Shown: in pieces, positions 1 to 64,000 of the stretch | How the letters are laid out: each line of letters begins with the position of its first letter | How positions within the stretch are numbered: position 1 is the first letter of the stretch | Position numbers and translations under genes: made by a program | From: Candidatus Omnitrophota bacterium | GTDB taxonomy: Bacteria > Omnitrophota > Gorgyraeia > Zapsychrales > JANLHA01 | NCBI GenBank assembly: GCA_038222225.1 | Contig: JBBRHV010000007.1 | Location: forward strand, 27-64,026 | Direction of reading: 5' to 3' | DNA length: 64,000 bases | The notes under the pieces: generated by a model | The model's database searches: none | Told to the model about the DNA's origin: nothing | What the model saw: the letters and a program-made list of their open reading frames with translations, nothing else

Positions 1-10600: not shown

Positions 10601-11674
10601 TTACACGATCTGTTCTGCGAACTGCAGAACCTGTTGAACGCTTAATTGTTTCAAGCAATGACGATGCTCACAGCTTGCCACTCGAGACCGTCGATAACAC
10701 GGCCGACAAAAAATTGAAGACGTCGCAACGACCTGCCCGTTTACCGGATACGGCCCATAGACGCGCTGGTCTACCGGTCCAAAAATCGATAAGGTCTGCG
10801 CTCCGGCAGCCACGGCCATATGCAACGGCCCGCCGTCATTGGTCACAACGCAACGGCATTGCGCAAAAAGCGCGGCGCTTTGTCCTAAGGTCGTTTGACC
10901 GGTGATATTGAACACCTTTCCCTGAAGCCGCTCTTCGATTCCTTGCGCCAGCTCCTGCTCCGCAACGCTTCCTACCAGTATAATTTGAGCTTTAAATTTT
11001 TCAACGAATTTATGCGCCAATTCCGCAAAATAGGCGGCCGGCCAGCGTTTTAAATCCGCCTCGCCCCCCCAGGACGCCCCTCCTCCGGGAACAAAGGCAA
11101 ACGCCGTTTGGCCCTGGATCCGATGCTCTTGAAAAAAATCTTTGGCCCAGCGGCGTTCATCCTCCGTCAAAGGAAAAACCATCGGCTTAGGCTCCGGTTC
11201 AATGCCTAAGAATTTTAAAAGATCCAGATAATGTTCCACCACATGTTTACCGCTAAAGCCCTTAAGCGGGATCTTCTGTGTCAAAAACCGCCCCCGTCCT
11301 TTAAAATCAAATCCGACCCGCTCAGGAATTCCGGCCAAGGACATGAACAGGCCCGACTGGCTGTTCAGCGACAGATCAATAACGCAATCGTATTTTTTCC
11401 CGCGGATATCTTCGATGAACTGAACGGCCTTCCTCCAAAATCCGATCTTAGAACGCCGATAGGCCTCTTTGAATTCATCCCGCTCATATACAAACACATC
11501 CGAAATATCCTGATGGTGACGCATGATCTCAGCGGTGCGGGCATTGGCAATAAACCCGATCTGACATTGCGGCATAGCCTGTTTGAGATTCGCGATCAAA
11601 GGCGTGGTGAACAGCACATCCCCGATGCCGAATGTGTTGATGATCAAAATATTCTGATATTGCTTGATGGACAT
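10601..11674 (-). CDS. GT9 family heptosyltransferase (ADP-heptose:LPS heptosyltransferase, RfaF/RfaC-like).
   Basis: Motifs NTFGIGDVLFTTP, FVPGGGASWGGEADLKRWP and TNDGGPLHMAVAAGAQTLSIFGP are typical of GT9. Confidence 0.8.
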   Translation of the reverse strand: MSIKQYQNILIINTFGIGDVLFTTPLIANLKQAMPQCQIGFIANARTAEIMRHHQDISDVFVYERDEFKEAYRRSKIGFWRKAVQFIEDIRGKKYDCVIDLSLNSQSGLFMSLAGIPERVGFDFKGRGRFLTQKIPLKGFSGKHVVEHYLDLLKFLGIEPEPKPMVFPLTEDERRWAKDFFQEHRIQGQTAFAFVPGGGASWGGEADLKRWPAAYFAELAHKFVEKFKAQIILVGSVAEQELAQGIEERLQGKVFNITGQTTLGQSAALFAQCRCVVTNDGGPLHMAVAAGAQTLSIFGPVDQRVYGPYPVNGQVVATSSIFCRPCYRRSRVASCEHRHCLKQLSVQQVLQFAEQIV

Positions 11675-11679
11675 TCGAA

Positions 11680-12471
11680 TCAGTTTCCTTCTTTAACCGA
11701 ACGCAGCAGATTATAATAACCGGAAAGCTTCAAAGCAAAATTGAACGGAATATCCAGGTCATTATTTTTAACTTTCACTCTCTTCAATGCAAAAAGATCC
11801 GTGTTCAACCGCTGAGCCCCCCGGTTCGTCGTAAAGGCCCCCCGATACCCGGCCTCCCGCGCAACGGCCTTGGCCTGTTCTGTGAATCCCCCGACCGGAT
11901 AACATAAAAACCGCACGGCCAGACCCAGATGTTCATCGAGGTCTTGTTTTGAACCGAAGATCTCATCCCGCAGCTGCGCCTCACTTAGATCCGGCAGATA
12001 GGCATGGGTCCGGGTATGGCTGCCGAATGAGATCCCTCCGGCGGCCATCTCCTGGGCCTGCGGCCATGACAAAAGATGCTTGTCCTTATAAACGCTATCC
12101 ATCTTTTGGGTCTGAATAAAAATCGTGACCGGAACCGCGTATTTTTTAAAAATCGGAAATCCCTCCGTATAATTGTCCTCGGTCCCGTCATCAAAGGTGA
12201 TCGCGACCGTTTTAGACGGAAACCCTTTTCCGTTCTCAATGCCGTGGGCCAATTCTTCCAACGAGATCACTTGATAATGGCGCTCTTTTAAATACGCCAT
12301 TTGCCGTTCAAAATGACCGGCTGAAACATACAAAGACCCTTGCCCATCGCCGAGGTAATGATACATCAGGACCGGAACCGTATAGCGGGGCCGAAGCCAT
12401 GCCTGATAAAATGCTCCCAGCCCAACGGCGATCAGCGTGATCGCGATCAAAAACGAACGTGATTTTCTCAT
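11680..12471 (-). CDS. Polysaccharide deacetylase (CE4 / NodB-homology) with an N-terminal TM anchor.
   Basis: The NodB motifs VPVLMYHYL and ITFDDGTEDNY are present. Confidence 0.75.
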   Translation of the reverse strand: MRKSRSFLIAITLIAVGLGAFYQAWLRPRYTVPVLMYHYLGDGQGSLYVSAGHFERQMAYLKERHYQVISLEELAHGIENGKGFPSKTVAITFDDGTEDNYTEGFPIFKKYAVPVTIFIQTQKMDSVYKDKHLLSWPQAQEMAAGGISFGSHTRTHAYLPDLSEAQLRDEIFGSKQDLDEHLGLAVRFLCYPVGGFTEQAKAVAREAGYRGAFTTNRGAQRLNTDLFALKRVKVKNNDLDIPFNFALKLSGYYNLLRSVKEGN

Positions 12472-12483
12472 CGAAGCAAACCC

Positions 12484-13650
12484 TTACAGATGTGTTTCCA
12501 GAAATTTCCCGACTGTCTCTGCGACATACTCCAGCTGAGGCAGTTCAATGTCCTGATGAATGCCGATATGCGTGCCGTGATCAGAACAGTATTCCGCTTC
12601 CGGAAAATCACCGAGTTGATGGCCGAGAAACGCATAGCTGGGGCATTGGGTCGGCATCGAATAAAAAAGGTTGCGGGAATCAACGCCCTGACCGTCCAAA
12701 TAACGGACGAACTGTTCTTTGGTGAATTTCAGGCCGGGCTTTAAAATGATCGAAAACGCGTGCGGTCCGATCTTTTCTCCTTCTTCTTCACGAATATAAA
12801 TAAAATATTCCTCGAACTTTTTGAACCGTTCGATCAGATACAATAAGTTGCGGCGGCGTTTTTCAAAGATCTGATGAAAGATATGGATGTTGCCTAAACC
12901 GACCGCGGCCTCGATCTCATTCATCTTGGAGGAAAACCCGATGCGCTTAAAATCAAATTTGTTCACCATCCCATGATTGCGCAACGACCTTAGCGCCTCT
13001 GCCTTCTGCGGGTCGTCGGTGATGACCATTCCTCCTTCAATGCTGGTAATGATGTGCGCCGCATACAGACTGAAGGCCGCCATATCTCCGATGGTTCCGG
13101 CTAAGCGGCCATGGTATTCTGCTCCGTGGGCTTCGGCCGTATCTTCAACGACCAACAGATGCTGCTTTCTTGCGATCGCCATGATCGCGTCCATCGCGGC
13201 AGGTTTCCCCATCAGATGAACCGGCATAATGGCGCGCGTGCGCTCCGTGATCGCGGCCTCAATTTTTTCAGGATCGATATTGAGCGTCTCGCGTTTGACA
13301 TCCACAAAGACCGGCGTCAGTCCGGCCTGAAAAACCGCATTACCGGTCGCGACAAACGATAACGCCGGAACGATCACCTCATCGCCGCGCCGAGCGCCGT
13401 AATCATAAACAACGGCCAGCGCCAGGGCGTCGGCATCGGTGCCACTGGAAACCGCAACCGCCTCCTTGACCTTAAACAGATCCGCAAAAGCCCGCTCGAA
13501 TTCACGCACGATCTTGCCGTTGGTGACAAAGGTTTCATCCAACGCGTTCTTGATCAGCGCTCGCGCTTCGTCGGTGATTGAAACTGTCCCGAAGGGAACC
13601 TTGTAGCCCGCCTTCGTTTCCACACTTTGATTGGCACGCGCGTCTTTCAT
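12484..13650 (-). CDS. DegT-family enzyme with the PLP lysine replaced by histidine (FSLYAAHIITSIEGG). It is predicted to be a ColD/E1-like PMP-dependent NDP-4-keto-6-deoxy-sugar 3-dehydratase rather than an aminotransferase.
   Basis: Aligned against the paralogue at 9482-10585, Lys in FSFYPTK aligns with His in FSLYAAH. The Lys-to-His change is the known signature of ColD and AscC-type 3-dehydratases. The protein has few Cys, so it is not an Fe-S E1 type. Confidence 0.7.
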   Translation of the reverse strand: MKDARANQSVETKAGYKVPFGTVSITDEARALIKNALDETFVTNGKIVREFERAFADLFKVKEAVAVSSGTDADALALAVVYDYGARRGDEVIVPALSFVATGNAVFQAGLTPVFVDVKRETLNIDPEKIEAAITERTRAIMPVHLMGKPAAMDAIMAIARKQHLLVVEDTAEAHGAEYHGRLAGTIGDMAAFSLYAAHIITSIEGGMVITDDPQKAEALRSLRNHGMVNKFDFKRIGFSSKMNEIEAAVGLGNIHIFHQIFEKRRRNLLYLIERFKKFEEYFIYIREEEGEKIGPHAFSIILKPGLKFTKEQFVRYLDGQGVDSRNLFYSMPTQCPSYAFLGHQLGDFPEAEYCSDHGTHIGIHQDIELPQLEYVAETVGKFLETHL

Positions 13651-14369
13651 GGCTGATCATCCTTTCGAAATTCCTGCCGCGCCTGCTGCAGGCGGTCAGG
13701 AGTGCCGATATCTAAAAATCCCGATTCAACCGGATAGGCGAACACCCCACTGTCTAAAATCTTTGGAAAAAACTGCGTTTCAACAGAAAACTTCTCCTCC
13801 GCCGGCATCAGCTCAAAAGCCCGCGGCTCAAAACAATATAGACCGACGCTGACAAATCCTGTGGTTAACGTTTTTTCTTTTTCGCGGAAAGAAACCACCC
13901 GCTGCTTTGCGTCAAATTCAACTGTGCCGTAATCCTGCGCGTCTTCTCTCGAACAGACCGCCAAGGTAACGATGCCCTTTTGGGAATCATGAAAGCGCAG
14001 CATATCAGCGATCGGTATATCAAAAAGGCAATCGCCGTTCATGATGATCCATTTCTTGGCCTGAGCGAATGATTGCGCGAACTTGATCGCGCCGCCCGTG
14101 CCTAACGGATACGGCTCGCGGGAAATCTCAATCTCCAATCCAAAGTCATGCTGACGCGCCACCTGCTCGATCTGTTCGGCGCCGAAGCCGGCGGCCAACA
14201 CCACATGCCTGGCCCCCTGGCGTTTTAAGCGTTCCAGCTGGATCGCCAAAAAAGGGCGGCCGCCGATGTCGACCGCAACTTTCTGCTTTTCTCCGATCGT
14301 CGAACGCAGCCGCGTGCCCAGCCCCCCGCACAAGATCAGCACATCAATATCTAAGACGTCTGTCGGCAT
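13647..14369 (-). CDS. hddC: Sugar-phosphate nucleotidyltransferase, HddC-like (D-glycero-alpha-D-manno-heptose-1-phosphate guanylyltransferase family).
   Basis: The motif LILCGGLGTRLRS (G-x-G-T-R) and a GlmU-N-like fold are present. It directly abuts the GHMP kinase. Confidence 0.65.
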   Translation of the reverse strand: MPTDVLDIDVLILCGGLGTRLRSTIGEKQKVAVDIGGRPFLAIQLERLKRQGARHVVLAAGFGAEQIEQVARQHDFGLEIEISREPYPLGTGGAIKFAQSFAQAKKWIIMNGDCLFDIPIADMLRFHDSQKGIVTLAVCSREDAQDYGTVEFDAKQRVVSFREKEKTLTTGFVSVGLYCFEPRAFELMPAEEKFSVETQFFPKILDSGVFAYPVESGFLDIGTPDRLQQARQEFRKDDQP

Positions 14370-15368
14370 CTAAACCACTTTCCCGGTATTGGGTTGATAA
14401 AAAATGATCTGCGACCCCGCATCCTCAAACTTGATCGGCACCTGCAAATATTTCTTGAGCGCCTGGCGCACCTGCGGCTGACGCTCCGGCGGAACGAAGA
14501 GAAGCACAAACCCTCCTCCGCCTGCGCCCAGCAGTTTCCCGCCTAAGGCCCCATTTTTCATCGCGGCTTCATACATGGCATCAATTTCAGGAGTGGCGAT
14601 CTTATCAGACAGCGACTTTTTCAGTTTCCAGCTTTCATCCAAAAGACGCCCAAAATCATTCAGCTCTCCATGATTAAGAATTTCCAGCGATTGAACAGCC
14701 ATCTCATACATCGTTTGCAATTCGGCTGTTCGGGCAGGAATATTACGAATTTGATGCTCGGCAATTTTAGAAGCCAGGCGCGAAAATCCGGTAAAAAATA
14801 TCATCAGATGATCCTGCAGGTTCTGGATCTTTTCTTTTCCAACAGTGACCTGCCTGACCTTCAAATGATTGTCGCCGCCGAATTCAATAAAATTAAAACC
14901 TCCGTGAGCGACCAGCGTCTGATCCTGACAACCGACAATATCCTTGCAAAGGTCCTGCTCAATATGAATGGCCTCGCGCGCCAACTGATCTTTGGTCGGC
15001 ATCGTGCCCAGAAGGGCATATAAAGAGTTGAGCAGTCCCACCGTGAAAGAAGAGCTGGAGCCCAATCCTGTGCGCGCCGGAAGGTCCCCGTCATGATGGA
15101 TCTCGATCCCCTCCTGAATCTTCAAGAACCGCAAAACCTCGCGCACGGCCGGATGGTCAATGTCGTCAATCGCCTGGACAAGTTCGATCTGTGAATACAT
15201 GATCCGTGATTTATGTTCAAAAAACGGCGGCAGGTAGCGGCAGGTGATATAACAATATTTATCGATGGTGGTGGCCAGAACCGCCCCTTTGTGATCTTGG
15301 AACCAATCCGGATAATCCGTTCCTCCACCGAAAAATGACACCCGAAATGGCGTGCGGCTAATAATCAT
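14370..15368 (-). CDS. hddA: GHMP kinase, HddA-like (D-glycero-alpha-D-manno-heptose 7-phosphate kinase).
   Basis: The N-terminus MIISRTPFRVSFFGGGTDYP is characteristic of heptose-7-P kinases. The GHMP ATP motif GLGSSSS is present. Confidence 0.65.
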   Translation of the reverse strand: MIISRTPFRVSFFGGGTDYPDWFQDHKGAVLATTIDKYCYITCRYLPPFFEHKSRIMYSQIELVQAIDDIDHPAVREVLRFLKIQEGIEIHHDGDLPARTGLGSSSSFTVGLLNSLYALLGTMPTKDQLAREAIHIEQDLCKDIVGCQDQTLVAHGGFNFIEFGGDNHLKVRQVTVGKEKIQNLQDHLMIFFTGFSRLASKIAEHQIRNIPARTAELQTMYEMAVQSLEILNHGELNDFGRLLDESWKLKKSLSDKIATPEIDAMYEAAMKNGALGGKLLGAGGGGFVLLFVPPERQPQVRQALKKYLQVPIKFEDAGSQIIFYQPNTGKVV

Positions 15369-16869
15369 ATCCTGCCTCCTCTAAAATCCTTCGTTTGAGT
15401 TTGATCTGAGTCGAACGCAATGTTTCATCCACGGCCAGCTGCCCGAATTTTTCTTTGAGCATCCCCAAAAATTTCGGATTCGTATGATAGATCATCCAGG
15501 CTTTGTCCCGAAACGCCAGAACCTCCTCGGCGCTCAGATGTTTGGTCGGCAACGGCTGCGCGTCATACGAATGCTGTGAAAATCCGGCATAGCTCCGGGG
15601 GAGTTTCCACCCTTCACGGATGGCCAAGCCATACAGCGGGCTTCCCGGATAAGCCATCGCGCAATAAAAATTCGCCATTTCTGTGTTTAACCTCATGGCC
15701 AGGTCCAGCGTCTCCTGCATACTCTGCCGATCATCTTCCGGCAGCCCAAAAATATAATTGGCGGCGACCGATATTCCGCTATTCCGGATCATCCGGACAA
15801 CGTCCTCGATGTCCACCTCTTCAAAGCGCCCCTTGGCGACACTGCGGCGGACGCGTGTATTTCCGCTTTCAATGCCCAGGGACAAAAAATTGATCCCGGC
15901 CCGTTTCATGATGTCCAAATATTCACCGCGGATCATATCCACCCGGGCGTAACACCAGATGTTGAAATCATATCCGCGCTCAATGATCAGTTCGCACAAT
16001 TTTAAAAAATGCTCTTTTTTAAAAACAAAAAGTTCATCGGCAATTTTGATATTCCTGATTCCCATTTTGGCGAAACGCTCGAAATCCCGGATAATGAATT
16101 CCGGGTCCCAGTGACGGAAAACCGCGCTTCCGTCCGAATAGATGTTTTCCTGACGGTTGATGATGTTGATCATACAGAACGAGCACTTCATGGGACACCC
16201 TAAACTCGTATAGATCGAAACAAACGGCTCACGCACACAGTCATTGGGGAGCGCGTGCCACAACGCCGTGCGGTAACGCTCCATCGGCAAAAGGTCCCAA
16301 GCCACGCCGGGCAGCTCACGCTCCAAATCCTGCTGCGCAACGATGGCAGACGGCGAATTAAGGATCATGCGCTCGCCGTCCCTCCAGCCTAAACCGCGGA
16401 CCTCCCCAAGGCTTAAAGAGAGGTCGGTTGCCAAAAGAGCGGAGATCGTATACACGCCCTCGTTTTGGCAGACAAAATCAATGCACCCGTGCTTCTCCAA
16501 GGTTTCATACGGTAAAGCCGCCACATGCGCGCCCACAAAAAGAATTTTTTGATCCAAAGCAGCGGAGCGCAATTTCTCCGCCAGGCGCAACGCGCCTTCC
16601 ATATTCTGCGTGGAAGCGCTGGGATGCTGCCCGTAAATCACAAAGGCCGCCAATCGAGGACGCGCTTCCATGATCCGCTGAATCGCTTCTTCGTCGCTTA
16701 GCTGCAGTGCTTCAGTATCCAGAATGTTTGTGACGAAGCCGTGCAAACGGACATGACCGGCAAGCATCCCGGCCCAAAGCGGCGGTTCGATCGCTGAATA
16801 GGCCTTATTTAAATCCTGATAAATAATTTCAGCGGCATTCGCATGTATGAAAAGAATATCTAACGGCAT
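15358..16869 (-). CDS. B12-binding radical SAM enzyme (class B rSAM; candidate C-methyltransferase or sugar-modifying rSAM).
   Basis: An N-terminal B12-binding domain is followed by the radical SAM core with CPMKCSFC (CX3CX2C). It is the first gene after intergenic repeat island 1. Confidence 0.75.
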   Translation of the reverse strand: MPLDILFIHANAAEIIYQDLNKAYSAIEPPLWAGMLAGHVRLHGFVTNILDTEALQLSDEEAIQRIMEARPRLAAFVIYGQHPSASTQNMEGALRLAEKLRSAALDQKILFVGAHVAALPYETLEKHGCIDFVCQNEGVYTISALLATDLSLSLGEVRGLGWRDGERMILNSPSAIVAQQDLERELPGVAWDLLPMERYRTALWHALPNDCVREPFVSIYTSLGCPMKCSFCMINIINRQENIYSDGSAVFRHWDPEFIIRDFERFAKMGIRNIKIADELFVFKKEHFLKLCELIIERGYDFNIWCYARVDMIRGEYLDIMKRAGINFLSLGIESGNTRVRRSVAKGRFEEVDIEDVVRMIRNSGISVAANYIFGLPEDDRQSMQETLDLAMRLNTEMANFYCAMAYPGSPLYGLAIREGWKLPRSYAGFSQHSYDAQPLPTKHLSAEEVLAFRDKAWMIYHTNPKFLGMLKEKFGQLAVDETLRSTQIKLKRRILEEAGYDY

Positions 16870-16924
16870 GATCCATTAACCTTCATAATGACACTAAGGC
16901 ACTAAAAAAATCAAAAAGAAATAA

Positions 16925-16966
16925 AATGTGTTTCAATGTGTTTCAATGTATTTCAATGTATTTCAG
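16925..16966. repeat. Tandem 10-bp repeats TTTCAATGTR, about 4 copies. On the minus strand this is the same unit (ACATTGAAAY) as in the 27891-27970 array.
   Basis: Read directly: gtgtttcaatgtgtttcaatgtatttcaatgtatttcag. Confidence 0.8.
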
Positions 16967-16995
16967 TTATATTTCGTTCATCTTTAGTTGTCTAT

Positions 16996-17030
16996 TGTTC
17001 TTTGTTTCTTGTTTCTTGTTTCTTGTTTCT
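16996..17030. repeat. Tandem heptamer TTGTTTC x5.
   Basis: Read directly: ttgttctttgtttcttgtttcttgtttcttgtttc. The island is flanked by the inverted repeats CACTAAGGCA (16892-16901) and TGCCTTAGTG (17044-17053). Confidence 0.7.
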
Positions 17031-17063
17031 CTAGTGTCTCAATGCCTTAGTGCCCTACAATTT

Positions 17064-17996
17064 TTATATATTCGCATACTGACTGCGCTTAATAATCTTA
17101 TACGCCTTGATCAATTCCGCAATGCCGGCCTGCAGCGAATGGTCCGGCTTAAATCCAGCAGCCTCGATCTTCGCGTTGGAAACAATATAATCCCGTTTGT
17201 CCGGATCTTCGTTGATGTCTGACTCAACAAAATAAAAATCCGGGATCACTTTTTTGATCTCTTCGCAAAGCTGCCACTTGCTTAAATTGGCGTCACTCAA
17301 ACCGACGTTATACGCTTCATTTTTCATCGCGTCAAAATGGTTCAGCCCATAAGAAAAAGCCTTGGCGACGTCGCGCACATGAATAAAATTCCGGCGGAAT
17401 TTCGCTTCAAAAATAACCAGGTAACGGTCATAGACAGCCCGGTAGGTAAAATCATTCACTAAAAGGTCCAGTCGCATGCGCGGGCTGACCCCAAACGCCG
17501 TTGCCAACCGCAATGTGATGGCGTTTCCGTCTTGAAGAATAGATTCTTCCGCCTCAACTTTCAGCTGACCATATAATGAGACCGGCCTCAATGGCGTCTG
17601 CTCCGTGCAAAGTTTGTCTCTCTCTCCTATGCCATAACCGCTATTGGTCGTTGGATAAATAATGATCTGGTTTTTACTGCGCAGTTTTAAGATCATCTGT
17701 ACTGCGCCAACGATCACGCCGCGCGCAGCATCCGGATCGGTCGCGCACAAAGGCGCCCCTGTTAGGCACGCCAGAGGAAAGACCGCGTCGGCCGTCTTCA
17801 TCAGGCGCTGCATCAACGAAGAATCCCTGGCATCTCCCCGCACAATATCCAAGTTGGGATTCACGCAGCAATCCAGCAACGAGCTCTGCTTATACATAAA
17901 ATTATCCACAACCGTAACGGTGTGGCCTTCCTCAAGAAAACGGGGAACCAGAACCGAACCAATATAACCGGCCCCGCCGGTGATCAAGATTTTCAT
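17064..17996 (-). CDS. NAD-dependent epimerase/dehydratase (extended SDR) with an intact GGAGYIGS, catalytic Ser and YGQLK.
   Basis: The Rossmann motif MKILITGGAGYIGS is present. TNSGYG and YGQLK form the S/YxxxK triad. Confidence 0.8.
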   Translation of the reverse strand: MKILITGGAGYIGSVLVPRFLEEGHTVTVVDNFMYKQSSLLDCCVNPNLDIVRGDARDSSLMQRLMKTADAVFPLACLTGAPLCATDPDAARGVIVGAVQMILKLRSKNQIIIYPTTNSGYGIGERDKLCTEQTPLRPVSLYGQLKVEAEESILQDGNAITLRLATAFGVSPRMRLDLLVNDFTYRAVYDRYLVIFEAKFRRNFIHVRDVAKAFSYGLNHFDAMKNEAYNVGLSDANLSKWQLCEEIKKVIPDFYFVESDINEDPDKRDYIVSNAKIEAAGFKPDHSLQAGIAELIKAYKIIKRSQYANI

Positions 17997-18928
17997 ATCA
18001 AAAGTCCTTTTTTAAGTGCTGCCTCCCAAAGACGGACCAGGCCTTCGCGCAGCACAGTCTTGGCCATCCATCCCCTCGTCTGTATCGGGCTGACCTCCAG
18101 CAATCTCTGGAAATCTTCATCCTGGATTTTTTCGTCATATTCGATCGTTCCTTCGAATCCGGAAATATCCCGGATCATTTCCGCTAAATCCCGGGTCGCA
18201 ATATCCACCCCGGATCCAATGTTGATCGGCTCCGCCTCCTCGTAGTGACGCATTAAAAACTCACAGGCACTGGCGAAATCCTCTGAGAACAAAAATTCCC
18301 TGCGGATATCAGGATTTTTTAAAACACGGACCTTCTCCCGTCGGTCAGCCGCCGCCTGAATAAAAAGCTCAACCAGATCAGACAAAAAACCACTTTGATC
18401 ATCACCCTCTTCTTTGCGCGGACCATAAATAGACGGCGCAATGGCAACCACCGCATTAAAGCGATACTGCAGACGGTAAGCCTCACACATCGCGATTCCG
18501 GCGATCTGACTGATCGCGCTGGATTGACTCTGTGGATCCAACGGTCCGGTGACAACATAATCTTCTCTCATCGGCTGAGGGCATTGGCGGGGATACACAT
18601 CAGAGTCCGCCAGATAAAGCAGCTTTTTTGAGCCTAAACGATAGGCCGCATCTATGATCTGCGTCTGGCTCATCATGTTCATAAGAAAATATTCTGCCGG
18701 ACGATGCGGCGGCTTAGCCGTGTCTTGAGAAGCCAACGAATCCAAGATCACGTACTCCGGCTGATAATCCTTAAAAAAATCATCCACGGCCTGGCGGTTT
18801 AACGTGTCCAGATCAACCGCCCCTGCCGTTAACAGGCGCCGATAACCTTCGGCTTCGAAATATTCAATGATCGCCTGTTCTTTAGCCTCCTGATGTCCGG
18901 CAATGAAAATAGTGGCTTCATGATCCAT
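17993..18928 (-). CDS. GDP-L-fucose synthase (Fcl/GMER) homologue with a degenerate active site. It lacks the GxxGxxG, the Ser/Tyr/Lys triad and the Cys. It is a probable pseudoenzyme or non-catalytic partner.
   Basis: It aligns with E. coli Fcl along its whole length (IFIAGH, AVDDFF, FLMNMMSQTQIIDAA, QPMRED, QIAGIAMCEAYRLQY, NIGSGVDIATRDLAEMI, RLLEVSPIQTRGW). However GHRGMVGSA is replaced by GHQEAKEQA, LGSSC by LADSD, and PYAIAK by SSAISQ. It has a 4-nt overlap with the downstream SDR gene. Confidence 0.7.
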   Translation of the reverse strand: MDHEATIFIAGHQEAKEQAIIEYFEAEGYRRLLTAGAVDLDTLNRQAVDDFFKDYQPEYVILDSLASQDTAKPPHRPAEYFLMNMMSQTQIIDAAYRLGSKKLLYLADSDVYPRQCPQPMREDYVVTGPLDPQSQSSAISQIAGIAMCEAYRLQYRFNAVVAIAPSIYGPRKEEGDDQSGFLSDLVELFIQAAADRREKVRVLKNPDIRREFLFSEDFASACEFLMRHYEEAEPINIGSGVDIATRDLAEMIRDISGFEGTIEYDEKIQDEDFQRLLEVSPIQTRGWMAKTVLREGLVRLWEAALKKGLLI

Positions 18929-18932
18929 ATTC

Positions 18933-19988
18933 TTAACTCACCTTTTTTGTTCTAATCACCTCTAAGACCGCTTCTTTAATATCTTTCGCGCCCAGATAAA
19001 ACGCCTGTTCCAGCGTATAGCCCGCCGGTGTTGGAAGATCCGGCAGCGCGACCCGTTTGGGCGCGCATGTCAGATCATGAAAAGCGCGTTCGGTCACCTG
19101 GGCAATGACCTCAGCCGCGAACCCGCCGGTTGTCCAGGCCAGATCCGCCACAATCAGCCGTCCGGTTTTTTTAACCGAAGCCAAGATCGTTTCGATATCC
19201 AATGGTCGGATCGTTCTGGGATCGATCACCTCGACTTCAATTCCGTCAGCAGCCAGTTCATCCGCCGCCCGCAACGATTCGATCACCATATGCGAAACCG
19301 CCACAATCGTCACATCACTCCCTTCGCGCTTCACCGCGGCTTCTCCAAACGGGATCGCGTACATATGTTCAGGAACGCAGCTTTGATGTTTATACAGCCA
19401 TCGGTGTTCAAAAAATAAAACTGGATTGTTATCAGCAACACCGGAAATAAACAGTCCTTTGGCATCATAAGCCGTCGCTGGAAGAGCGATCTTTAGACCG
19501 GGAACATGGTGAAACAAGCCGTGCAGGGCTTGGGAATGCTGCGCGGCAGACCCCCATCCTCTGCATACACAGGCACGGATCATGACAGGCAACGGCACTT
19601 GCCCGGCAAACATATAACTCCATTTTGCGGCGTGATTCACGATCTGATCCATGGCCATCAAAAGAAAGTCTGGGCGGTTGTGAATCACAATCGGCCGCAT
19701 GCCGGCCATGGCCGCCCCCAAAGCAATACCGATGGCAGCCTCTTCGTTTAACGGCGTATCAAAAACCCGCTCTAACCCGTATTTCTTGAACAACCCCGTT
19801 GTGGTACCGAACATCCCCTGAGGATCATTGATTCCCTGCCCCATCGCAAACACCCGCGGATCATACTCCAGCGACTGATCGAGCGCCTCAAACAACGCCT
19901 TTTCAAAATCCAGCTTACGCGCGTTATCCCCGGCGTTCTCATCGAATTCAGGCTCTTCACTCTCAACTTGTAGTTTTGTCCAAGGCAT
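18933..19988 (-). CDS. TPP-dependent dehydrogenase E1 component beta subunit (transketolase-like C-terminal/pyrimidine-binding).
   Basis: The motifs DPRVFAMGQGINDPQGMFGTTTGLFKKYG...RVFDTPLNEEAAIGIALGAAMAGMRPI are typical of E1beta. Confidence 0.8.
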   Translation of the reverse strand: MPWTKLQVESEEPEFDENAGDNARKLDFEKALFEALDQSLEYDPRVFAMGQGINDPQGMFGTTTGLFKKYGLERVFDTPLNEEAAIGIALGAAMAGMRPIVIHNRPDFLLMAMDQIVNHAAKWSYMFAGQVPLPVMIRACVCRGWGSAAQHSQALHGLFHHVPGLKIALPATAYDAKGLFISGVADNNPVLFFEHRWLYKHQSCVPEHMYAIPFGEAAVKREGSDVTIVAVSHMVIESLRAADELAADGIEVEVIDPRTIRPLDIETILASVKKTGRLIVADLAWTTGGFAAEVIAQVTERAFHDLTCAPKRVALPDLPTPAGYTLEQAFYLGAKDIKEAVLEVIRTKKVS

Positions 19989-20008
19989 AATTCACGGTTT
20001 CCTTTAAT

Positions 20009-21013
20009 CTATTCAACAAACAGATATTTCGTAAGATCGCGCGCATCAGGCAAAGGGCTGTTTTGCGCGAACACGAACGCCTCTCCGACATCCCGATCAA
20101 CTCGCGTTCTGATCTCTTGAACGCGGCTTGAATCAAGAAGCCCTTCCTTTAGAACGTGTGCAATAAACTCTTCGATCGGATCCCTCCGATACCCTTTTGT
20201 AAATTCCTCCGGCATTCGATACAATTGCGCACTCGCGTCCCCCGGTCCGACATGCATCCTCCATCGCTGAACAACATATTCCAAAACAAACGGACCCTTG
20301 CCTGAACGCGCGTGGCTGACGGCCTGAGCGGCTGAGGCATACACATCCAGCGGATTCATCCCGTCAACACGGCATGACGGGATATCAAAAGCCCGTGCGC
20401 GCTTGTATAAATATTCGTTGGCCTCCCGGACCGAAAGGTGGGAATTGACCGAATAGAAATTGTTTTCGATCACAAAAACGACCGGCACTTTTTTAAGCGC
20501 AGCCCAGCCCATGCTTTCATAAAAAACACCCTGCTGGCATGCCCCGTCGCCGAGAAAAACAACGGCGATCGAATCTTTCTTCTGCATCTGAAATGCCAAT
20601 GCGGCTCCCACCGCATGCGGTGTGGCTCCCGCGACAATGGCTGAAGAGCCCCAATGACCGACCTCTTTAGCGACCAAGTGCATCGAGCCGCCGCGCCCGC
20701 TCGAACAGCCGGTTTCGCGACAGTAGAGCTCTGCGATCATCGCGCCTAAGTTCCCGCCCTTCGCCAAATAATGAGCGTGGCTGCGATGATTGCTGAAGAC
20801 CGCATCCTCTGTTCTTAAATGCATACACACGCCGGCTGAAACCGCTTCCTCACCCAAACTCAAATGGACCGGGGTCTTCATCTCATCCAAGTGATAAAGT
20901 TCTTCAATCTTGAGCTCCGTGACCCGGATCAGCAGCATCTTTCGCAAAAATTCAGCGGTCTGCTCGCCAGTCAGGTTCGGTACGGAAAACTGTGCGCAAT
21001 CGTTTTTGGCCAT
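20009..21013 (-). CDS. TPP-dependent dehydrogenase E1 component alpha subunit.
   Basis: The TPP motif GDGA...x27...ENN is present (VFLGDGACQQG...VIENNFYS). The start is taken at the internal Met (MAKNDC) 2 nt after the upstream stop. No E2 or E3 lies nearby. Confidence 0.8.
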   Translation of the reverse strand: MAKNDCAQFSVPNLTGEQTAEFLRKMLLIRVTELKIEELYHLDEMKTPVHLSLGEEAVSAGVCMHLRTEDAVFSNHRSHAHYLAKGGNLGAMIAELYCRETGCSSGRGGSMHLVAKEVGHWGSSAIVAGATPHAVGAALAFQMQKKDSIAVVFLGDGACQQGVFYESMGWAALKKVPVVFVIENNFYSVNSHLSVREANEYLYKRARAFDIPSCRVDGMNPLDVYASAAQAVSHARSGKGPFVLEYVVQRWRMHVGPGDASAQLYRMPEEFTKGYRRDPIEEFIAHVLKEGLLDSSRVQEIRTRVDRDVGEAFVFAQNSPLPDARDLTKYLFVE

Positions 21014-21015
21014 CT

Positions 21016-21966
21016 CTAAAAACACCCTTTCTCCTGAAACCATGTAATGGTCTCACGCAATCCTTCTTGCAACGGCACCATCGGCTCCCACTTCAGCAGG
21101 CGTTTGGCAAGCGAAATGTCCGGACGCCGTCGTTTCGGATCATCCGTCGGAAGCGGTTCGAACTTCATTTCACTTTTTGAGCCCGAAAGCTTTAACACAA
21201 GCTTGGCAAACTGGATCATGGTAAATTCCATCGGATTGCCGATATTGACCGGACCGACATAATCTGAACGCAACAATCTATAAATTCCCTCGATCAGGTC
21301 ATAGTAATAACAGAATGACCGCGTTTGCCGCCCTGATCCGTAAACGGTCAAGGGCTTCCCATGCAGCGCCTGATAAATAAAATTAGGAACAACACGACCG
21401 TCGTCAATGCGCATCCGCGGCCCGTAGGTATTAAAGATCCGCACAATACGGACATCGACCTTATGATAACGGTGATAGGCCAGCGTGATCGCTTCGGCAA
21501 ACCGCTTGGCTTCATCATAAACCCCGCGCGGGCCCGTCGGATTAACATGGCCCCAATAGGTTTCCTTCTGCGGATGTTCCAAAGGATCCCCATACACCTC
21601 CGAGGTCGAGGCTAAAAGAAAACGCGCCTTTTTGCCTTTTGCCAGTCCCAAAGCATTGTGCGTTCCCAACGACCCCACCTTAAGCGTCTGGATCGGATAC
21701 ATCAGATAATCGACCGGGCTTGCGGGAGAGGCGAAATGCAGCACATGATCCACCGGCGCTGAGATTTTGATCGGCTTGGAAATGTCATGCTTGATAAATT
21801 CAAAATATTTCTGTTTCTTCAGATGAGCAATATTTTTCAGGCTTCCGGTGATCAAATTATCAATACAGAACACCCGGTGCCCTTCTGACAAAAGAAGGTC
21901 GCATAAATGGCTCCCCAAAAATCCCGCTCCTCCTGTGATCACGGCATGTCTTTTACGTCCCATCAC
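21016..21966 (-). CDS. UDP-glucuronate decarboxylase (UDP-xylose synthase-like) SDR.
   Basis: Motifs [18 protein letters not shown] and [23 protein letters not shown] are highly characteristic of UXS/ArnA-decarboxylase enzymes. Confidence 0.8.
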
Positions 21967-21974
21967 TCTTCTCC

Positions 21975-23279
21975 TTATAAACGAACCACTTTTACGTTAC
22001 GGCTGGATTTGTACACATTGCGGGTATCAAAGATCAGCTGCGCGTGCTTGAGCACCGCCGGATAATTCACGCGGGAATGATCCGTCGCGATCACAACGCA
22101 ATCGTACTGCCGTAACGTTTTCGGTGAAAGTTTGACCGACTCCTTTTGATGAATATTGAAGATCTCCAAATACGGGATCAGCGGATCAAAGTAATCCACT
22201 CTCGCCGCCTGCTCCTGAAAGAGCCCGATCAGATTCAACGGCGGAGACTTGCGCAAATCCCGCACATCTTTTTTATAGGTAACCCCCATGACCAGGATCC
22301 TGGACTCCTTCAATGTCTTTCCTCTGTCCTGAAGAACTTGCGCAATGCGCCCGACGACATAAGCCGGCATCTGCGCGTTGGTATCGGCCGAGAGCTTAAT
22401 GTATTTTGAATCAAATCCATAGCGCCGCGCCTTCCAATATAAATAGAGCGGGTCATCCGGAATACAATGACCTCCGACGCCAAGCCCGGGATAAAAAGGC
22501 ATAAAGCCGAACGGTTTTGTTTTGGCGGCTTCAATGACTTCCCAAATATCGATCCCCATCTTTTCGCACATCATGGCCACTTCATTGATCCACCCGATAT
22601 TGATGATCCGAAACGAATTCTCCAGCAATTTGGTCATCTCCGCCGCGTCCGCGGAAGAAACCACATGAATGACTTTGATGATCTTGGAATACAGCTCTTT
22701 GGTTAAGGCGGTGCTCTTGGCATCCAGGCCGCCAACGACTTTCGGAATACGCGTGACATCATACGTCTTGTTGCCCGGATCAATGCGCTCCGGCGAAAAC
22801 GCCAGAAAGAAATCTTTCCCTGCTTTCAGCCCGGACTTTTCCAATTCCGGCCGAATCATTTCCCGTGTGGTGCCCGGATAGGTCGTACTCTCCAGCACAA
22901 CCAGAACGTCCCGCTTTAAATATTTCCGAAGCGTCCTGACCGCGCCCATGATGAACGAAACATCCGGCGTATATTTGCTTTTTAAAGGAGTCGGCACGCA
23001 GATGATCACGACATCCGTTTCCGCCAAATGTTCAAAATCCGTGGATGCCGAAAGATGGCCGCTGCGCACAACACTCGCCAGTTCCTTCTGCGGAATATCG
23101 GCGATATAACTTTTATGCGCTGAAACTCTGTTGACACGATCCTCATCCGTATCCAGCCCATAGACCTTAAATCCCACTTTCGCGAAATTGACGGCCAACG
23201 GCAATCCGACATACCCTAAGCCCAGGACAGAAATAACCGCCTTTTTCGTTCTAAGCTTTCTTAAAAGCTGCGTGCTCAT
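21975..23279 (-). CDS. NDP-sugar dehydrogenase (UDP-N-acetyl-hexosamine/mannosamine dehydrogenase, WecC/TviB-like).
   Basis: The UDPG_MGDP_dh family N-terminus [16 protein letters not shown] is present. The start is taken at the Met of MSTQLL, ahead of the Rossmann motif. Confidence 0.8.
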
Positions 23280-23298
23280 CCCTCCGCCCTCCCTTTCT

Positions 23299-24639
23299 CT
23301 AAACAGACCCCTTCGCGCCGTTCTGGCCGCGGCCGATCCCATAATATTCGAACCCCAACCGTTCCAGATTTTGATGGCTATAAAAATTCCGCCCATCAAA
23401 AAGAATCGGCTGTTTCATTAATTTCACGATCCGCGCGAAATCCAAGCGGCTGAATTCCTCCCATTCGGTTAACAGCACCAGACAATCGCACCCTTTAACC
23501 ATCGTGTAGACATCTTTAGAATAAACCACCTTTTTCAAAACCTTTTTCGCGTTCTCCATAGCCTGCGGATCATACACCCGGACCTGGGCCCCTTCGGCCA
23601 AAAACATCTGAATAATGTCCGTCGACGGAGCTTGACGCATATCATCCGTGTCCGGCTTAAAAGCCAGCCCCAGCACCCCGATCGTCTTGCCTTTCAGAAT
23701 CCACAGTTTATCCTCGATCAAATGCACAAAAGCTTTTTTCTGCGCCTCATTGATATTACGGACTTCTTTCAATAATTCAAATTCATAACCGCTGCGCTGA
23801 CTTAAACGGATAAAAGCATCCACGTCCTTTGGGAAACAGCTCCCGCCATAACCGACCCCGGCGTTGAGAAAGGCCCGGCCGATCCGCTTGTCATGCCCCA
23901 TGCCTTCGGCGACTTTGAGCACATCCGCCCCGACCCGGTCGCAGATTTGCGCGAGGGCGTTGGCAAATGAGATCTTTGTGGCCAAAAATGAATTGGAGGC
24001 GTGTTTGATGATCTCCGCCGAATTGATATTGGTCACCACCATTTTCGGTTTCAACGGCTTATAAATTTCCCGCAATAATTCCTCGGCGCGCTTGGACTCT
24101 ACGCCGACCACCACCCGATCCGGCTTCATAAAATCTTCAATGGCCGAACCCTCCCTCAAAAATTCGGGATTCGAAGCCACATCAAAGACAATGGCCTGCT
24201 TTGCGCCTTTACGGTGTTTCTGCGGAAGATTGAGCATGATCGTGCGCTTGACTCTCTGGCCGGTCTCCGCCGGAACCGTGGACTTTTCAACGATCAGCTT
24301 ATAGCAATCCATGTTTTCGGCGATCTGTCGGGCCACATTCTCAACATAGGTCAGATCCGCATCGCCGTTCTTCTTGGAAGGTGTTCCGACCGCGATAAAG
24401 ATCACGTCCGATTTTTGTGTGGCCTGACGGATAGAGGTGGTAAACGTCAGCCGCTTCTTCTTGCACAAATGCGCCATCATGTCTGCAAGGCCGGGCTCAT
24501 AAATCGGACATACGCCCTGATTCAGGCCTTTGATCTTTTTCTCATCGTTGTCAATACAGATCACCTGGTGGCCGATCTCCGCCAAACACACGCCGGTAAC
24601 CAACCCTACATATCCTGCGCCGATCACTGCTATATTCAT
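23299..24639 (-). CDS. ugd: UDP-glucose 6-dehydrogenase.
   Basis: The N-terminus MNIAVIGAGYVGLVTGVCLAEIGHQV and IYEPGL are present, as is the catalytic Cys region GGSCFPKD. Confidence 0.8.
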   Translation of the reverse strand: MNIAVIGAGYVGLVTGVCLAEIGHQVICIDNDEKKIKGLNQGVCPIYEPGLADMMAHLCKKKRLTFTTSIRQATQKSDVIFIAVGTPSKKNGDADLTYVENVARQIAENMDCYKLIVEKSTVPAETGQRVKRTIMLNLPQKHRKGAKQAIVFDVASNPEFLREGSAIEDFMKPDRVVVGVESKRAEELLREIYKPLKPKMVVTNINSAEIIKHASNSFLATKISFANALAQICDRVGADVLKVAEGMGHDKRIGRAFLNAGVGYGGSCFPKDVDAFIRLSQRSGYEFELLKEVRNINEAQKKAFVHLIEDKLWILKGKTIGVLGLAFKPDTDDMRQAPSTDIIQMFLAEGAQVRVYDPQAMENAKKVLKKVVYSKDVYTMVKGCDCLVLLTEWEEFSRLDFARIVKLMKQPILFDGRNFYSHQNLERLGFEYYGIGRGQNGAKGSV

Positions 24640-24671
24640 ACACCCCATCCTTTCGGTCGAAAATCGATGCT

Positions 24672-26783
24672 TTATTGTGTGCCTGGACGCTCAGCCCCGC
24701 CGCTCCATCCGCGATTGATGCCGAGTTTCATATCCGGAAATTCTTTTAATGAAAATATCAGCCAAACTTCTTCACCGTTAAATTCTCTCTTATTGAATGT
24801 CAACTCCATCAGCCACGTATGAAGATCCCTCACAAAACTGTATTCCTGTTCTTTGCTTTGCCCGGCCTTAAGATCATAACGCTGACGAACGCGAAAATCC
24901 CATTTCGGGTTCAGCTTCAGGCCAAGCTCAGTATCGATCTGATTATCAAGTTGTCTCTGGTAACGATCAGAGATGCGGACATGCCACAACTTGCCGGGAT
25001 CATTGATATACACTTCAAAATTGGCGGTTTTGACATCTTTAAGATCAACATCATATTCGCTGTCCGCATAAAATCCCAGCCAATCATACGGAGTGACCTC
25101 GACATCCAGAAACAAATTATCCCATTTGTCATTACGCGGGCCCTCTTCCCTGAACAGATAATGGGTATAGACCGTGCTGCGGATCAGGTCCACGCTCTGC
25201 TCATCCCGTTTTGTTTGGAACTTGTTTTCCACAGACAGCTTGACCCGGTCTTGATGCGTAAGCGCGTCAATCCCGTCGTATTGATCAAGTTCCCTGACCG
25301 AAATCGTAGGATCATGCCTGTACAGATAGGCCAACGACGGCGTGATGATATGCCGCAGCTGATGAATATCCAGGCCGAACATATTGGTTTGGGCATTATA
25401 GACACGATAAAATTTGGTGCTGGCATCCATCCCTGTCTCAAAAATACCGCGCACCGTGTTATAATCATCCTGGTTGACCGCGCGGCTGTAATAGGTCTGA
25501 CGCATTCCAGCAAAGGGACGTGTTTCAATAAATCCGATCTTCCATGGCCGGGAAAGTTCATTGGCAAAATCCGCGCGCTGCGTCCGGCGGTCATTGAAAT
25601 CGCTGGGCTTGGCTTGCTTTTTGACCAAATTGGAATACGAGCTGCTGTTCTTCAAATAGAACTCTGAATCGAAAACCTCCATGCTCGGCAAAGAATAACT
25701 GACCTCCGGAAGCCTCTCAACGGCTGCCGTAAACGGATTCACCCGGTAATCGGTACGCGCGGCCACCGTTCCGTAAGAGAGCGCTTTTGTCGCCACCACA
25801 TAGCTCTTCGGCGTGGAATTCTGGTCAAATTCCGGCTCGAAATAATCCTTTAAAAAATCACCGTCACTCAGCCGGTAATACTGGGACGTCACGGTTGTCT
25901 GCTCATCCACATTCCACTTGTGCTGCCATTCCACCTTATACCGTTCTTTTTCCACGGCCAGTTTATTCTCATCCCAGATCCGGACATTGCCGATATCCCG
26001 CTCATGAGTGTAATATGTTCGTAAAATGCCGGTCCCGAAATTTTGCGTTTGATACGCATCATCCACGCCCCAGGCAAATCCTTTGCGTTCGCGCGTATCC
26101 GCATGAAAAACCAGTTGATGATTTTTCAGACTATTATTGTGATAACGGCCGAGCACAAACCCTCCCCACTCGCCGGAATATCCGGGTGTCAGGATGATCG
26201 TGGGCTTGCGTCTGGCAAGATCAACGGTATAGCGCGGCAGATAAAACACCGGCACTTTGCCGATCTTAAATTTTACACTACGCGCGACAGCCTTGTCTCC
26301 CGGATACACATCAATGGTGCGCGCCTTCAGCCGTGTTTCAGGATTATCGAAATCCGACGTGGTCACATAACCGTCATCGATCCGGAAATGCTCATCCTCT
26401 AACCGCATAATACGCTTCCCCTTGCCGAACAACGGCGGGGCAACCATTTCCGGCTCCTCAAAACCACCGGTCATGGTTTTAAAGTTAAAGGTCATCTGAT
26501 TGCCTTCGACACGCTGTCCGTTGCGTTCAAGAATAACATTGCCCATGGCCTCGGCTTCCTGCGAATCCCGATCATATTCGATCCGGTCTGCCGTCAGAAG
26601 AACATCACCCCGGGATACCGTGACGTTCCCGCTGGCGATGACCTTATTCTCTTCAACCGAATATTCCATTTGATCGCCGTTGATCTCAACCGAGGACAGT
26701 TCCTGCTGGGCATATCCGTTCAAAGGGCTCATCAGAAGCATACAGAACATCACACCCGCGCACCGAATAAGAATTTTTCTCAT
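24672..26783 (-). CDS. lptD: LPS-assembly outer-membrane protein LptD/OstA family, with signal peptide.
   Basis: An OstA-like N-domain (EINGDQMEYSVEENKVIASGNVTVSRGDVLLTADRIEY) precedes a long beta-barrel region rich in aromatic and alternating residues. The start is taken at MRKILIRCAGVMFCMLLM. Confidence 0.75.
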   Translation of the reverse strand: MRKILIRCAGVMFCMLLMSPLNGYAQQELSSVEINGDQMEYSVEENKVIASGNVTVSRGDVLLTADRIEYDRDSQEAEAMGNVILERNGQRVEGNQMTFNFKTMTGGFEEPEMVAPPLFGKGKRIMRLEDEHFRIDDGYVTTSDFDNPETRLKARTIDVYPGDKAVARSVKFKIGKVPVFYLPRYTVDLARRKPTIILTPGYSGEWGGFVLGRYHNNSLKNHQLVFHADTRERKGFAWGVDDAYQTQNFGTGILRTYYTHERDIGNVRIWDENKLAVEKERYKVEWQHKWNVDEQTTVTSQYYRLSDGDFLKDYFEPEFDQNSTPKSYVVATKALSYGTVAARTDYRVNPFTAAVERLPEVSYSLPSMEVFDSEFYLKNSSSYSNLVKKQAKPSDFNDRRTQRADFANELSRPWKIGFIETRPFAGMRQTYYSRAVNQDDYNTVRGIFETGMDASTKFYRVYNAQTNMFGLDIHQLRHIITPSLAYLYRHDPTISVRELDQYDGIDALTHQDRVKLSVENKFQTKRDEQSVDLIRSTVYTHYLFREEGPRNDKWDNLFLDVEVTPYDWLGFYADSEYDVDLKDVKTANFEVYINDPGKLWHVRISDRYQRQLDNQIDTELGLKLNPKWDFRVRQRYDLKAGQSKEQEYSFVRDLHTWLMELTFNKREFNGEEVWLIFSLKEFPDMKLGINRGWSGGAERPGTQ

Positions 26784-26784
26784 A

Positions 26785-27717
26785 TTATTTGACCTGCTGT
26801 TCTTGGTTAACCAGAATTTGAGCCCCGATAATACCGGCGTCATCACCCAGACGGGCGCGTACGATCCGGACCATGTTCCCCTGAACGGCCATGGCCCGCG
26901 CCTTAATGGCCCGTCGAACCGCCGGAAATAAAAATTGATGGCTGCGCGATACGCCGCCGCCGATCACAATATGTGTTGGATTCAGCAGATTGACCATGCC
27001 GATCAAGCCGGTCCCGATCAGCTCACCCGCTTCTTGCCAAAACCGCAGCGCCTGAGCATCCCCGGATTTCGCCAATCGAAAAACATCTTCCAGGGCTATG
27101 CCTTTACGTTTGAAGATCGCTTCGGCACGCTTTTGCAGCCGGGTGTTGCCGACAAACGTTTCAAAGCAGGCAAACGATCCGCAGTTGCATTTGGGCCCTT
27201 TGAAATTGATCGGCATATGACCGAGCTCACCGGCGGCAAACCCCGCACCCCGATACAGTTTCCCATCCAGGATGAGTCCGGCGCCGACACCTGTTCCCAA
27301 AGTCATCCCCACCATGTTGCGGCATCCATGCCCTGCGCCAAACCCCCACTCACCAAGAGTGATGAGATTGACATCATTCTCCAGGTACACCGGCAAACCT
27401 AAACACTTTTCCAGTTTTGCTTTTAAGGGAACATTACGCCAGCCCGGAATATTCGGAAGGAAAATAACGATACCGTCTTTGGGATTGATCAAACCCGGCA
27501 ACCCAATACCAACCCCTTGAACTTGTTTCTTAGAAATTCCGCTTTCTGAAATAAGCGTTAAGACCGCCTCAGCCAATACCTTGATCAGCCGCTGCTTATC
27601 AGAACCATAAGTTTTTGTGATTAAACGGGTTCGGTGAAAAACCGAGCCCTTTGGATCAATGAGACCGATCTTGATATTTGTCCCGCCAACATCCACGCCT
27701 ACGGTATATTTTTTCAT
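26785..27717 (-). CDS. ROK-family sugar kinase (glucokinase/N-acetylhexosamine kinase) with a zinc motif.
   Basis: VGVDVGGTNIK and the ROK motif GHMPINFKGPKCNCGSFACFE are present. Confidence 0.85.
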   Translation of the reverse strand: MKKYTVGVDVGGTNIKIGLIDPKGSVFHRTRLITKTYGSDKQRLIKVLAEAVLTLISESGISKKQVQGVGIGLPGLINPKDGIVIFLPNIPGWRNVPLKAKLEKCLGLPVYLENDVNLITLGEWGFGAGHGCRNMVGMTLGTGVGAGLILDGKLYRGAGFAAGELGHMPINFKGPKCNCGSFACFETFVGNTRLQKRAEAIFKRKGIALEDVFRLAKSGDAQALRFWQEAGELIGTGLIGMVNLLNPTHIVIGGGVSRSHQFLFPAVRRAIKARAMAVQGNMVRIVRARLGDDAGIIGAQILVNQEQQVK

Positions 27718-27890
27718 AGTTTTAATATTTATATTGATATTAAAGAAGCGGAATTATTCTAATGGAAAAATGGTTTTGTTGCAAGACGGAATTCAACTAA
27801 TCACGTGCAGCGAGTAGCGTACAATGCGACCAAAGGAAGCCCTGAATTTGGCGAAGGATGGAGTAAAAAATCCTGAAAAATATCGAAAAA

Positions 27891-27970
27891 CACATTGAAA
27901 TACATTAAAACATGATTGAAATATATTGAAATATATTGAAATACATTGAAACACATTGAAATATATTGAG
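27891..27970. repeat. Eight perfectly phased 10-bp tandem repeats, consensus AYAYATTGAA (one helical turn per unit). An inverted copy TTTCAATGTGTTTCC lies at 28130-28144, and TTGTTTC-like and CTTCTTCC repeats lie at 28116-28186.
   Basis: Read directly: cacattgaaa tacattaaaa catgattgaa atatattgaa atatattgaa atacattgaa acacattgaa atatattgag. Confidence 0.85.
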
Positions 27971-28206
27971 ATAAGTAGAAACCGGAGGAAAATGGGGACT
28001 GAACAAATTATTGCGTGGTCGGTTTTTTATTCTTGATGTGCTTATTTCACTTCAAAATATTTCAAATTTTTTTATTTGTCGGCTTTGATTTTCCTGAAAT
28101 TTGTGTATTGTTTTTTTTGTTTCCGTCTATTTCAATGTGTTTCCATTTGTTTCATCCATCACGCTTCTTCCTTCTTCCTTCTTGCATCCCGTGTCCCATT
28201 TACGTT

Positions 28207-29223
28207 TTATTCCTCGTATACCCCAAACGCGCAGACCCGATTGCGGCCGAGCTTTTTGGCCCGGTACAATGCCCAGTCGGATTTATCGATCAATTCAGCC
28301 ATTTTCCTGCCGTCATTGGGAAATGCAGTTGAGCCAACGCTTACGGTCACATGAATATCCTTGTCATAGGCATGAATCATACGGACCTCAACCGCAGCTC
28401 GCACACGTTCGGCAACATAATGAGCCCCTTCACGGTTGGTGTCCGGTAAAATCACCGAAAATTCCTCCCCGCCGAAACGCCCCACAATATCGATTTCGCG
28501 CACGGTTTCCTTAATGACCTTCGCCACCTCTCTCAACACATGGTCCCCGGCCAAATGCCCATAATTGTCGTTGATACCTTTAAAATGATCAATATCCAGC
28601 ATTAAAAACGCCAGATTGACATTCTTGGCCTTGGCGCGGTTCATTTCCTCGGCAAACCGGTCCATCAAATAACGCCGGGTAAACACTTGTGTTAAGCCGT
28701 CGGTGATCGCGAGCCGTTCGATTTCCTTGTACAAATGAATGCGTCGAAGGGCAAGGGCGAACTGATTGGTCAAGATCTCAATCGTATCTTTCTCCTCCTC
28801 CCGTCCTCCCTTAATGGCCAAATATCCCAGAAGCTCCTTCTTCCCCTTAACCGGAAAAATAAAATGATCCGAGGCCTTCTTCAGGGCGGCCAATTCATTG
28901 GATAACGGGCTCAGCAGAAGACAATACTCATATTGGGCCTGATCACGCAGCCGCTGCTGAAAAATTTGAAAGGCCTCATCATCATCAGATGTTTTTGTGA
29001 TCTCTTTGGTGATGTCATAAAGCGTATAGACTCTGCTGACCTTGTCCTCCAGTTCCTGCCTTTCTTTCAGAATACTGTCTTCCTGCAGGATATATTTCTG
29101 AAAATGCTCCTTGGCTTTTAAAACCTCCAGTTCGGAGTCTTCCCGGCGGAGAATGACATAGTAGCCCATCGCAACGGCTGTTGCCACGCAGTACAGCAAA
29201 AGTAAAATACCGGCCACGATCAT
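28207..29223 (-). CDS. Membrane-anchored coiled-coil GGDEF diguanylate cyclase (GGEEF active site, RxxD I-site present).
   Basis: The motif REIDIVGRFGGEEF is present. The N-terminus is hydrophobic. Confidence 0.85.
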   Translation of the reverse strand: MIVAGILLLLYCVATAVAMGYYVILRREDSELEVLKAKEHFQKYILQEDSILKERQELEDKVSRVYTLYDITKEITKTSDDDEAFQIFQQRLRDQAQYEYCLLLSPLSNELAALKKASDHFIFPVKGKKELLGYLAIKGGREEEKDTIEILTNQFALALRRIHLYKEIERLAITDGLTQVFTRRYLMDRFAEEMNRAKAKNVNLAFLMLDIDHFKGINDNYGHLAGDHVLREVAKVIKETVREIDIVGRFGGEEFSVILPDTNREGAHYVAERVRAAVEVRMIHAYDKDIHVTVSVGSTAFPNDGRKMAELIDKSDWALYRAKKLGRNRVCAFGVYEE

Positions 29224-29241
29224 AACGCTCCCTTTTCCCCT

Positions 29242-30537
29242 TTAAGAAGCACAGACACGGTTACGCCCTTCCTGTTTGGCCCGATACAAAGCCCGATCAG
29301 CCGCCTCAATGAGCTGCTCCCGCAAAATTCCATCTTGAGGCAAGGAGGCGACGCCGATCGAAACAGTGATCTGCGCCATTTGCCGACGGAGATAAAATGT
29401 CTGTTCCGCCGCTTTCTCCCGGAACTTTTCCGCCAACTGCGCCGCTCGCTCCTTGGAACAGTCCGGCAAAAATATGGCAAACTCCTCCCCGCCGTAACGG
29501 CAAATCAGACTGCCCGGGATATTGAACATCTCCATCAACAGCAGGCTGACGCTTTTTAAAACGATATCTCCGGCCATATGCCCGAACTGATCATTGTGTT
29601 TTTTAAAATAATCCAGATCCACCATGATAAAGGACAACTCTTTCTTCTGCCGGATCTCACGGTTGATTTCATAAGCCAGCCGCTGCAGAAAGTGACGGCG
29701 CAAATACAGTTCCGTTAAACTGTCGCGAATGGCAAGTTCTTCGATTTTTTCATAAAGCTGCGCGTTCTCAATGGCGACCGCTCCCAGATCACCGACCGTC
29801 GACAAGAGGCGGATATTTTCTGTCTGGAAATAATTTTCAACCGGGGTGTCAATGCGGAGAATGCCGATCGCCTTATTGCCGATCATCATCGGAACGCTCA
29901 TCAGCGAACAGATCGCCCGATCATCTTCCACTTTGATTTTTTCCGCATCAAAACGGAAATCACACGCAATATCCTCGATCAATAACGGCTGCATGTTCTT
30001 GGCGACCCACTGATCGTAGACATCCCCCTTTTTGGCTTTTATGTTCACTTCGATCTGCCCCCTATGAGAGGCAGAAATCCCCAGCTCGCCGGTCTTCGAG
30101 TGAAAAATATAGAGAATGACGGTCAAATCTTTATGCCCGAAAAGCTTGCTGACTTCGGTCGATAAAATATGGGAGGTTTCGGAGAGAGAAAAACTTTGAT
30201 TTAATTTCTCAGCAAGCGTCTTAAGTTCAAAATAATCGACGAGCTTTTTTCGCGCGGATTTCAGCGCGATCCATTGCCGCTCGATCTGGGACTCCAGCAG
30301 ATTGGCTTTCTCTTGAAAATCCTGACGCTTGAGTTCGGTTTCGGCGCGCAGCCAGACTAGACGGAAATGCAGATAAACAAAAACAATCAATAAAAATAAG
30401 CACGCCAAACATAAGGGAAGAAGAAAAGAAGGCTCTGAGAAACGGACATAAAAACAAAACCCGGCTAAGGGAAGACTCAAAACAAATCCCAAAGCCCGCC
30501 GGGAATTAAATAATTGTCTGGTCTGTATCTTTATCAA
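29242..30537 (-). CDS. Membrane-anchored GAF-GGDEF diguanylate cyclase (GGEEF; no I-site).
   Basis: A GAF-like segment (GILRIDTPVENYF...AVAIENAQLYE) is present, and the motif RYGGEEF. It overlaps the next gene by 32 nt. Confidence 0.8.
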   Translation of the reverse strand: MIKIQTRQLFNSRRALGFVLSLPLAGFCFYVRFSEPSFLLPLCLACLFLLIVFVYLHFRLVWLRAETELKRQDFQEKANLLESQIERQWIALKSARKKLVDYFELKTLAEKLNQSFSLSETSHILSTEVSKLFGHKDLTVILYIFHSKTGELGISASHRGQIEVNIKAKKGDVYDQWVAKNMQPLLIEDIACDFRFDAEKIKVEDDRAICSLMSVPMMIGNKAIGILRIDTPVENYFQTENIRLLSTVGDLGAVAIENAQLYEKIEELAIRDSLTELYLRRHFLQRLAYEINREIRQKKELSFIMVDLDYFKKHNDQFGHMAGDIVLKSVSLLLMEMFNIPGSLICRYGGEEFAIFLPDCSKERAAQLAEKFREKAAEQTFYLRRQMAQITVSIGVASLPQDGILREQLIEAADRALYRAKQEGRNRVCAS

Positions 30538-31612
30538 AGAAATGCACCTTATTCATGTCGAATACCATATCCATATCCCGATTGATATCCGGACGATTAT
30601 GCGCTCCGACACGAGCAATAAAAGTGTTTTTCCCCGAGTTTAAGTATAAGTATACCTCGGCACCCATCGGTTCAACAACTTCACAGATCGCTTTAACCGT
30701 ATTATCCGGTGATGCCTCAGATGTAAACAGCTTGTCATAGACATCTTCCGCCCGGATCCCGAAGGTGACGTCTTTTCCTTCATAAGGCGCGATCTTAACA
30801 TGCATGGCTTGAACAATTTCAACCTTAAAACGCCCCTCATCAAAATAATATTTACGGTCTTTCTTGATGATCCGGCCGTCCATCAGATTGATGGGCGGCA
30901 AACCGATAAAACTGGCCACGAATTTATTGACCGGTTTATCATAAAGAGTCATCGGATCCGCGCATTGATGAAGCGTTCCGTCACGCATGACCGCAATGCG
31001 GTCCCCGAGCGTCATCGCCTCCGTCTGATCATGGGTCACATACACAAAGGTGGTCTGCAGCCGGATCCGCAATTTATGAATCTCGGTCCGCATCTGCACG
31101 CGCATTTTAGCATCGAGATTACTCAGCGGCTCATCAAGAAGAAAGGCCTGCGGTTTACGGACAATCGCCCGCCCTAACGCCACACGCTGCCTCTCCCCGC
31201 CGGAAAGCTGTTTCGGCCTTCGTTCCAAATACCGCTTGATCCCCAAGATTTCAGACGCCTCAACCACGCGCCGCTCGATTTCCTTTTTCGGGTATTTGCG
31301 CAGCTTTAAACCAAACGCCATATTCTCAAACACGGTCATGTGCGGATAAAGCGCATAATTCTGAAAGACCATCGCAATATTCCGATCTTTGACCGGAACA
31401 TCATTGATTTTTCGATCCCCGATCCAGATATCTCCCTCGGAAATTTCCTCAAGGCCAGCGATCATCCGCAATGTCGTGGACTTTCCGCAGCCGGAGGGGC
31501 CCACCAAAACCAGGAATTCTTTATTCTCAATCCCCAGATTGACACGATCCACCGCACGGACCGTACCGCCCTTGTAAAGCTTGCTCACGTTTTTTAAGCT
31601 GATCTGCGACAT
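30506..31612 (-). CDS. Sugar ABC-transporter ATPase of the MalK/UgpC/MsmX type (orphan; no permease or SBP adjacent).
   Basis: Walker A GPSGCGKST, the signature LSGGERQRV, Walker B LLDEPLSNLD and a C-terminal TOBE-like domain are present. Confidence 0.85.
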   Translation of the reverse strand: MSQISLKNVSKLYKGGTVRAVDRVNLGIENKEFLVLVGPSGCGKSTTLRMIAGLEEISEGDIWIGDRKINDVPVKDRNIAMVFQNYALYPHMTVFENMAFGLKLRKYPKKEIERRVVEASEILGIKRYLERRPKQLSGGERQRVALGRAIVRKPQAFLLDEPLSNLDAKMRVQMRTEIHKLRIRLQTTFVYVTHDQTEAMTLGDRIAVMRDGTLHQCADPMTLYDKPVNKFVASFIGLPPINLMDGRIIKKDRKYYFDEGRFKVEIVQAMHVKIAPYEGKDVTFGIRAEDVYDKLFTSEASPDNTVKAICEVVEPMGAEVYLYLNSGKNTFIARVGAHNRPDINRDMDMVFDMNKVHFFDKDTDQTII

Positions 31613-31682
31613 GACGGCTTCCCGCTTCTCTAGATTTGAAGAATGGAGTGCTTCTGAAAAAATCCTGCGCCGCGCAATGAAT

Positions 31683-32528
31683 TCATTGCGTCTTTGAATA
31701 TTCGATAATGCCGGCCAACGTCTTCTTGAGATCCTTACGCTCTACGATCATATCAATCAATCCGTGAGCCAATAAAAATTCTGAACGCTGAAACCCTGCC
31801 GGCAAACGTTGCCGGGTCGTCTGTTCAATAACCCGGGGGCCGGCAAAACCGATAAGCGCCTTCGGTTCTGCGATGATCACATCCCCCACGCCGGCGAAAG
31901 ACGCCATAACCCCACCCATCGTCGGGTTGGCCAAGACCGAAATATAAAGCCCTCCGGCCTCATGATGCCGCCGTAACGCCGCGCAGGTTTTGGCCATCTG
32001 CATCAGTGAAAACATCCCCTCATACATGCGGGCCCCGCCGCCTGAACCCGAAACAATGATCACCGGTTTTTGATGTTCAGTGGCCTTCTCAATCATGCGC
32101 GTCACACGTTCCCCCACAACAGAACCCATCGAACCCATAATGAACTGCGAATCCGTCACACCCAAATAACTTTCATATCCGCGGATCTTGCCTTTTCCCG
32201 TGATGACGGCATCTTCCAAACCGGTGTGCTTCTGATCTGCCAACAGTTTCGCCTCATAGGTTTTCGGACCTTTAAATTTGAGAGGATCTTTGGATCTCAA
32301 TTGCGTGTCGAGCTCCTCAAAAGAACCCTCATCAATTAACAGAACAATGCGTTCCCGGGCTGTCAGTGTGAAATGATATTTACAGTTCAAACAGACACTG
32401 AAATTGTCTTTGAGATTTTTGACATAAATGGGCGCTTCGCATTCCGGGCACTTGGACCAAATGCCTTCGGGAATGTTTTTCTTCTTGACCTTGACCAGCG
32501 TATATTTCTGCCGACCGAACAAAGACAT
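31683..32528 (-). CDS. accD: Acetyl-CoA carboxylase carboxyltransferase beta subunit.
   Basis: An N-terminal Zn ribbon CPECEAPIY...CLNCKYHF and a carboxyltransferase core are present. Confidence 0.9.
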   Translation of the reverse strand: MSLFGRQKYTLVKVKKKNIPEGIWSKCPECEAPIYVKNLKDNFSVCLNCKYHFTLTARERIVLLIDEGSFEELDTQLRSKDPLKFKGPKTYEAKLLADQKHTGLEDAVITGKGKIRGYESYLGVTDSQFIMGSMGSVVGERVTRMIEKATEHQKPVIIVSGSGGGARMYEGMFSLMQMAKTCAALRRHHEAGGLYISVLANPTMGGVMASFAGVGDVIIAEPKALIGFAGPRVIEQTTRQRLPAGFQRSEFLLAHGLIDMIVERKDLKKTLAGIIEYSKTQ

Positions 32529-32559
32529 GACGTCTCCTTAAAAATTCCGCCTAATAAAA

Positions 32560-32625
32560 ATTCTAATATCAAAAATCCAAACCCTGATCGTATCAACCGA
32601 ATCAGTCAGACGCTGATATTAGAAT
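32560..32625 (-). terminator. Long hairpin formed by a 12-bp inverted repeat ATTCTAATATCA (32560-32571) and TGATATTAGAAT (32614-32625), followed on the minus strand by TTTTTATT. It is a possible terminator or RNA element downstream of DUF1015.
   Basis: Exact 12/12 inverted repeats with a nested CTGAT/ATCAG pair. A U-run follows on the minus-strand transcript. Confidence 0.35.
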
Positions 32626-32630
32626 CCCTG

Positions 32631-33899
32631 TTACGAATCAAATTTATAAACTGTTAAACCGGACAACAATTTCGGATAAAAATATGTTGTCTTCGGAGGC
32701 ATTTTCTCGCCGTTGAGCGCAATATTCTTGAGCTGCTGAATACGGACCGGATTCATGACAAATCCCGCCTTTGCCTCACCGCCGTCCACCATCCGGATAA
32801 TATCGCTCATATCTTTTGTATACGTGATATCTTCGGACGGAACGCCAATCTGATCAAAAATAAACGCCTTTAAAATAGCGGCATCTAAATGCTTATACTC
32901 CGGCGATCCCTCTTTGACCATTTTATCGATCAGAATTTTGTTCTTTAAGCGCAAAAGCCACATGCCGTTCTTCATATACAAACCAAACGTATGCTCATTC
33001 TGGCCGGCCTTCGCCGCCATGACCAGAAGCTCCTCCGGCTTTTTAACGCGATCCACCCTGAAAAACTCATCTAAGAGCGCAAAATCATCCGGAAACGTCT
33101 TAACAATTCTATGCATCGGGAAAATCTGAAGGTCCTTGGAATCCATATTTGTGAAATAGGTCATCAAATAATTGTACGCTTCCTTGCCGTTCTTCTTTCC
33201 GCCCTGGGCAATACGCGTATTCCTGATTTGACGGGCAACTTCATAACGATGATGACCATCGGCAATAAACACCGGCTGGTCATGCAAAGCCCCCACAATA
33301 TGTGCGATCAAGGCCTCATCTGCCACGCGCCACATAATGTGGTGAACCCCATCCTGATCCAGGATATCCCTGAACGGAGCGGTTCTTGAGACTTCATGCG
33401 CAAAAATCTTTTCCACTTTCTTTTCTCGATCCGCAAAACACACAAAAATCGGGCTCAAACAGGCGTTCAAAGAATCCCAAAGCTTAAAACGGTCTTCCTT
33501 CGCAGCGGCGTGTGTTTTCTCATGAGGATAGACCTTGGCCCCTTCTTCATCCTGAATCCGCATCAGAGAAATAAACCCGAGACGGCTGTGACGCGTGCCC
33601 AAGACTTTATATTCCTGCCGGTAAAAATAAATGCACGGACGGTCATCCTGAATCAAAACTCCATCCTCAAGCCACTTCTGATAAATTATTTTAGACCGCG
33701 TGTAGCGATTCTCCTTTTCCGTGTCCGAGGCTTTTTGCTCGGCCAGCATGATCCTGATAAAATTCTTATCCGAAAGCTTATGATACGCCTTCTGCTGCTC
33801 CGGAGAGATCACATCATAAGGCGGACACATCACGAGGTTTAAATCATCGATCTTCTTCTCGTTGTAAAATACAGCTGAAAATGGTTTTATTTCTGTCAT
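32631..33899 (-). CDS. DUF1015 family protein.
   Basis: The N-terminus MTEIKPFSAVFYNEKK...CPPYDVIS is typical of DUF1015. Confidence 0.7.
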   Translation of the reverse strand: MTEIKPFSAVFYNEKKIDDLNLVMCPPYDVISPEQQKAYHKLSDKNFIRIMLAEQKASDTEKENRYTRSKIIYQKWLEDGVLIQDDRPCIYFYRQEYKVLGTRHSRLGFISLMRIQDEEGAKVYPHEKTHAAAKEDRFKLWDSLNACLSPIFVCFADREKKVEKIFAHEVSRTAPFRDILDQDGVHHIMWRVADEALIAHIVGALHDQPVFIADGHHRYEVARQIRNTRIAQGGKKNGKEAYNYLMTYFTNMDSKDLQIFPMHRIVKTFPDDFALLDEFFRVDRVKKPEELLVMAAKAGQNEHTFGLYMKNGMWLLRLKNKILIDKMVKEGSPEYKHLDAAILKAFIFDQIGVPSEDITYTKDMSDIIRMVDGGEAKAGFVMNPVRIQQLKNIALNGEKMPPKTTYFYPKLLSGLTVYKFDS

Positions 33900-34058
33900 A
33901 AGAGATCCCGCGGGGAGACACACCCTTTTTGTTCAAATGAACGATAAAATTATAATTATATGGCTAAAAAATAATAACAGAATACTATTATTAATAGTAA
34001 TGAATTCTTCAAAAAAACCAACCAATGCATAACTTATTTATTTCCAACACATAAGAAC

Positions 34059-34089
34059 GCCCAGGAACAAAATCTCTTTTTTCCTGGGC
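34059..34089 (-). terminator. Putative terminator hairpin after the dnaK-operon genes (CCCAGGAA ... TTCCTGGG).
   Basis: An 8-bp stem with a 13-nt loop. The downstream U content is only modest, so the call is weak. Confidence 0.3.
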
Positions 34090-34106
34090 ATGATTCAAAA
34101 AAGCTT

Positions 34107-34373
34107 TTACCCTTGGCAATTTCCCGCAACCGGGCATCCCCCGCCTGACCCGCTGGCCTGAGCAGGACATGTCTTTTGAGGACACGGCTTATTTTTGTAA
34201 TCCGTCTGATAAAACCCACTTCCCTTAAAAATCAAACCTGATCCGCTCCCGATCAAGCGGTGCAGCGTTTTCTTCTTGCAGACAGGGCATGTTATAAGCT
34301 TCGCCTCGGTCATAGACTGCATCTGCTCAAAAGCATGATCACAGCCGCTGCACTCGTATTGATATGTAGGCAT
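34107..34373 (-). CDS. FmdB-family zinc-ribbon protein with a Cys/Gly-rich tail.
   Basis: MPTYQYECSGCDHAFE...CPVCKK (CxxC-x20-CxxC) is present. Start taken at the internal Met 34373. Confidence 0.6.
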   Translation of the reverse strand: MPTYQYECSGCDHAFEQMQSMTEAKLITCPVCKKKTLHRLIGSGSGLIFKGSGFYQTDYKNKPCPQKTCPAQASGSGGGCPVAGNCQG

Positions 34374-34415
34374 CCTTCCCTCCCTGATAAATGAACGACA
34401 CAATCCGCACACTGC

Positions 34416-35570
34416 TTATTTAAAGATCTTTTTTACTCTTTCCATGGCAGACTCTTTGCCTTGTTCCACCGAAACCCCTGCCAGCCGCGCCAGCTCTTCA
34501 AGATGCTCGCGTTCCACTGCTGATAAACGTTTCGGCACTTCGATCATCACCCGAACATATTGATCCCCAAAGGCATTCCCCCGTAAAATCGGCATGCCTC
34601 TGCCTTTCAGACGAAAAACCTTCCCGCTTTGCGTGCCGGCCGGTATTTTCATTTTGACCTCACCGCTTAAAGTCGGAACCGCCATCTCTCCACCGAGAGC
34701 TGCCAGAATATAACTGATCCCCAAATCCATTTCAATATCCACATTGACTCTGCGAAAAATCGGGTGCTTTTTTAAAAGAATATACAAATACAGATCACCG
34801 GCTCCTCCGGCCCCGACCTCGCCCTCACCTCTGACGCGCATGCGGCTGTCATTATCAACCCCTGCCGGTACCGTGACCTCAATATGGCGCGTCACCTTGA
34901 CCATGCCGCGACCGACGCATTTTGGGCAATGCTCGGTCACAACCCGTCCTTGGCCGCCGCAAGCAGAACAGGTTTGCGCCATACGGAAAAACCCGCTGGA
35001 CATCACAACCTGTCCCGAACCGCCACAGGTTGAACATGTTTTGATCGTATCCTTACTCTTAGCCCCGGAACCGTTACAATCCACGCAATGTTCATAACGG
35101 GGAACCGTGATTTTTTTCGTGGCTCCGGCGAACGCCTCGTCTAATGTGACTTCCATTTCATACTGAATATCCCGTCCTTTGCGCGGCCGGGCCTGCCTTG
35201 CCCCATCGCTCGAGCCTCCTCCAAAAAAATCAAATCCACCACCGCCGCCGCCACCGCCGAAAAACTGACTGAAAATATCTCCCAGATCTCCAAAGCCGCT
35301 GAAATCAGCTCCCCTGAAAATGTCTTCAGAGGTAAAATTCCGGTCAATGCCGGCATGTCCATGCTGATCATACATCTTGCGCTTCTCAGCATCAGATAAA
35401 ACGCCATAGGCCTCAGAAATTTCCTTAAATTTTTCTTCCGCCTCCTTTTTCTGATCTTGAGGCACGCGGTCCGGATGATACTTGAGCGCTAAGGAACGGT
35501 ATTTCTTCTTAATGTCCTGCGCGCTGACATCACGGTTTAAGCCTAAAATTTCGTAGTAGTCTTTTTTCAT
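34416..35570 (-). CDS. dnaJ: Chaperone DnaJ.
   Basis: J-domain with HPD (YHPDR), a G/F region, and four CxxCxGxG zinc motifs. Confidence 0.95.
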
Positions 35571-35630
35571 GTATTTTTTAAAGGCACTGGGACACTAGTT
35601 GATTTTTAGTGTCATCGTGCCGTAGTGTCT

Positions 35631-37547
35631 TTATTCACTTTTAAAATCCGCGTCAATGACATCATCTTTATTGTCATTACCGCCGGATTGTTTTTGAGAA
35701 TCTCCCGCAGCTCCCGCTTCAGGCTGAGGCTGAGCATCTGCTCCCTGCCCCTGCGCCGCCTGCTGTGAGGCTGTCGCCTTATAAACCTCTTCAGCCAACT
35801 TATGGCTTGCCTTCTGAAGCGACTCCATGCCCGTTTTGATGGCTGCGTTGTCTTTCTTCTCGATCGCTTCTTTGAGAGTCTTAACTTCCTTCTCAATGTT
35901 TTCCTTCTCTGAAGCGGAAACTTTATCTCCGTAATCTTTTAACGATTTCTCAGTCGCATACACAATCGTGTTGGCTTGATTGAGAATTTCGGCGTCTTCC
36001 TTACGTTTTTTATCTTCCTCGGCATACTGCTCAGATTCTTTGACCATTTTATTGATCTCTTCTTCTGACAGTTTATGCGGCGAGGTGATCTTAATGCTCT
36101 GCTCCTTGCCGGTTCCCTTATCTTTAGCTGAAACATGAACGATCCCGTCCGTGTCGATATCAAAAGACACTTCGATCTGCGGAACACCCCGCGGTGCTGG
36201 CGGAATCCCCACCAGATCAAAACGTCCCAATTCCGTATTATCATTAGCCATTTGGCGTTCGCCCTGAAGCGCCCGAATCGTCACCGCCGGCTGATTGTCC
36301 TCGGCTGTCGAGAAGATCTGACTTCTTTTCGCGGGGATCGTTGTATTGCGCTCAATAAGTTTTGTAAAGATCCCACCCATGGTTTCAATCCCCAAAGACA
36401 ACGGCGTCACATCCAGCAGCAGAACTTCTTTTGCTTCGCCTTTAATAATGCCGCTCTGAATCGCGGCGCCCAATGCCACGCACTCCATCGGATCGATCCC
36501 ACCCTCAATCGTTTGGCCGACTTCGCGCTCAACAAACGCCTGAACGCAAGGCATGCGTGTCGGACCTCCAACCATGATCACCCGGTCCACTTTGATCTGC
36601 TCGCCAATTTTATCAGAAGAATCCTTAAGCGCACGAATGATCGGCTGACGGCAGCGATCCACGATCGGACCGACCAAAGACTCCAGTTTCGAGCGCTCAA
36701 TGGTCATGGCCAAATGTTTTGGGCCGCTGGCATCCGCTGTAATAAAGGGGAGATTGACCTCTGTTGAGATCGTGCTTGAAAGCTCCACCTTGGCCTTCTC
36801 CGCAGCTTCCCGCAGACGCTGAAACGCCATCTTGTCGTTCTTCAGATCAATGCCGCTTGTTTTTTTGAACTCTTCACAAATATGATTGATCAGCACATTG
36901 TCCATATCTGTCCCACCGAGTTCATTGTCGCCGCTTGTCGATAAAACTTCAAACGTGGCTGCTTTATGTCCTTCATCCCATCCCATTTCCATGATCGTAA
37001 CATCCAGCGTTCCGCCGCCGAAATCAAAAACCATGATCTTCTGGTCTTTGCCGGCCTTGTCCAAACCATAAGCCAAACAAGCCGCTGTCGGCTCATTAAT
37101 AATCCGCAGCACTTTAAGCCCGGCAATCTCCCCGGCATCCCGGGTCGCCTGCCGCTGATTATCATTGAAATAGGCAGGAACCGTGATAACGGCCTCATCC
37201 ACGGTTTCTCCCAAATACTTTTCCGCGTCCGCTTTGATCTTTTGCAGAATGAACGAGCTCACCTGCTGCGGAGTAAATTCCTTATCAAAAACTTTAAATT
37301 TATAATCTGTTCCCATTTTCCGCTTTGCTGCATAGATGGTCCCTTCAGAGTTAATGGGAGCCTGCCGGCGAGCCGGTTCTCCGACTAAACGCTGACCATC
37401 TTTGGTAAATGCCACAAAAGACGGGAACGCCTTTCCCGAAGCCACACCAGCCCCTTCAGCGGAAGGCAAAATAACCGCGCGTCCGCCTTCCATCGCTGCA
37501 GCGGCAGAGTTTGATGTTCCTAAATCAATTCCAATTGCTTTTGCCAT
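35631..37547 (-). CDS. dnaK: Chaperone DnaK (Hsp70), lacking the roughly 23-aa Gram-negative-type insert.
   Basis: [18 protein letters not shown]-like and the rest of the Hsp70 signatures are present. The insert region reads [28 protein letters not shown], which is the short form seen in B. subtilis. Confidence 0.95.
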
Positions 37548-37598
37548 GATTCTCCTCCTAGCTAAAAACTTTTTACAACGTTACCTTTGAATTAAAAT

Positions 37599-38258
37599 TT
37601 ATTCCTGAACCGAGCCTTCTTCCGGCTCAACTGAATTTTGATCAAGCTCCGCGCTGTTTCCTGATTCATCCGGAGAAACATTCACGACAACGCCCACTTT
37701 AGCCGTCCGCAGAACTCTGTCTCCGATCCGATAGCCTTTTTGCAGCTCCTGAATCACCATTCCATTTTCCTGCTCTTGACTGGGAGTCTGCATCAAAATC
37801 TCATGCATATGCGGATCAAACATCTTTCCGACTGCTTCAATCGGTTCAGCGCCCTGTTTTTTGAGCAGCGCATAGACCCTTTTCATCACCATCTCTACGC
37901 CGTGAATAAAGGAATCATAGTCCTGATGTTTCGCGCGGGCCGTTTCAACGGAACGCTCCAGGTCGTCAAGAACATACAAAAATTCGCTGATCAAACCTTC
38001 ATTGGCATACTTGACGAATTCCATTCTGTCCCGCTCATTGCGTTTGCGGACATTCTCAAACTCTGCCAAAATTCTCAAGTATTTATCTTTGCTGTCCTTT
38101 GCCTGCTCCTGAAGGGCTTGATACTCAGACAGCCTCACTTCGATGGTTGTATCCGGTTCTGACGCCGCAGACTCTACCGGCGCCTTTTCCTCACCACAGC
38201 AGCAAGGATCATTCTTCTGCCCTTTACAATGTTCTTTCTTGCTCATAAACGACCTCAT
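37599..38258 (-). CDS. grpE: Nucleotide exchange factor GrpE.
   Basis: The GrpE C-terminal motif GYRIGDRVLRTAKVGV is present. Confidence 0.9.
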   Translation of the reverse strand: MRSFMSKKEHCKGQKNDPCCCGEEKAPVESAASEPDTTIEVRLSEYQALQEQAKDSKDKYLRILAEFENVRKRNERDRMEFVKYANEGLISEFLYVLDDLERSVETARAKHQDYDSFIHGVEMVMKRVYALLKKQGAEPIEAVGKMFDPHMHEILMQTPSQEQENGMVIQELQKGYRIGDRVLRTAKVGVVVNVSPDESGNSAELDQNSVEPEEGSVQE

Positions 38259-38989
38259 AGTTCATTCATCAAATTTGATAAATACCCCAAGGTGGAAACC
38301 ACTTTTTCATAATTCATTCTGGAAGGACCTAGAACCGCCAAACGGCCAGTCCGTCCGTCATGCAGAGAATACTGTGAAATCGCCACCGCGCATTCACTCA
38401 TTTCCTTACAGGCAAGTTCCTGCCCGATAAAAACCTGAACCCGCTTTTGCAATTCACAATTGATCAGCAAGATCAGCTGTTCTTTCTCCTCAAGAACCGA
38501 CAAAATACTACGAATTTTTTGAATGTCTTGATAATCGGGATATTCCACGACAAAACGCCGCCCGCTGCAGAAAACCAAATCATGACTTCCATCCACGCTT
38601 ACGATGCTCGTATACTGAGTCAAATCCGAGATCATCTGTGTCGTTTTTTCCAGCATCCGTTCAAGATTCCGGGTTTCTTCCTCATATTCTTTTTTTATAG
38701 TTTCCTTCTGCTCTTCCAGCAGGGAAATTTCATTCATGATGTTATCCACATAAAAACGATACCCGTCCTGTGTCGGCAACCGGCCAGCGGACGTGTGCGG
38801 ATGAGTCAAAAACCCCTCAACTTCAAGCTCCGCGAGAATATTACGGATCGTGGCCGGACTCACATCTAGAAAATAACTCTTGGCAATATAAGACGAACTC
38901 ACTGGAGTCGCAGCACGGATGTATTCATTGACCACAATGCCCAAGACCCGCTCTTTGCGTTCTTGATAGATCGATTGCTTTGTTGTCAT
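38255..38989 (-). CDS. hrcA: Heat-inducible transcription repressor HrcA.
   Basis: The HrcA N-terminus ERKERVLGIVVNEYIRAATPVSSSYIA is present. The start is taken at MTTKQS, downstream of an AGGAG RBS. Confidence 0.85.
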   Translation of the reverse strand: MTTKQSIYQERKERVLGIVVNEYIRAATPVSSSYIAKSYFLDVSPATIRNILAELEVEGFLTHPHTSAGRLPTQDGYRFYVDNIMNEISLLEEQKETIKKEYEEETRNLERMLEKTTQMISDLTQYTSIVSVDGSHDLVFCSGRRFVVEYPDYQDIQKIRSILSVLEEKEQLILLINCELQKRVQVFIGQELACKEMSECAVAISQYSLHDGRTGRLAVLGPSRMNYEKVVSTLGYLSNLMNEL

Positions 38990-39042
38990 ACCCCCCCAAC
39001 TCCTCTTAAATATTTCGCCCCTGACGTTTCTTTTGAAAATTT

Positions 39043-39069
39043 TAGCACTCAAATAATGAGATTGCTAAA
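39043..39069. promoter_or_regulatory. CIRCE operator (TTAGCACTC-N9-GATTGCTAA) for HrcA.
   Basis: It matches the consensus TTAGCACTC-N9-GAGTGCTAA with one mismatch. It lies 7 bp downstream of the -10 box and 54 bp upstream of the hrcA start. Confidence 0.8.
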
Positions 39070-39075
39070 GCGCTA

Positions 39076-39103
39076 TTATAACAAAAAAGTTCTGCTTGTC
39101 AAT
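39076..39103 (-). promoter_or_regulatory. Consensus sigma-A promoter of the hrcA-grpE-dnaK-dnaJ operon (TTGACA-N16-TATAAT).
   Basis: The minus strand carries -35 TTGACA (39103-39098), a 16-nt spacer, and -10 TATAAT (39081-39076). It lies immediately upstream of the CIRCE site. Confidence 0.6.
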
Positions 39104-39157
39104 CTCTGACAGGCGGGCTCTATCAAAAACATAACCTACTCAAATTAAATGGGTTAA

Positions 39158-39844
39158 CTATTTCTGGTCTTCTTTGAGGCGAGACACACAAGCACTCACG
39201 ATCAGCATATCTTCCAAAAAATTTTCGATCAAAGGCACATTATTGCGTAAATCTGAAATAGACGGATTCAGATCTCCTGGCGGATAAAAACGCAAAAAAA
39301 TGATTCCATCAACAATTTCCAAAGACAAAGAGGGCTTGCCCCGCTGATCCCGATTTTTATACTTCCCGAAAATACGAGCTACCGCCTCATCTGCGAAAAG
39401 CCGACTTGCCAGATCCGGCATATTAGAGAATGCACTAAACTCTTTCAGACTTGCCGGAAGCTGAACTATGCTGGCCCGCCAACTGTCCTCTTCATGCGCG
39501 ACATCTCCAAATGCCGGCGAATTAGAACGGATTTGAGTGCGCAGGCGCTCAGTAATACTCAATGTCAAATCAAGCGGAGTTTGAAGCTTGAGATACCCTC
39601 GATACTGCGCCTTATCTGAAATTTTATCCTCAATATCTTCATAGCTGAATTGCTGATGCCGATATTCAAATTCCAAACAATAACAATTCGGACGCGCCTC
39701 GATCTGTGAGATCTTTGCATCCAAAAGCTTGACCAAGGCCTCCAGATGCCTTTTTCGCTGATCTTTGTTGGTCAAAAAATCACTGCTTAAAAATGCGATT
39801 CCTCCAACACACGCCAAAACAATCATAATAATAATAGGACTCAT
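39158..39844 (-). CDS. Hypothetical membrane-anchored protein located between clpB and hrcA.
   Basis: An N-terminal TM helix (MSPIIIMIVLACVGGIAFL) and a GGGAG RBS are present. No recognisable domain was found. Confidence 0.5.
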   Translation of the reverse strand: MSPIIIMIVLACVGGIAFLSSDFLTNKDQRKRHLEALVKLLDAKISQIEARPNCYCLEFEYRHQQFSYEDIEDKISDKAQYRGYLKLQTPLDLTLSITERLRTQIRSNSPAFGDVAHEEDSWRASIVQLPASLKEFSAFSNMPDLASRLFADEAVARIFGKYKNRDQRGKPSLSLEIVDGIIFLRFYPPGDLNPSISDLRNNVPLIENFLEDMLIVSACVSRLKEDQK

Positions 39845-39956
39845 AATTTCTCCCTATTGTAACCGATGTGCCAAAAGTATAACCCCATTTTTAAATTTTT
39901 AAAAGAGTTTTTTACAAATCCTTTTTGTCAAAGAACGATTTTTCCCTTCCTCCCGA

Positions 39957-42530
39957 TTAAACAGAAACCAGTTCCAAGCCTGCCTTGCCACAACTGACCG
40001 AAACCCGCTGATGATCCTGAATCGCGCCCTTTAACAATGCCAGGGCAATTCTGTCTTGCACGTTTTTTTGAATAACGCGCTTCAGCGGACGGGCTCCATA
40101 AGCCGGGTCAAATCCATGTTCCACCAGCCATTCCTTTGCCGCCGGCAAAACCTCTAGCTCAATATGACGGCCCTTCAAACGTTCCTGCACTTCTGCCAGC
40201 TGAATATCCACAATGTGAATGAGATCTGTTTTCTGAAGACGGTTGAAAATGATCGTTTCATCCACACGATTCAGAAACTCCGGACGAAAACAGCCCTTCA
40301 ATGAATCCTGAATATGCTTATGGATCTGCGCACGGTCTTCCAAATTCGCGATCTCTTCAGAGCCAATATTGGATGTCATAATAATGATCGTGTTTTTAAA
40401 ATTCACAATGCGCCCCTGACCGTCGGTCAGGCGCCCGTCATCCAGGATCTGCAAAAGAACATTGAAGACATCCGGATGCGCTTTCTCGATTTCATCCAAA
40501 AGGACGACTGAATACGGCCGACGGCGAACCGCCTCGGTCAACTGCCCGCCTTCATCATACCCGACATATCCCGGCGGCGCCCCTATTAAGCGCGATACAG
40601 AATGTTTCTCCATGTATTCGGTCATATCGATCCGCACCATGGCCTCCGAATCATCAAACAGAAACCATGCCAGCGAGCGAGCCAACTCCGTCTTCCCCAC
40701 ACCCGTTGGGCCGACAAAAATAAACGAACCAATCGGGCGCTTGGGATCACTTAAACCTGTGCGAGACCGGCGGATACTGGCTGAAACCAATTCAATGGCC
40801 TCCTCTTGCCCGACAACCTTAGACCGCAGGCCTTCTTCAATATGGATCAGTTTTTCCGTTTCGCCTTCCATCAATTTTGAAAGCGGGATTTTTGTCCACT
40901 TCGAAACGATCTGCGCAATATCCTCCTCATCCACTTCTTCCTTTAAAAGTGAACCCGCCTGCTGAATCCGCAGAAGCTTTTCATTCTGAGCCTTCATTTG
41001 TTTCTCTAATTCGATCAGCTTTCCGTAACGGATTTCCGCCACGCGGCCCAATTCGCCCTGTTTTTCAAATTGAGCAGCCTTATGCTTAAGCTCTTCCTCC
41101 TCAGCCTTAATCTTTTGAATCCGCTCAATGACATCCTTCTCTCCCTGCCATCGCAAGCGTAACGCCTGATAACCTTCTTTTAACTGAACCACCTCAGCAT
41201 CCAGCTTTTCCAGACGCTCCTTGGACGCGGCGTCTTTTTCTTTCTTTAATGCTTGTCGCTCAATCTCCAATTGCCGTATCCGGCGTTCAGCGGCATCTAA
41301 TTCCTGCGGCATAGAGTCAATTTCAATCCTCAAGCGGGAAGCCGCCTCGTCGATCAAATCAATGGCCTTATCCGGCAAAAACCGTTCCGTAATATAACGG
41401 TCCGACATGGTGGCCGCAGCGATCAACGCCGCGTCCTGTATGCGCACTCCATGATGCACCTCATAACGCTCTTTAAGCCCGCGCAAAATAGCGATCGTAT
41501 CCTCCACGCTGGGCTGGCTCACAATGACCGGCTGAAACCTTCGTTCCAAAGCCGCATCTTTTTCAATATACTGACGGTATTCATCCAGAGTAGTCGCGCC
41601 GATACAACGCAAGAGCCCCCGGGCCAAAGCCGGTTTCAAAAGATTGCCCGCATCGATGGCGCCGTCCGCTTTCCCGGTTCCGACGATGGTATGCAATTCA
41701 TCAATGAAAAGAACAATCTCTCCATCCTTGGATTCCACCTCTTTCAAAACAGCCTTCAGCCGCTCTTCAAATTCTCCCCGGAATTTAGCCCCGGCAATCA
41801 GCGCGCCCATATCAAGGACCATTAATTTCTTGTTCTTCAATCCTTCCGGCACATCCCCTTCAAAAATGCGCTGGGCCAGCCCTTCCACAATGGCGGTTTT
41901 TCCGACGCCAGGCTCACCGATCAGCACCGGATTATTTTTTGTCCGCCGGGAAAGAACTTGGATCAGCCGGCGTATTTCCTCATCCCGACCGATCACAGGA
42001 TCCAATTTTCCCTGGCTGGCAAGTTCCGTGAGATCACGGGCATATTTTTCAAGCGCCTGATATCTCTCTTCGGAATTCTGATCTGTGACTTTTTGTCCGC
42101 CGCGAACACCCTTAAGGATCGAAAGGATATCGTTCTCCCGAATGCCGTGTCTGCGCAAAAATTGCGACACCGCATTGGACTCTTCCTTAAACAGCGCCAG
42201 CAGCACGTGCTCCTGAGTGACATACTCATCCTGCATGCGGCTGGCCTGATTTTGCGCCTCCAGTAACACGCCGTTCAAGCGCTGTGATAAAAAAGGCGCC
42301 GTCCCTTCCACTTTCGGCCGACGGGAAATCTCTTCCTGGCATATCCGTTGAACTTCAGCAAGATCAACTCCCAAACGGGACAAGATCGTCGCCGCCACGC
42401 CCTTGGGTTCTTGCAAAAAGGCTATCATCAGATGCTCGATGTCGACCTGCTGCTGACTGTGTCCTTGAGCGATCTGGATCGCCTGCTGAAGACTTTCCTG
42501 ACTTTTCATTGTGAACTTATCAAATTGCAT
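39957..42530 (-). CDS. clpB: Chaperone disaggregase ClpB.
   Basis: A Clp N-domain, two AAA+ modules ([16 protein letters not shown]) and a long coiled-coil M-domain are present. Confidence 0.95.
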
Positions 42531-42569
42531 AACGGGTCCTTATTACGCGGTTTAATGATCAACGGTTTT

Positions 42570-42596
42570 CTGGCACTCTAGCCACTCGAGTGCCAA
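42570..42596. promoter_or_regulatory. CIRCE-like inverted repeat (CTGGCACTC-N9-GAGTGCCAA) upstream of clpB.
   Basis: The core GCACTC-N9-GAGTGC is identical to CIRCE. It lies 40 bp upstream of the clpB start. Confidence 0.6.
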
Positions 42597-42614
42597 ATCA
42601 CATCCAAAAAATTT

Positions 42615-42893
42615 TTACCCCTTGTCTTCTATCGTCAAAATAATCTTAATTCCGCTCAAATTCACTCTCTTTTCACCCATCAAATAATGAACATAATTTA
42701 AAACCTTAATCTGTTCCTTCGAATAACACCGGGTACATTTGCCAATCCGTTTCGGTGAAACAATGCCCATATCATCCAGTTTCCGCAACGTCCAAATCGG
42801 AATATCCACGATGCGACTCACAACCCCGATAATAAAAACCGGTTCATTTGGGTCCAGCTCAATATCAAATTGTTCAACATCAAAGTCTTCCAT
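42615..42893 (-). CDS. MerR-family HTH regulator, HspR-like.
   Basis: PVFIIGVVSRIVDIPIWTLRKLDDMGIVSPKR ... VNLSGIKIIL resembles HspR (VNLAGVKRIL). The start is taken at Met 42893 with an AGGAG RBS 7 nt upstream. Confidence 0.65.
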   Translation of the reverse strand: MEDFDVEQFDIELDPNEPVFIIGVVSRIVDIPIWTLRKLDDMGIVSPKRIGKCTRCYSKEQIKVLNYVHYLMGEKRVNLSGIKIILTIEDKG

Positions 42894-43142
42894 AAGCAAT
42901 CTCCTGAGCTCACTAGAAATATAACACAAGCTAACTATAATGTCAAGGTTATCTACCAAAAATATTTAGATAAGCTAACTATTAGACATTTGCGCCCCGC
43001 GTTCCTTACATTCTTTTAAGCCATCTCGCCCGCCTCCTTCTTAAGCGCTGCCTTCTCTAAAATAATAACGACAAGTCACGGAATGCATTCCCGAATATTT
43101 ATATTGATAAAATCTTATATTCAGATATAACTAAGATAAATA

Positions 43143-44297
43143 TTGCCGTTTAAAACTATGAATCAATCAAACCCCCAACTCAGCATTATCTTGCCCTGCC
43201 TCAATGAAGAATCTGGCCTGAAGTCTTCTTTAGACCATATTCTCACGGTCATTGAACGGCACCGGCTCTCGGTAGAAATCCTTGTTGTCGACAACGGCTC
43301 AACCGATAACAGCCGCGCGATCGCAAAACAATTCCCCTCGGTTAAACTTCTGGAGGAAAGCGAACGCGGATACGGGGCCGCCTGCCGGGCCGGCCTCAAA
43401 GCATCCGGCGGAACATTTTTACTGATTGCTGACTGTGACGGAAGTTATGATTTTGACCACCTCCCCCTCTTTCTCGACAACCTCTCTCAAGGATATGATT
43501 TTGTCATCGGCAACCGTTTTGCCGGCCACATGCATAAAAACGCCATGCCCTGGGCTCATCGCTACATCGGAAACCCCATCCTGTCCGGACTGCTGCGGCT
43601 TTTTTTTCGCTCCTCAATTCAGGACTCTCACTGCGGACTGCGCGGCATCACGCGTACGGCGCTTGACCGTCTTAATCTGCGTACCGTCGGCATGGAATTC
43701 GCCTCTGAAATGGTAATCAAAGCTGAAAAACTAAAATTAAAAATCGCCCAAGTCCCGGTGAATTACAATCAACGCTTAGGCCGTTCCAAGCTGAAATCAC
43801 TGAGTGACGGTTGGCGCCATTTGCGTTTTATGCTCCTCTACAGCCCGCTTTTTCTTTTTTTTCTGCCCGGAGCAGGAATGTTCTGTATCGGCATACTGGG
43901 ATTTTTCTTAAGTTATTTTGAGCTTATTCAAATCGGCACTATCCGTTTTCAAGAACACCCCCTTTTTGTCTTTGCCCTTTTCATCATCATTGGTTATCAG
44001 CTGATCATTTTTTCTCTCTTTGCAAAAACATATGCTATCACCCACTTTGATGAACCCCCCATTTTTGAAAAATTTTATCATTATATCACCATTGAACACG
44101 TCGGGATTTTTGGGATTCTTTTTACCGTATTCGGCGCCGGAATTTATTGGGGAATTCTTCAGAAATGGCTCCATATGCATTTCGGCCCTCTGAATGAAAT
44201 TAAAAATGCGATTCTCGCGCTGCTGCTCATGACCGTCGGGATGCAGACCCTGTTTTCATCCTTTATGCTCAGCATCTTGGGGATTAAAGAAAAATGA
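43143..44297 (+). CDS. Polyprenyl-phosphate sugar synthase, GT2 (GtrB/ArnC/DPM1-like) with C-terminal TM helices.
   Basis: LSIILPCLNEE, VVDNGSTD and IADCDGS (DxD) are present, with 3-4 C-terminal TM segments. Confidence 0.8.
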   Translation: MPFKTMNQSNPQLSIILPCLNEESGLKSSLDHILTVIERHRLSVEILVVDNGSTDNSRAIAKQFPSVKLLEESERGYGAACRAGLKASGGTFLLIADCDGSYDFDHLPLFLDNLSQGYDFVIGNRFAGHMHKNAMPWAHRYIGNPILSGLLRLFFRSSIQDSHCGLRGITRTALDRLNLRTVGMEFASEMVIKAEKLKLKIAQVPVNYNQRLGRSKLKSLSDGWRHLRFMLLYSPLFLFFLPGAGMFCIGILGFFLSYFELIQIGTIRFQEHPLFVFALFIIIGYQLIIFSLFAKTYAITHFDEPPIFEKFYHYITIEHVGIFGILFTVFGAGIYWGILQKWLHMHFGPLNEIKNAILALLLMTVGMQTLFSSFMLSILGIKEK

Positions 44298-44319
44298 CAT
44301 TTTATACATCGGCCTCTTT

Positions 44320-45408
44320 ATGAACATCGCGATCTTTCATAATTTCATGGATAATATCGGCGGGGCAGAAATCGTCACGCTGATCCTGTCCCGAGAGCTC
44401 CAAGCCGATATCTACACGACCACTATTGATCGCGACAAAATCCGCAAGATGGGATTTTCCTCTGACAACATTTACTCCATCGGAAACGTCCCGATCAATG
44501 CCCCGTTCCGTCAGCAAATCGCTCTCTGGCATTTTCGCCGTCTCAACCTGACAAACTGCTATGATTTTTTTATTATTGCCGGCGATTGGGCGATGTCTGC
44601 GGCCGTTCACAATAAACCCAATCTCTGGTACGTCCATTCTCCGATTCGGGAGATCTGGGACCTCTGCGCCTATATACGGAAAAACTTGGTCCATCCTTTC
44701 AAGCGTCCCCTGTTTGACCTGTGGGCGTCCTATAACCGAACCCTCAATCGATCCTATGTCCGTCATGTCGATCAATTGGCCTGCAACTCGCATAATACCG
44801 CTGCCCGCGTCAAAAAATATCTTAACCGCGAGGCAAAAGTCATCCACCCCCCCGTTGAGACAAAACGCTACCAATGTCTTGCGCCTGAAAACTATTGGCT
44901 TTCCGTCAACCGCCTCATTGGCCATAAACGCGTCAACCTCCAGATGGACGCCTTTCGAAAACTACCGGATGAAAAACTCATCATTGTCGGAAGTTACGAA
45001 CAATCCCAGCATTTCCGATCTTATGCCGAAATGATACAGGCGCAAAAACCCGAAAATGTCACGGTCACCAGCTGGGTTGATTCTGACGAGCTGATCCGGC
45101 TCTATGCTCACTGCAAGGGCTTTATCGCCACCGCCGCCGATGAAGACTTCGGAATGACACTCGTTGAAGCCATGGCGTCAGGCAAGCCGGTGATCGCAGC
45201 CAACGAAGGCGGGTACCGTGAAACCGTGACACCGCAAACAGGCGTTCTGATCGATTCGATCGATGCCGGACAATTGGCCTCGGAAATTCAAAAAATGAAC
45301 GTCCTACTTAAAAAAGACCCCCATCATTATCAGCAGGCCTGTTTGGCTCAGACGAAAAAATTTGATACCAGTGAATTTATAAACAAGATCGGAAGTTTGC
45401 TGCCTTGA
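44320..45408 (+). CDS. Glycosyltransferase family 4 (GT-B fold).
   Basis: The C-terminal motif EDFGMTLVEAMASGKPVIA (the EX7E region) is present. Confidence 0.75.
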   Translation: MNIAIFHNFMDNIGGAEIVTLILSRELQADIYTTTIDRDKIRKMGFSSDNIYSIGNVPINAPFRQQIALWHFRRLNLTNCYDFFIIAGDWAMSAAVHNKPNLWYVHSPIREIWDLCAYIRKNLVHPFKRPLFDLWASYNRTLNRSYVRHVDQLACNSHNTAARVKKYLNREAKVIHPPVETKRYQCLAPENYWLSVNRLIGHKRVNLQMDAFRKLPDEKLIIVGSYEQSQHFRSYAEMIQAQKPENVTVTSWVDSDELIRLYAHCKGFIATAADEDFGMTLVEAMASGKPVIAANEGGYRETVTPQTGVLIDSIDAGQLASEIQKMNVLLKKDPHHYQQACLAQTKKFDTSEFINKIGSLLP

Positions 45409-45486
45409 GCGCTGTCTGCTGTGATGATACGAAGAAACAGTCGACTCGCGTGACCTGTTTTACAAATGCATCCCGCACGCGTTTTT

Positions 45487-47712
45487 TCATGGAACGTCTG
45501 GAGTTTTCTCTAAATTGTTGATGCGTTCAGCGCTGACCGGAGCCCCCAACTGCTGCGCCTTCAAGACGTCTTCAGAGGCGCTGGAATTATTCCCGAGAAT
45601 CTCATAACAGATCGCGCGTTGCAGATAGACATCAGCACGTCGAGGTTCCAAATTTAAAATATGAGTAAAATCAGCAATCGCGTTTTCGCATTGCCCTTGG
45701 GTCCTATAAATCAGGCCTCGATTAAGATACGCCTCCGGAGTCCCCTCTAGCTCGATCGCCCTGGTATAACTTTCAATAGCCTCCGTCCATTTCTCAAACG
45801 ACGCAAAAAGATTCCCGCGATTATAATACAAAAGGGCAAACTGTGGATTCAGTTGAATGGCATACGAAAAATCCGACAACGCCAAATCATACTGCCTTGT
45901 CGCGTTATATAACGTGGCGCGATTATTATATGCCTCAACGAGATCGGGCTTTACCTCGATAGCCTTTGAATAATAAACGATCGCCTCATCATAACGTCCC
46001 TCTTCTTTGTAAGCATTCGCAAGATTATTACAGATCTCTGCCCGCGGTCCTCCCGAATCCAACGCGGTCTTATACGCCTCTCTGGCCTCTTCATATCGCC
46101 GCTGAGCCTTCAGCGCATTTCCTTTTCCAAAATAGGCCAAGGCATAATGCGGCTGAAGATTCGCCGCCTTATTATAAAATTGCTCCGCAAGGTGAAACTG
46201 ACGCTCTTCAAAATATAAGTTGCCCCAGTTGTAGTAGGTCGGCCCATACTGGCTGTTTAATTTTCTCGCCATATGATAATCCAAATAGGCCTTGGGATGG
46301 TCTTTTAACGCCCTATAGACATTCGCCCGATTTAAAATGGCCAACGAATTTTGCGGACTGATCTCAACTGCCCGATTCAAAACCTCCAATGCTCGCTCGT
46401 ATTCCTTTTGATCATAATACGCCATGCCTAAATTAATATAAGGCCGGTCTTTCAAAGGCGACTTTTGCACCGCATCTTCCCACAATGACACAGGGCTCCG
46501 CCAAACCGCATTACGCTGATAAGCCAGCCATGACAAAACACCGATCACAACAGCGCTTAACGCAATCAAATATTTTTTGTCCGTGCAGACATTCCCGAGC
46601 CCCACAACCCCGAATATGATAAGCCCGACTGACGGCAAATAAAGCCGATGCTCAAAAATGACATCCAGCAAAGGAATAAAGCTGGATTCAACCGCAATCG
46701 TAATAAAAAACCAGACGATCCCAAACGAGAGCAAACGGTTCTTTTTAAATAAACCGATGGCCATGATCCATAACATGACCAAAGCCAAAAAACTCAGTGC
46801 CGTCGGGATTTCAAACAAACTATGCGATAAAGGATAATCATAATCCAGATTCTGGTGAACCGGCAGGATCATCAACCGAAGATAGGTCATCAGCACTCGA
46901 AACTGCGTTAGCAAATAACTCTTCCACCCCGGCCCCCGGCCGATAAGCTGCATTTCAGAAATTTGCTGAATGCTTTGCGGATAAACCGCATACGCCAATG
47001 CGATTACGGCTGCCACCGCCGTCATTCCGAGCATCAATCCTTTTCTGTTCAGCTTCGGCTGAAAATAGACCTCAAGCAATAACAGCATCACCGGAAGCGT
47101 AACAATATTTTCTTTTGTGAAATATCCCAGAATGCCGCAAAGCAAAATTCCAAACATATAAAACGCCTTACGGACTTGGCCGATCTGGTCTTTTTGAATG
47201 CGCACCTTCCAATATAGACAAACGGCCAACATATAAAAGAATGTCACCATTGCTGCCAGACGTTGAGAGATAAACGTGACCGCTTGCGTTTGAACCGGAT
47301 GGACCAAAAAAAGAGCGGCTGCCAAAAAAGCAACCATCTCTTTGTTCTGCCTCCAGCGTCCGTTCTGACAGGCCGAAGACTGCGGGCAAGACAACAGCAA
47401 TAACATAAACCAATAGACCAAAAACACGTTGAAAAGGTGGATGCAGAAATTCACAACATGATATCCCAGCACAGCCTCGCCGCCCATGGCATAACTCAAA
47501 GCAAAGGATAAGAACCCCACCCATCGTTTTGCCGTGTTGGGATCTTGCCATAACTCCTGAACGGTCTTCAGGCTCTTTACAACATAATTGTCATTGATAT
47601 AAATTTGATCATCAAACTGAAAAGGAACCTGAAATGTATTTGAATACACCGCAAAACCTAAACCGCACAAAAGCAAGAGACCCAAGATCTGTGAATGTAT
47701 TTTAAATTTCAT
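45487..47712 (-). CDS. Polytopic GT-C-fold membrane protein with a C-terminal TPR array (TMTC/PMT-like, DUF1736-type candidate polyprenyl-P-sugar-dependent glycosyltransferase).
   Basis: About 11 predicted TM helices, an FDDQIYINDN acidic motif in the first loop, and at least 8 TPR repeats (AYYNRGN..., AYFGKGN...) are present. Confidence 0.7.
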   Translation of the reverse strand: MKFKIHSQILGLLLLCGLGFAVYSNTFQVPFQFDDQIYINDNYVVKSLKTVQELWQDPNTAKRWVGFLSFALSYAMGGEAVLGYHVVNFCIHLFNVFLVYWFMLLLLSCPQSSACQNGRWRQNKEMVAFLAAALFLVHPVQTQAVTFISQRLAAMVTFFYMLAVCLYWKVRIQKDQIGQVRKAFYMFGILLCGILGYFTKENIVTLPVMLLLLEVYFQPKLNRKGLMLGMTAVAAVIALAYAVYPQSIQQISEMQLIGRGPGWKSYLLTQFRVLMTYLRLMILPVHQNLDYDYPLSHSLFEIPTALSFLALVMLWIMAIGLFKKNRLLSFGIVWFFITIAVESSFIPLLDVIFEHRLYLPSVGLIIFGVVGLGNVCTDKKYLIALSAVVIGVLSWLAYQRNAVWRSPVSLWEDAVQKSPLKDRPYINLGMAYYDQKEYERALEVLNRAVEISPQNSLAILNRANVYRALKDHPKAYLDYHMARKLNSQYGPTYYNWGNLYFEERQFHLAEQFYNKAANLQPHYALAYFGKGNALKAQRRYEEAREAYKTALDSGGPRAEICNNLANAYKEEGRYDEAIVYYSKAIEVKPDLVEAYNNRATLYNATRQYDLALSDFSYAIQLNPQFALLYYNRGNLFASFEKWTEAIESYTRAIELEGTPEAYLNRGLIYRTQGQCENAIADFTHILNLEPRRADVYLQRAICYEILGNNSSASEDVLKAQQLGAPVSAERINNLEKTPDVP

Positions 47713-47724
47713 GATATTAAAAGA

Positions 47725-49023
47725 CTATTTATTGTCGAGTGAGGCCTTTTTAAACAACCCTTCTCTTCGTTTGGGAAGCGTCGCCCTCAAGTGGATCTTA
47801 TCATTATAATATTTTACTGAAAGGACCTCTCCTTCCCGATGGGCAAGACTGACCAGATCCATGCGGGCGATGGGGATCATGACATCCACTTCAGCGATCA
47901 TATATAACAGGTCTTCCAGGATCTTATGCGCCAGCACATCTAAATTTTCACCGGTCTTAGCCGAGATTACCACCGGATTATGAATGCGGCCATAAATCCC
48001 CTCAAACCAGCTTTTGTCTTCAATGAGGTCAATTTTATTTAAAACAGTAATGGTCGGCTTCTCTAACGCGCCCAGCTCTTGTAAGACTTCATTCACGGCA
48101 TCATAAAGACTGCGAAACTTTGGATTGCTCACATCTAACACATGTATCAAAAGATCAGCCTCCACGACTTCTTCCAGTGTTGCTTTAAATGCTTCAATCA
48201 AATCATGCGGAAGCTGCTGCATAAATCCGACCGTATCCGAAACCACCACGGTCTGATGATTCGGTAAAACATATTGACGGGCAAGTGAATCCAATGTTGT
48301 AAATAGCCCGTCGTGTGTCACCTGATGAGCATCGGTCAAGGCGTTTAGCAAAGTTGATTTTCCGGCGTTCGTATATCCGACCAGTGAAATCAACGGGAGG
48401 GAACTGTCCTGCCTTTTCTTCCGCTTAACTGCGCGGCTGAATCCAACCTCGGACAGTTTTTCCTTCAATTTTGTGATCCGGATGTCAATTTTACGCCTGT
48501 CTGTTTCCAGCTGTGTTTCTCCCGGACCCAGAGATCCAATACCGCCTCCCAAGCGAGACATTTCCACCCCGTGACCGCTCAACCGCGGAAGGGCATAGTT
48601 CAGCTGCGCCAATTCAACTTGCATCTTTCCTTCAAGACTTAATGCGTGACGGGCAAAAATATCTAAGATCAGCTGCGTGCGGTCAATCACTTTAACTTTG
48701 AGATCCTCTTCCAAATTGCGCTGCTGCGATCCCTTCAGATCATAACTCATGATGACTGTATCGATATCTCCGGCAGCGCAACGCACATAAATTTCATTCA
48801 CTTTTCCCTTCCCGATCAAATGCGAAGGGGAAAATTTATCGATCGAACAAAAAATAACGTCTTTAACCTCTCCTCCGCAGGTCAAAACAAGCTCTGACAT
48901 TTCCTGCGCGATGTCTTGCGGAGTCCAATCATTCGGCATCTTGACGGTGACCACGACGACTAAAATGCGCTCTTTCTTTTCCTTTGTCTGGATATCATGA
49001 GTCATAAGCCCTGCTTTCATCAA
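47725..49023 (-). CDS. hflX: GTPase HflX.
   Basis: An HflX N-domain, G1 GYTNAGKSTLLNALT, and DTVGF are present. Confidence 0.9.
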   Translation of the reverse strand: MMKAGLMTHDIQTKEKKERILVVVVTVKMPNDWTPQDIAQEMSELVLTCGGEVKDVIFCSIDKFSPSHLIGKGKVNEIYVRCAAGDIDTVIMSYDLKGSQQRNLEEDLKVKVIDRTQLILDIFARHALSLEGKMQVELAQLNYALPRLSGHGVEMSRLGGGIGSLGPGETQLETDRRKIDIRITKLKEKLSEVGFSRAVKRKKRQDSSLPLISLVGYTNAGKSTLLNALTDAHQVTHDGLFTTLDSLARQYVLPNHQTVVVSDTVGFMQQLPHDLIEAFKATLEEVVEADLLIHVLDVSNPKFRSLYDAVNEVLQELGALEKPTITVLNKIDLIEDKSWFEGIYGRIHNPVVISAKTGENLDVLAHKILEDLLYMIAEVDVMIPIARMDLVSLAHREGEVLSVKYYNDKIHLRATLPKRREGLFKKASLDNK

Positions 49024-49945
49024 TCCGTTGAATAATATGCTCTGCTACACTCTGTATTGTAGCGTGTTTTTCCACATCAATCCATTGCAACCTTTTTTCA
49101 GCACGAAACCACGTCAGCTGCCGCTTTGCAAGTCGCCGGGTATTCTGTTTCATGGCGCCTTTAGCCTCTTCTAACGGACAATCTCCCTTTAGATACGACA
49201 TCATCTCTTGTATGCCGATGATGGCTTGAGCGGTCCGGCTCAAAGGAACGTCTGCCAGCCCGTGCATCTCATCTAAAAGTCCCGACTCCACCATCTGTTC
49301 AACGCGTTCATCAATACGCCGGTACAACCGTTCCCGGTCCATCGTTAAACCGAAAATAAAAATTTTATAACGCGCCCAAAGACCGCTGGTATTCTTCTGC
49401 AATTGAGAAATCGGCTCACCCGTGATCTGATGCACCTCTAATGCGCGGATGATCCGCCGCAGATCATTGGGATGAATTCGTTCCGCCGCCACCGGATCAA
49501 CTGTTTTAAGTCTTGCATGCATCGCCGCTGTCCCAAGGTCCTCCGCCTCTTTTAAAAGCCCTCTTCGAACATTCTCGTTGGTCTCCGCCCCTTCAAAAAT
49601 CCCGTCAAGCAAGGCCTTCAGATACATTCCGGTCCCCCCCACAATAATGGGAACACCGCCACGGGCTAAAATATCTTCAACGGCCAGACAGGCCTGTTTC
49701 TGATACTGCGCAACATCAAACTCTTCTGTTAATGAAATACAATCGATCAGATGATGCGGGATACGTAATTCTTCCGCGGAAGGCTTATTGCTAGCGATCG
49801 CACTTCCCTGATAAACCTGCATGGAATCGCAGGATACAATTTCTCCCCGATACCTCCGGGCCAATTCGACCCCGACGGCTGTCTTGCCGACCGCCGTAGG
49901 ACCGACGATACAAAGGACTGTCTGTTTTGGAAAGGGATGAGTCAT
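48995..49945 (-). CDS. miaA: tRNA dimethylallyltransferase.
   Basis: The P-loop VGPTAVGKTAVGVELA and CDSMQVYQG are present. The start is taken at MTHPFPK. Confidence 0.9.
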   Translation of the reverse strand: MTHPFPKQTVLCIVGPTAVGKTAVGVELARRYRGEIVSCDSMQVYQGSAIASNKPSAEELRIPHHLIDCISLTEEFDVAQYQKQACLAVEDILARGGVPIIVGGTGMYLKALLDGIFEGAETNENVRRGLLKEAEDLGTAAMHARLKTVDPVAAERIHPNDLRRIIRALEVHQITGEPISQLQKNTSGLWARYKIFIFGLTMDRERLYRRIDERVEQMVESGLLDEMHGLADVPLSRTAQAIIGIQEMMSYLKGDCPLEEAKGAMKQNTRRLAKRQLTWFRAEKRLQWIDVEKHATIQSVAEHIIQRIDESRAYDS

Positions 49946-49950
49946 TACTC

Positions 49951-50472
49951 TCAAAAATTCTGTGATTTTTGATCCGAACGATATTTTTGACGGATTTTCC
50001 GGCGCCAACGCTGACGTTCTTCCGGGGAGAACTTCTTCCACAAACGGCGATGCTCCCGCAACTGCCGCCGTTCTTCATCGGTCATATTCTTGAAACGGCG
50101 CTGCCGTTCTTTGACCTGCTGCTGTTCTTCAGGGGAAAGGTTCTTCCACTCTTCCATCTTTTCCTGCAGTTTTTTCTTCCTCTCATCAGAAAGCCCCTCA
50201 ATCCGCCGCCAATTATTCTTGAGTTTTTCCTGCTCCTCTTTGGGGAGGCTTCGAAAATGCCGATATTTTCCCAACAATTCATGCTTCTGCTCATCAGTTA
50301 AATTACGATATTTGTTAGCCTTTTGCGCTGAAAGAACCGGATCACTATCAATATCAAAATCATAATTCACGATCTCATTTTGCCCTTCCTGCTCTTCAGC
50401 AGCCAAACCAAAAGGCACAATGCTTCCCATCAAATATGCCGCAAACAGAATTATGAGATGCTTTTTAAACAC
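49951..50472 (-). CDS. Secreted DUF3106-like repeat protein (repeated xxEEQ...W motifs), probably GTG-initiated and translationally coupled to the anti-sigma gene.
   Basis: A signal peptide KKHLIILFAAYLMGSIVPFGLAA is present. The repeats are LTDEQKHELLGKYRHF, LSDERKKKLQEKMEEW, LSPEEQQQVKERQRRF and FSPEERQRWRRKIRQ. A GTG at 50472 overlaps the upstream stop. Confidence 0.55.
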   Translation of the reverse strand: MFKKHLIILFAAYLMGSIVPFGLAAEEQEGQNEIVNYDFDIDSDPVLSAQKANKYRNLTDEQKHELLGKYRHFRSLPKEEQEKLKNNWRRIEGLSDERKKKLQEKMEEWKNLSPEEQQQVKERQRRFKNMTDEERRQLREHRRLWKKFSPEERQRWRRKIRQKYRSDQKSQNF

Positions 50473-50998
50473 CGCTCTGCACTCCGATTTTGGCCTTCGC
50501 CTCCGGCAAAACAAGTTCTTTGAGCACGTCCATATCTTCAAACATATCAAGATCTTCCAATACATCCAGCTGTTCAACCAGTTCAATGTTCTGAATAAAA
50601 TCGATCTCTTCAGCACTTAGAGCCGTAACCAGCGACTCCTCCTGATGGACCTGCCAGCTATAACGCAAGGTGGCTGATCCTACGATCACCACAAAAACGA
50701 AGCTTGCCAAAACCGGAATCAGCCGCTTATCGCCAAAAATAACCCCGAACGGCTCAAGTACCCGCTGATACCACGGTATTCTTTCTTCCAAACGCGTCCA
50801 AAATCGCGATATATAGGCAGGATCCGGATCTTCATCTTCCCAATCTTTTAAACTATTCCAGGACAATTTATAACTCTCCAGCTCCCGCTGACAGGCCTCA
50901 CAATGGATTAAATGCTCATGGATCAACGTGTTGTCCTGTTCATTGAGGCCGCCGCTTAAGAAAACCGGCATCTGATTTTGAATGTCTTTACAATCCAT
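50465..50998 (-). CDS. Anti-sigma factor with an N-terminal zf-HC2 zinc finger and one TM helix.
   Basis: MDCKDIQNQMPVFLSGGL...HEHLIHCEACQ (H-x3-C-x2-C) is present, with the TM helix LIPVLASFVFVVIVG. Confidence 0.65.
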   Translation of the reverse strand: MDCKDIQNQMPVFLSGGLNEQDNTLIHEHLIHCEACQRELESYKLSWNSLKDWEDEDPDPAYISRFWTRLEERIPWYQRVLEPFGVIFGDKRLIPVLASFVFVVIVGSATLRYSWQVHQEESLVTALSAEEIDFIQNIELVEQLDVLEDLDMFEDMDVLKELVLPEAKAKIGVQSGV

Positions 50999-51046
50999 CA
51001 TGATCACCTGTATCTGTTATAACATAAAAGTCTTTAAAAAGTTTCG

Positions 51047-51646
51047 CTAAATCTCTTTCTTAAGCCCGGCCAGCCTGATCTTCAAATTTTGACGTGCCCG
51101 GCTCAACAGCGATTTCACCGCTGAAACGGAAAGGCCAAGGGTTTCAGAAATTTCCTCATAGGAGAACCGTTCAAAACGATAGAGCACAACCACCATACCT
51201 TGCTGTTGCGGCAAACTTTCAATCGCTGCACGCACCGTTCTAGCCCTTTCAGCTGAGACCAGCTTGTCCAAAGGATGCGTCAAATTGGTGTCTTCGAATT
51301 GGCGAGGCATCGCCCCTTCCTCGCCTTGCTGAGATTCATCTATTGAAAAAGAAAAACGCTTGTTTTTCTTTAACTCGTTTAATATCAAATTCTTAGCGAT
51401 CATATAAAGCCATGTGCGAAAACTGGCTTTCGGCTGATAGTTCTTTCCTGACTGATAGACCCGAATAAAGGATTCCTGGACAATGTCCTCAGCCGCCTCC
51501 CGGCTTCTTAAAATACGCAAGGCAAAATTAAAGATCCGCTTATAGTACTTGCGCATCAAATTTTCAAAGGAAACCCGATTGCCCCTCTGAAAATCCAGCA
51601 TAAGGAGAACATCTGGATCAGAAATATAGGAATTTAAATCATTCAT
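51047..51646 (-). CDS. ECF-family RNA polymerase sigma factor (sigma-E-like).
   Basis: The sigma-70 region 2 motif FNFALRILRSREAAEDIVQESFIRVY and a region 4 HTH (EISETLGLSVSAVKSLLSRAR) are present. The start is re-assigned to MNDLNSY because the predicted promoter overlaps the longest ORF start. Confidence 0.85.
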   Translation of the reverse strand: MNDLNSYISDPDVLLMLDFQRGNRVSFENLMRKYYKRIFNFALRILRSREAAEDIVQESFIRVYQSGKNYQPKASFRTWLYMIAKNLILNELKKNKRFSFSIDESQQGEEGAMPRQFEDTNLTHPLDKLVSAERARTVRAAIESLPQQQGMVVVLYRFERFSYEEISETLGLSVSAVKSLLSRARQNLKIRLAGLKKEI

Positions 51647-51671
51647 CAATAGCCTTTGGAGTCTTTGCCTC

Positions 51672-51699
51672 AATTATATCTTGTTCCTCATGCTTAGCA
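51672..51699 (-). promoter_or_regulatory. Putative sigma-70-type promoter for the sigE operon (TTGCTA-N16-TATAAT).
   Basis: The minus strand carries -35 TTGCTA (51699-51694), a 16-nt spacer, and -10 TATAAT (51677-51672). This is about 25 nt upstream of the proposed start at 51646. Confidence 0.4.
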
Positions 51700-51716
51700 A
51701 CCTTAAACCCGGATAT

Positions 51717-51752
51717 TAAAAAGGGGCAGAATACGCATCCGTATTCTGCCCC
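51717..51752 (-). terminator. Rho-independent terminator of the SPFH/NfeD unit (13-bp perfect stem GGGGCAGAATACG/CGTATTCTGCCCC followed by a U6 run).
   Basis: Stems at 51723-51735 and 51740-51752 with a 4-nt loop. The plus strand has AAAAAA at 51717-51722, so a U-run follows on the minus transcript. Confidence 0.7.
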
Positions 51753-51779
51753 GAAACCGCGCCCTCTTGATCTGCGGCT

Positions 51780-52721
51780 TTAAACGTCTTCACCGCGCTT
51801 CTTGCTCACCGTTTCATCCACCACTCTCTTAGCCATCGCGACAACTCCGGCAATATCCGAAAGGTTTGAAGGGATGATCATGGTATTATTTTTGCTGGCA
51901 AGTTTTCCGAACTGCTGCAGATATTCCTCAGCAATACGTAAATTCACTGCTTCTTTTCCACCAGGTTGATTAATAGCCGTTGCAATGCTCTGAATTCCTT
52001 GAGCCGTTGCCTTAGCCACATTTTCGATCTCAAAAGACAAACCTTCTGCCTCATTGATCCTTTTCTGTTTTTCACCCTCAGAATACGCGATCGTCTCCTG
52101 CTTTTGACCCTCGGCACGATTGATCTTCGCCTGCTTATCCCCTTCCGATTCTGCGATCAAGGCACGCTTTTCGCGTTCTGCGCGCATTTGTTTTTCCATC
52201 GCGTCTTTAATGCTTTGCGGAGGGATGATGTTCTTAACCTCATATCGAGTAACCTTTACACCCCAAGGATCCGACGCTTTATCAACCGCTTGAACAATAG
52301 AAAAATTGATTGTTTCCCGCTCTTCAAAGGTCTTATCCAGTTCCATTTTACCGATAATACTTCGCATCGTCGTTTGTGCGATCTGCGTGGAGGCAAACTG
52401 ATAATCATTAATCCCGTAAGAAGCCCGGCTTGCATCCATGACCTGAAGATATAAAATCCCGTCGACAGTCACGGAAATATTGTCTCTGGTAATACACGTT
52501 TGCGGCGCCACATCCAGCGCCTGCTCCTTTAGCGTATGCCGGTAAGCGATACTATCGGCCAAAGGAATCAAAAGATGAATCCCCGCCTCCAGGGTCTTGT
52601 GATATTTTCCGAAGCGTTGCACGATATACGCGCTTTTTTGCGGAACCACCACGCAAAAATTAAATGCCAGATAGATAATAAACCCGATGAATCCGAACAA
52701 CATCATTGTTTGAAAACCCAT
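51780..52721 (-). CDS. SPFH/Band-7 (stomatin/prohibitin-like) membrane protein.
   Basis: An N-terminal TM helix, an SPFH core (VVVPQKSAYIVQRFGKY), and a charged coiled-coil tail are present. Confidence 0.85.
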   Translation of the reverse strand: MGFQTMMLFGFIGFIIYLAFNFCVVVPQKSAYIVQRFGKYHKTLEAGIHLLIPLADSIAYRHTLKEQALDVAPQTCITRDNISVTVDGILYLQVMDASRASYGINDYQFASTQIAQTTMRSIIGKMELDKTFEERETINFSIVQAVDKASDPWGVKVTRYEVKNIIPPQSIKDAMEKQMRAEREKRALIAESEGDKQAKINRAEGQKQETIAYSEGEKQKRINEAEGLSFEIENVAKATAQGIQSIATAINQPGGKEAVNLRIAEEYLQQFGKLASKNNTMIIPSNLSDIAGVVAMAKRVVDETVSKKRGEDV

Positions 52722-52753
52722 ACCATCCTCCTTTTATTAATTCCTATGCCAAT

Positions 52754-53203
52754 TTATAACTTCTTCACCTTTAACGTTAAATTCTCCTTGCGGATGACCT
52801 GAACCATCTCCCCAACCGCAACATCTTCATCGGCCTCAGCGGTCCAAAGAGTTCCGTTGAGTTCCACCTTGCCCGCTCGGTTCACCGCGATCGCCTCTTT
52901 GACAACCACTTTTTCGCCCGGAATATCATCAAGATTCTGTTCCGGATTCTGCTCATGTCCGGTGTATCCGAAAAAGATCTTTCTAAATACTCTTCTTAAA
53001 AGCACCAAGGACAAAACCGAAGAGACAATAAAAACCATCAACTGAGCATTGATGGAAACCGGAACGACCAACAGCAAAATACTGACCACCCAGGCTCCGA
53101 TCCCGAAAAACAGAATGACAAAAGCCGGCGTCATCATTTCCAAAAGAAACAACCCAATCCCCGCAAAAAACCAAATTAACGCAGGTTGCATTAAATTTTC
53201 CAC
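52754..53203 (-). CDS. NfeD-family short membrane protein (stomatin operon partner).
   Basis: Three N-terminal TM helices and a C-terminal OB-fold-like segment (GEKVVVKEAIAVNRAGKVELNGTLWTAE) are present. Confidence 0.75.
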   Translation of the reverse strand: MENLMQPALIWFFAGIGLFLLEMMTPAFVILFFGIGAWVVSILLLVVPVSINAQLMVFIVSSVLSLVLLRRVFRKIFFGYTGHEQNPEQNLDDIPGEKVVVKEAIAVNRAGKVELNGTLWTAEADEDVAVGEMVQVIRKENLTLKVKKL

Positions 53204-53222
53204 GCTCCTCCTCCTTTTTCAA

Positions 53223-53696
53223 TTACGAACGTTTATCATATTGCCCGGCTTCACAGGCCCGGACAAAACTTTCACCAATACGCTTAAGGTCATTCCACTC
53301 TTTGCGGATCCGCTTCGACTCCTCAATGGTGATCCGATGACCATTTTCATAAGATCTGGAAATCGCGTCCAAGGCTTCAGAAAACTCTTTGATCAGACAC
53401 TGAATCTGAAAAAACATCTGCGCTTCCCCATTACCCTTATCCGGCAAATCCTTCACCAGATATCCACCGGCACAACCGCACATCCAATCAACAATCCCTT
53501 CATCCCCGGTGAGCTCATAAATCAATCTCAAACGATCCAGTGGGTTGGCCGCTCCGCTGGCTAAAAAGTCCTCATCATCCGGCGGCTTCTGGCACCACTT
53601 ATAAATCAACGACATTGATAACCCCAAATTCGCCGCAACCTTTTTAGCGCCGACGCGCTCAATAGCGCTTCTTAAGACTTCATGGGACGCATTCAT
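53223..53696 (-). CDS. Putative phage CII/Cro-like HTH DNA-binding protein.
   Basis: KKVAANLGLSMSLIYKWCQ resembles the lambda CII HTH (TAEAVGVDKSQISRWKRD). The start is taken at MNASHEV. No other phage genes lie nearby. Confidence 0.45.
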   Translation of the reverse strand: MNASHEVLRSAIERVGAKKVAANLGLSMSLIYKWCQKPPDDEDFLASGAANPLDRLRLIYELTGDEGIVDWMCGCAGGYLVKDLPDKGNGEAQMFFQIQCLIKEFSEALDAISRSYENGHRITIEESKRIRKEWNDLKRIGESFVRACEAGQYDKRS

Positions 53697-53793
53697 GGTT
53701 TTTTTCCTTAAGTTACTCCAAGTATATCCGAGGATGCATGATTTGAGAATTATAAAAGGCTTTCTTCTTTGTAACGAAACCGCCTTTTTGAGG

Positions 53794-54258
53794 TCACGGT
53801 TGCCCGATGATTTTATTAAATCGCTTGAGAAGCTCTTCAAACATTTCATCTCCCTTACGGACGCCTAACTTCCGGGGCGCTCCCTTTTCAGCCATCTCAT
53901 CCAGCTCACGGATAATCCGTTCGTAAGGACCGACAATTCTATTGGAAACATAAAACATGATCAAAGAAACCACGAATAGAATAAAAGCGCTCGTGGGCAG
54001 CAAAAATAGGATCAGATACTTAAACTGCCGATATTCATATCGATTCAGGAAAGCCCCGTAATCATAATATAAATAATCTAAAGAAAGAAGAATGATGATG
54101 CATCCAATGAAACATGGAATCAGGACAGAATAAAGGAGGGCCTTCTGGTATCGATTGATGTGTGTAAAAAAGTTCCTTTTATACGGTTTGACCACACCTG
54201 CCCCTTTGGCTGTTTTGGAAATCAGAATAAGTATAACAAACCAAGTATCACAGGGCAA
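53794..54258 (-). CDS. Small membrane protein with 2 TM helices and a HAMP domain but no output domain.
   Basis: Two TM helices are followed by VGPYERIIRELDEMAEKGAPRKLGVRKGDEMFEELLKRFNKII, which is a HAMP-like AS1-connector-AS2 pattern. Confidence 0.5.
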   Translation of the reverse strand: MPCDTWFVILILISKTAKGAGVVKPYKRNFFTHINRYQKALLYSVLIPCFIGCIIILLSLDYLYYDYGAFLNRYEYRQFKYLILFLLPTSAFILFVVSLIMFYVSNRIVGPYERIIRELDEMAEKGAPRKLGVRKGDEMFEELLKRFNKIIGQP

Positions 54259-54284
54259 TATTTTCTTAAATCTTTAAAAACCGC

Positions 54285-55205
54285 CTAAAATCCGTACTCT
54301 AGCGCATAAATGATACGATAATCATTTTTTTTCGTATTTCCGGAAACGGCCGCGCTATATTCATCTATCAGGCTCAGGCGCCAAGAAACTTTATTTGTTA
54401 AGGAGTGCTCAACGGAATTTTCCGAGCGCAGTCGGTATTGATCATAACTCTCGACCGGAACATACATCATAAAATCCGCTTCAAACCGGAAATTCTTAAA
54501 CAGCAGTTTCTGGCAAAAGGCATGTGGCGTTATAACGGCCTGATTAGAACTTGGAGAACCGTCGCGGTAGGATGTATGCTCATGCCCAACGGCAAGTTCC
54601 CCCATCAGCTTATAGTCATCCGCATCGGATACCCAATAGCCTAAACCTGTCGAAGGGAGCAAACGATAATCAATATTGGCAAAACGGTCGTGGTCAGCCT
54701 CCAATTTATAAAAATGATACCACTGTTTTCCTTCTCCGAAAGAATACGCATACCGCAGAGAACCATAACTTTTCTGCGCATCCATCTTCTCTTCTGACTC
54801 AGAATAATAAAGGCTTGTTTTTGCGGTCCACTCATCTGTTTCTGTCTTTCTGTTGATATGAAGTCCGGTATTGCCTTGAGCGCCCTTCGTGTTTCCGCCG
54901 GATTGTTGATATCCGACCGATACTTTGCGCGCCCACTCAACGATGTCCTTCTTTTGCCCTTCATCCAGCTGCTGTGCCGATTGAAAATCTTGTTGCGCAT
55001 ACGCCGGGGATTGAACAAAAACGCGGTCAACGGTCAATGTCCCCAAAGCCTCACTCTGCACAATCAACACGGAAGCACTATCAGAAAGAATGGCTCCGGT
55101 AATCCGGTCGCCGTTCTTTAAAATAATTTCTTCAGCGTGCACGTCAAAAGCTGCCGCAATAAGCATCATCCCGATCCCGATTGCACCCGCTATTCCCTGT
55201 CTCAT
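54285..55205 (-). CDS. Putative outer-membrane beta-barrel protein (DUF481-like), with signal peptide.
   Basis: A signal peptide MRQGIAGAIGIGMMLIAAAFDVHA is present. The sequence shows alternating amphipathic strands and a C-terminal aromatic residue (YALEYGF). Confidence 0.5.
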   Translation of the reverse strand: MRQGIAGAIGIGMMLIAAAFDVHAEEIILKNGDRITGAILSDSASVLIVQSEALGTLTVDRVFVQSPAYAQQDFQSAQQLDEGQKKDIVEWARKVSVGYQQSGGNTKGAQGNTGLHINRKTETDEWTAKTSLYYSESEEKMDAQKSYGSLRYAYSFGEGKQWYHFYKLEADHDRFANIDYRLLPSTGLGYWVSDADDYKLMGELAVGHEHTSYRDGSPSSNQAVITPHAFCQKLLFKNFRFEADFMMYVPVESYDQYRLRSENSVEHSLTNKVSWRLSLIDEYSAAVSGNTKKNDYRIIYALEYGF

Positions 55206-55206
55206 T

Positions 55207-55704
55207 TCAGTGCACCTTTCTGATAATCTGTTCAACAACATCATCCACTTCATAATCCGACTTCACGTCAACCGTCAGATCCGCATACTGCTCATAAAGG
55301 CGCGCTCGCTCCAGAAAGAGTTCTTCAAAAGTCTTCTCCTTTAAATGAACAATACCGCGGCTCTGAACATTGACGATCCACTTCTGAATATCTTCCAATT
55401 TAGCTTTCAGCTGAATGACGACGCCCTCTTCCTGCAAAAATTCCATAGCCTTCTCGGAATAGACCACACTTCCTCCCGGCGCAATGACTGACGGTTCACT
55501 TAAATCAAGATTTAAAACCGTGTCCTCTTCAATCAACAAAAAATCCGACTCCCCGATATCATTGATGATGGACTGCAATTTCAGCCCGATCTTTTTCTCA
55601 ATGATCCGGTCCGTATCATAAAACTGCACCCCTAATTTTCGAGCTAAGGCCTTTCCGATTGTGGTTTTCCCGACACCGGCCATGCCGATCAGTGAAATAT
55701 TCAT
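55207..55704 (-). CDS. aroK: Shikimate kinase.
   Basis: MNISLIGMAGVGKTTIGKALARKLGVQFYDTD is present. Confidence 0.9.
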   Translation of the reverse strand: MNISLIGMAGVGKTTIGKALARKLGVQFYDTDRIIEKKIGLKLQSIINDIGESDFLLIEEDTVLNLDLSEPSVIAPGGSVVYSEKAMEFLQEEGVVIQLKAKLEDIQKWIVNVQSRGIVHLKEKTFEELFLERARLYEQYADLTVDVKSDYEVDDVVEQIIRKVH

Positions 55705-55764
55705 AGTTGTTCCTTTCCGAAAAGATGTCTCATATTATCATAAACCTCAGCCTTTTCAAGACAG

Positions 55765-55791
55765 CAAAAAAGCCCGCTTTTAAAAGCGGGC
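55765..55791 (-). terminator. Rho-independent terminator (palindrome GCCCGCTTTTAAAAGCGGGC followed by a U6 run on the minus strand) after the coiled-coil lipoprotein gene.
   Basis: A perfect 20-bp palindrome lies at 55772-55791. The plus strand has AAAAAA at 55766-55771. Confidence 0.7.
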
Positions 55792-55915
55792 TTCTGCAAT
55801 ACTCATTTTCTTGAAGACTTTGTGCTACCTTCCCTGACACAGATTGGGATCAATAGCATTCAATATGTCGTTAAAACGATCTATAAAACTCTGCCGAATT
55901 CCTCGCATCACGACC

Positions 55916-56503
55916 TCACTCAAGCGGAGCTTGTTCCTCGCCGTTTGCCTCTTGCGCCTGAACAGAATCGCCGGGTAAAGAAGTCTCTTCCATTTCTTTA
56001 ATTTTCTTTTCTAGCTCTTCCTGGCGGGCCTGAAGAGGAATCAAATGCTCAGAAAGCACCTTACTTTCTTCCTTATAAGAATCCAATAATCTTTGCTGAA
56101 GATCCAGCCTATTATTTTTAAATTCGTCTTTGAGCCGGACATTCTCTTTCTGCTGTTCTGCAAGCAACGCCTCTAGACTTTCATACTGCGCTTGCAATTC
56201 CGTCTGATTCTTGCGTAACTTTTCATTTAATCCCGTTAAACTTTTAATGCTTGTCTTCGTATCTTTCGTCTCTGTTTCAATGACATCATATTCTTCAAGC
56301 AATACATTTTGTTCCTGCCTTAATTTTTCCACAACTGCTTGACGCTCTGCCAGCTCTTTTCCTTTTTGTTCCGCATACTCTTTATGAAAAGTGGAATACT
56401 GACTTAACTGCTTTTCATACACTTCCGTATCTCCCTGCGCCCCGGCAGAACCGACCAAACACGCGCTGATCACACACAAACACCCCAAAATCCGTAAGCC
56501 CAT
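55916..56503 (-). CDS. Hypothetical coiled-coil (lipo)protein with signal peptide.
   Basis: A signal peptide with a lipobox-like VISAC is present. The remainder is predicted coiled coil rich in E/K/Q/L. Confidence 0.5.
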   Translation of the reverse strand: MGLRILGCLCVISACLVGSAGAQGDTEVYEKQLSQYSTFHKEYAEQKGKELAERQAVVEKLRQEQNVLLEEYDVIETETKDTKTSIKSLTGLNEKLRKNQTELQAQYESLEALLAEQQKENVRLKDEFKNNRLDLQQRLLDSYKEESKVLSEHLIPLQARQEELEKKIKEMEETSLPGDSVQAQEANGEEQAPLE

Positions 56504-56521
56504 AAACGTCTCCTTTCTTAA

Positions 56522-56731
56522 TTAAAGATGATGTCGTTCCTGCCATACACGAATAAAATTTTCGATTGAGCGGTCATATCCGCGCTCAATATCATCTGGA
56601 AAATAACACGCCGGAAGCGCGCCTTTTACCCGATGATAATGCAGGCATTGGCAACAAATCCCTTTTTTAGAACAACTATAGGAACAATTGCAAAAATTTA
56701 AATTCTGTTCTTTCAAACACTCCATCCTCAA
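56522..56731 (-). CDS. Small cysteine-rich protein (zf-like Cys-rich small domain; 9 Cys in 69 aa).
   Basis: [29 protein letters not shown] is present. Confidence 0.5.
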
Positions 56732-56740
56732 CTCCTTATT

Positions 56741-57595
56741 CTATCTGCATCTTGCCAAATAATCTTCTAAAACTTTTTTATGATCAAAGGCGTATTCCCT
56801 GTCCAACAATTCCGGCAGGGGGACGATGCTTAAATTCTTTGCGTCATCCGCGGCCTTAGCTTCCCCTTCTCCCCGACCGATAAAGACCGTTGAAACCGTA
56901 TGAAACCGCGGATCCCGGTCAGGGTCCGAATAGACTTTCATTTGCTGAAAATCCACAAAGATCAGGCTTGTTTCTTCGCGGACTTCCCGCGCCACGGCCT
57001 GTTCCAGGCTTTCGCCATAATCCACAAATCCTCCCGGCAAAGCCCAACCATAAGGTGGATTGGACCGCTCGATAATAACAATCCCCGTTGGGAGCTCAAT
57101 GATCGCGTCAACCGTCACATACGGCCCCAACCCCAAGGTGTCCCGAACATGCCCAATGTATCCGCTCAAATTCTGCCTGAAAATTTCAAAATGGTCTCCA
57201 TCTGTCACGCAAACGAAGACCTGTTCAAATTCATGTTTTCCAAAACGGATAAATCGCAAAAGCTCCTGCGCCAAAACCTTGGCCGAAGCGCTTGCCGAGA
57301 TGACCCCCCGTTCACATCCGAACGGGATCAAGATCAATCTCTTGACGCCGAGTTCAGCCGCCTTATTCAAAACATCCCTGTATCCTTTTCGAACGCACTC
57401 CGCGTCCGCAAATGTCCCCGTAAACGAAAAACTGGCCATGATCGTATCATGATGCCCGTTCTCCATTTTCTGAACGATCACGTTCTGCCCGCCCTGCGGC
57501 TGATCGTCCTCAACCGATTCCAGCGCAACCGCGTCTGCAATGATCCCCTCTCCATCACCGTCAATAATTGTTATCTCCGTGTCTTGAATCAGCAT
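56741..57595 (-). CDS. Two-domain protein with an N-terminal macro-like domain and a C-terminal NUDIX hydrolase.
   Basis: Macro-like elements ADAVAL...QGGQNV and RLILIPFGCERGVIS are present. The Nudix box GWALPGGFVDYGESLEQAVAREVREETSL is present. Confidence 0.65.
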   Translation of the reverse strand: MLIQDTEITIIDGDGEGIIADAVALESVEDDQPQGGQNVIVQKMENGHHDTIMASFSFTGTFADAECVRKGYRDVLNKAAELGVKRLILIPFGCERGVISASASAKVLAQELLRFIRFGKHEFEQVFVCVTDGDHFEIFRQNLSGYIGHVRDTLGLGPYVTVDAIIELPTGIVIIERSNPPYGWALPGGFVDYGESLEQAVAREVREETSLIFVDFQQMKVYSDPDRDPRFHTVSTVFIGRGEGEAKAADDAKNLSIVPLPELLDREYAFDHKKVLEDYLARCR

Positions 57596-57598
57596 CTC

Positions 57599-59047
57599 TT
57601 AGGCGGCCTTCCCTTCATTAAACTGAATGACCAGTTTCTGGGCATACTCCAAAGCCTGTTTGGCAGTCGTCAGTTTTCCCAAACCCTGCTCCTCTTCAAC
57701 CTTTAATAAAATTTTCCCGAAAAGAGGCGACGGTTCTAATTCTAAACTGTTTACCAGGTCATGTCCATTAATCAATGGAACAAATGGCGCTTGATCCTCC
57801 TTCGAAAAAAAACGCTCAATAATCTCAAAACACATGTTTTGATGATGGATCTGATCTTCTTCGGTGGTCATCGGGCCGCGTGTCGAGCGCTGATCGGCCA
57901 AAGATAAGAGCGCGATACTCACGGCCTCCTCTGCGGTGTCCCGAAAATACCGGAAAAACGCCCGTTCGCTCGGACGTTTAAAATTTGAAAGATAGCCCGG
58001 CCTTAAATGCCAACGCACCATATTACAAACCACTCCCTTTTCGCGCGTTGAAAGTTTAAGCTCTTTCGCGACATGTTCGGAGATCTCCCGCCCCACATGC
58101 TCATGCCCATGAAAACAGATCCGTTCACCCTGACGCCGGCGGGTATCTGGTTTTCCGATATCATGAAGCAGACCAGCCAGTTTCAAAAGAGCCGCCCGGC
58201 TGCGGTTTCCAGCAATTTTTTCGTTCAGATACTCCGAAACTCTGGGATTTTTTTGAAACATGCGGATCACCCCATCGCACTGTTTAACAACCTCAAGAGA
58301 ATGCGGCCAAACGTTTAAATGATGATAGGTCCCCTGCTCGACTCCGAACATCAGACGCAGCTGAGGAATAACCCTGTCCAACAGACCCATCCGGTCCATG
58401 GCCTTAAAAACAACTCCGGCGGATGGCGACTCCAGGATCTTAAAAATCTCGTCGCGGATGCGTTCTGCCGAAACACTGCTGATCAGGTCGCGATCCTTTT
58501 TGATCTGGACCAGCGTCGCCTTCTCAATCCGGAATTTCAGCTGAGCCTGCGAAGAAAAAGCGCGCAGAAGTCTCAACGGGTCTTCAACGAATGCGCGCGG
58601 AGATGCCATGCGAATCAAACCGTCCTTCAGGTCCCGAAGCCCTTTGCCGAAATTCAATACCGCGGATGTCAATTCGACTTGATCTGCCAGGGAAGAAATG
58701 TCAATGCTCAGGGTATTAACGATAAAATCGCGTCGCTTTAAATCTTCCTTCAGGGTGTCCCCTCGGAAATCCGCGAAATCAAATGTGAGAATATTCCCTT
58801 TTTCTTTTTTGGCGACACGGCCGCAGCCATGTTCCTTATCCAGCAGAATAAACGCTCCGTGAATGGACTTCGCAAATGCCTTCGCAAATCCGATCGCATT
58901 GCGTTCTACCGCAAAATCAAAATCCGTAGATTGACGGTTGAGAATGAGATCGCGCACAAATCCCCCCACCAAGTACACGCCGACCTTGCGGCGTTTAGCG
59001 AACTTGCGCACCTCACACAAATATGGACAATCACTGATAAAAGGCAT
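57599..59047 (-). CDS. cca: CCA-adding tRNA nucleotidyltransferase (poly(A) polymerase head domain + HD domain).
   Basis: GGFVRDLILNR...DFDFAV and the HD motif LLHDIGKP are present. Confidence 0.85.
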   Translation of the reverse strand: MPFISDCPYLCEVRKFAKRRKVGVYLVGGFVRDLILNRQSTDFDFAVERNAIGFAKAFAKSIHGAFILLDKEHGCGRVAKKEKGNILTFDFADFRGDTLKEDLKRRDFIVNTLSIDISSLADQVELTSAVLNFGKGLRDLKDGLIRMASPRAFVEDPLRLLRAFSSQAQLKFRIEKATLVQIKKDRDLISSVSAERIRDEIFKILESPSAGVVFKAMDRMGLLDRVIPQLRLMFGVEQGTYHHLNVWPHSLEVVKQCDGVIRMFQKNPRVSEYLNEKIAGNRSRAALLKLAGLLHDIGKPDTRRRQGERICFHGHEHVGREISEHVAKELKLSTREKGVVCNMVRWHLRPGYLSNFKRPSERAFFRYFRDTAEEAVSIALLSLADQRSTRGPMTTEEDQIHHQNMCFEIIERFFSKEDQAPFVPLINGHDLVNSLELEPSPLFGKILLKVEEEQGLGKLTTAKQALEYAQKLVIQFNEGKAA

Positions 59048-59052
59048 ATCGT

Positions 59053-59460
59053 TTATTCTATGTTTGAAATAGAGGCGCTGCCGAGCACATCCTCTGCAAC
59101 GAAGATAGGCGCGCCGGCCCGAACAGCCAACGCGATACCATCTGAAGGGCGAGCATCAATTGAGCTCTCTTTTTCATCCTGAGTCTTGAGGATGATTTTT
59201 GCATAAAACGTCCCTTCAACCAAATCATCAATCAACACGCGCTCAACCCGGGCGCCCAGTCCTTCAATCGTTGCCAGAAGAAGATCATGGGTCAACGGGC
59301 GAGGCATTTGAACGTCGGTCACCTTCATCTTAATGCTTGAGGCCTCTAAGATCCCGATCATGATCGGGAAACTCCTTGTCCCGCTGGTCTCTTTGAGAAC
59401 AATAATCTGATCCTGCCTGCGCTCATCAATCACAATCCGGCTTAATTCTACACGGATCAT
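59053..59460 (-). CDS. Bifunctional nuclease (BFN/DUF151) family protein.
   Basis: The conserved ERVLIDDLVEGTFYAKIIL and ARPSDGIALAVRAGAPIFV are present. Confidence 0.7.
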   Translation of the reverse strand: MIRVELSRIVIDERRQDQIIVLKETSGTRSFPIMIGILEASSIKMKVTDVQMPRPLTHDLLLATIEGLGARVERVLIDDLVEGTFYAKIILKTQDEKESSIDARPSDGIALAVRAGAPIFVAEDVLGSASISNIE

Positions 59461-59461
59461 A

Positions 59462-59935
59462 TCATTTCCTTTTTTCCGCTTTTTCCCGTTCTAAAATATG
59501 CTGCAACTCACTCATGAATTGATTGACATCCCGGAACTGACGGTAGACACTGGCAAAACGGACATACGCCACCTCATCCATCTGCACCAGCTTTTTCATA
59601 ATCTCTTCACCGATGATACTAGAGTCCACTTCCCGGTCAAATTTTTTCTGAATAATGCGCTCAATATCTAATGTCACCTCTTCAATCTTGGCGATGGAAA
59701 CCGGCCGTTTCTCACAGGCCTTAACCAAACCACTGATGATCTTCGTGCGGTCAAAGGCCTGCCGGCGGCCGTCCTTTTTGACAACCATCAAGGGAACGCT
59801 CTCAACATATTCATAGGTCGTAAAGCGCTTCACGCACTTTAAACATTCCCTCCGGCGGCGAATAGACCCGCCGTCTCCGCAAATGCGGGAATCAATCACT
59901 TTGGTCTCTTTATAATCGCAAAACGGACATTTCAT
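59462..59935 (-). CDS. nrdR: Transcriptional repressor NrdR.
   Basis: A zinc ribbon MKCPFCDY...CLKC and an ATP-cone are present. Confidence 0.9.
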
Positions 59936-59947
59936 ATTCAGCCTTTG

Positions 59948-61201
59948 CTAGCTCATCTTCAGATCAGAGTAAATCGGAAATTCCCGTGTTAATGCCAAAA
60001 CATCTTTGCGAACGCCTTCCAGCATTTTAGGCTCATCACGATGAACAATCGCCCGGTCAATGCAATCCGCAACCTGCGCCATCTCAGCCTCCTTCATGCC
60101 GCGCGTGGTCAAAGCCGGCGTTCCGATGCGGATACCGCTTGTCACCATCGGGCTTTCGGGATCAAAGGGAATTAAATTCTTATTCACGGTTATATGAACC
60201 TCATCTAAAACCGCTGAAGCATCTTTTCCGGTGATCTTCTTTGAACGCAGATCCACCATAAAAAGATGATTATCGGTTCCACCGGAAACAATGCGAAAGC
60301 CCTTGCCTTTCAAGGCCTCGCTCAAAGCTTTAGAATTTTTAACGATCTGCCTTTGATACAATTTAAATTCCTCTGATAACGATTCTTTAAAAGATACCGC
60401 TTTAGCGGCGATCACATGCATTAATGGCCCGCCCTGAATGCCCGGAAAAACATTGGCGTCTATGCGCTTTGCAAACTCGCTGCGGCATAAAATCATTCCA
60501 CCTCTGGGACCCCGCAATGTCTTGTGGGTTGTGGTCGTCACAAATTCCGCATAAGGAACCGGGTTGGGATGAATTCCGGCAGCCACCAATCCGGCAATGT
60601 GCGCCATATCCACAAACAGCACAGCGTTAACTTCGTCGCAAATTCCGCGAAACCTCTCAAAATCAATCGTTCTCGGATAAGCAGACGCCCCTGCTAAAAT
60701 CAGCTGCGGTTTATGCTCATGCGCCAGCGCCCGGATCTCATCGAAATCAAACATCTCGGTCTCTCGACTGACACCGTAATGCACGACATTATACATTTTT
60801 CCTGAAAAATTCATTTTATGGCCATGCGTTAAATGCCCGCCACAGGCCAAGTCCAGGGTCAAAATCGTGTCGCCCGGCTTAATGGCCACATTATACACCG
60901 CATTATTCGCCTGCGAACCCGAATGCGGCTGGACATTCACGTGATCCGCCCCAAAGAGCTGCTTGGCCCGCTCAATCGCCAATTCCTCAACCACATCCAC
61001 GTGTTCGCAGCCCCCATACCACCTGCGATGAGGATAGCCTTCGGCATATTTATTGGTCATCACACTGCCCTGGGCCTCCAGCACGGCTTCAGAAACAATA
61101 TTCTCCGAAGCGATCAGCTCCAGATTATTTCTTTGACGTTCCACTTCATCCGCGATCGCTTTAAAAACCTCTGGGTCTGTTTTCTTCAAATGATGATGCA
61201 T
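59948..61201 (-). CDS. glyA: Serine hydroxymethyltransferase.
   Basis: SHMT signatures are present throughout ([15 protein letters not shown]). The start is taken at [13 protein letters not shown]. Confidence 0.95.
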
Positions 61202-61220
61202 GCGAATCTTCTCCTTCAAT

Positions 61221-61682
61221 CTAAAAATCATTCTTCATCATTGTACGTTCGATCATTTGTATTTTTTTGAAACGGCGCAAATGCCGCCCCCCTTCAAACT
61301 TCGTGGTCAGCCAAACTTCAACAATCTCCTGCAGCTGCGCTTTCGACACAAATTCTGCACCCAAAACCAGAATATTCGCATTATTATGTTCGCGGGACAT
61401 TTTTGCGCTTTCTTTATTGTAACACAACGCCGCATAAGCACCCGGGACTTTATTGGCCGCAATACTCAAACCCACGCCGCTCATGCACACCAGGATCCCG
61501 CGGCTGCCGCGGGTCTTAGAAACATGTTTTGCGACCTCAAAGGCGATCAACGGATAATCACACGGCTTTTCTTCAGAATACGCCCCCACATCAACGATCG
61601 CGTGTCCCAGCTTCTCTAACAGCTGAACGATTTCCGATTTGAGCCGAACACCTCGATGATCAGCCCCTACAAAAACAGTCAT
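61221..61682 (-). CDS. rpiB: Ribose-5-phosphate isomerase B.
   Basis: [11 protein letters not shown] and [24 protein letters not shown] are present. The start is taken at the internal Met. Confidence 0.85.
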
Positions 61683-61734
61683 ACCGGTTCCTTCTCTCAT
61701 GCCGAACACTTCCCTTTCATTATCCTGAACATAT

Positions 61735-62799
61735 TTAAAATAGCGCTGCCAGCTTTTGTACCGCCGCATCGATGACCGATACACACTCTTCATAGGCCGA
61801 TAAGGGCTGCCCCATAGGATCCGGAATTTCAATGCTTGCCCCGGCCCCTTCTTTAAGAAATTCCCTTAAAAGATAAACCCGGTCATAAACCTCTGGGGCA
61901 TGTTTCAAAACAACCTGACGATGCGCCTCGGTCATTACCAAAATCATGTCGGATTTATAAAGCATCGTGGAGCTTACGGACTGTGATAAATGCTGCGATG
62001 CATCAACCCCGCGTTTCTTAAGGACCTCCAACGATCCCCCGCTGGCTGCGGTGCTTAAAAAAACACCGGTCCCTGCTGAATAGACCTCCACATTCTGCTC
62101 TGGCCTTAAATACTTCTTCAATAAATATTCCGCCATAACCGAACGGCAGCTGTTCCCAGTACAAACCATCAAAATATTTTTCTGGTTACAAACCTCAACA
62201 ACATCCTGCTGTGAAATAAGGCCTTTTCTTAAGACAAGCGGCGGGTTCTGCGTGCAATCTACAACCGTCGAAGACGCGCCGTATTCCGACATGCCGGCAT
62301 CAATGGCGATATCAACCAGACCATTGAGCTCACGCAATGCCTCAGAACAGGTTGCCGGAGCCGGATGGCCTTCAAAATTTGCCGAAGGCGCCACAACCGT
62401 ACACTGAGCTTCGTTCAACAAAAGGGTGGCCACCGGATGCGCCGGCATACGAACTCCAATGGTCTTGCCGTCTTCCATGGCCGGCACAACAATGGTCAGC
62501 GGCCCAGGCCAAAACCGGTCAACGACCTTAAACAAGGCCGCACTGCGTAACGGAGTATACTTCAAAAGCAAACTGCGCTTAGGGATTAAAATCGAAAATG
62601 GTTTGTCCTCTGACCGCCTCTTCACTTCCTTGAGACGTTTGATCGCGCCCGGATGATCGGCATTGGCGGCGATGCCGTAAACGGTTTCCGTAGGAAAAAT
62701 GACAAGGCCGCCCTTTTCAATAACCTGTGCGCACCGGGCAATTTTGTCCCTCTCAGGAAAATACGGATGAACTTCAACCAATCGCGTATCACCGTTCAC
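61735..62799 (-). CDS. Fusion protein of an L-threonylcarbamoyladenylate synthase (TsaC/Sua5/YrdC domain) and a low-molecular-weight protein tyrosine/arginine phosphatase.
   Basis: YrdC motifs (IFPTETVYGIAANA, KRLKEVKRRSEDKPFSIL) occupy the N-terminal 200 aa. The C-terminus carries the LMW-PTP P-loop MVCTGNSCRS. Confidence 0.8.
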   Translation of the reverse strand: MNGDTRLVEVHPYFPERDKIARCAQVIEKGGLVIFPTETVYGIAANADHPGAIKRLKEVKRRSEDKPFSILIPKRSLLLKYTPLRSAALFKVVDRFWPGPLTIVVPAMEDGKTIGVRMPAHPVATLLLNEAQCTVVAPSANFEGHPAPATCSEALRELNGLVDIAIDAGMSEYGASSTVVDCTQNPPLVLRKGLISQQDVVEVCNQKNILMVCTGNSCRSVMAEYLLKKYLRPEQNVEVYSAGTGVFLSTAASGGSLEVLKKRGVDASQHLSQSVSSTMLYKSDMILVMTEAHRQVVLKHAPEVYDRVYLLREFLKEGAGASIEIPDPMGQPLSAYEECVSVIDAAVQKLAALF

Positions 62800-62801
62800 G
62801 C

Positions 62802-63281
62802 CTATGCTCCTCCTAAAATCTTCTTGCGTTCCTGTTCACGGTAATCCATCAGCTTCGCTTCAACGCCTGAATCCGATAACGCCAAAATACGCAATGCCAA
62901 GAAGGCCGCATTTTTGGCTCCGGCTTTTCCGACGGCCACACAGGCCACAGGAACCCCCGGCGGCATCTGAACCGTTGATAACAAAGCATCTAATCCGTCA
63001 AGATCCGAGGCATTCAAAGGCACCCCGATGACCGGCAAGCTGGTGTGCGCCGCGACTACTCCTGACAAGGCCGCCGACATTCCTGCTCCGCAGATGACAA
63101 CCTGGATGCCCCGCTCCTTTAATTGTTCAGCATATTCCGAAGTTTCCTTAGGCGTGCGGTGCGCCGAAAGAACTCTAAGCTCAAACCCGACCCCGAATCC
63201 TTCCAAGACCTGACCTGACAATTCCATGACCGGCATATCAGACTTGCTCCCCATCATAATCGCGACCTTAACATTTGCCAT
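62802..63281 (-). CDS. purE: N5-carboxyaminoimidazole ribonucleotide mutase.
   Basis: VAIMMGSKSD and the PurE class I core are present. Confidence 0.9.
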   Translation of the reverse strand: MANVKVAIMMGSKSDMPVMELSGQVLEGFGVGFELRVLSAHRTPKETSEYAEQLKERGIQVVICGAGMSAALSGVVAAHTSLPVIGVPLNASDLDGLDALLSTVQMPPGVPVACVAVGKAGAKNAAFLALRILALSDSGVEAKLMDYREQERKKILGGA

Positions 63282-63305
63282 GATTTTCTCCTTTCAGACG
63301 AACCC

Positions 63306-64000
63306 TTAAACCGTTTCCTGCTGAATATGCTTCAACGCCTTAGCCCCAATATCCCGGCGAAAAAAGCAATGATCAAAATGAACCATATCCACAATCTTAT
63401 AGGTATTCTCAATAGCGCCTTCAATTCCTTCTCCCAGCGCTGTCACGCCCAACACGCGCCCCCCAGAAGTGACGGTCACATTGCCCTGCCGTTTTGTCCC
63501 GGCATGAAACACGATGCCTTCCTGAGAGACGGCTGCCTTTTCTAAACCTTGGATGACCATTCCCTTATCATAAGAGCCCGGATAACCCCCAGAACTCATC
63601 ACCACGCAGACACACGCGCGACGGTCCCAATCCAGATCAATTTGATCGATCCGCCGGTCACAGGCGGCCAAAATCACATCCATCAGGTCTGTCTTCAAAC
63701 GAGGCAGAACCGCCTGCGCTTCCGGATCCCCGAAACGCGCATTGAATTCCAAAACCATCGGCCCTTCATCCGTAATCATGAGGCCCGCATATAAAACGCC
63801 CTGAAACGGCATCTTATCCATCACCATACCGCGGATCACCGGTTCAATCACTTGAGTTTCAATTTTGGCCAGCATCAGGTCATTGACGAGCGGAGCCGGT
63901 GAATACGCACCCATTCCACCGGTATTGGGCCCCAGATCATCATCAAAAATCCTCTTGTGATCCTGAGAGCTCTCCAAAACAACATACCGTTCTCCGTCGG
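63306..64000 (-). CDS. purD: Phosphoribosylamine-glycine ligase, C-terminal part (the start lies beyond the window).
   Basis: The ATP-grasp C-domain (GPNTGGMGAYSP, VLEFNARFGDPE) is present. Confidence 0.85.
   Translation of the reverse strand, partial: DGERYVVLESSQDHKRIFDDDLGPNTGGMGAYSPAPLVNDLMLAKIETQVIEPVIRGMVMDKMPFQGVLYAGLMITDEGPMVLEFNARFGDPEAQAVLPRLKTDLMDVILAACDRRIDQIDLDWDRRACVCVVMSSGGYPGSYDKGMVIQGLEKAAVSQEGIVFHAGTKRQGNVTVTSGGRVLGVTALGEGIEGAIENTYKIVDMVHFDHCFFRRDIGAKALKHIQQETV

Follow-up and report, generated by a model that had tools for sequence, protein, structure and literature searches.

A histidine-type DegT-family protein in a conserved heptose-associated gene module of uncultivated bacteria: a predicted PMP-dependent C3-dehydratase

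A DegT-family protein of 388 amino acids, encoded on the minus strand at positions 12484–13650 of a 64-kb window (the whole stretch of DNA that was analysed), was found to carry a strictly conserved His in place of the Schiff-base Lys. It is predicted, with a probability of roughly 0.55, to be a C3-dehydratase of ColD mechanism that forms GDP-3-deoxy-4-keto-heptose, from which a more elaborate sugar, possibly branched like yersiniose, would be made, and thus probably removes the 3-hydroxyl group from an activated seven-carbon sugar. The enzyme would be a PMP-dependent, iron–sulfur-independent His-type sugar deoxygenase that works much as ColD does.

The protein is a fold-type I B6 enzyme of the DegT/DnrJ/EryC1/StrS family. 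Pfam PF01041 (DegT_DnrJ_EryC1) covers it end to end (residues 25–380, E 1.6e-98), the best NCBIfam match was RfbH (242 bits, under the cutoff of 423), and an AF2 model (pLDDT 91.9) matched solved DegT enzymes with TM scores of 0.82–0.89. Cofactor-binding positions G70-T71, F99, D170, E173 and S194 are conserved in the target family; of these, D170, S194, G70-T71 and F99 do not vary, either within the family or across the three groups compared. In DegT enzymes the Asp contacts the pyridine nitrogen, the Ser and the Gly-Thr pair bind the phosphate, and the aromatic residue provides stacking.

The active-site motif FSLYAAHIITSIEGG (13030–13074, minus strand) holds Ser194, Ala198 and His199, the codon of the last lying at 13054–13056 (minus strand). 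His199 replaces the Schiff-base Lys of the SxxxxK motif found in Lys-type sugar aminotransferases (Per, ArnB, PseC): it was aligned with the catalytic Lys of GDP-perosamine synthase (FSFFGNKIITTGEGG) by HMMER, and the columns of ColD His188 and of His220 in the AscC-type E1 enzyme (numbering checked) both fell on it in the MAFFT alignment. The operon also encodes a canonical Lys-type DegT aminotransferase paralogue (FSFYPTKNLGAFGDGG; 9482–10585, minus strand; domain searches), which is 33 % identical to the target and reads CFSFYPTKNLGAFGDG at the position of the His199 motif. SLYAAHI[IV] was present in 120 of the 120 best homologues (70–88 % identity) and the H199 column is invariant in the family alignment, so that the substitution is neither a chance nor a sequencing event; His is also retained at this position by all genomic members of the family with identities as low as 40 %. 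The Lys-to-His exchange proposed for this second DegT protein in the original prediction is confirmed as real and strictly conserved. An alternative Lys general to the large His clade described below was looked for in the alignment and none was found. His in place of the Schiff-base Lys is the defining feature of PMP-dependent sugar 3-dehydratases, and all characterised His-type members are 3-dehydratases (reviewed in PMC8987622).

The earlier count of too few Cys residues for a [2Fe-2S] enzyme of E1 type also held, C336 and C355 being the only two. E1 and SpnQ hold their [2Fe-2S] cluster in a Cys-rich insertion (after RxWG) and need a reductase, whereas this insertion is missing from the target in the MAFFT alignment. 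Because there is no Fe–S motif, an E1/E3-type mechanism was rejected.

Phylogenetic analysis was carried out by neighbour joining (NJ) only and was limited to the 150 nearest cluster representatives. Once the catalytic column had been taken out, Lys types were separated from all His types with 90 % bootstrap support; the ColD/E1 clade, which excludes the target, received 99 %, and the large His clade that holds the target 67 % only. This large clade comprises 77 of the 90 His-type sequences in a 135-sequence alignment of the nearest 50 %-identity cluster representatives. Lys was invariant in 52 of 52 Lys-type neighbours, as was His in the other clade. Four further positions distinguish the two types: His types carry L at 111 (Ala in 87 % of Lys types), M or L at 147 (Tyr or Phe), A or S at 198 (N, T or S) and G at 363 (Pro in 98 %), and at all four the large His clade agrees with ColD/E1 and not with the aminotransferases. 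These comparisons support grouping the target with ColD and E1 in the His-type lineage, not with the Lys-type aminotransferases; within that lineage it is, as judged from the tree, a separate, uncharacterised subfamily outside the ColD/E1 clade. In the sources searched there was no solved or characterised member of the large His clade, and the literature search for such a member or for its gene module returned nothing relevant. The His-type B6 sugar dehydratases studied so far are few, namely ColD, E1, SpnQ and the C. jejuni orthologues, and the His-type clade to which the target belongs is far larger and highly diverse; homologues of the target are annotated publicly as aminotransferases, and since members of the clade carry this label in databases, many such annotations are probably wrong. 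Distant His-type relatives from Coatesbacteria (40–46 % identity) adjoin GT2 and GT4 genes only and are uninformative on the chemistry.

ColD (WbdK; GDP-4-keto-6-deoxy-D-mannose 3-dehydratase; PDB 2GMS/3GR9) shares with the target the fold-type I DegT architecture, the His at the Schiff-base Lys position, the lack, predicted for the target from its missing Cys motif, of an Fe–S cluster, a Glu at the E173 position, the His-type signatures at 111, 147, 198 and 363, and a GDP-sugar context. It differs in sequence (167 bits, 29 % identity) and clade. The ColD/E1 clade has a 27–41-residue insertion after RxHG that the target lacks, the equivalents of G227 and G238 being separated by 10 residues in the target, 27–41 in the clade and 29 in ColD. 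The target has AHI where ColD has SHH, so that the HH doublet is missing, and in its GxNxR motif Asn is replaced by Ser240 and Arg by Lys242. In ColD itself the double exchange S187N/H188K brings a gain of aminotransferase activity. The substrate of ColD is supplied by GMD, that of the target more likely by a C4-dehydrogenase, and the target, unlike ColD, has TPP and radical SAM enzymes as module partners. Orthology with ColD was ruled out by the tree, the 29 % identity and the missing insertion. The ColD-type assignment put forward earlier therefore stands as regards the His-type lineage and the shared signatures, but not as membership of the ColD family. E1 (AscC/DdhC/RfbH; CDP-6-deoxy-L-threo-D-glycero-4-hexulose 3-dehydrase; PDB 3BCX) resembles the target in having Ala before the catalytic His, and is PMP-dependent, as is proposed for the target.

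The operon context points to GDP-heptose. All genes given here lie on the minus strand. A gene for an HddC-like sugar-1-phosphate guanylyltransferase (13647–14369; domain searches and solved matches) overlaps that of the His-type protein, its TGA stop and the following ATG sharing the sequence ATGA; its best solved matches are HddC and mannose-1-P guanylyltransferases, which bears out the GDP-linked context of the original prediction. An HddA-like GHMP kinase (heptose-7-phosphate kinase-like; 14370–15368; domain searches and solved matches) has WcbL/HddA-type kinases as its best solved matches; the HddA and HddC NCBIfam scores of both genes lie under their cutoffs. The Cj1427-like SDR (17064–17996) gave 404 bits and 58 % identity to PDB 6VO6, an entry tied to Cj1427 through the peptide RAFKMMKV, which is encoded by a published primer. 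Cj1427 is a GDP-heptose C4-dehydrogenase, and by these matches a Campylobacter-type context of GDP-heptose modification (HddA, HddC and a Cj1427-type C4-dehydrogenase) appears to be present. Further genes encode a B12-binding radical SAM enzyme (15358–16869; domain searches), a GDP-L-fucose-synthase-like reductase, possibly with epimerase activity (17993–18928; sequence searches), and the E1 beta-like (18933–19988) and E1 alpha-like (20009–21043) subunits of a TPP-dependent enzyme (sequence searches). A polysaccharide deacetylase-family gene (11680–12471; domain searches) lies 12 nt downstream of the stop codon of the His-type gene and is followed by a GT9 glycosyltransferase of the heptosyltransferase family (10601–11674; domain searches), the candidate transferase for the modified heptose.

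The SDR at 21016–21966 was considered as the 4,6-dehydratase for a 3,6-dideoxy product and was rejected, as it is a UDP-glucuronate decarboxylase (UXS; 378 bits to human UXS1). As this is the sole 4,6-dehydratase-like SDR, the operon contains no 4,6-dehydratase; nor does it contain genes of the GDP-mannose pathway. The conserved keto-forming partner is the Cj1427-type C4-dehydrogenase, which keeps the 6-hydroxyl group. The 3,6-dideoxy product foreseen earlier is therefore not backed and, of the two sugars then named, the heptose agrees with the HddA-, HddC- and Cj1427-like partners and the hexose is an unlikely substrate. GmhA and GmhB genes were sought in the 64-kb window and were not found, which counts against the heptose-based reading; GmhA-like SIS and GmhB-like HAD genes are present in some family loci.

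Gene content was compared across those 32 loci of the family for which 8 kb or more of flanking sequence was available on each side. The GHMP kinase was present in 31 of 32, the two-subunit TPP enzyme in 30, the nucleotidyltransferase and the B12-radical-SAM enzyme in 28 each, the Cj1427-like SDR in 26 and a GT9 glycosyltransferase in 11. At four loci a GMD-like 4,6-dehydratase-like SDR replaces the Cj1427-like SDR, the two types being mutually exclusive, so that at 30 of 32 loci there is an SDR whose type would be expected to yield a 4-keto sugar. The set, which includes the His-type protein and is uncharacterised, is common to many uncultivated bacterial phyla, and its TPP and B12-radical-SAM enzymes, which had no place in the original prediction, co-occur across phyla. 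The subfamily is thus fixed in a module of heptose activation genes, a C4-oxidising enzyme, the His-type protein, a TPP enzyme and a B12-radical-SAM enzyme. From this conservation a natural 3-deoxy-heptose is predicted and probably a new branched-chain cell-envelope sugar, the TPP and radical SAM partners implying the more elaborate product.

What follows is the pathway as we infer it, including its substrate, its regiochemistry and each of the later steps. C4 of the GDP-heptose would be oxidised by the Cj1427-like SDR, and the His-type enzyme would form a PMP ketimine at C4. His199 would take the C4' proton and assist loss of the 3-hydroxyl group, and hydrolysis would then give GDP-3-deoxy-4-keto-D-glycero-heptose and ammonia. 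PMP would be regenerated from PLP and L-glutamate, releasing 2-oxoglutarate, the co-substrate consumed by the Cj1427-type dehydrogenase. A C2 branch would probably be installed at C4 of the 3-deoxy-4-keto sugar by the two-subunit TPP enzyme, as in yersiniose, and the Fcl-like reductase and the B12-radical-SAM enzyme may also act on this sugar, before the product is transferred, probably by the GT9 heptosyltransferase-family enzyme in this lineage. In the E1/YerE pathway of yersiniose, E1-type 3-deoxygenation comes first and TPP-dependent branching at C4 follows. For a TPP-dependent heterodimer that resembles pyruvate dehydrogenase, attachment of an acetyl branch to 4-keto sugars has been suggested by analogy with YerE (PMC10338323).

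The reaction proposed for the target has been obtained in vitro with enzymes of C. jejuni. The HS:5 C3-dehydratase (GDP-6-deoxy-4-keto-heptose 3-dehydratase; PMC10440746, PMC10680097) acts on GDP-heptose-derived 4-keto sugars with PLP and L-glutamate, and this ColD-type enzyme converted the product of Cj1427, which requires 2-oxoglutarate, into GDP-3-deoxy-4-keto-heptose when PLP and glutamate were supplied (PMC10680097). The C. jejuni enzymes are ColD orthologues (62–67 % identical to ColD), whereas the target comes from a different subfamily; their natural pathway places them after a 4,6-dehydratase, whereas the target is paired naturally with a Cj1427 homologue. The 3-deoxy-heptose has so far been made only by such in vitro mixing of Campylobacter enzymes, and its prediction here is directly testable with already published substrates and assays.

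A His-type C4 aminotransferase, using PMP to convert a GDP-4-keto-heptose into GDP-4-amino-4-deoxy-heptose, is a less likely function. The closest solved proteins, by pairwise sequence and by fold, are Lys-type aminotransferases, above all GDP-perosamine synthase (Per; PDB 3BN1/3DR4; 220 bits, 35 % identity, TM 0.87), which ranks first by sequence and among the top two by structure. Per shares with the target the loop lengths, without the ColD/E1 insertion, and the EDxAEA motif. Within the large His clade, some relatives are fusions with a glycosyltransferase or have one encoded directly after them, as would suit a late-pathway enzyme and would be unexpected for one that releases a 4-keto intermediate. 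The nearness of the Lys-type aminotransferases, the missing insertion and HH doublet, Ser240/Lys242, the glycosyltransferase-fused relatives and the 67 % support for the clade all count against the C3-dehydratase assignment. Per, however, is an aminotransferase with a catalytic Lys186 preceded by Asn185 and carries Ala, Tyr and Pro at positions 111, 147 and 363, where the target has the residues of ColD/E1. That Lys is fixed in one group and His in the other speaks for a change of chemistry and against a neutral exchange. The conserved module has no N-acyl- or N-methyltransferase gene belonging to it, and the operon already has its canonical Lys-type DegT protein. The His-type SpnQ transaminates with PLP and glutamate when its reductase is absent, but ColD and E1 show no transamination under such conditions (PMC8987622).

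It is similarly doubtful that the target acts at another site or at another stage of the pathway, by PMP-dependent elimination or some other B6 chemistry. Examples would be removal of a tertiary C4 hydroxyl group beside the ketone of a TPP-installed acetyl branch, or action on an intermediate that the radical SAM enzyme makes. In favour of this, the subfamily differs from ColD/E1 and travels with the TPP enzyme (30/32 loci) and the B12-radical-SAM enzyme (28/32), partners that, to our knowledge, do not occur as a set in the ColD and E1 pathways. AprD4, a diol-dehydratase, is the solved protein that best matches the radical SAM enzyme (74 bits), and an activity of this kind would create a new carbonyl. 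We know of no precedent, however, for PMP-dependent elimination at such a site; the fact that loci carry either a C4-dehydrogenase or a 4,6-dehydratase-like SDR is most simply explained by a C4-keto substrate, and in the yersiniose precedent 3-deoxygenation precedes TPP branching. A speculative extension, of comparably low probability, makes the target the B6 component, with unprecedented chemistry, of a new GDP-heptose-based route to a 3-deoxy-4-C-branched heptose-derived nonose or larger sugar. The Cj1427-like dehydrogenase, the two-subunit TPP enzyme, the B12-radical-SAM enzyme and the His-type protein would form this route; if it were real, Omnitrophota, Elusimicrobiota, Nitrospirota, Planctomycetota and Desulfobacterota would share its product as a common envelope sugar.

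A true ColD orthologue making a GDP-3,6-dideoxy-hexose (colitose-type) or GDP-3,6-dideoxy-heptose is very improbable. It would agree with the His at the Lys position, the lack of an Fe–S motif and the GDP context, and the GMD-like SDR would give a 3,6-dideoxy sugar at the four loci that have it; phylogeny (29 % identity, against 62–67 % for the C. jejuni heptose C3-dehydratases, and a place outside the ColD/E1 clade) and gene content (no 4,6-dehydratase, no GDP-mannose genes) largely refute it. Equally remote is a dead, degenerate aminotransferase paralogue, or an E1-type enzyme needing an external reductase: the lost catalytic Lys and the aminotransferase label in public annotations would fit, but the conserved module showed no E3-like reductase, neither of the two Cys residues falls where E1 has its cluster insertion, and the cofactor residues and His are invariant across many MAGs at 70–88 % identity.

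The 388-residue product of the ORF at 12484-13650 (minus strand; His-DegT) carries the Pfam domain DegT_DnrJ_EryC1 over residues 25-380 (E 1.6e-98). Its active-site motif, FSLYAAHIITSIEGG, is encoded at 13030-13074 (minus strand), with the His199 codon at 13054-13056 (minus strand); the DegT paralogue of the same operon (9482-10585, minus strand; 33% identity) has CFSFYPTKNLGAFGDG at the equivalent site. His199 shares a column with the Schiff-base Lys of Caulobacter GDP-perosamine synthase (Per) by HMMER alignment, and with ColD His188 and His220 of the E1 dehydrase by MAFFT alignment, for which the ColD, E1 and Per sequences were transcribed from HMMER output. His-DegT contains two Cys (positions 336 and 355) and is without the Cys-rich insertion that seats the [2Fe-2S] cluster of E1. 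The replacement of the Schiff-base Lys by His, from which the original prediction started, is thus fully confirmed, and its statement that Cys are too few for an E1-type cluster holds as well. C336 is invariant among the close homologues (the query family) and C355 is shared by at least 90% of them; other DegT groups have Gln, His or hydrophobic residues at these positions.

Among the best 120 database homologues (70-88% identity; source-named entries are Omnitrophota MAGs) the motif SLYAAHI[IV] was kept in 120 of 120, and H199, D170, E173, S194, G70 and T71 were invariant columns in the alignment of query homologues. Genomic relatives all have His down to 40% identity; the tier after them (35-41%) resembles perosamine synthase and carries GNK at the site. 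Strong purifying selection acts on the gene, which is thus neither a decayed aminotransferase nor the result of a sequencing error. Public annotations label the family "aminotransferase", and a literature search for this His clade or its gene module returned no paper describing either.

HMMER was run exhaustively against 1.84 billion cluster representatives; the 146 nearest clusters covering the site included 93 with His and 52 with Lys. A neighbour-joining (NJ) tree of 135 sequences resolved three groups: Lys types, with Per and the operon paralogue among them; a ColD/E1 clade (13 sequences); and a large His clade (77 sequences) containing the query family. With the catalytic column removed beforehand, bootstrapping (NJ, 200 replicates) supported the split of Lys types from all His types at 90%, the ColD/E1 clade at 99%, the large His clade at 67% and the query family at about 100%. 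His-DegT has ColD/E1-like residues at most of the columns with the clearest separation between Lys types and the large His clade. These signature positions are 111 (Leu in His types; Ala in 87% of Lys types), 147 (Met or Leu; Tyr or Phe), 198 (Ala or Ser; Asn, Thr or Ser), 361 (aromatic or His; Ser or Asn) and 363 (Gly; Pro in 98%). The bootstrap split and the signature residues indicate that His-DegT belongs to one His-type lineage with the known 3-dehydratases and did not acquire its His separately, from the Lys of an enzyme like perosamine synthase.

Membership of the ColD family itself was not borne out, and His-DegT is clearly not a ColD orthologue: it falls in a separate clade, its identity to ColD is 29% as compared with 35% to Per, the ColD/E1 HH doublet is replaced by AHI, and the insertion after the RxHG motif comprises 10 residues (median 13 in the large His clade) rather than the 27-41 of the ColD/E1 clade. 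The top Foldseek matches to the His-DegT model (pLDDT 91.9) were the aminotransferases 7B0M and 3BN1/3DR4 (TM 0.87-0.88), with E1 ranked 30th and ColD 41st; neither HMMER nor Foldseek matches included a solved structure within the large His clade. Two cluster representatives of His-type DegT proteins (P0136, P0197) are interrupted by intein splicing domains, and in six others (P0124, P0125, P0194, P0202, P0214, P0216) the His-type domain is fused to GT2, GT4, methyltransferase or SDR; the GT2 fusions P0124 and P0125 rank among the representatives closest to the query family.

In the minus-strand direction, the operon opens with a UDP-xylose/4-keto-pentose branch (21016-24648, minus strand) made up of UDP-glucose dehydrogenase, a second NDP-sugar dehydrogenase and a UDP-glucuronate decarboxylase of the UXS type, which scores 378 bits against human UXS1. 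The real start of the second dehydrogenase (21975-23399, minus strand) is probably further downstream than the listed TTG, which lies about 100 nt inside the upstream gene; its Pfam domain starts only at residue 56. These genes are followed by the E1 alpha and E1 beta subunits of a TPP-dependent enzyme, a GDP-fucose-synthase-like reductase and an SDR matching PDB 6VO6 (404 bits, 58% identity). We take 6VO6 to be Cj1427, the Campylobacter GDP-heptose C4-dehydrogenase; the peptide RAFKMMKV, encoded by a published Cj1427 primer, is present at the C-terminus of its chain. The B12-binding radical SAM enzyme (15358-16869, minus strand) matches AprD4, a radical SAM diol dehydratase, best among solved structures (74 bits) and HpnJ best in NCBIfam; since both matches are weak, it could be either a C-methyltransferase or an AprD4-like diol dehydratase, in both cases with the heptose side chain as its target. 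A GHMP kinase (best solved matches heptose-7-phosphate kinases) and a nucleotidyltransferase (HddC, then mannose-1-phosphate guanylyltransferases) precede His-DegT, with an ATGA overlap between the stop codon of the gene before it and its own ATG, and a polysaccharide deacetylase, a GT9 heptosyltransferase-family enzyme, the Lys-type DegT and a GT2 follow it. The nucleotidyltransferase matches lend indirect support to the predicted GDP linkage. GmhA and GmhB were sought within the window and none was found; some related loci do have GmhA-like SIS and GmhB-like HAD genes.

Eighty genomic loci were fetched, and counts were taken from the 32 that have 8 kb or more of sequence on each side. The query family (51-74% identity) extends over Omnitrophota, Nitrospirota, Elusimicrobiota, Planctomycetota (Brocadiia, Phycisphaerae), Desulfobacterota, KSB1, Eisenbacteria and others, and gene order is shuffled between loci. 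The GHMP kinase is present in 31/32, the two-subunit TPP enzyme in 30/32, and the nucleotidyltransferase and the B12-radical-SAM enzyme in 28/32 each. Across phyla the TPP enzyme takes three interchangeable forms (e.g., L005:3917-5102, L006:3568-4819, L028:2797-4727): full E1 alpha/beta, a split transketolase, or a "mini" pair of about 205 and 178 aa with PP and Pyr domains only, the 178-aa subunit having no Pfam match and a profile matching the E1 beta N-terminal domain (E 1e-18). The UDP-xylose branch was seen almost only in loci of at least 66% identity, mostly Omnitrophota MAGs.

A Cj1427-like SDR was found in 26/32 loci and a GMD-like 4,6-dehydratase-like SDR in its place in four (L027:6515-7507, L043:6516-7535, L049:3106-4098, L051:2130-3116); two had neither and none both. 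The swap mirrors the DmhA and Cj1427 alternatives of Campylobacter, where both SDR types yield a GDP-4-keto-heptose. This either/or pattern is the strongest contextual argument that His-DegT acts on a C4 ketone, and predicts 3,6-dideoxy and 3-deoxy variants for GMD-like and Cj1427-like loci, respectively; a 3,6-dideoxy or hexose product is not supported for the present operon. The aminotransferase-like loop architecture and the glycosyltransferase fusions among relatives leave some room for the two main rival readings, SpnQ-like transamination and PMP chemistry at another carbonyl, each of which we regard as unlikely.

Indirect evidence favours a ColD-like over an E1-like mechanism, as originally predicted. 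In the 3-deoxygenation proposed for His-DegT, a PMP ketimine would form, and His199 would take the C4' proton and help to expel the 3-OH; hydrolysis would release GDP-3-deoxy-4-keto-heptose and ammonia, and L-glutamate would restore PMP. These steps follow the ColD mechanism (PMC8987622) and work on heptose C3-dehydration (PMC10680097). The 2-oxoglutarate so formed would feed the Cj1427-type enzyme as co-substrate, which, we infer, would couple the two steps metabolically. Raushel and co-workers obtained the identical 3-deoxy-4-keto-heptose in vitro with Cj1427 and the HS:5 enzyme, which is of the ColD type, and described it as one of their novel GDP-heptose modifications (PMC10680097); in nature it may come from the present module. 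From the near-universal presence of the TPP enzyme we suggest that a C2 unit would then be joined to C4, yersiniose-like, as proposed for the pyruvate-dehydrogenase-like EvdU5/EvdS3 pair (PMC10338323). By analogy with the eurekanate proposal, the 4-keto-pentose could be an alternative acceptor; alternatively, the TPP enzyme may supply sedoheptulose-7-phosphate.

Directly downstream of the glycan operon lies an IS200/Y1 transposase-like ORF (7788-8525, minus strand), which scores 80 bits, exactly the NCBIfam cutoff (80) for REP-associated tyrosine transposase; the same gene follows the operon on contig L001. The adjoining 295-aa ORF (6682-7569, minus strand) has an SpvB domain (Pfam, 94 bits) and appears to be a fragment of a toxin-complex or SpvB-like protein. 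In all 2-kb bins of the window (1-64000) GC skew is below zero (cumulative -5.1), and nearly all long ORFs are on the minus strand, which suggests that the entire window lies on one replichore with its genes co-oriented with replication.

Follow-up and report, generated by a model that had tools for sequence, protein, structure and literature searches.

How a 194-bp non-coding island (16870-17063, GC 0.29), built largely of short tandem repeats, comes to lie between two genes of a compact glycan operon, and what it might do there, is the question raised by this locus, which we analysed within a window of 64,000 nucleotides from a Candidatus Omnitrophota bacterium (the window being the whole stretch of DNA under study). 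The source is a metagenome-assembled genome (MAG), and homologues of its radical-SAM protein are annotated as Candidatus Omnitrophota/Omnitrophica. All genes around the island are on the minus strand, with a gene for an NAD-dependent epimerase/SDR (17064-17996) upstream and a gene for a B12-binding radical-SAM protein (rSAM, 15358-16869) downstream, as identified from the ORF map and Pfam. The operon runs from ROK, LptD, two UDP-sugar dehydrogenases, an epimerase, E1 alpha and beta, a further epimerase and the SDR, through rSAM, a GHMP kinase, a nucleotidyltransferase, an aminotransferase, a deacetylase and a GT9 glycosyltransferase, to a second aminotransferase and finally a GT2 glycosyltransferase. 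The first-pass annotation had described the spacer as a 193-bp gap, the only sizeable one in the operon; no other gap of at least 50 bp indeed occurs between 8708 and 27717, but the length has to be corrected to 194 bp. It had also been said to split the operon, which is right as to its position inside the operon, but too strong as a wording, since the glycan operon order is kept in relatives (the SDR-rSAM order in 79 loci) and the island thus interrupts an old, conserved junction, into which it was inserted, rather than marking the seam of two acquired blocks.

Searches for known elements gave few leads. Rfam returned no matches at gathering score over the whole window, which also contains no tRNAs, and no sigma-70-like promoter with at least 9 of 12 matches was found within 16870-17063 on either strand. 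Sites with 12/12 and 11/12 matches elsewhere in the window indicate that the organism has canonical promoters. An intrinsic terminator was rejected as a candidate, the scan having found no GC-rich stem with a U-run on the gene strand of the island, where the 3' arm is followed by AUUAUGAAGG. Within the spacer, the following features can be distinguished.

16870..17063, minus strand: whole intercistronic spacer, from the SDR stop codon (17064-17066) to the rSAM start codon (16867-16869).
17043..17054, minus strand: outer 5' arm on the transcript, GGCACTAAGGCA, of GRCACTAA-type units, with 9 nt between it and the SDR stop; the related loci L055 and L133 have homologous tandem units.
17031..17038, minus strand: second GRCAC unit of the 5' side, GACACTAG, paired in the predicted stem.
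16988..17029, minus strand: heptamer array with two degenerate GAAACAA copies and four exact ones (17002-17029), forming the inner 5' tier and partly pairing with the U-rich 3' tract.
16925..16965, minus strand: decamer array, 4.1 copies of GAAAYACATT as read on the transcript, placed near the apex of the predicted hairpin; lineage-specific.
16904..16926, minus strand: U-rich tract UUUUAUUUCUUUUUGAUUUUUUU, a degenerate complement of the heptamer tier, homologous to T-rich tracts of L054, L055 and L133.
16890..16903, minus strand: outer 3' arm on the transcript, AGUGCCUUAGUGUC, stopping 20 nt before the rSAM start and aligning with the 3' arms of relatives.
16867..16884, minus strand: Shine-Dalgarno-like GAAGG (16880-16884) and rSAM ATG, both unpaired in the predicted stem.

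Read along the transcript, the 5' half consists of UAA, 9 nt, GGCACUAAGGCA, UUGA, GACACUAG, (GAAACAA)x4 with the two degenerate copies and an A-rich linker, after which the 3' half continues with (GAAAYACAUU)x4, UUUUAUUUCUUUUUGAUUUUUUU, AGUGCCUUAGUGUC, AUUAUGAAGGUUAAUGGAUC and AUG. TRF describes the decamer array (16925-16965) as having a period of 10, 4.1 copies and 96% match, and the heptamer array as having a period of 7, 4.1 copies and 100% match; both units share a GAAACA core, and the heptamer tier is 76% complementary to 16905-16925. Four copies of TTTCAATGTR had been counted, of which three are exact in that register (16931, 16941, 16951), with four obtained in the register AATGTRTTTC, whereas the five TTGTTTC copies that had been claimed come down to four exact ones (17002-17029) and two degenerate ones at 16988-17001. 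Perfect terminal inverted repeats are present as described, CACTAAGGCA at 16892-16901 and TGCCTTAGTG at 17043-17052, except that the right arm had been placed one base off, and both members of the proposed further pairing, GACACTA (16890) and TAGTGTC (17032), were found. The terminal repeat is 10 nt when perfect and 12 bp when one G-U pair is counted. Shuffling the island also produces a perfect inverted repeat of at least 10 nt in 2.7% of cases, so that the repeat by itself is weak evidence, and it is only the homologous arms of relatives that make it convincing.

The Logan assembly SRR19962012, the one assembly of the same organism, is identical to the window where the two overlap, in the same orientation, and breaks inside the island. 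Exact-protein look-ups yielded only two Logan contigs of this organism, one of which breaks off just past the heptamers and the other at 108 nt within rSAM; the idea that these breaks reflect repeat heterogeneity was dropped, as one break lies in unique coding sequence and low coverage is equally likely.

Structurally, the spacer RNA of the window is predicted to fold at −35.3 kcal/mol (z −2.59), just modestly better than shuffles because the interior consists mostly of unpaired direct repeats. The predicted fold comprises the outer 12-bp stem, then imperfect pairing between heptamers and U-rich tract, with the decamers at the apex and the Shine-Dalgarno sequence left free.

A wider view comes from 85 related Omnitrophota loci (86 including the window), collected by exact-protein look-ups and one metagenome scan, in 79 of which the distance from SDR stop to rSAM start was measurable. 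This distance is 15 bp or less in about half of the 79 loci, 35-258 bp in 31 and larger in 5, and nothing essential can hang on the element, given that half of the lineages do without it at this junction. Most of the expanded gaps are long hairpins by fold prediction. Tandem units of 7-8 nt make up both arms in at least 13 loci, where the 3' units are the reverse complement of the 5' units of the same locus; the arms are mutually complementary in each case, but the sequence of the unit differs between lineages, as in the following loci.

L054: GACACAN x4.
L055 and L133: GRCACTNN x4.
L058: GTGAAGN x10 versus NCTTCAC x4.
L098: GARCACAR.
L060: GNCACAN.
L068: GGTCACCN.
L072: TCACNNG versus GGTGACN.
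L062: GGCTCAT.
L105 and L106: GTKAATG.

Heptamer arms are present in L054, L058, L060, L062, L072, L105 and L106, and in none of the repeat-armed relatives did we find the GAAACAA heptamers or the decamers of the window. Evolutionarily, the GRCACTAA-unit arms of the window are homologous to those of three close relatives (L054, L055 and L133), and the differences between these species-level relatives come in whole units, with indels of 8 nt (one octamer) between L055 and L133 and of 15 nt between the window and L055. At the level of sequence comparison, this arm homology combined with whole-unit indels is direct evidence of descent with slippage. We conclude that the island is an example of a fast-evolving tandem-repeat hairpin that many Omnitrophota carry between neighbouring genes of an operon.

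The suggestion that the termini can close a long-range stem round the repeats on a read-through transcript finds support in these relatives, in which the same junction is predicted to be strongly structured, with z-scores from −3.75 to −6.3 (single folds: L054, −5.18; L055, −3.75; L058, −6.30; L133, −4.48), and in the alignment of the window's 3' arm, U-rich tract and RBS with L054, L055 and L133. Among expanded SDR-rSAM spacers of at least 86 nt, 19 of 20 have z-scores of −2.3 or below, and the predicted stems begin 0-19 nt past the stop codon and usually end 11-20 nt ahead of the ATG. In 35 of 50 spacers it is the sense strand that has the better fold of the two (35 vs 15, p = 0.007); this asymmetry is gone after control for G+T content (21 vs 31, p = 0.22), the z-scores show no sense bias, and the 5' arms have no purine bias (24 vs 22). 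With the sense-strand bias lost under composition control, selection at the RNA level is not distinguishable from a plain DNA palindrome. As for covariation, alignment columns are not comparable between loci, because the repeat arms pair in several registers.

Expansion is not confined to one junction. Enlarged gaps separate epimerase and SDR in 11 of 49 loci, and GHMP kinase and nucleotidyltransferase in 20 of 60; these are mostly hairpins, some of them repeat-armed. At the overlapping rSAM-GHMP junction an expansion of 35-300 nt occurs in 0 of 77 loci, and one locus there has a gap of 361 nt. A function specific to the SDR-rSAM junction is weakened as a candidate, since expansions are about as frequent at two further junctions without overlap. 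L072 uses a GGTGAC unit at two junctions, and L054 and L098 have different units at different sites; in L054, a 296-nt element with CGTGAAAA/TTTTCACG arms lies between phosphatase-like and glycosyltransferase genes. Across 521 kb of these loci, tandem arrays (n = 54) have a period of 7 in 20 cases, of 14 in 10 and of 8 in 7, and the sole period-10 array in that survey is the window's. A second hairpin lies within the window itself.

35583..35629, minus strand: hairpin between dnaK and dnaJ, GACACTAC GGCACGAT GACACTAA, a loop, then TAGTGTCC CAGTGCCT, belonging to the island's GRCACTAN unit family; z −5.17.

This hairpin is 18.6 kb from the island. GRCACTAN units occur at two sites of the window, in both as tandem arms and with no single fixed palindrome; the pattern GRCACNNNGRCAC has 4 matches in the window against 0.16 expected. 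In this clade of Omnitrophota, repeat-built hairpins are a frequent feature of every kind of junction at which the two genes leave a gap between them.

Taking these observations together, we tentatively favour an explanation that may well be right without yet being probable, namely that the island is a slippage-built palindromic intercistronic spacer, transcribed in the operon mRNA, and probably a double-stranded RNA element for processing or stabilisation. The palindrome would have expanded by slippage within an old and initially compact SDR-rSAM junction, with tandem GRCACTAA-type units as outer arms, the GAAACAA array opposite its degenerate U-rich complement as an inner tier, and recently expanded decamers at the apex. 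Because both arms consist of short tandem units, they could re-pair in several registers, such that whole units may be gained or lost and self-complementarity kept. The element is most likely co-transcribed in the operon mRNA, where folding in vivo would bring the SDR stop codon and the rSAM RBS to about 30 nt from each other, and the resulting double-stranded RNA might be processed or might stabilise the message. Such an element could uncouple or tune expression of the distal block of rSAM, GHMP kinase and nucleotidyltransferase, the repeat number acting as a slow rheostat; alternatively, its effect may be to keep a long untranslated spacer from causing polarity. The RNA-level role is suggested by the heptamer hairpin of hmw in Haemophilus influenzae and by the established biology of REP/BIME elements, and it is by this analogy that RNase III processing, or tuning by repeat number, can be put forward as a function.

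Almost as likely, and a real possibility in its own right, is a neutral or selfish DNA palindrome without any regulatory role, in which slippage and intrastrand template switching build and homogenise the repeat arms. Self-complementarity would then come from the mutational process, or from survivorship in that structured inserts avoid polarity, and the heptamers and decamers would be the youngest expansions. Much of the above fits such a reading: the element is patchily present and absent over lineages, unrelated units occupy one junction, every non-overlapping junction tested shows expansions and the overlapping rSAM-GHMP junction never does within the size range given, recent copies are perfect and close relatives differ by whole-unit indels, and folding has no strand asymmetry once composition is controlled. 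Over-representation of heptamers in bacteria has, moreover, been ascribed to polymerase slippage (PMC4692102). What such a reading handles less well is that palindromes of this length are usually unstable, yet are frequent here and reach −99 kcal/mol in L054; that unit families are common to distant sites of one genome, which goes beyond purely local slippage; and that the stop codon is consistently left out of the stems, as is, in most cases, the RBS.

The decamers are the part of the island that the favoured explanation, a slippage-built and transcribed spacer, covers merely as a recent expansion of the loop. The same unit had been noted to reappear 11 kb away, and it does recur there, in an array of 8.5 copies that spans 27888-27973 and has the opposite orientation to island 1 (the SDR-rSAM island); we refer to this second site, which has two parts, as island 2.

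27888..27973, strand not assigned: main decamer array of island 2, 8.5 copies, inverted relative to island 1 and upstream of ROK, the first gene of the operon.
28130..28154, strand not assigned: distal short array of island 2, GAAACAA and GAAACACATT units, oriented as in island 1.

As a hairpin, island 2 was rejected, its fold being no better than shuffles (z −0.26). Window-wide, the decamer is not enriched at one mismatch (13 found against 12.4 expected), but of the 13 matches 10 belong to the two islands, which are AT-rich. When 185,579 species genomes were scanned for three TTTCAATRTR units in tandem, 51 loci were found, the window's own genome not being among these; about 37 belong to Bacteroidales/Bacteroidia MAGs, often with several loci per MAG, and the rest to Ignavibacteria, Lewinellaceae and scattered others. 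In these genomes the decamer forms long composite islands, in which arrays with periods of 7, 8 and 9 nt flank drifting 10-nt units that have a TATTTC core and number up to about 39 copies; the arrays are intergenic and have no fixed orientation to the neighbouring genes. Among Bacteroidia isolates, Mariniflexile jejuense CCUG 62414 (locus L051) is one that has them. A decamer scan of IMG/VR gave just 3 matches and thus no link to phages, and literature searches for the decamer string had no match. Drifting composite intergenic arrays of this kind indicate that the decamer is a recurrent long simple-sequence repeat and not a conserved operator. That the unit turns up again in island 2, and in another phylum, nevertheless hints at something beyond a recent loop expansion.

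One bolder idea, which we regard as unlikely, is that the elements form an undescribed, self-renewing "zipper" class, with complementary tandem 7-8-nt arms arising and spreading within a genome by a hairpin-templated or factor-dependent process and serving in operon mRNAs as tunable sites of double-stranded RNA processing, and with arrays of conserved TATTTCAATG-type decamers as the lattice to which a shared DNA- or RNA-binding protein attaches; the class would be found in Omnitrophota and, in a 10-nt form, in some Bacteroidia and Ignavibacteria.

Somewhat less credible still is a function at the DNA level, in which the decamers, and possibly the heptamers, bind an oligomerising winged-helix response regulator or a nucleoid-associated protein, or curve the DNA, and islands 1 and 2 coordinate the operon halves. 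A helically phased protein-binding array of this sort had been proposed for the island, and the 10-bp phasing is exact; the decamer unit stands at both ends of the 11-kb block from ROK to SDR, the main array of island 2 is upstream of a promoter-like site for the first gene of the operon (TTGCAA-17-TAGAAT before ROK, 27784->27756), the GAAACA core is common to decamer and heptamer, and the decamer forms intergenic arrays in many Bacteroidia MAGs. Conservation, however, does not bear the proposal out: decamers are absent from the orthologous junction and, like period-10 arrays generally, from all 85 related Omnitrophota loci. Moreover, island 1 has no sigma-70-like promoter on the gene strand even though the organism uses canonical promoters, no candidate regulator adjoins it, and arrays elsewhere, reaching 25-39 copies, with drifting units and no fixed orientation, look more like satellites than operators. 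For this one genome, such a binding array keeps a small probability.

We consider it very unlikely that the island is a miniature mobile element, that is, a MITE or a REPIN-like doublet with terminal inverted repeats recognised by a transposase such as the IS200-like Y1 at 7788-8525. The resemblance to a MITE that had been seen in its architecture extends to the terminal inverted repeats, and the dnaK/dnaJ hairpin offers the island's unit at a second site of a window that also holds a RAYT-like gene. This Y1_Tnp gene (IS200-like, RAYT-like), the window's one transposase and some 8.4 kb from the island, is however flanked by CGCCTCAATTCTC and GAGAATTGAGGCG, unrelated to GRCACTA. The flanks of the island, AAATTGTAG and ATTATGAAGG, have no direct repeat in common and hence no target-site duplication, and there is no second full-length copy within the 64 kb, just the short GRCACTAN hairpin at 35583-35629. 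Finally, the tandem units of which the arms are made differ between lineages, and the arms vary by whole-unit slippage at the orthologous site, which speaks for vertical descent and not for re-insertion. An inverton, in which a recombinase would flip the segment of about 140 bp upstream of the surface-glycan genes that the 10-12-nt inverted repeat encloses, and so switch the distal glycan genes, is hardly credible, as there is no promoter-like site within the island in either orientation and no serine or tyrosine invertase among the neighbouring genes in Pfam scans, the independent Logan assembly agrees with the window in orientation over the part that it covers, and the arms of relatives abut stop codon and RBS and enclose just a loop.

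To our knowledge, intergenic heptamer repeats, known for decades in cyanobacteria, Xanthomonas and Beggiatoaceae, have no agreed function. Omnitrophota can now be added to the phyla that carry them, and the SDR-rSAM junction amounts to a natural experiment in which one conserved operon junction, followed over some 80 lineages, bears repeat-armed hairpins of unrelated units that change by whole units. Such a series makes it testable how arms stay complementary during turnover of their units, and whether the elements tune expression as in hmw. For genome annotation, it counsels caution against labelling such islands MITEs, promoters or operators.

Among known systems, the cyanobacterial STRR heptanucleotide repeats and the TAACTGA repeats of Beggiatoaceae, Cyanobacteria and Bacteroidetes are abundant intergenic tandem heptamers near start codons, with a patchy spread. 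The island shares with STRR-like heptamer repeats a tandem 7-nt unit in at least three copies in non-coding DNA, and its lineage an over-representation of period 7 among tandem repeats. The TAACTGA arrays are described as one-sided (PMC4679880). As a rule, STRR and TAACTGA repeats form direct arrays on one side only, each from a single fixed unit, whereas the Omnitrophota elements have complementary paired arms. The intergenic heptamers GGGAATC of Xanthomonas and GGGGAYT of Nostoc often occur as convergent inverted pairs with the potential to form stem-loops and, as in Omnitrophota, keep their sites between relatives and vary in length and sequence (PMC4692102). Theirs, though, is one G-rich, quadruplex-prone unit used genome-wide, whereas the Omnitrophota units are not G-rich, are specific to lineage and site, and always come as two arms. 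In H. influenzae, the heptamer tract in the 5' UTR of hmw forms a long hairpin that is cleaved by RNase III and sets expression (PMC12721329). The likeness to hmw1A/hmw2A lies in a tandem heptamer tract that is upstream of a surface-structure gene and serves as a hairpin arm, which in hmw is transcribed and changes structure with repeat number; the hmw repeats differ in that they occupy a 5' UTR close to the promoter, that their partner arm is G-rich and not made of repeats, and that cleavage and phase variation are experimental (PMC12721329). The island, by comparison, is intercistronic, with both arms built of repeats and a hairpin known from prediction.

REP, BIME and REPIN elements of proteobacteria are genome-specific families of intergenic or intercistronic hairpins that affect mRNA stability and transcript processing. 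Each REP family has one palindrome and a cognate RAYT that carries the same REP, whereas the arms of the island are tandem units and the flanks of the RAYT-like gene are unrelated to them. Correia elements of Neisseria are MITEs that insert in co-transcribed spacers, have inverted repeats at their ends and form hairpins that could be cleaved by RNase III; the island differs in having no target-site duplication, and no conserved full-length copies within the 64 kb, and in descending vertically with slippage. OmpR/PhoB operators and plasmid iterons resemble the decamers in their head-to-tail units at 10-bp spacing (period-10 arrays of 4.1 and 8.5 copies in the two islands), but the decamers are not conserved in orthologous regions, have no adjacent promoter or regulator, and elsewhere form arrays of dozens of copies. 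By its features, then, the island does not qualify as a MITE, a REP/RAYT element or an inverton, nor as a terminator or a conserved operator. Against the heptamer repeats described so far, what differs is the phylum, the diversity of the units, the construction of both arms from repeats, and the recurrent placement between the genes of an operon.

Hairpins with arms of tandem units also occur outside the island, the repeat-built spacer at the SDR-rSAM junction of the glycan operon, as does a longer element of this kind in L054, the close relative whose own SDR-rSAM hairpin is homologous to the island arms:
35583-35629, GRCACTAN-octamer hairpin between dnaK and dnaJ in the hrcA-grpE-dnaK-dnaJ operon (z -5.17, fold energy relative to shuffled sequences).
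L054 18446-18741, intercistronic element of 296 nt with a predicted fold of -99 kcal/mol.
The dnaK-dnaJ hairpin shares its unit family with the island arms. In the L054 element, CGTGAAAA units follow the stop codon and TTTTCACG units precede the RBS, and a run of Ns in the contig (18190-18289) lies just upstream.

Across many Omnitrophota lineages, a conserved REP-like hairpin, GGATTCCCGC-TTTC-GCGGGAATGACA, appeared repeatedly in operon spacers (loci L065, L083, L084, L086, L087, L094, L099, L101, L110, L111, L115, L118 and L135), and its motif core alone is found at 45151 in the window. The sequence GGAATGACA was matched 27 times in 521 kb of loci, with 25 of these on the operon strand, a count that includes about 10 matches from tandem 23-nt copies in L084 and L086 and thus represents fewer independent sites. 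In these two loci, the SDR-rSAM spacer (2307-2494) holds six tandem copies of the 23-nt unit GGAATGACAAGTTTTTAAATGTT, which grows out of the REP-like hairpin; folding of this tandem spacer revealed no structure (z +0.17).

The island itself is broken in an independent assembly (Logan SRR19962012, L001 and L053) of this organism: one contig stops immediately beyond the heptamer array, and its successor starts 108 nt inside the rSAM gene. The break could stem from low coverage or from heterogeneity of the repeats. A further heptamer array lies in island 2, the second decamer-bearing stretch, about 20 nt downstream of the GGDEF gene stop codon:
28164-28183, GAAGGAA/GAAGAAG-type heptamers, 2.9 copies with a 100% match.

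Composite repeat islands were also found in the decamer-scan loci L002-L052, which derive from MAGs of Bacteroidia, Ignavibacteria and others. There, 10-nt arrays with a TATTTC core reach up to ~39 copies and are adjoined by 7-, 8- and 9-nt arrays, often with an inverted GGAAATAAAT-type array ~100 nt from the decamers, and four loci (L006, L012, L025 and L038) have in common the motif TTACCGAACTATTG, located 40-50 nt downstream of the array.

Two near-perfect promoters show that the window organism uses canonical sigma-70-type promoters:
39075-39102, minus strand, TTGACA-16-TATAAT (12/12), upstream of hrcA.
42918-42946, minus strand, TTGACA-17-TATATT (11/12), in front of the small MerR/HspR-like ORF that comes before clpB.
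The stretches 33924-34415 and 42531-43142 had looked like gaps because the gene list was limited to ORFs of at least 150 aa; each contains one small ORF, and, judged by eye, the products would be an FmdB-like protein with a CxxC zinc ribbon in one case and a MerR-type HTH protein in the other.

Directly downstream of a GT2 gene, the window encodes a transposase bracketed (7767-8701) by an inverted repeat, 13 nt of it perfect and about 24 nt near-perfect:
7788-8525, minus strand, IS200-like Y1 transposase gene (PF01797).
7767-7779, inverted-repeat arm CGCCTCAATTCTC, on one side of the gene.
8689-8701, inverted-repeat arm GAGAATTGAGGCG, on the other side.
The matching position in L054 is occupied by a phosphatase-like gene and a repeat-armed hairpin. 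The Y1 transposase gene looks RAYT-like.

Follow-up and report, generated by a model that had tools for sequence, protein, structure and literature searches.

The SDR fold has been put to non-catalytic or regulatory use in MAT2B, in NmrA/HSCARG, in the complex I subunit NDUFA9 and in HSD17B8, a subunit of the KAR heterotetramer. In Campylobacter jejuni, Cj1427 makes a GDP-4-keto-heptose and Cj1428 is an Fcl-type reductase (PMC10680097). In Arabidopsis, the GMD enzyme MUR1 is stabilized in a complex with GER1, a protein of the Fcl type, and in yeast MUR1 depends on GER1 for activity (Nakayama, 2003, via PMC11501016); MUR1 expressed alone is inactive (PMC11501016). DesVIII/TylM3-type proteins, which are P450-like and non-catalytic, are listed under the heading of ‘glycosyltransferase auxiliary protein’ (PMC4425429).

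We compared with these systems an Fcl-like gene of a Candidatus Omnitrophota bacterium that lies in a stretch of 64,000 nucleotides (the window; all features given below are on its minus strand). The open reading frame at 17993-18928 was confirmed. Its product, which we call pFcl, has 311 amino acids, a pI of 4.7 and a net charge of about -19, and homology, alignment and predicted structure characterize it as a dead Fcl/Cj1428-type extended SDR. The NCBIfam profile GDPFucSynFcl (NF047922) aligns with residues 5-306 over its positions 3-303 of 308, at a score of 224 bits that lies below the curated equivalog cutoff of 500 bits. Solved Fcl structures match pFcl with E values of 1e-39 to 1e-43; with E. 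coli GMER (1bws and 1e6u) the aligned regions are 6-302 and 5-310, at an E value of about 1e-39 and 30% identity. A preliminary description of this DNA had proposed homology to Fcl over the full length, and this is borne out by the profile, the structure-sequence matches and the alignment. It had also suggested a structure prediction; pFcl modeled alone with AF2 gave a confident fold (pLDDT 90, pTM 0.90), the low-confidence spots of which are the former cofactor and active-site loops. The end-to-end homology to the Fcl/GMER family extends to the fold (Foldseek TM 0.82-0.90), the top matches being MlghC, Cj1428, DdahC, the HS:15 reductase and E. coli GMER (TM 0.85-0.90). Proteins of this kind are automatically annotated as ‘GDP-L-fucose synthase’.

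The adjacent frame (17064-17996) encodes a protein of 310 amino acids that aligns without gaps to Cj1427 at 58% identity (E 2e-120 to 6VO6; PDB titles identify 6VO6 and 6VO8 as Cj1427). A single-sequence AF2 model of this protein reached pLDDT 40, and its Foldseek output was used for PDB titles only. The SDR motifs TGGAGYIGS and Y142-x-x-x-K146 are present, in agreement with the earlier view that the neighbor is catalytically intact. By homology we assign it as an NAD-dependent NDP-heptose C4-dehydrogenase of the Cj1427 (GDP-heptose C4-dehydrogenase) type, an identity that the preliminary description had not given. With such a close Cj1427 homologue next to it, pFcl is an Fcl-type fold encoded beside a Cj1427-type C4-dehydrogenase, and the gene pair therefore resembles cj1428(fcl)-cj1427 of Campylobacter.

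We then examined the functional positions of Fcl, which we take to be those of the UniProt P32055 annotation and the GMER literature (residue changes are numbered as in E. coli Fcl). The NADPH-binding Gly-rich loop, canonically GHRGxVG, reads GHQEAKE at residues 11-17 of pFcl (18878-18898), with both G13 and G16 of the G10-x-x-G13-x-x-G16 pattern replaced by Glu, and it is variable among orthologues (GxxE/G/DxxE/A/Q). The preliminary description had aligned GHRGMVGSA with GHQEAKEQA; the loop is indeed altered, but the statement that it holds no Gly was slightly overstated, since the first Gly is kept. A second cofactor-binding segment after strand 3 (18722-18745) has changed in the alignment from LAAAKVGG to LDSLASQD and, like the Gly loop, varies among orthologues where NADP(H) enzymes have AAxKVGG. 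The wider loop 63-76 of the pFcl clade has 3% cross-identity to canonical enzymes and a pLDDT of 69-76.

The alignment further places LADSD opposite LGSSC (18599-18613; G106A, S107D and C109D, with S108 kept), QSSAISQ opposite EPYAIAK (18506-18526; Y136S and K140Q) and QSGFL opposite NSHVI (18383-18397), where the epimerization residue His179 is replaced by Gly in a loop of pLDDT 54. Two earlier readings, that the Ser107/Tyr136/Lys140 triad has become Asp/Ser/Gln (LGSSC to LADSD, PYAIAK to SSAISQ) and that the epimerization residue Cys109 has become Asp, are thus seen in the alignment; together with Gly at position 179 they leave neither partner of the Cys109-His179 acid/base pair. The changes H179G, R187L, W202L, AAAKVGG to DSLASQD and PTNL to APSI were absent from the preliminary description. 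Among the substrate residues, presumably Arg187, Trp202, Arg209 and Asp278 as in P32055, the first two are Leu in pFcl and the last two are retained as R210 and D270. The NADPH site and catalytic Tyr/Lys of the Cj1428/MlghC/DdahC-type C4-reductases are likewise absent. Among the best 120 database matches this combination of substitutions is confined to 6 close orthologues, and hence does not reflect chance. On the strength of these substitutions, pFcl is very probably not an NADPH-dependent epimerase or reductase.

The entire operon is syntenic in several Omnitrophota assemblies, and the gene order is the same whether the Fcl-like gene is dead (L001, L004, L018) or has an intact triad (L015, L016). 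A sister clade keeps the catalytic residues and has an altered Gly loop, the clade of the window (the dead clade) has lost both, and Verrucomicrobial loci have a canonical-type enzyme at the Fcl-like position. In the sister-clade orthologue P0038, for instance, the loop reads GKGDVIE and the triad is intact. The tree of the Fcl-like proteins is congruent with that of the Cj1427-like proteins. The Fcl-like gene is inherited vertically with the operon, and the pFcl gene is the positional orthologue of catalytically intact Fcl-like genes. We infer that pFcl descends from the catalytic epimerase/reductase of the module, that the Gly loop changed first, in Omnitrophota, and that the triad, Cys109, His179, Arg187 and Trp202 were lost after this change in the clade of the window. 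Scans of genomes and metagenomes added only the identical loci L004 and L019 to the dead clade, which is rare in public data. The sequence around two other degenerate Fcl-like proteins (P0145 and P0151) is short and uninformative. Every source is a metagenome assembly, as would be expected if pFcl were an artefact of assembly or a pseudogene that arose recently in a single MAG. This explanation is effectively refuted and has a negligible probability, because the gene is intact and carries these substitutions in assemblies and samples that are independent of each other (the window, L003 from an SRA run, L001/L002, L004/L019, L014, L018 and P0002/P0004).

We compared the mean pairwise identity of 36 functional positions with the background in each group. 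The values were 0.90 versus 0.58 in canonical Fcl and 0.64 versus 0.47 in the sister clade, whereas the dead clade showed 0.48 versus 0.59. In pFcl, conservation at the former active-site positions is thus lower than in the remainder of the protein, which argues against a relocated active site. None of the replacement residues is invariant in the dead clade (D/G at 107, D/G/S at 109, S/N/C at 136, Q/N at 140, G/H at 179), the positions of Arg187 and Trp202 vary among its members, and its alignment, read at the level of sequence, contains no new Tyr, Lys, Cys, His or Asp that is invariant at or near the old pocket. Alternative residues that rebuild a Ser-Tyr-Lys triad and a Gly loop, which according to the preliminary description would speak against a pseudoenzyme, were looked for by alignment and not found. 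Both a relocated triad and a new Asp-based active site were rejected because the candidate residues are not invariant.

The epimerization of 4-keto sugars by GMER-type enzymes is established as acid/base chemistry that needs no hydride transfer, and Asp108 and Asp110 occur in 6/7 and 5/7 dead-clade sequences, respectively. These points would suit a protein that has gained a new cofactor-independent activity on a 4-keto sugar, as an epimerase, isomerase or dehydratase, through new residues such as the Asp replacing Ser107 and Cys109. However, both Asp positions vary (107 is Gly in L004; 109 is Gly in P0003 and Ser in P0121), the invariant positions specific to the dead clade include no alternative Tyr, Lys, Cys or His, and the low conservation of the old pocket is contrary to such a role, making a new activity of this kind very improbable.

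The best-conserved elements of pFcl are strand 4, the loop 109-131, residues 212-244 and 257-279, and the alpha-D dimer helix. The dead clade has 75 invariant positions, 46 of them common to the canonical enzymes. A clade-specific motif, IQDEDFQRLL, takes the place of KPDGTPRKLL in the alignment (18098-18127); within it, F273-Q274-R275 is invariant in 7/7 dead-clade sequences and D270-E271-D272 in the 5/5 sequences of alignment A2.

Full-length dead-clade orthologues are all open frames of 309-321 amino acids, down to an identity of 39%, and the neighboring genes are 51-80% identical. In comparisons of the window with its orthologues dS exceeds 1 and is saturated, which makes dN/dS unreliable there, so omega was taken from the closer, unsaturated pair L004/L014. 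It was 0.23 for the whole Fcl-like gene, 0.14 (NG86) or 0.21 (ML) for its first 285 codons, and 0.06-0.10 for the neighboring genes. L014 carries a 1-nt deletion that alters the last ~22 residues of the Fcl-like protein. In every comparison pFcl was the fastest-evolving gene of the locus, with a dN of 0.23-0.31 versus 0.06-0.07 for the Cj1427-like gene. Selection on pFcl is purifying but relaxed. Because the catalytic and cofactor motifs are missing consistently across all orthologues while the frame is intact and under purifying selection, ‘pseudoenzyme’, the term proposed in the preliminary description, is a better fit than ‘decaying pseudogene’, and we hold with good confidence that pFcl is maintained as a functional protein.

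The same gene could be a vestigial remnant, a protein with little or no function whose catalytic step became dispensable and whose frame persists mainly through operon architecture. The start of the Cj1427-like gene overlaps the end of pFcl and is reached only by ribosomes that read through pFcl, and the last pFcl codons (KKGLLI) carry the Shine-Dalgarno-like site of that downstream gene, read in the sequence as AAGGA at 18005-18009, 8 nt before the ATG; the KKGLL that is conserved at the C-terminus in the alignment coincides with this ribosome-binding site. The rapid evolution of pFcl, the free drift of its old functional sites and the 3′-end frameshift in L014 point in the same direction. 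On the other hand, an omega of 0.14-0.23 is far below 1, the invariant positions are spread across the whole fold and include buried Gly, Pro and aromatic residues of the core and the new FQR motif, the length is kept even in the most distant orthologues, and the AF2 model is confident. A spacer frame alone would not keep the amino-acid sequence conserved. We consider it unlikely that pFcl is a remnant of this sort.

The preliminary description had also noted that the stop of pFcl overlaps the start of the adjacent SDR gene in an ATGA arrangement (17993-17996), and had taken this to suggest a co-translated heterodimer. The overlap is readily read in the sequence, the TGA of pFcl at 17995-17993 sharing nucleotides with the ATG at 17996-17994, and is identical in L001, L002 and L004; in a deeper member of the dead clade the two genes are 4 nt apart, and in the intact sister clade 25-28 nt or more. 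Since other junctions of the operon are equally tight (overlaps of 4 nt between the NTP-transferase and DegT1 genes and of 11 nt between the rSAM and GHMP kinase genes), the overlap is weak evidence for a heterodimer, and we downgraded it as specific evidence.

On the other side of pFcl, homology identifies the two subunits of a TPP enzyme, one PDH-E1-beta-like (18933-19988, with its stop 4 nt before the pFcl ATG) and one PDH-E1-alpha-like (20009-21043). The operon also encodes a B12-binding radical SAM enzyme (15358-16869) and a DegT-family sugar aminotransferase (12484-13650), both assigned to the same conserved module by homology and conserved gene order, as well as, by homology under the family cutoffs, an HddA-like GHMP sugar kinase (14370-15368) and a sugar-1-phosphate nucleotidyltransferase nearest to HddC and mannose-1-P guanylyltransferase (13647-14369). 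Omnitrophota and Verrucomicrobia alike have the Fcl-like gene next to the two-subunit TPP enzyme, whereas Omnitrophota alone have it next to the Cj1427-like gene. Only the below-cutoff family matches indicate what the module acts on; by these, the kinase and nucleotidyltransferase would produce a heptose-like sugar linked to an NDP, probably GDP. This sugar would be oxidized at C4 by the Cj1427-like enzyme, and the 4-keto product would go to the E1-like TPP enzyme for addition of a two-carbon branch, to the DegT aminotransferase(s) and to the B12-radical-SAM enzyme. The E1-like pairs AviB1/B2 and Pau11/12 attach a branch of two carbons to C4 of 4-keto sugars (PMC4425429). The product of the module is probably a higher sugar, branched or aminated, at the cell surface of these uncultured bacteria; the literature on Omnitrophota LPS yielded nothing informative.

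Taking these results together, we slightly favor the view that pFcl is a folded, maintained pseudoenzyme of a surface-glycan operon that most likely serves as a non-catalytic helper of neighboring sugar enzymes. Selection would have maintained its fold together with the SDR dimer helix and some of the C-terminal domain, and pFcl would bind and stabilize or organize a neighboring enzyme acting on the labile 4-keto intermediate. One candidate partner is the Cj1427-like dehydrogenase, by analogy with MUR1, the GMD enzyme stabilized by plant GER1; the E1-like TPP enzyme is just as good a candidate, and pFcl may serve both. A heterodimer of pFcl and the adjacent SDR is plausible, and action through protein-protein association with a neighboring enzyme is a possibility that we rate a little below even. 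The stricter version, in which pFcl is an obligate non-catalytic subunit retained solely to stabilize or activate the Cj1427-type dehydrogenase or to dock the NDP-4-keto sugar onto the E1-like TPP enzyme, appears doubtful. The fast evolution of pFcl counts against a helper role, since the obligate partner subunit of an enzyme that evolves slowly should itself change slowly. We found nothing relevant in the literature on dead Fcl or pseudo-SDR proteins in nucleotide-sugar pathways, and to our knowledge no scaffold pseudo-SDR has been described before in a bacterial glycan pathway; pFcl, if it has this stricter role, would be the first.

The pattern of conservation in the C-terminal domain also bears on the idea that pFcl binds a ligand rather than a protein, its C-terminal domain holding the nucleotide sugar or GDP moiety so that it carries or protects the labile 4-keto intermediate or presents it to the E1-like TPP enzyme. 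That enzyme has no nucleotide-sugar-binding domain of its own and is the neighbor of the Fcl-like gene in both phyla; the C-terminal elements and loop 109-131 are among the best-conserved parts of pFcl, residues 229-244 reaching 0.71 in the dead clade versus 0.42 in canonical enzymes; and two substrate residues persist as R210 and D270. Yet the substrate residues Arg187 and Trp202 are lost and variable, Asp278 is Gly in P0121, the deepest dead-clade member, and the strongly negative net charge is unfavorable for a diphosphate ligand. We therefore regard ligand binding as quite unlikely.

The ‘GDP-L-fucose synthase’ annotation would lead to a false prediction that Omnitrophota reduce fucose or heptose intermediates in this pathway. 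The orthologous operons hold the gene in three states (canonical-type, Gly loop altered with the triad intact, and fully dead) and constitute a natural experiment, a series that shows the change from enzyme to pseudoenzyme while the neighbors stay fixed. The locus also flags a sugar-modification module shared across phyla, consisting of the Cj1427-like dehydrogenase, the two-subunit TPP enzyme, the DegT aminotransferase and the B12-rSAM enzyme. Should pFcl indeed act as a helper, a second, structural function toward the 4-keto-forming enzyme, as in GER1-MUR1, may be general among Fcl-type proteins and could outlive catalysis.

With E. coli Fcl (WcaG/GMER; 1BWS, 1E6U; EC 1.1.1.271), pFcl shares the two-domain extended-SDR fold (TM about 0.87-0.89) and several conserved elements, namely the dimer helices, the NxGxG and RREF motifs and the YP...QPM loop; unlike that enzyme it lacks G13, G16, S107, C109, Y136, K140, H179, R187 and W202. 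Its best structural matches are the C. jejuni Fcl-type GDP-heptose C4-reductases (Cj1428, 7M13; MlghC, 7ANC; DdahC, 7ANH; HS:15 reductase, 8EWU), which are encoded beside and act after the C4-dehydrogenase Cj1427, just as the neighbor of pFcl is a 58%-identical Cj1427 homologue. These reductases are NADPH-dependent with intact cofactor sites, whereas pFcl is without one, and its pathway differs from that of C. jejuni by the E1-like TPP enzyme, the B12-rSAM enzyme and the aminotransferases. In MAT2B, NmrA/HSCARG, NDUFA9 and HSD17B8 the SDR fold is reused as a regulatory, scaffold or partner subunit, as we propose for pFcl, but most such proteins still bind NAD(P)(H), while pFcl appears to have no dinucleotide site, descends from a nucleotide-sugar enzyme and sits in a bacterial glycan operon. 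DesVIII and TylM3 are, as proposed for pFcl, dead enzyme homologues from a sugar pathway that help a neighboring enzyme; they have another fold and another class of partner, and their helper role is experimentally established where that of pFcl is proposed. GER1 is an Fcl-family protein that binds and stabilizes the upstream, 4-keto-forming SDR, a non-catalytic function that pFcl could retain. GER1 is at the same time a fully active enzyme with GMD as its partner, whereas pFcl, which its residues mark as catalytically dead, has the Cj1427-type dehydrogenase as its candidate partner.

The ORF at 17993-18928 on the minus strand encodes a 311-residue protein, pFcl, which had been described as an end-to-end homologue of GDP-L-fucose synthase (Fcl or GMER). 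This is borne out by the NCBIfam equivalog profile of that enzyme, in which positions 3-303 of 308 match residues 5-306 of pFcl (224 bits versus a 500-bit cutoff), and by the alignment with E. coli GMER (6-302/5-310, E about 1e-39); the closest solved structures in a sequence search are Fcl enzymes. The N-terminal Rossmann start goes unrecognised by Pfam, whose Epimerase match begins only at residue 36. Residues were compared with E. coli Fcl, in a numbering that agrees with the S107A, Y136E and K140R mutants named in PDB entries. In these alignments (E. coli numbering for positions 107-202) the glycine loop G10-H-R-G13-M-V-G16 reads G-H-Q-E-A-K-E, LGSSC reads LADSD and PYAIAK reads SSAISQ, all as in the preliminary description, although its statement that the Rossmann motif has no glycine went too far: G13 and G16 are both replaced by glutamate, but the first loop glycine is kept. 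Ser108 is also retained. Beyond the losses in the preliminary description, His179 is changed to Gly, Arg187 and Trp202 are both changed to Leu, and the segments AAAKVGG and PTNL have become DSLASQD and APSI.

Among the 120 best matches in a database of 5.8 billion proteins, only six close orthologues (57-100% identity) have the full loss pattern, and matches at 42% identity or less keep the Ser/Cys/Tyr/Lys/His set with at most one change each. The pattern is not a chance feature. An assembly artefact was considered and refuted by the presence of the same gene in independent assemblies and samples. Its fold and ancestry place pFcl in the Fcl/GMER-Cj1428 branch of extended SDRs, but it falls short in every functional hallmark of that family, and we file it as an Fcl-family-derived pseudoenzyme.

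The downstream SDR (17064-17996, minus strand), claimed earlier to be catalytically intact, indeed has a TGGAGYIGS loop and Y142-x-x-x-K146. It shares 58% identity, gap-free over 308 residues, with PDB 6VO6 and 6VO8, whose titles name Cj1427 of Campylobacter jejuni. In C. jejuni, C4 is later reduced by the Fcl-type enzyme Cj1428 (PMC10680097). The structures closest to the AF2 model of pFcl are the heptose C4-reductases MlghC, Cj1428, DdahC and the HS:15 enzyme, along with E. coli GMER (TM 0.85-0.90). Given the similarity of the neighbour to Cj1427 and these structural matches, we regard the two genes as a cj1428/cj1427-like pair with a dead Fcl-type member.

The pair is part of a minus-strand operon, with LptD in its surroundings, that encodes two NDP-sugar 6-dehydrogenases, a UXS/ArnA-like SDR, PDH-E1-alpha-like and E1-beta-like TPP subunits followed by pFcl, the Cj1427-like protein and a B12-radical-SAM enzyme, and also an HddA-like GHMP kinase, an HddC-like or mannose-1-P-guanylyltransferase-like nucleotidyltransferase, a DegT aminotransferase, a polysaccharide deacetylase, a GT9 heptosyltransferase, a second DegT and a GT2. 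As the kinase and nucleotidyltransferase matches fall below family cutoffs, GDP-heptose is a presumed substrate. The E1-like pairs AviB1/B2 and Pau11/12 put a two-carbon branch on C4 of 4-keto sugars (PMC4425429). At 8708-12471 and 21016-24648 the operon includes genes reminiscent of the Ara4N (Arn) pathway, for a UDP-glucose 6-dehydrogenase, the UXS/ArnA-like SDR, a deacetylase of the ArnD family, a small GT2 and an ArnB-like DegT that scores 241 bits, below cutoff, against the UDP-Ara4N aminotransferase model; a second NDP-sugar dehydrogenase is also present. Alternatively, the E1-like enzyme could use the UXS-like product as its acceptor, by analogy with eurekanate biosynthesis. The 194-nt gap between the Cj1427-like and B12-radical-SAM genes contains short tandem repeats at 16904-17030 (on the plus strand, AATGTATTTC x4 and TTGTTTC x4, the latter being GAAACAA x4 on the coding strand).

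The window is chromosomal and includes genes for DnaK, ClpB, HflX and SHMT. The glycan operon is followed directly on its 3' side by a transposase ORF of the IS200/Y1 type (7788-8525) and an SpvB-domain ORF (6682-7569). Upstream of the sugar genes, a block of GAF-GGDEF, GGDEF, ROK kinase and LptD genes (26785-30537) is also syntenic in Omnitrophota loci (5' parts of L015 and L018), which places the operon in a conserved chromosomal neighbourhood beside the LPS-transport gene lptD.

Among GTDB species representatives a single orthologue was found, in locus L004 of a Candidatus Omnitrophota MAG. The database loci L001, L004 and L018 are syntenic with the window gene for gene, and the L018 protein (P0121) is a more divergent dead member with 39% identity to pFcl. 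Full-length orthologues of this dead clade all have open frames that encode 309-321 aa. The L014 gene (P0005, L014:787-1716) carries a 1-nt deletion near codon 289 that alters the last ~22 residues; ...TVLREGLVRLWETSYKKGLLI and the ATGA overlap can still be read in the original frame, and the frameshift must be an error of assembly or else have arisen very recently.

A second protein group occupies the same operon slot in L015 (P0038, L015:10001-10930), L016 (P0022, L016:4202-5128), L011 (P0007, L011:883-1788) and L013 (P0013, L013:3787-4692). This sister clade, assigned by position (these four, P0009 and P0011) or by sequence (P0122, P0140 and P0150), shares 38-41% identity with pFcl and keeps Cys109, Tyr136, Lys140 and His179, with Ser107 changed to Ala in three members. 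Its loop is a conserved, altered G-x-x-D-[IV]-[VI]-E instead of GxxGxxG, and T164A and N165T also occur. The members of this clade could be epimerases that need no NADPH, or unusual binders of the cofactor. Two Verrucomicrobia MAGs (L008, at L008:7267-16237, and L010) contain a related module whose genes follow the order Cj1427-like, nucleotidyltransferase, GHMP kinase, canonical-type Fcl-like, split transketolase (separate N and C subunits), DegT, B12-radical-SAM and GT2, which suggests a conserved but uncharacterised pathway to a higher sugar that is branched or aminated.

The Fcl-like and the Cj1427-like proteins give congruent trees by neighbour joining: in both, (window, L001), (L004, L014) and L018 form one clade, triad-intact Omnitrophota its sister and Verrucomicrobia the outgroup. 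This is most simply explained by vertical descent in which the protein degenerated step by step, the glycine loop first and then, in one clade, all other functional residues. Downstream, dead-clade loci have a second DegT, deacetylase, GT9 and GT2, whereas a GDSL esterase, carbamoyltransferase and GT4 take their place in the one long locus of the sister clade, a weak correlation of dead Fcl with gene content. A change in the glycan product may have made C4 reduction or epimerisation dispensable. In the raw alignments of a profile search against 1.84 billion cluster representatives, several other Fcl-like proteins from metagenomes (P0145, P0151, P0223, P0233, P0245, P0247 and P0268) appear to lack more than one catalytic residue, and dead Fcl-like proteins may have arisen repeatedly.

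pFcl is the most diverged gene of the locus in every comparison. In L001, L004, L014, L018 and L015 its counterparts share 65%, 63%, 57%, 39% and 38% identity with the window protein, against 90%, 86%, 87%, 75% and 71% for the Cj1427-like protein and 83%, 84%, 82%, 74% and 70% for the E1-beta-like subunit; dN is 0.23-0.31 versus 0.06-0.07 for the Cj1427-like gene, with dS saturated in these pairs. For the closer pair L004/L014 (dS about 0.3-0.4), omega of pFcl is 0.23 over the whole gene and 0.14 (NG86) or 0.21 (ML) without the frameshifted L014 tail. Since neighbouring genes give 0.06-0.10, pFcl is under clear purifying selection, relaxed 2-4-fold. Seventy-five positions are invariant in seven dead-clade sequences, 46 of them common to canonical enzymes, and the AF2 model is confident (pLDDT 90, pTM 0.90), dipping at residues 11-20, 61-80 and 171-180, the former cofactor and active-site loops. 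A vestigial ORF retained for translational coupling would account for the fast evolution and the L014 frameshift, but with omega far below 1 and a conserved core we consider it unlikely.

We compared 36 positions, assigned to cofactor, catalysis or substrate after the UniProt P32055 annotation and GMER literature, with the background by mean pairwise identity. Functional positions scored 0.90 versus 0.58 in canonical enzymes, 0.64 versus 0.47 in the triad-intact sister clade and 0.48 versus 0.59 in the dead clade. In the dead clade the replacement residues vary (D/G at position 107, D/G/S at 109, S/N/C at 136, Q/N at 140 and G/H at 179), and the loop ranges from GxxExxE to GxxGxxA. Conservation is lowest in the glycine loop and in loops 63-76 and 165-180. 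It is highest in strand 4, loop 109-131, residues 212-244 and 257-279 and the alpha-D dimer helix, and FQR within DEDFQRLL is invariant and clade-specific. Functional positions below background, together with the variability of its loops, indicate that the old pocket is unconstrained; the fold, the helix for dimerisation and portions of the C-terminal domain, FQR among them, are maintained. This combination favours a structural role over a cryptic cofactor-independent enzyme, which is highly improbable: in the dead-clade alignment no invariant residue replaces those lost, which speaks against a relocated active site. A role as a non-catalytic GDP-sugar binder or carrier would agree with a C-terminal domain that is conserved and still has R210 and D270, but R187 and W202 are lost and the net charge is -19, making it rather improbable.

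pFcl is thus real and maintained, an orthologue of Fcl-type enzymes deficient, as judged from its residues, in both catalysis and cofactor binding; its mechanistic role is a proposal. Its gene sits between those of the E1-like TPP enzyme and the Cj1427-type C4-dehydrogenase, and we infer that pFcl would serve one of these adjacent enzymes as a non-catalytic partner, both of the enzymes being ones which would handle a labile NDP-4-keto sugar. The TPP enzyme is a candidate because the Fcl-like gene adjoins a two-subunit TPP enzyme in both phyla (the Cj1427-like gene in Omnitrophota only) and because E1-type enzymes are not known to carry a domain that binds nucleotide sugars. For the dehydrogenase, a parallel comes from the Fcl-type GER1, which, in the account of Nakayama 2003 given by PMC11501016, binds and stabilises the 4-keto-forming GMD enzyme MUR1 and is needed for its activity; a second function of this kind could outlast the loss of catalysis. 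The overlap of the pFcl TGA with the ATG of ORF 17064-17996, earlier read as a sign of a co-translated heterodimer, is present as ATGA. It is little evidence, because other junctions are equally tight (NTP-transferase/DegT1, 4-nt overlap) and gaps replace it in L018 (4 nt) and the sister clade (25-28 nt or more). The codons for the C-terminal KKGLL, which is conserved in the dead clade, overlie the AAGGA to which ribosomes would bind for the Cj1427-like gene, in the purine-rich AAAAAAGGA ribosome-binding region at 17996-18016; this conservation probably reflects a nucleotide signal, not protein function.

Literature searches turned up no account of a dead protein of the Fcl type. Dead helper proteins of sugar pathways are already known in the DesVIII type, and SDR folds serve in non-catalytic roles in MAT2B, NmrA/HSCARG and NDUFA9, most of which still bind NAD(P)(H).

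Follow-up and report, generated by a model that had tools for sequence, protein, structure and literature searches.

To our knowledge, the literature on sugar-branching enzymes of the E1 type deals almost exclusively with actinomycete antibiotics, and the C-branched sugars of Gram-negative LPS are credited to YerE-type enzymes. The actinomycete antibiotic-cluster enzymes, known as alphaKADH2, include AviB1/B2 (avilamycin), Pau11/12 (paulomycin), TxnB3 with its partner subunit (trioxacarcin), EvdU5/EvdS3 (everninomicin), AlmDI/DII (aldgamycin), and KbDH-alpha/beta (kibdelomycin). For one enzyme of this class, KbDH-alpha/beta, pyruvate-to-ketone carboligation has been observed in vitro, and knockout and feeding evidence is available for aldgamycin; the superfamily is apparently specialised for two-carbon branches derived from pyruvate (2025 review, PMC12247030).

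The formation of yersiniose and erwiniose involves a ThDP-dependent addition in which the acceptor is a 3-deoxy-4-keto NDP-sugar (PMC9306805). In these Gram-negative O-antigen pathways, which involve YerE/YerF (yersiniose A) and ErwE (erwiniose), an NDP-sugar is converted to its 4-keto form, deoxygenated at C3 in a PMP-dependent step, extended at C4 by ThDP-dependent acyl addition, reduced at the keto group, and passed to LPS. YerE and ErwE are single-chain flavoproteins of the acetolactate-synthase type (decarboxylase family) acting on CDP-3,6-dideoxy-4-keto-hexose. In Campylobacter jejuni, Cj1427 and the HS:5 C3-dehydratase yield GDP-D-glycero-4-keto-3-deoxy-heptose, a precedent for the two steps that would come before branching (PMC10680097).

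The E1alpha/E1beta pair analyzed here lies in a 64 kb stretch of DNA (the window, meaning the whole stretch analyzed). It resembles the actinomycete alphaKADH2 pairs in being split into E1alpha and E1beta without E2/E3, in its position amid NDP-sugar genes, in sequence (42-49% identity), in an RWRxHxGP loop, and in its expected donor (pyruvate) and expected acceptor (a keto-sugar). Unlike them, it belongs to an uncultivated Gram-negative, Omnitrophota-like host and to an LPS-linked locus (LptD, heptosyltransferase) rather than an antibiotic cluster; its partner genes indicate a GDP-heptose-type substrate rather than a TDP/UDP-deoxyhexose or pentose; and it is constantly accompanied by a B12-radical-SAM enzyme and a GHMP kinase. 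Most likely, this is a known type of chemistry in a new setting, namely a GDP-heptose-type module of uncultivated Gram-negative bacteria.

The E1alpha/E1beta pair and its relatives

The initial annotation had described a classical E1alpha with a GDG...ENN motif and an E1beta at 18933-21013, placed between a UDP-GlcA decarboxylase and SDR genes. Both statements agree with our analysis: the Pfam domains, the motif, and the catalytic residues are all present, with a UXS gene upstream and two SDR genes downstream. The features of the pair are as follows:

18933-19988, minus strand: E1beta (pyrimidine-binding and C-terminal domains), 351 aa; Transket_pyr E 3e-30, Transketolase_C E 7e-38 (Pfam)
20009-21013, minus strand: E1alpha, which is the ThDP-binding subunit; 334 aa if translated from the ATG at 21013; PF00676 E1_dh E 6e-63
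20459-20551, minus strand: ThDP/Mg-binding motif GDG(X)25ENN, E1alpha residues 165-195 (numbering of the 344-aa ORF)
20240-20266, minus strand: loop RWRMHVGPG with the catalytic His264 of E1alpha, from alignments of 88-94 E1alpha sequences

The Transket_pyr and Transketolase_C domains identify ORF 18933-19988 as E1beta, and the two subunits are encoded by separate, adjoining genes with a gap of 20 nt. The longest E1alpha ORF covers 20009-21043 on the minus strand (344 aa). Translation from the ATG at 21013, which lies 2 nt past the TAG stop of UXS, begins with MAKND and gives 334 aa, the length of homologues with 75-77% identity, so that this ATG is probably the true E1alpha start. The ThDP motif (G165-D-G...E193-N-N) is intact and aligned with GDGAANQG...ENNRYG of human E1alpha. 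His264 occupies the position of the catalytic His in human PDH E1alpha, the top PDB match at just 157 bits. In the PDB alignment with Geobacillus E1beta, Glu82 and His151 of the window E1beta fall on the Glu that activates the cofactor and on the catalytic His. Judged by its sequence, the pair is confirmed as a genuine E1alpha/E1beta thiamine enzyme with intact ThDP-binding and catalytic motifs. The YerE-type architecture (a single-chain flavoprotein with TPP_enzyme_N/M/C domains) was not found; the pair is of the E1_dh/transketolase kind with a weak, partial match to TPP_enzyme_C. It may work like YerE and yet not be a member of the YerE type.

In agreement with the earlier statement that no lipoyl E2 or E3 is nearby, a Pfam scan of essentially all larger ORFs of the window detected neither. 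A tblastn search with five E2, four E3, and one LipA queries, which produced 46 matches in its positive control, gave no match on either strand of the whole 64 kb window or, within about 10 kb of E1, in 82 related loci (1.32 Mb). By comparison, E2 adjoins E1, with or without E3 and LipA, in all five E2-linked reference operons (L084-L088). These findings bear on the reading in which the pair would simply be the E1 component of a lipoyl-dependent complex for acetoin or pyruvate dehydrogenation, with E2 and E3 encoded elsewhere and an incidental position in a glycan operon; we regard this reading as highly improbable. PDH E1alpha and E1beta are indeed the top curated-family matches (NCBIfam), every catalytic residue for reductive acetylation is kept, and the NJ tree does not cleanly separate the acetoin-type references. 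However, both subunits score under the curated PDH cut-offs (E1alpha 301 against 393.85 for TIGR03182; E1beta 313 against 321 for NF006667), the pair sits in a tightly packed sugar-gene operon, and its gene module is kept across phyla. Moreover, the loop past the catalytic His differs. The closest E2-dependent relatives, the E1 subunits of acetoin dehydrogenase (AcoA/AcoB; acetoin:DCPIP oxidoreductase), have the superfamily and catalytic residues in common with the window pair, but their E1alphas are only 35-37% identical to it, Aco operons carry E2 (plus E3 and LipA) beside E1, and the loop is a YRxxGHSxSD type that is three residues shorter than RWRxHxGPG. The window E1alpha lacks YRxxGHSxSD after the catalytic His and has instead QRWRMHVGPGDASA, three residues longer than in the Aco-type references.

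The pair is closer to the named sugar-branching members than to the Aco type: the identity of E1alpha is 42% with TxnB3 and 49% with its counterpart in a kibdelomycin-like cluster, and E1beta has 46% identity, gap-free, to the E1beta of the same cluster. TxnB3 and this Kibdelosporangium pair stood in for AviB1/AviB2 as the reference members of the sugar-branching group. The loop signature RWRxHxGPG is common to the window E1alpha and the non-E2 group. Regarding phylogenetic placement relative to AcoA/AcoB, PdhA/PdhB, and AviB1/B2, the identities and the loop favour the non-E2 group, and the NJ tree gives the window's own clade a bootstrap of 72; its deep nodes reach only 8-18, with acetoin-type references nested among glycan-linked sequences, so that monophyly with the named members is not supported. 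Since the tree says little about how the deep branches are ordered with respect to Aco-type E1s, the group placement rests on the indel/loop signature and gene context. Of the relatives fetched from genomes, 80 of 80 lie amid nucleotide-sugar, glycosyltransferase, or methyltransferase genes and none beside E2/E3, which bears out the proposed link to sugar metabolism. The suggested AviB1/B2-type role, in which a two-carbon unit passes from pyruvate to a keto-sugar, is likewise supported as a predicted activity by sequence kinship, sugar-gene context, and the KbDH-alpha/beta precedent.

One close actinomycete relative counts against a sugar-branching role. A homologue on a plasmid of Streptomyces rochei / S. 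griseofuscus (52% identity, query coverage 76%) is located in a PKS/NRPS region, between regulators and genes for a condensation-domain protein, ACP, PPTase, and KS, and no sugar genes were found within 12 kb of it. Its position might suggest that a carrier protein or some other non-sugar acceptor receives an activated two-carbon or acyl unit, or an aldehyde, from the pair, or that the pair acts as a plain 2-oxo-acid decarboxylase. We give this reading a very small chance, as genes for carrier proteins, PKS, or NRPS are missing from the window and the immediate neighbours of the pair are all nucleotide-sugar enzymes and glycosyltransferases.

The LPS-linked operon and its conserved module

The E1 pair is part of a single minus-strand operon. 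Upstream of it are:

21016-21966, minus strand: UXS-type UDP-glucuronate decarboxylase (SDR1); human UXS1, E 3e-112, 378 bits; its stop lies 2 nt from the E1alpha start
21975-23399, minus strand: UGD2, UDP-ManNAc-dehydrogenase-like nucleotide-sugar 6-dehydrogenase (Pfam, NCBIfam); translation probably begins some 55 codons into the ORF
23299-24648, minus strand: UGD1, UDP-glucose dehydrogenase-like nucleotide-sugar 6-dehydrogenase (Pfam, NCBIfam)
24672-26846, minus strand: LptD, outer-membrane LPS insertase, directly upstream (Pfam LptD and LptD_N)

The adjacent LptD links the locus to LPS. The order UGD-UGD-UXS-E1 is kept in the loci L001, L002, L004, L005, L076, L090, and L091, and the longer order ROK-LptD-UGD-UGD-UXS-E1ab is repeated in L001, L004, L005, L076, L090, and L091. 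Downstream of the pair, the operon continues with:

17993-18928, minus strand: GDP-L-fucose-synthase-like SDR; NCBIfam Fcl 224 bits, PDB GDP-fucose synthase family
17064-17996, minus strand: SDR3, similar to PDB 6VO6/6VO8; 58% identity to 6VO6 (179/308 identical, gap-free), E 2e-120
15358-16869, minus strand: B12-binding-domain radical SAM enzyme (Pfam); NCBIfam HpnJ 152 bits, top PDB match AprD4 (6FD2), 74 bits
14370-15368, minus strand: GHMP sugar kinase, HddA/WcbL-like (heptose-7-phosphate 1-kinase family); NCBIfam HddA 154 bits, cut-off 600
13647-14369, minus strand: sugar-1-phosphate nucleotidyltransferase, HddC/ManC-like (guanylyltransferase type); NCBIfam HddC 138 bits (cut-off 300), mannose-1-P guanylyltransferase 147 bits
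12484-13650, minus strand: AT2, DegT-family protein with His for the catalytic Lys (FSLYAAHIITSIEGGM), aligned to GDP-perosamine synthase 3BN1; top NCBIfam match RfbH
11680-12471, minus strand: polysaccharide deacetylase (Pfam)
10601-11674, minus strand: LPS heptosyltransferase II-type GT9 (Pfam; NCBIfam 154, cut-off 134.6)
9482-10585, minus strand: AT1, Lys-type DegT aminotransferase (Pfam), with Lys at the PLP site
8708-9460, minus strand: GT2 (Pfam)

SDR3 is a candidate source of a 4-keto group, PDB 6VO6 being what we take to be Cj1427; the window's clade has 36 members, and 26 of these carry an SDR3 homologue with 50-86% identity beside E1. The GDP-fucose-synthase-like SDR, present in 19 of 80 related loci, is a candidate ketoreductase for ring C4 or for the branch carbonyl. 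In AT2, the sequence YAAHIIT replaces FGNKIIT of perosamine synthase, with Lys186 of 3BN1 aligned to His; this His is conserved in all module homologues, and Lys is kept in the AT1 type. AT2 has only two Cys residues, which indicates a ColD-like protein without the Fe-S motif of the E1/RfbH type, and its sequence marks it as a putative ColD-type PMP-dependent sugar 3-dehydratase. The B12-radical-SAM enzyme, kept in the module at 40-48% identity, may be a C-methyltransferase or an AprD4-like diol dehydratase. HddA and HddC are among the best matches of the kinase and the nucleotidyltransferase, though far under the cut-offs, and the kinase matches PDB 4USK, 3K85, and 4N3O at about 125-130 bits. 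Neither a GmhA isomerase nor a GmhB phosphatase was detected in the window (Pfam).

The module SDR3-NTP-GHMP-E1a-E1b-(Fcl-like)-HisDegT-rSAM is kept across Omnitrophota, Desulfobacterota, Planctomycetota, Elusimicrobiota, and Chloroflexota. UXS adjoins E1 only in a seven-member subclade (NJ bootstrap 96), whereas the wider 36-member clade of the window has the Cj1427-like/GHMP/HisDegT/rSAM module without UXS. The conserved cross-phylum partner of the pair is a GDP-heptose-type module, not UXS. Other clades of the E1 family lie beside GmhA-like SIS, GmhB-like HAD, or ManC-like genes, that is, GDP-sugar genes, and SIS and HAD genes are found in the related loci L018, L021, L029, L052, L056, L059, L063, and L074.

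An Ara4N-like reading of the UGD, UXS, DegT, deacetylase, and GT2 genes was rejected, with no ArnC/ArnD matches and no formyltransferase. As to other features, an Rfam scan of the window gave no matches, a search for promoters and terminators over 8.5-28.4 kb gave no excess over the shuffled expectation, and rRNA was rejected as an explanation for the ORF-poor first 6.7 kb, which is occupied by a giant ORF.

Predicted acceptor and pathway

We consider it fairly probable, on the basis of sequence kinship and gene context, that the pair adds a pyruvate-derived two-carbon branch to a keto-sugar nucleotide intended for the cell surface. From motif conservation, ThDP would be bound at the subunit interface; pyruvate would then be decarboxylated to hydroxyethylidene-ThDP, and the two-carbon unit would go to the carbonyl carbon of the activated keto-sugar instead of lipoyl, giving a C-acetyl-branched sugar with a tertiary alcohol. 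A neighbouring reductase could convert the acetyl branch into a 1-hydroxyethyl branch.

Because the constant partner of the pair is the GDP-heptose-type module, the likeliest acceptor would be a GDP-linked 3-deoxy-4-keto-heptose and not a UDP-4-keto-pentose, an assignment that we make only tentatively. The best reading is a yersiniose-like pathway in which a GDP-heptose would be made by the HddA-like kinase and the HddC-like nucleotidyltransferase, oxidised at C4 by the Cj1427-like SDR, and stripped of its 3-hydroxyl group by the His-type, ColD-like DegT protein, after which the E1 pair would fill the role of YerE. The B12-radical-SAM protein would contribute one more modification, and the branched sugar would presumably be transferred to LPS. 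Unlike in the YerE pathway, the catalyst would be an E1alpha/beta pair, and a Cj1427-like dehydrogenase would supply the 4-keto group with no 6-deoxygenation. The window has a homologue for each step of the C. jejuni capsular GDP-heptose enzymes (HddA, HddC, Cj1427, HS:5 C3-dehydratase, and C4-reductases), its GDP-fucose-synthase-like reductase sharing a PDB family with the C. jejuni reductases; it differs in that its kinase and nucleotidyltransferase are only distant from HddA/HddC and GmhA is missing. We know of no ThDP enzyme and no B12-radical-SAM enzyme in the C. jejuni heptose clusters. Some observations do not fit well with the GDP-heptose pathway. The low HddA/HddC scores and the missing GmhA/GmhB mean that the sugar might not be a heptose. 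GDP-fucose-synthase-like SDRs normally reduce a ring 4-keto group, which is a poor fit if the E1 pair uses up that ketone. Finally, the E1alpha start only 2 nt from the UXS stop counts against a GDP-heptose acceptor.

An alternative has the same carboligation but another acceptor: UDP-4-keto-xylose from the adjacent UXS, giving a eurekanate-like C4-acetyl pentose. UGD1, UGD2, and UXS lie directly upstream in the conserved order described above, and UXS-like genes are also near E1 pairs in L043 and L074. A precedent is proposed for everninomicin (EvdS6 with EvdU5/EvdS3), where EvdS6 is a GlcA decarboxylase able to release a 4-keto-pentose, the proposed acceptor of the E1-like pair (PMC10338323). 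We nevertheless consider this acceptor unlikely, given that UXS adjacency is limited to the one subclade, that SDR1 matches human UXS1 at 378 bits, an enzyme whose normal product is reduced UDP-xylose, and that elsewhere the E1 family sits with GDP-sugar genes.

It is also conceivable, but quite unlikely, that the pair makes or lengthens a carbon chain without forming a C4 branch, either by transketolase- or DXS-like addition of two carbons to a sugar-phosphate aldehyde before activation, or by addition to an aldehyde or ketone made on the heptose side chain by the AprD4-like radical SAM protein, leading to a higher-carbon sugar. The E1beta fold is common to transketolase and DXS, E1a is directly preceded by an SIS isomerase gene in loci that include L029 and L063, the radical SAM protein is best matched, among solved structures, by the diol dehydratase AprD4, and the operon has a ring-4-keto reductase-like SDR. 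However, we are aware of no case in which an E1-type enzyme extends a sugar chain. Among named proteins, the nearest relatives (TxnB3 and the kibdelomycin-type pair), with which the window pair has the loop signature in common, branch ketones on NDP-sugars, and the superfamily appears to be specialised for two-carbon branches from pyruvate (PMC12247030).

If the GDP-heptose pathway is correct, it would be, as far as we found, an undescribed and widespread route in uncultivated anaerobes of the five phyla named above, from GDP-heptose to a C-branched, 3-deoxygenated nine-carbon envelope sugar, or to a version that the radical SAM enzyme has altered further, with the E1 pair in the YerE-type place. 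We put this forward as a possibility with less than even confidence. The presence of E1-like genes in Coxiella O-antigen regions found no confirmation in the Coxiella literature searched and was dropped from the comparison.

Wider occurrence of the pair

At least 595 matches were found among one-genome-per-species contigs. The locus and its relatives suggest that environmental bacteria and archaea commonly use the E1-type solution and that in them the pair is linked to the chemistry of GDP-sugars, probably heptoses, a chemistry that no structural study has reported so far. For glycobiologists, this predicts a branched deoxy-heptose in the envelope; for enzymologists, it provides new candidate ketone-accepting ThDP carboligases. 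It is worth noting that an annotation as pyruvate/acetoin dehydrogenase E1 in such genomes does not mean a PDH complex. In sister clades from CPR bacteria and from DPANN or other archaea, the E1 pair occurs alongside a true aminotransferase.

Gene content and surroundings of the operon

From ~8.7 to 42.5 kb every gene lies on the minus strand, and neighbouring operon genes overlap or stand only a few nucleotides apart, save for one gap of 194 nt. As the initial annotation had described, the E1 pair sits between a UDP-GlcA decarboxylase gene and SDR genes.

Genes of the operon in transcription order, with the names used in the text (all on the minus strand, -)
ROK kinase (-): first in transcription order (Pfam)
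LptD (-): LPS insertase (Pfam)
UGD1 (-): UDP-glucose 6-dehydrogenase
UGD2, 21975-23399 (-): second nucleotide-sugar dehydrogenase
SDR1 (-): human UXS1-like (E 3e-112), between UGD2 and E1alpha
E1alpha, 20009-21043 (-), longest ORF: 344 aa, E1_dh (Pfam)
E1beta, 18933-19988 (-): 351 aa, Transket_pyr and Transketolase_C (Pfam)
SDR2 (-): GDP-fucose-synthase-like, directly after E1beta
SDR3 (-): 58% identical to PDB 6VO6 (presumably C. jejuni Cj1427) and 6VO8 over 308 residues without gaps
rSAM (-): B12-domain radical SAM protein, closest solved relative AprD4
GHMP kinase (-): top matches are the heptose-phosphate kinases HddA/WcbL
NTP transferase (-): HddC/ManC-like
AT2, 12484-13650 (-): DegT protein with His for the PLP-binding Lys
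Polysaccharide deacetylase (-): Pfam
GT9 (-): above the curated LPS heptosyltransferase II cut-off
AT1 (-): second DegT protein, Lys kept
GT2 (-): last in operon order

The E1alpha start is probably the ATG at 21013 ('MAKND...'), since the resulting 334-aa product has the same length as 75-77% identical homologues; this ATG lies 2 nt past the upstream gene's TAG stop, behind a GGAG/AAGGG stretch. UGD2 probably starts ~40-55 codons further in than its longest ORF, which has TTG as its first codon and shares ~100 nt with the upstream gene, because the Pfam domain is matched only from residue 56 onward and the homologues are 433 aa long. E1alpha carries a GDG(X)25ENN ThDP motif followed by a loop with the alpha-subunit His, and in E1beta a Glu and a His occupy the positions that, in solved E1s, hold the cofactor-activating Glu and the catalytic His. 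Together with the Pfam domains, these features confirm the original identification of the pair and its TPP motif. Against NCBI's curated pyruvate dehydrogenase E1 families, both subunits scored under the cut-off (301 vs 394; 313 vs 321).

Upstream of the ROK kinase and LptD genes lie a MalK-like ABC ATPase and a tandem pair of GGDEF diguanylate cyclases, one of them with a GAF domain (28207-31612, -), a block kept together with the glycan operon in related genomes (L003, L090, L091). A heat-shock block (hrcA-grpE-dnaK-dnaJ and clpB; 34416-42530, -) is also found upstream, so the setting is ordinary chromosomal context and not a mobile island. At the other end, a stop-free frame of at least 2255 aa (2-6766, -) with FG-GAP, RHS-repeat and many fibronectin-III domains runs off the window's left end; it looks like a giant Rhs/Tc-toxin-like surface protein that borders the glycan operon. 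A SpvB-domain ORF (6685-7572, -) and an IS200-type (Y1) transposase (7788-8525, -) lie immediately upstream of this frame.

Relation to E2-linked and sugar-branching E1 enzymes

Among the larger ORFs of the window, Pfam scans detected no lipoyl, 2-oxoacid_dh or dihydrolipoyl dehydrogenase proteins. When the E2, E3 and LipA proteins of five annotated plasmid operons were used as tblastn queries, 0 matches at 1e-4 were obtained in the window and 82 related loci (1.32 Mb); in the positive control, the same queries produced 46 matches on their own operons. The observation that no E2 or E3 is nearby thus holds.

A neighbour-joining (NJ) tree built from 88 E1alpha sequences places the window in a 36-member clade (bootstrap 72%), of which 29 members have at least one Cj1427-like, GHMP, His-type DegT or rSAM gene within 9 kb, the remaining ones being mostly on short contigs. 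UXS adjacency is confined to a 7-member subclade (96%). E2-linked acetoin-type E1alphas from Enterococcus, Sinorhizobium and Aminobacter (35-37% identity) grouped at 64%. Glycan-linked and acetoin-type sequences together split from PdhA and Bkd at 100%, but the two were not cleanly separated from each other because the deep nodes have 8-18% support. At the level of primary structure, the loop after the catalytic His is a clearer separating character than the tree. It reads YRxxGHSxSD in E2-linked sequences and RW(R)xHxGPG..., longer by at least 3 residues, in nearly all others, which also share EMKTPVHL and TGC(S/A)xGRGGSMH. These comparisons bear on a cryptic pyruvate dehydrogenase or acetoin-dehydrogenase E1, a reading that we regard as highly improbable.

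E1-type ('alphaKADH2') enzymes put in C2 branches in several cases: knockout and feeding evidence exists for aldgamycin, KbDH-alpha/beta of kibdelomycin joins pyruvate to ketones in vitro, and such branching is proposed or structure-inferred for kosinostatin, paulomycin, trioxacarcin, avilamycin and everninomicin, with ~120 clusters predicted to contain an enzyme of this type (2025 review, PMC12247030). In Gram-negative LPS, the same step has been ascribed to the unrelated YerE/ErwE family (PMC4753412, PMC9306805). The best plasmid match, a Streptomyces griseofuscus/rochei E1alpha, served as a bridge query to the named enzymes. Its relatives include TxnB3 (trioxacarcin cluster) and an E1alpha of Kibdelosporangium banguiense, whose neighbours encode a hexose 2,3-dehydratase, an EryCIII-type glycosyltransferase, a carbamoyltransferase and PKS/NRPS proteins; by gene content this locus is a kibdelomycin-type cluster. 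The window's E1alpha is 42% identical to TxnB3 (312 residues) and 49% to the Kibdelosporangium E1alpha (239 residues), both of which carry the same kind of loop (RWREHVGP), and the window's E1beta is 46% identical to the Kibdelosporangium partner subunit without gaps.

On the S. griseofuscus plasmid pSGRIFU1 (L081, 11998-14044), the E1 pair, 62-70% identical to TxnB3 and the Kibdelosporangium E1alpha, is surrounded by gamma-butyrolactone regulators and by a region with condensation-domain, ACP and KS genes, and sugar genes are absent within 12 kb of it. This context might hint at a non-sugar acyl-donor role for the window's pair, to which we give very little credence. Transfer of a C2 unit from pyruvate to a keto-sugar, the AviB1/AviB2-like role first suggested for the window's pair, is favoured by every computational test available and is its predicted function. 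The enzyme class is already known; its setting in LPS-linked loci of uncultivated Gram-negatives and its module partnership appear to be new.

Conserved neighbours and the proposed pathway

When a single genome of each species was scanned with the motifs HR[SG]H[GA]HY[LI]A and GRGGSMHL[IV], relatives appeared at no fewer than 595 loci. The best 80 (41-74% identity) are spread over Omnitrophota, Planctomycetota, Desulfobacterota, Elusimicrobiota, Chloroflexota, Bacillota, CPR bacteria and several archaeal groups, and the top relative, from an Omnitrophota MAG (L001), is syntenic with the window throughout. After the ORFs of these 80 loci had been labelled by comparison with proteins of the window, the genes that kept recurring were SDR3 (31), GHMP (26), rSAM (26), NTP (25), the AT2 type (22), the AT1 type (21) and the Fcl-like SDR (19); SDR1 at the UXS level and UGD occurred in just a handful. 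The full module is also carried by a cultured organism, delta-proteobacterium NaphS2 (L050). The conserved partner of the E1 pair is a predicted GDP-heptose-type module, not the UDP-GlcA decarboxylase. Neighbours that recurred without such a label were SAM methyltransferases, GT2, GT4, HAD phosphatases, SIS isomerases, Gfo/Idh/MocA oxidoreductases, SPASM radical SAM proteins, ManC-like guanylyltransferases and O-FucT-like transferases. According to precomputed Pfam labels, the window's gene order is repeated in two independent assemblies, one a 3.36-Mb contig, ERZ21862645 ctg38531l, with locus L090 (ABC-GGDEF-GGDEF-ROK-LptD-UGD-UGD-UXS-E1a-E1b-SDR-rSAM-GHMP-NTP-DegT-GT4-GT2-deacetylase).

In an alignment of AT2 with GDP-perosamine synthase, 'YAAHIIT' stands opposite 'FGNKIIT', with His at the PLP-binding Lys position, which AT1 retains as Lys. 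AT2 has two cysteines only, and its best curated match is RfbH. It is a predicted ColD-type PMP-dependent sugar 3-dehydratase and not a transaminase, because His-for-Lys is the hallmark of that group; the automatic label 'DegT aminotransferase' for this gene would mislead.

Gene presence and conservation suggest a route in which every reaction is predicted. The GHMP kinase, a phosphatase encoded elsewhere and the NTP transferase would convert a heptose phosphate to GDP-heptose, which SDR3 would oxidise to the 4-keto form and AT2 would convert to the 3-deoxy-4-keto form by taking off the 3-OH. The E1 pair would then decarboxylate pyruvate on ThDP and attach the resulting C2 unit at the carbonyl carbon of this nucleotide-keto-sugar as a C4-acetyl branch, and after reduction and/or radical-SAM modification the product would enter LPS. 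The reaction of Cj1427 has been described, and C. jejuni HS:5 offers an exact precedent for 4-keto oxidation and 3-OH removal (PMC10680097); the overall logic mirrors that of yersiniose (PMC9306805).

Against the GDP-heptose route, the kinase and nucleotidyltransferase are just distant relatives of HddA and HddC, GmhA and GmhB are not in the window, and the Fcl-like SDR normally needs a ring 4-ketone. Moreover, E1alpha is closely coupled to UXS in the window's lineage, where a UXS-fed, eurekanate-like route (PMC10338323) is an unlikely alternative to GDP-heptose branching. A chain-extension role, possibly on the product of the AprD4-like enzyme, seems slightly less probable again.

Other partnerships of the E1 pair

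In a second module, the partners of E1alpha/beta are SAM methyltransferases and a DegT aminotransferase of the Lys type, often joined by a 4,6-dehydratase-like SDR; the combination recalls kibdelomycin with its transaminated branch. This module is present in archaea, CPR bacteria and Chloroflexota and on an Azospirillum ramasamyi plasmid (loci L020, L031, L033, L041, L044, L048, L058, L061, L067, L070, L073, L077, L080 and, for Azospirillum, L082). Near the Azospirillum copy are genes for a cytidylyltransferase, an amidohydrolase and a PEP-utilising enzyme that resemble those of the phosphoramidate pathway in C. jejuni. In a Bacillota clade, the E1 genes accompany ManC-like, SDR and O-FucT-like genes. 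Another clade (L021, L030, L059, L068) has the order HAD - SIS - SPASM radical SAM - E1a - E1b - GT2 - SPASM radical SAM; here the radical-SAM partnership is of another kind, and GmhA/GmhB-like genes lie immediately upstream.

Follow-up and report, generated by a model that had tools for sequence, protein, structure and literature searches.

A decamer array upstream of an Omnitrophota ROK-LptD operon as a possible lineage-specific, STRR-like repeat palindrome

A tandem array of 10-bp repeats lies directly upstream of a surface-glycan operon in a Candidatus Omnitrophota genome, and the same unit recurs further along, which raises the question of whether these repeats are binding sites for a regulator of the operon or something else. 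The original prediction favored a regulator shared by the two repeat islands and mentioned DNA bending and slipped-strand variation as further options. The window, by which we mean the whole 64-kb stretch of DNA analyzed here, represents nearly all of a contig of ~64.6 kb from a Candidatus Omnitrophota MAG, and those homologs of its ROK and radical-SAM proteins that carry source names are all from Omnitrophota/Omnitrophica. Almost all genes are on the - strand, and transcription runs from right to left across the window. In the order of transcription, island 2 is preceded by hrcA-grpE-dnaK-dnaJ, a Zn-ribbon gene, DUF1015, accD, an ABC ATPase gene, and two GGDEF genes. Between island 2 and island 1 are genes for ROK, LptD, two UDP-sugar dehydrogenases, epimerases, E1 alpha/beta, and two epimerases, and past island 1 follow a B12-radical-SAM gene and genes for a GHMP kinase, a nucleotidyltransferase, aminotransferases, and glycosyltransferases. 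With moderate confidence, we favor the hypothesis that slippage generated island 2 as an intergenic, STRR-like repeat palindrome specific to this lineage.

The decamer arrays of the two islands

The extent originally given for island 2 was borne out, as it is a 489-bp spacer (27718-28206) bounded by the stop codon of the GGDEF gene on one side and by the ATG of the ROK gene on the other, with a GC content of 32% versus 48.6% for the window. This spacer had been described as carrying eight perfectly phased 10-bp repeats. A tandem decamer array is indeed present (table 1), and TRF assigns it a period of 10, 8.5 copies, 81% matches, 2% indels, and a score of 100, but the phasing is not perfect. 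The array is heterogeneous, with four unit variants and one indel, and one of its units is 11 bp long (ACATGATTGAA, or TTAAAACATGA when written in the TTGAAAYAYA register); therefore, the phasing slips by one base. In the register used originally, AYAYATTGAA, just five of the eight units are exact, and exact 10-bp phasing extends over ~60 bp and not over 80 bp. Exact copies of TTGAAAYAYA start at 27895, 27916, 27926, 27936, 27946, and 27956, the ATTGAAA core is kept among the units with variation falling mainly at the two Y positions, and the edges of the array fade into degenerate copies (CTGAAAAATA, TCGAAAAACACA, and TTGAGATAAG). Within the 64 kb there are nine exact copies of TTGAAAYAYA, six in island 2 and three in island 1. 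When one mismatch is allowed, 25 matches fall outside the islands versus 17.6 +/- 3.7 expected over the whole window, and a 20-mer dimer with up to three mismatches matches 12 times in the 64 kb, always within three arrays, where 0.06 matches would be expected. A literature search on the exact decamer unit found nothing relevant.

The inverted copy reported at 28130-28144 (TTTCAATGTGTTTCC) is real, and it is part of an inverted repeat of 38-42 nt that is 76-79% complementary to the main array, from which it is 142-164 nt apart. The inverted repeats I1-I6, which define the partner array, are 25-42 nt long and 76-84% complementary, and TRF finds 2.5 copies at 28130-28154. On the sense strand, the partner array represents the A-rich 5' arm of a palindrome and the main array its T-rich 3' arm. 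The 5' arm (28206 to 28100) contains GAAGGAA in three copies, three or four TGAAAYANNN units, and A-runs, and in the 3' arm (27975 to 27860), phased T-runs come after the 8-unit array. A CTTCTTC microrepeat array in this spacer was also detected by TRF. Fold-back alignment of island 2 gives a z score of 7.6 relative to shuffles that preserve the composition of each half. Its predicted RNA fold is no better than those of shuffled sequences on either strand (sense, -52 kcal/mol, z -1.10; antisense, -61.1 kcal/mol, z -1.57).

The units of islands 1 and 2 share 35 nt at 97% identity on opposite strands, and their flanks are without homology. The earlier statement that the two islands carry the same unit in opposite orientation is correct, and the decamers face opposite ways because they are on opposite arms of palindromic elements. 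In island 1, the decamers are part of the A-rich 5' half, and 8-mer arms at 17058-17032 and 16904-16890 enclose a 130-nt interior that consists of GAAACAA in 4.1 copies and the decamer in 4.1 copies. The RNA fold of this island, which is closed by the 8-mer stem, is marginal (-30.6 kcal/mol, z -2.26), with a fold-back z of 1.9. Clean hairpins with these 8-mer arms are found in two relatives, in L132 and in the dnaK-dnaJ spacer of L001, and TAGTGYC 8-mers are found in two spacers of the window in addition to L001 and L132. Island 1 is a hairpin of the type found in this clade with an expanded interior.

Table 1. Coordinates of repeats, genes, and promoter elements at the two islands
Feature	Position	Strand	Basis or remark
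GGDEF gene	28207-29223	-	stop borders island 2 spacer
Heptamer array CTTCTTC x2.9 (GAAGGAA on sense strand)	28164-28183	+	TRF; just downstream of GGDEF stop
Inverted partner array, 3-4 degenerate units (TTGTTTCCGTC TATTTCAATG TGTTTCCATT TGTTTCA)	28117-28159	+	inverted repeats I1-I6; TRF
Further partial inverted copy (TTCAAAATATTTCAAATTTTTTTA)	28051-28074	+	inverted repeats I7-I11, I14; I14 is 15 nt, 93%
Main decamer array TTGAAAYAYA	27888-27973	+	TRF; repeat family D1; UUUCAAURUR-type on sense (-) strand
Degenerate array edge with phased A5-6 tracts (AAAAAATCCTGAAAAATATCGAAAAACAC)	27864-27894	+	sequence
ROK-LptD core promoter, sigma-70 type, conserved	27756-27784	-	promoter scan; conserved in 7 genomes (alignment A2)
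Leader near-palindrome TTAATAT-N8-ATATTAA	27722-27743	-	between -10 hexamer and ATG; conserved in relatives
ROK gene	26785-27717	-	ATG borders island 2 spacer
Island 1 closing stem, 5' arm	17032-17058	+	sense strand GGCACTAA GGCATTGA GACACTAG
Island 1 heptamer array TTGTTTC x4.1 (GAAACAA on sense strand)	17002-17030	+	TRF
Island 1 decamer array AATGTRTTTC x4.1	16925-16965	+	TRF; sense TGAAAYACAT, in A-rich 5' half
Island 1 closing stem, 3' arm, 8-mers (TAGTGCCT TAGTGTC)	16890-16904	-	stem of RNA fold

The ROK promoter and its orthologous spacers

The core promoter predicted for ROK-LptD consists of TTGCAA (27784-27779), a gap of 17 nt, and TAGAAT (27761-27756). It is outside and downstream of the repeat element, and the main array is located 139-224 bp upstream of the start site predicted for this promoter. 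Across seven genomes the promoter reads CTTGCA/CA, 17 nt, and TAGAAT/TACAAT, and the AT-rich leader is also kept. The 16-nt core of the leader near-palindrome recurs once more at 43094-43109, upstream of a GT2 gene, where no occurrence is expected by chance. Otherwise, promoter-like sites in 27400-28500 occur at chance level, no intrinsic terminator was found in the same interval, and neither an Rfam scan at gathering thresholds nor a tRNA scan of the window returned matches. An SD-preceded tiny ORF at ~27990-28034 (MGTEQIIAWSVFYS) and a 105-aa antisense ORF were both judged spurious. The GC skew is monotonic, without any switch in gene orientation; therefore, a replication origin in the window was rejected.

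The gene order dnaK...GGDEF-GGDEF-ROK-LptD is kept in L001, L123, L124/L125, and L126, and a GGDEF gene is directly upstream of ROK in four relatives that keep the promoter (L001, L123, L124, and L126). In L002/L003/L127, a different gene is found upstream of ROK. The ROK-upstream spacer measures 323 bp in L001, 463 bp in L126, 113 bp in L124/L125, 93 bp in L123, and 127 bp in L002/L003/L127, such that, with the window included, its length varies between 93 and 489 bp while the promoter stays intact. Upstream of the promoter the related spacers cannot be aligned, and in the comparison with L001 just the last ~120 bp of the spacer align. The decamer array is absent from the ROK-upstream spacer of all seven related genomes, and the core promoter is conserved in these genomes. 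To judge from these alignments, the ROK promoter works in relatives without the decamer array, and the glycan operon has no conserved regulator-binding site in island 2. This comparison covers ~85 kb of related Omnitrophota sequence. A metagenome scan with the conserved leader 23-mer yielded one distant relative, which is without the array, and in the searched collections no conspecific sequence was found, with the flank pattern matching one distant relative. Likewise, no exact record of the ROK protein of the window was found, and the nearest ROK homolog is 85% identical.

Repeat palindromes in the clade and their published analogs

Several lines of evidence connect island 2 to a wider class of elements. 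Spacers of the clade repeatedly hold palindromes with arms that are tandem 7-, 8-, or 10-mers, usually in about four copies (3.6-4.8 in 12 of 16 arrays). At the junction that corresponds to island 1, between the epimerase and radical-SAM genes, L132 has a 126-bp hairpin with the arms GRCACTRA x4.1 and TAGTGYCN x3.6 (-42.7 kcal/mol, z -3.66; fold-back z 7.3), and L131 has a 248-bp hairpin with the arms GACACAN and TGTGTCN, 3.9 copies of each, and an interior that is first A-rich and then T-rich (-68.9 kcal/mol, z -6.2). Hairpins of inverted 8-mer arrays are also found between dnaK and dnaJ in the window, in L001, and in L126, with z scores of -5.6, -6.8, and -6.0, respectively. The one in L126 is built from a different unit (GNNCCCAA), and therefore the arms co-vary. 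In L131, (CGTGAAAA)x5 and (TTTTCACG)x5 are present at 18440-18740, upstream of an MGDG-synthase gene. The GGDEF-ROK spacer of L001 opens with the heptamer TAAAGCG in 4.1 copies, expanded from its own stop codon, and RNAfold predicts pairing between this array and a partial inverse copy immediately ahead of the promoter; in the window, two degenerate copies of the heptamer are found at this place.

The compact elements among these have very stable folds (z -3.7 to -6.8). They fold equally on both strands with no strand asymmetry, and therefore folding does not distinguish action at the RNA level from action at the DNA level. Fold-back z scores are 12.7 and 13.1 for the spacers of L131 versus ~0 for four control spacers of the window. 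On the sense strand, A-rich 5' halves and T-rich 3' halves characterize all seven repeat-bearing spacers tested except the L126 ROK spacer, which has neither arrays nor the A-then-T skew. All of the eight element instances are between genes on the same strand. Overall, the architecture recurs at four spacer positions in five genomes, and the sequence and length of the unit turn over fast. That the compact elements at dnaK-dnaJ and epimerase-rSAM have fixed positions despite the change of unit suggests that there is constraint on the class. Island 2 may be an overgrown, weakly folding version of this palindromic element and, because its own folding is weak, possibly a decaying copy that has little function or none.

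Under the hypothesis that we favor, the 8.5-copy decamer array would be the slippage-expanded T-rich arm and the array at 28117-28159 the shorter partner arm, with arrays growing and shrinking through replication slippage or template switching. A slipped-strand origin had been raised in the original prediction, and it is plausible given the identical adjacent units, the degenerate edges, and the L001 heptamer array that expanded from a stop codon. Where such elements are functional, they would form a stem-loop in read-through or intercistronic transcripts, which could protect or process 3' ends and could uncouple the GGDEF transcript from the ROK operon. A role of this type has been proposed for the STRR hairpins of cyanobacteria and demonstrated for the hmw repeat hairpin of Haemophilus. 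Based on the position of the elements and on published analogs, any function is probably exerted at the level of the transcript, as an intercistronic stem.

Foremost among these analogs are the STRR (short tandemly repeated repetitive) sequences of heterocyst-forming cyanobacteria, 7-bp repeats that form intergenic hairpins (hupS-hupL and upstream of hoxW) and have been proposed to act in transcript stability or translational coupling (PMC2670836). The elements described here are similar in that short tandem units are located in noncoding DNA between co-directional genes, in that the unit is dispersed, with TTGAAAYAYA present in three arrays and two spacers of the window, and in that the arrays of the compact elements can pair into hairpins. 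The short tandem unit is found as a variant, with lengths of 7, 8, and 10 nt (window, L001, L126, L131, and L132). The differences are the Omnitrophota host, the presence of 8- and 10-nt units, and sequences unrelated to STRR1-3; island 2 also differs in being long, degenerate, and weakly folding. Given that the phylum and the units differ, including a unit length of 10 nt, the element is best regarded as an analog of STRR and not as a member by descent. The present data document an uncultured phylum whose intercistronic spacers are filled with STRR-like tandem-array palindromes, which were previously reported mainly from cyanobacteria and a few proteobacteria, and the 10-nt units, the inverted arrays, and the Omnitrophota host are new here.

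Two further repeat families share single traits with these elements. GGGNATC heptamers in Xanthomonas and Nostoc are over-represented between aligned ORFs near stop and start codons and prefer about four units (PMC4692102), a preference that is also seen in our arrays. However, the GGGNATC repeats are G-rich and form G-quadruplexes, whereas the arrays here are without G-tracts and occur in inverted pairs. That about four units are favored here in arrays devoid of G-tracts would call into question the G-quadruplex explanation offered for this preference elsewhere. If the compact hairpins at the conserved dnaK-dnaJ and epimerase-rSAM positions are functional, they would provide a simple handle on post-transcriptional tuning within Omnitrophota operons. 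TAACTGA direct repeats, which are found in Beggiatoaceae, Cyanobacteria, and Bacteroidetes in two to six or more copies and in many spacers, have no known function (PMC4679880). Like TAACTGA, the decamer recurs across unrelated phyla, with TTGAAATACA/TTGAAATAGA arrays in Bacteroidota, Limnohabitans, and others, but the unit and its length are different, and TAACTGA sets are located a few nucleotides from start codons and are rarely inverted. Finally, the TAGTGYC 8-mer hairpins around island 1 are reminiscent of REP/BIME elements and their RAYT transposases in that they are dispersed intergenic palindromes of several genomes. Unlike REP/BIME, their arms are tandem arrays, the Y1 transposase gene of the window (7788-8525) has unrelated 23-nt terminal repeats, and the decamer array is not a compact palindrome.

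Competing explanations and the wider distribution of the decamer

An explanation that we consider possible, although rather unlikely, is that island 2 is neutral debris, that is, slippage products in a dispensable AT-rich spacer that have no function, with the palindrome left from an older hairpin. This would agree with the absence of the array from every relative examined, with the weak folding of island 2, with its degenerate units and edges, and with a spacer that can change in length several-fold around an intact promoter. It is harder to reconcile with the compact relatives, which are strongly structured and occupy the same positions across genomes though their unit sequences change, or with the presence of an identical decamer in two spacers. 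To be present in two spacers that are otherwise unrelated, the decamer must have been either copied from one locus to another or selected as a motif, and the second possibility would favor the reading of the arrays as binding sites.

According to that reading, a cooperative winged-helix protein of the OmpR/PhoB/ToxR type, bound head-to-tail on 10-bp direct repeats, or an RHH-type protein would oligomerize on the decamers and modulate the ROK-LptD-glycan operon in this lineage alone, which we think is improbable. OmpR/PhoB/ToxR-type operators and RHH heptad arrays (omega repressor, ParR centromeres) are contiguous repeats of 7-11 bp, either direct or inverted. The decamers similarly form contiguous direct repeats at one helical turn, as in transcription-factor and iteron arrays, their ATTGAAA core is conserved with variation mainly at two positions, and the same unit is found in three arrays and in both orientations. 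Furthermore, we take the decamer spacing TGAAA-N5-TGAAA to fit the ToxR-type TNAAA-N5-TNAAA, and GAAACA presumably resembles an OmpR half-site. Yet no gene for a response regulator, RHH protein, Rep/Par protein, or recombinase was found in the window by Pfam searches of the ORFs of at least 150 aa (all but four short, overlapping ones) and selected smaller ORFs, and of the DNA-binding genes that are present (HrcA, MerR-like, an ECF sigma/anti-sigma pair, and NrdR), none adjoins an island. The orthologous promoters are without the array, the array itself is far from the promoter (-139 to -224), and no further dimer sites were found in other spacers of the window. In addition, the array is neither on a plasmid nor beside partition or replication genes. 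Both islands had been placed at promoter-proximal boundaries of the operon, but island 1 is inside an operon, and the same junction measures 27 bp in L123. With the array absent in seven relatives, and with no cognate gene and no extra sites in the window, the idea of a shared regulator of the glycan operon is not supported, which removes a tempting annotation of the repeats as its "shared regulator site."

The notion of a helically phased bending array was also not supported, as the decamers are predicted to be straight in a wedge model. With Bolshoy-Trifonov angles, the modeled path has an end-to-end ratio of 0.969 for 27890-27990 and of 0.972 for a synthetic TTGAAATACA x12, compared with 0.367 for a phased A6 control. 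Predicted intrinsic curvature is limited to the flank with A5-6 tracts beside the array, at 27820-27920, where the ratio of 0.752 is the second lowest for any 100-bp segment of the window (mean 0.957, sd 0.027).

It is very unlikely, in our estimation, that the array is a phase-variable contingency repeat in which the gain or loss of 10-bp units alters the expression of downstream surface-glycan genes within populations. In favor of such a system, the tandem repeat is upstream of LPS/glycan genes and has signs of recent unit duplication, and there is precedent in the hmw heptamer repeats of Haemophilus influenzae, where (ATCTTTC)n of hmw1A makes up one side of a long hairpin in the 5' UTR that RNase III cleaves (PMC12721329). 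As in hmw1A, the tandem repeat considered here would be one arm of a hairpin with a dissimilar, purine-rich partner arm, and hmw1A offers a worked mechanism for post-transcriptional action of an array of this kind. However, the hmw1A repeats are perfect, belong to the 5' UTR downstream of their promoter, and differ in number from cell to cell, whereas the array of island 2 is upstream of a conserved promoter and occupies neither the gap between its -35 and -10 hexamers nor the leader or an ORF. Moreover, the heterogeneity of its units (81% identity) lowers the rate of slippage, and steps of 10 bp leave the helical face unchanged.

Least credible of all is an invertible promoter switch or MITE, in which a 166-bp segment between perfect 16-nt inverted repeats (GAAACACATTGAAATA at 27947-27962 and its complement TATTTCAATGTGTTTC at 28129-28144) would be flipped by a recombinase or would be a mobile insertion; although inverted repeats do surround a short segment, weak promoter-like sites are inside it (9/12 matches at best), and the same unit is present at a second locus, the window has no invertase or recombinase gene, and the segment does not include the conserved ROK promoter. 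Neither a target-site duplication nor homology between the flanks of the two islands was observed, and the terminal repeats of the Y1 transposase gene are unrelated. Rho utilization through periodic UC dimers on the sense strand was also rejected, in view of the low C content and the opposite polarity of island 1.

The decamer is not restricted to the window. A scan of species-representative genomes with TTGAAANNNATTGAAANNNATTGAAA matched at least 119 loci, with no Omnitrophota among the matches listed; ~90% of the matches listed are intergenic, and they have no orientation bias and no common neighbors. In this sample, which is biased by the query, decamers with an ATTGAAA core thus appear to be a recurrent tandem unit of AT-rich spacers. 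A more far-reaching idea, which we put forward as a speculation with little chance of being correct, is that Omnitrophota may carry an undescribed, self-renewing family of "tandem-array hairpins" with a plastic unit size (7/8/10 nt), a set-point of about four units per arm, and maintenance by a dedicated factor acting in trans, which could be a protein that binds RNA or DNA as an oligomer or an enzyme similar to Y1 transposases. In that case, it would be no coincidence that TTGAAATA(C/G)A decamer arrays recur in Bacteroidota, Limnohabitans, and other phyla, as these would have the factor in common or would have acquired the arrays through horizontal spread. Among the matches listed in the genome scan, the commonest variable triplets are TAC (13), AAA (10), TAG (10), and TAA (8), and arrays reach up to 30-46 units in one MAG each of Bacteroidales and Deltaproteobacteria. 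A scan of viral sequences gave three matches.

Candidate operator and predicted curvature upstream of the ROK gene

A 16-nt sequence, AATATTTATATTGATA, occurs in two identical copies in the window, where no match would be expected by chance. The copy at the ROK gene forms part of a near-palindrome, TTAATAT-N8-ATATTAA, in the interval from the -10 hexamer to the ATG. AATATTTATATTGATA is a better candidate than the decamers for an operator shared by the heads of the glycan genes. The interval between the decamer array and the ROK promoter contains phased A5-6 tracts, and by prediction only one other 100-bp stretch of the window is more curved than 27820-27920. In L001 and L126, two related loci in which GGDEF lies directly upstream of ROK without a decamer array, the orthologous spacers are likewise predicted to fall within the most curved 2-4% of their own loci.

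Repeat arrays in related and distant genomes

In L001, a heptamer array (TAAAGCG x4.1, 9674-9702) begins with the GGDEF stop codon, whereas just two degenerate copies, TAAAACG TAAATGG, stand at the equivalent position of the window (28209-28196). The L001 array is thus a plain example of expansion by slippage in one lineage. Among the matches listed outside Omnitrophota (L004-L122, from a scan of species-representative genomes), ATTGAAA-core decamer arrays (TTGAAATACA, TTGAAATAGA, and others) are found in Bacteroidota, Limnohabitans, Deltaproteobacteria, Chlorobiota, and other groups, copy number reaches 30-46, and several arrays adjoin terminator-like hairpins or sit at contig ends. In some genomes the arrays lie within dispersed repeats with common flanks (L114/L120/L121; L082/L111/L116; L005/L028/L059/L074).

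Coordinates of repeats, hairpins, and the transposase ORF
Feature	Locus	Position	Strand	Remark
AATATTTATATTGATA copy 1	window	27724-27739		within conserved ROK leader
AATATTTATATTGATA copy 2	window	43094-43109		35-50 nt upstream of GT2 glycosyltransferase gene (43143, +)
dnaK-dnaJ spacer hairpin	window	35571-35630
dnaK-dnaJ spacer hairpin	L001	2229-2317
dnaK-dnaJ spacer hairpin	L126	2126-2209
IS200-like Y1 transposase ORF, 245 aa	window	7788-8525	-	within element 7763-8705
ATTGAAA-core array (example)	L017	6872-7171
ATTGAAA-core array (example)	L048	3912-4061
ATTGAAA-core array (example)	L058	4741-5200
ATTGAAA-core array (example)	L095
ATTGAAA-core array (example)	L113

Heat-shock genes and the start of the window

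The very stable dnaK-dnaJ spacer hairpin (z -5.6 to -6.8) has inverted 8-mer tandem arrays as its arms, which co-vary, because the unit sequence in L126 differs. The hairpin probably serves as a conserved stem between the two cistrons, adjusting the ratio of dnaK to dnaJ. A small HspR-like ORF of the MerR family (42615-42959, -) adjoins clpB, downstream of the heat-shock cluster hrcA-grpE-dnaK-dnaJ.

Inverted repeats of 23 nt (7763-7785 and 8683-8705; 91% complementary), unrelated to the island repeats, bracket the Y1 transposase ORF, and the element could be a RAYT or of IS200/IS605 type. On the minus strand, stop-free stretches at 2-3931 and 4586-6679, downstream of an ORF at 6682-7569, run off the window start, and 2-7569 looks like one giant gene, whose product would exceed 2,500 aa if the gene is unbroken. 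In this product an SpvB domain lies close to the N-terminus, and RHS repeats and many fibronectin-III domains come after it. The plus-strand ORF at 3932-4585, which sits between the two stop-free stretches, is probably spurious.
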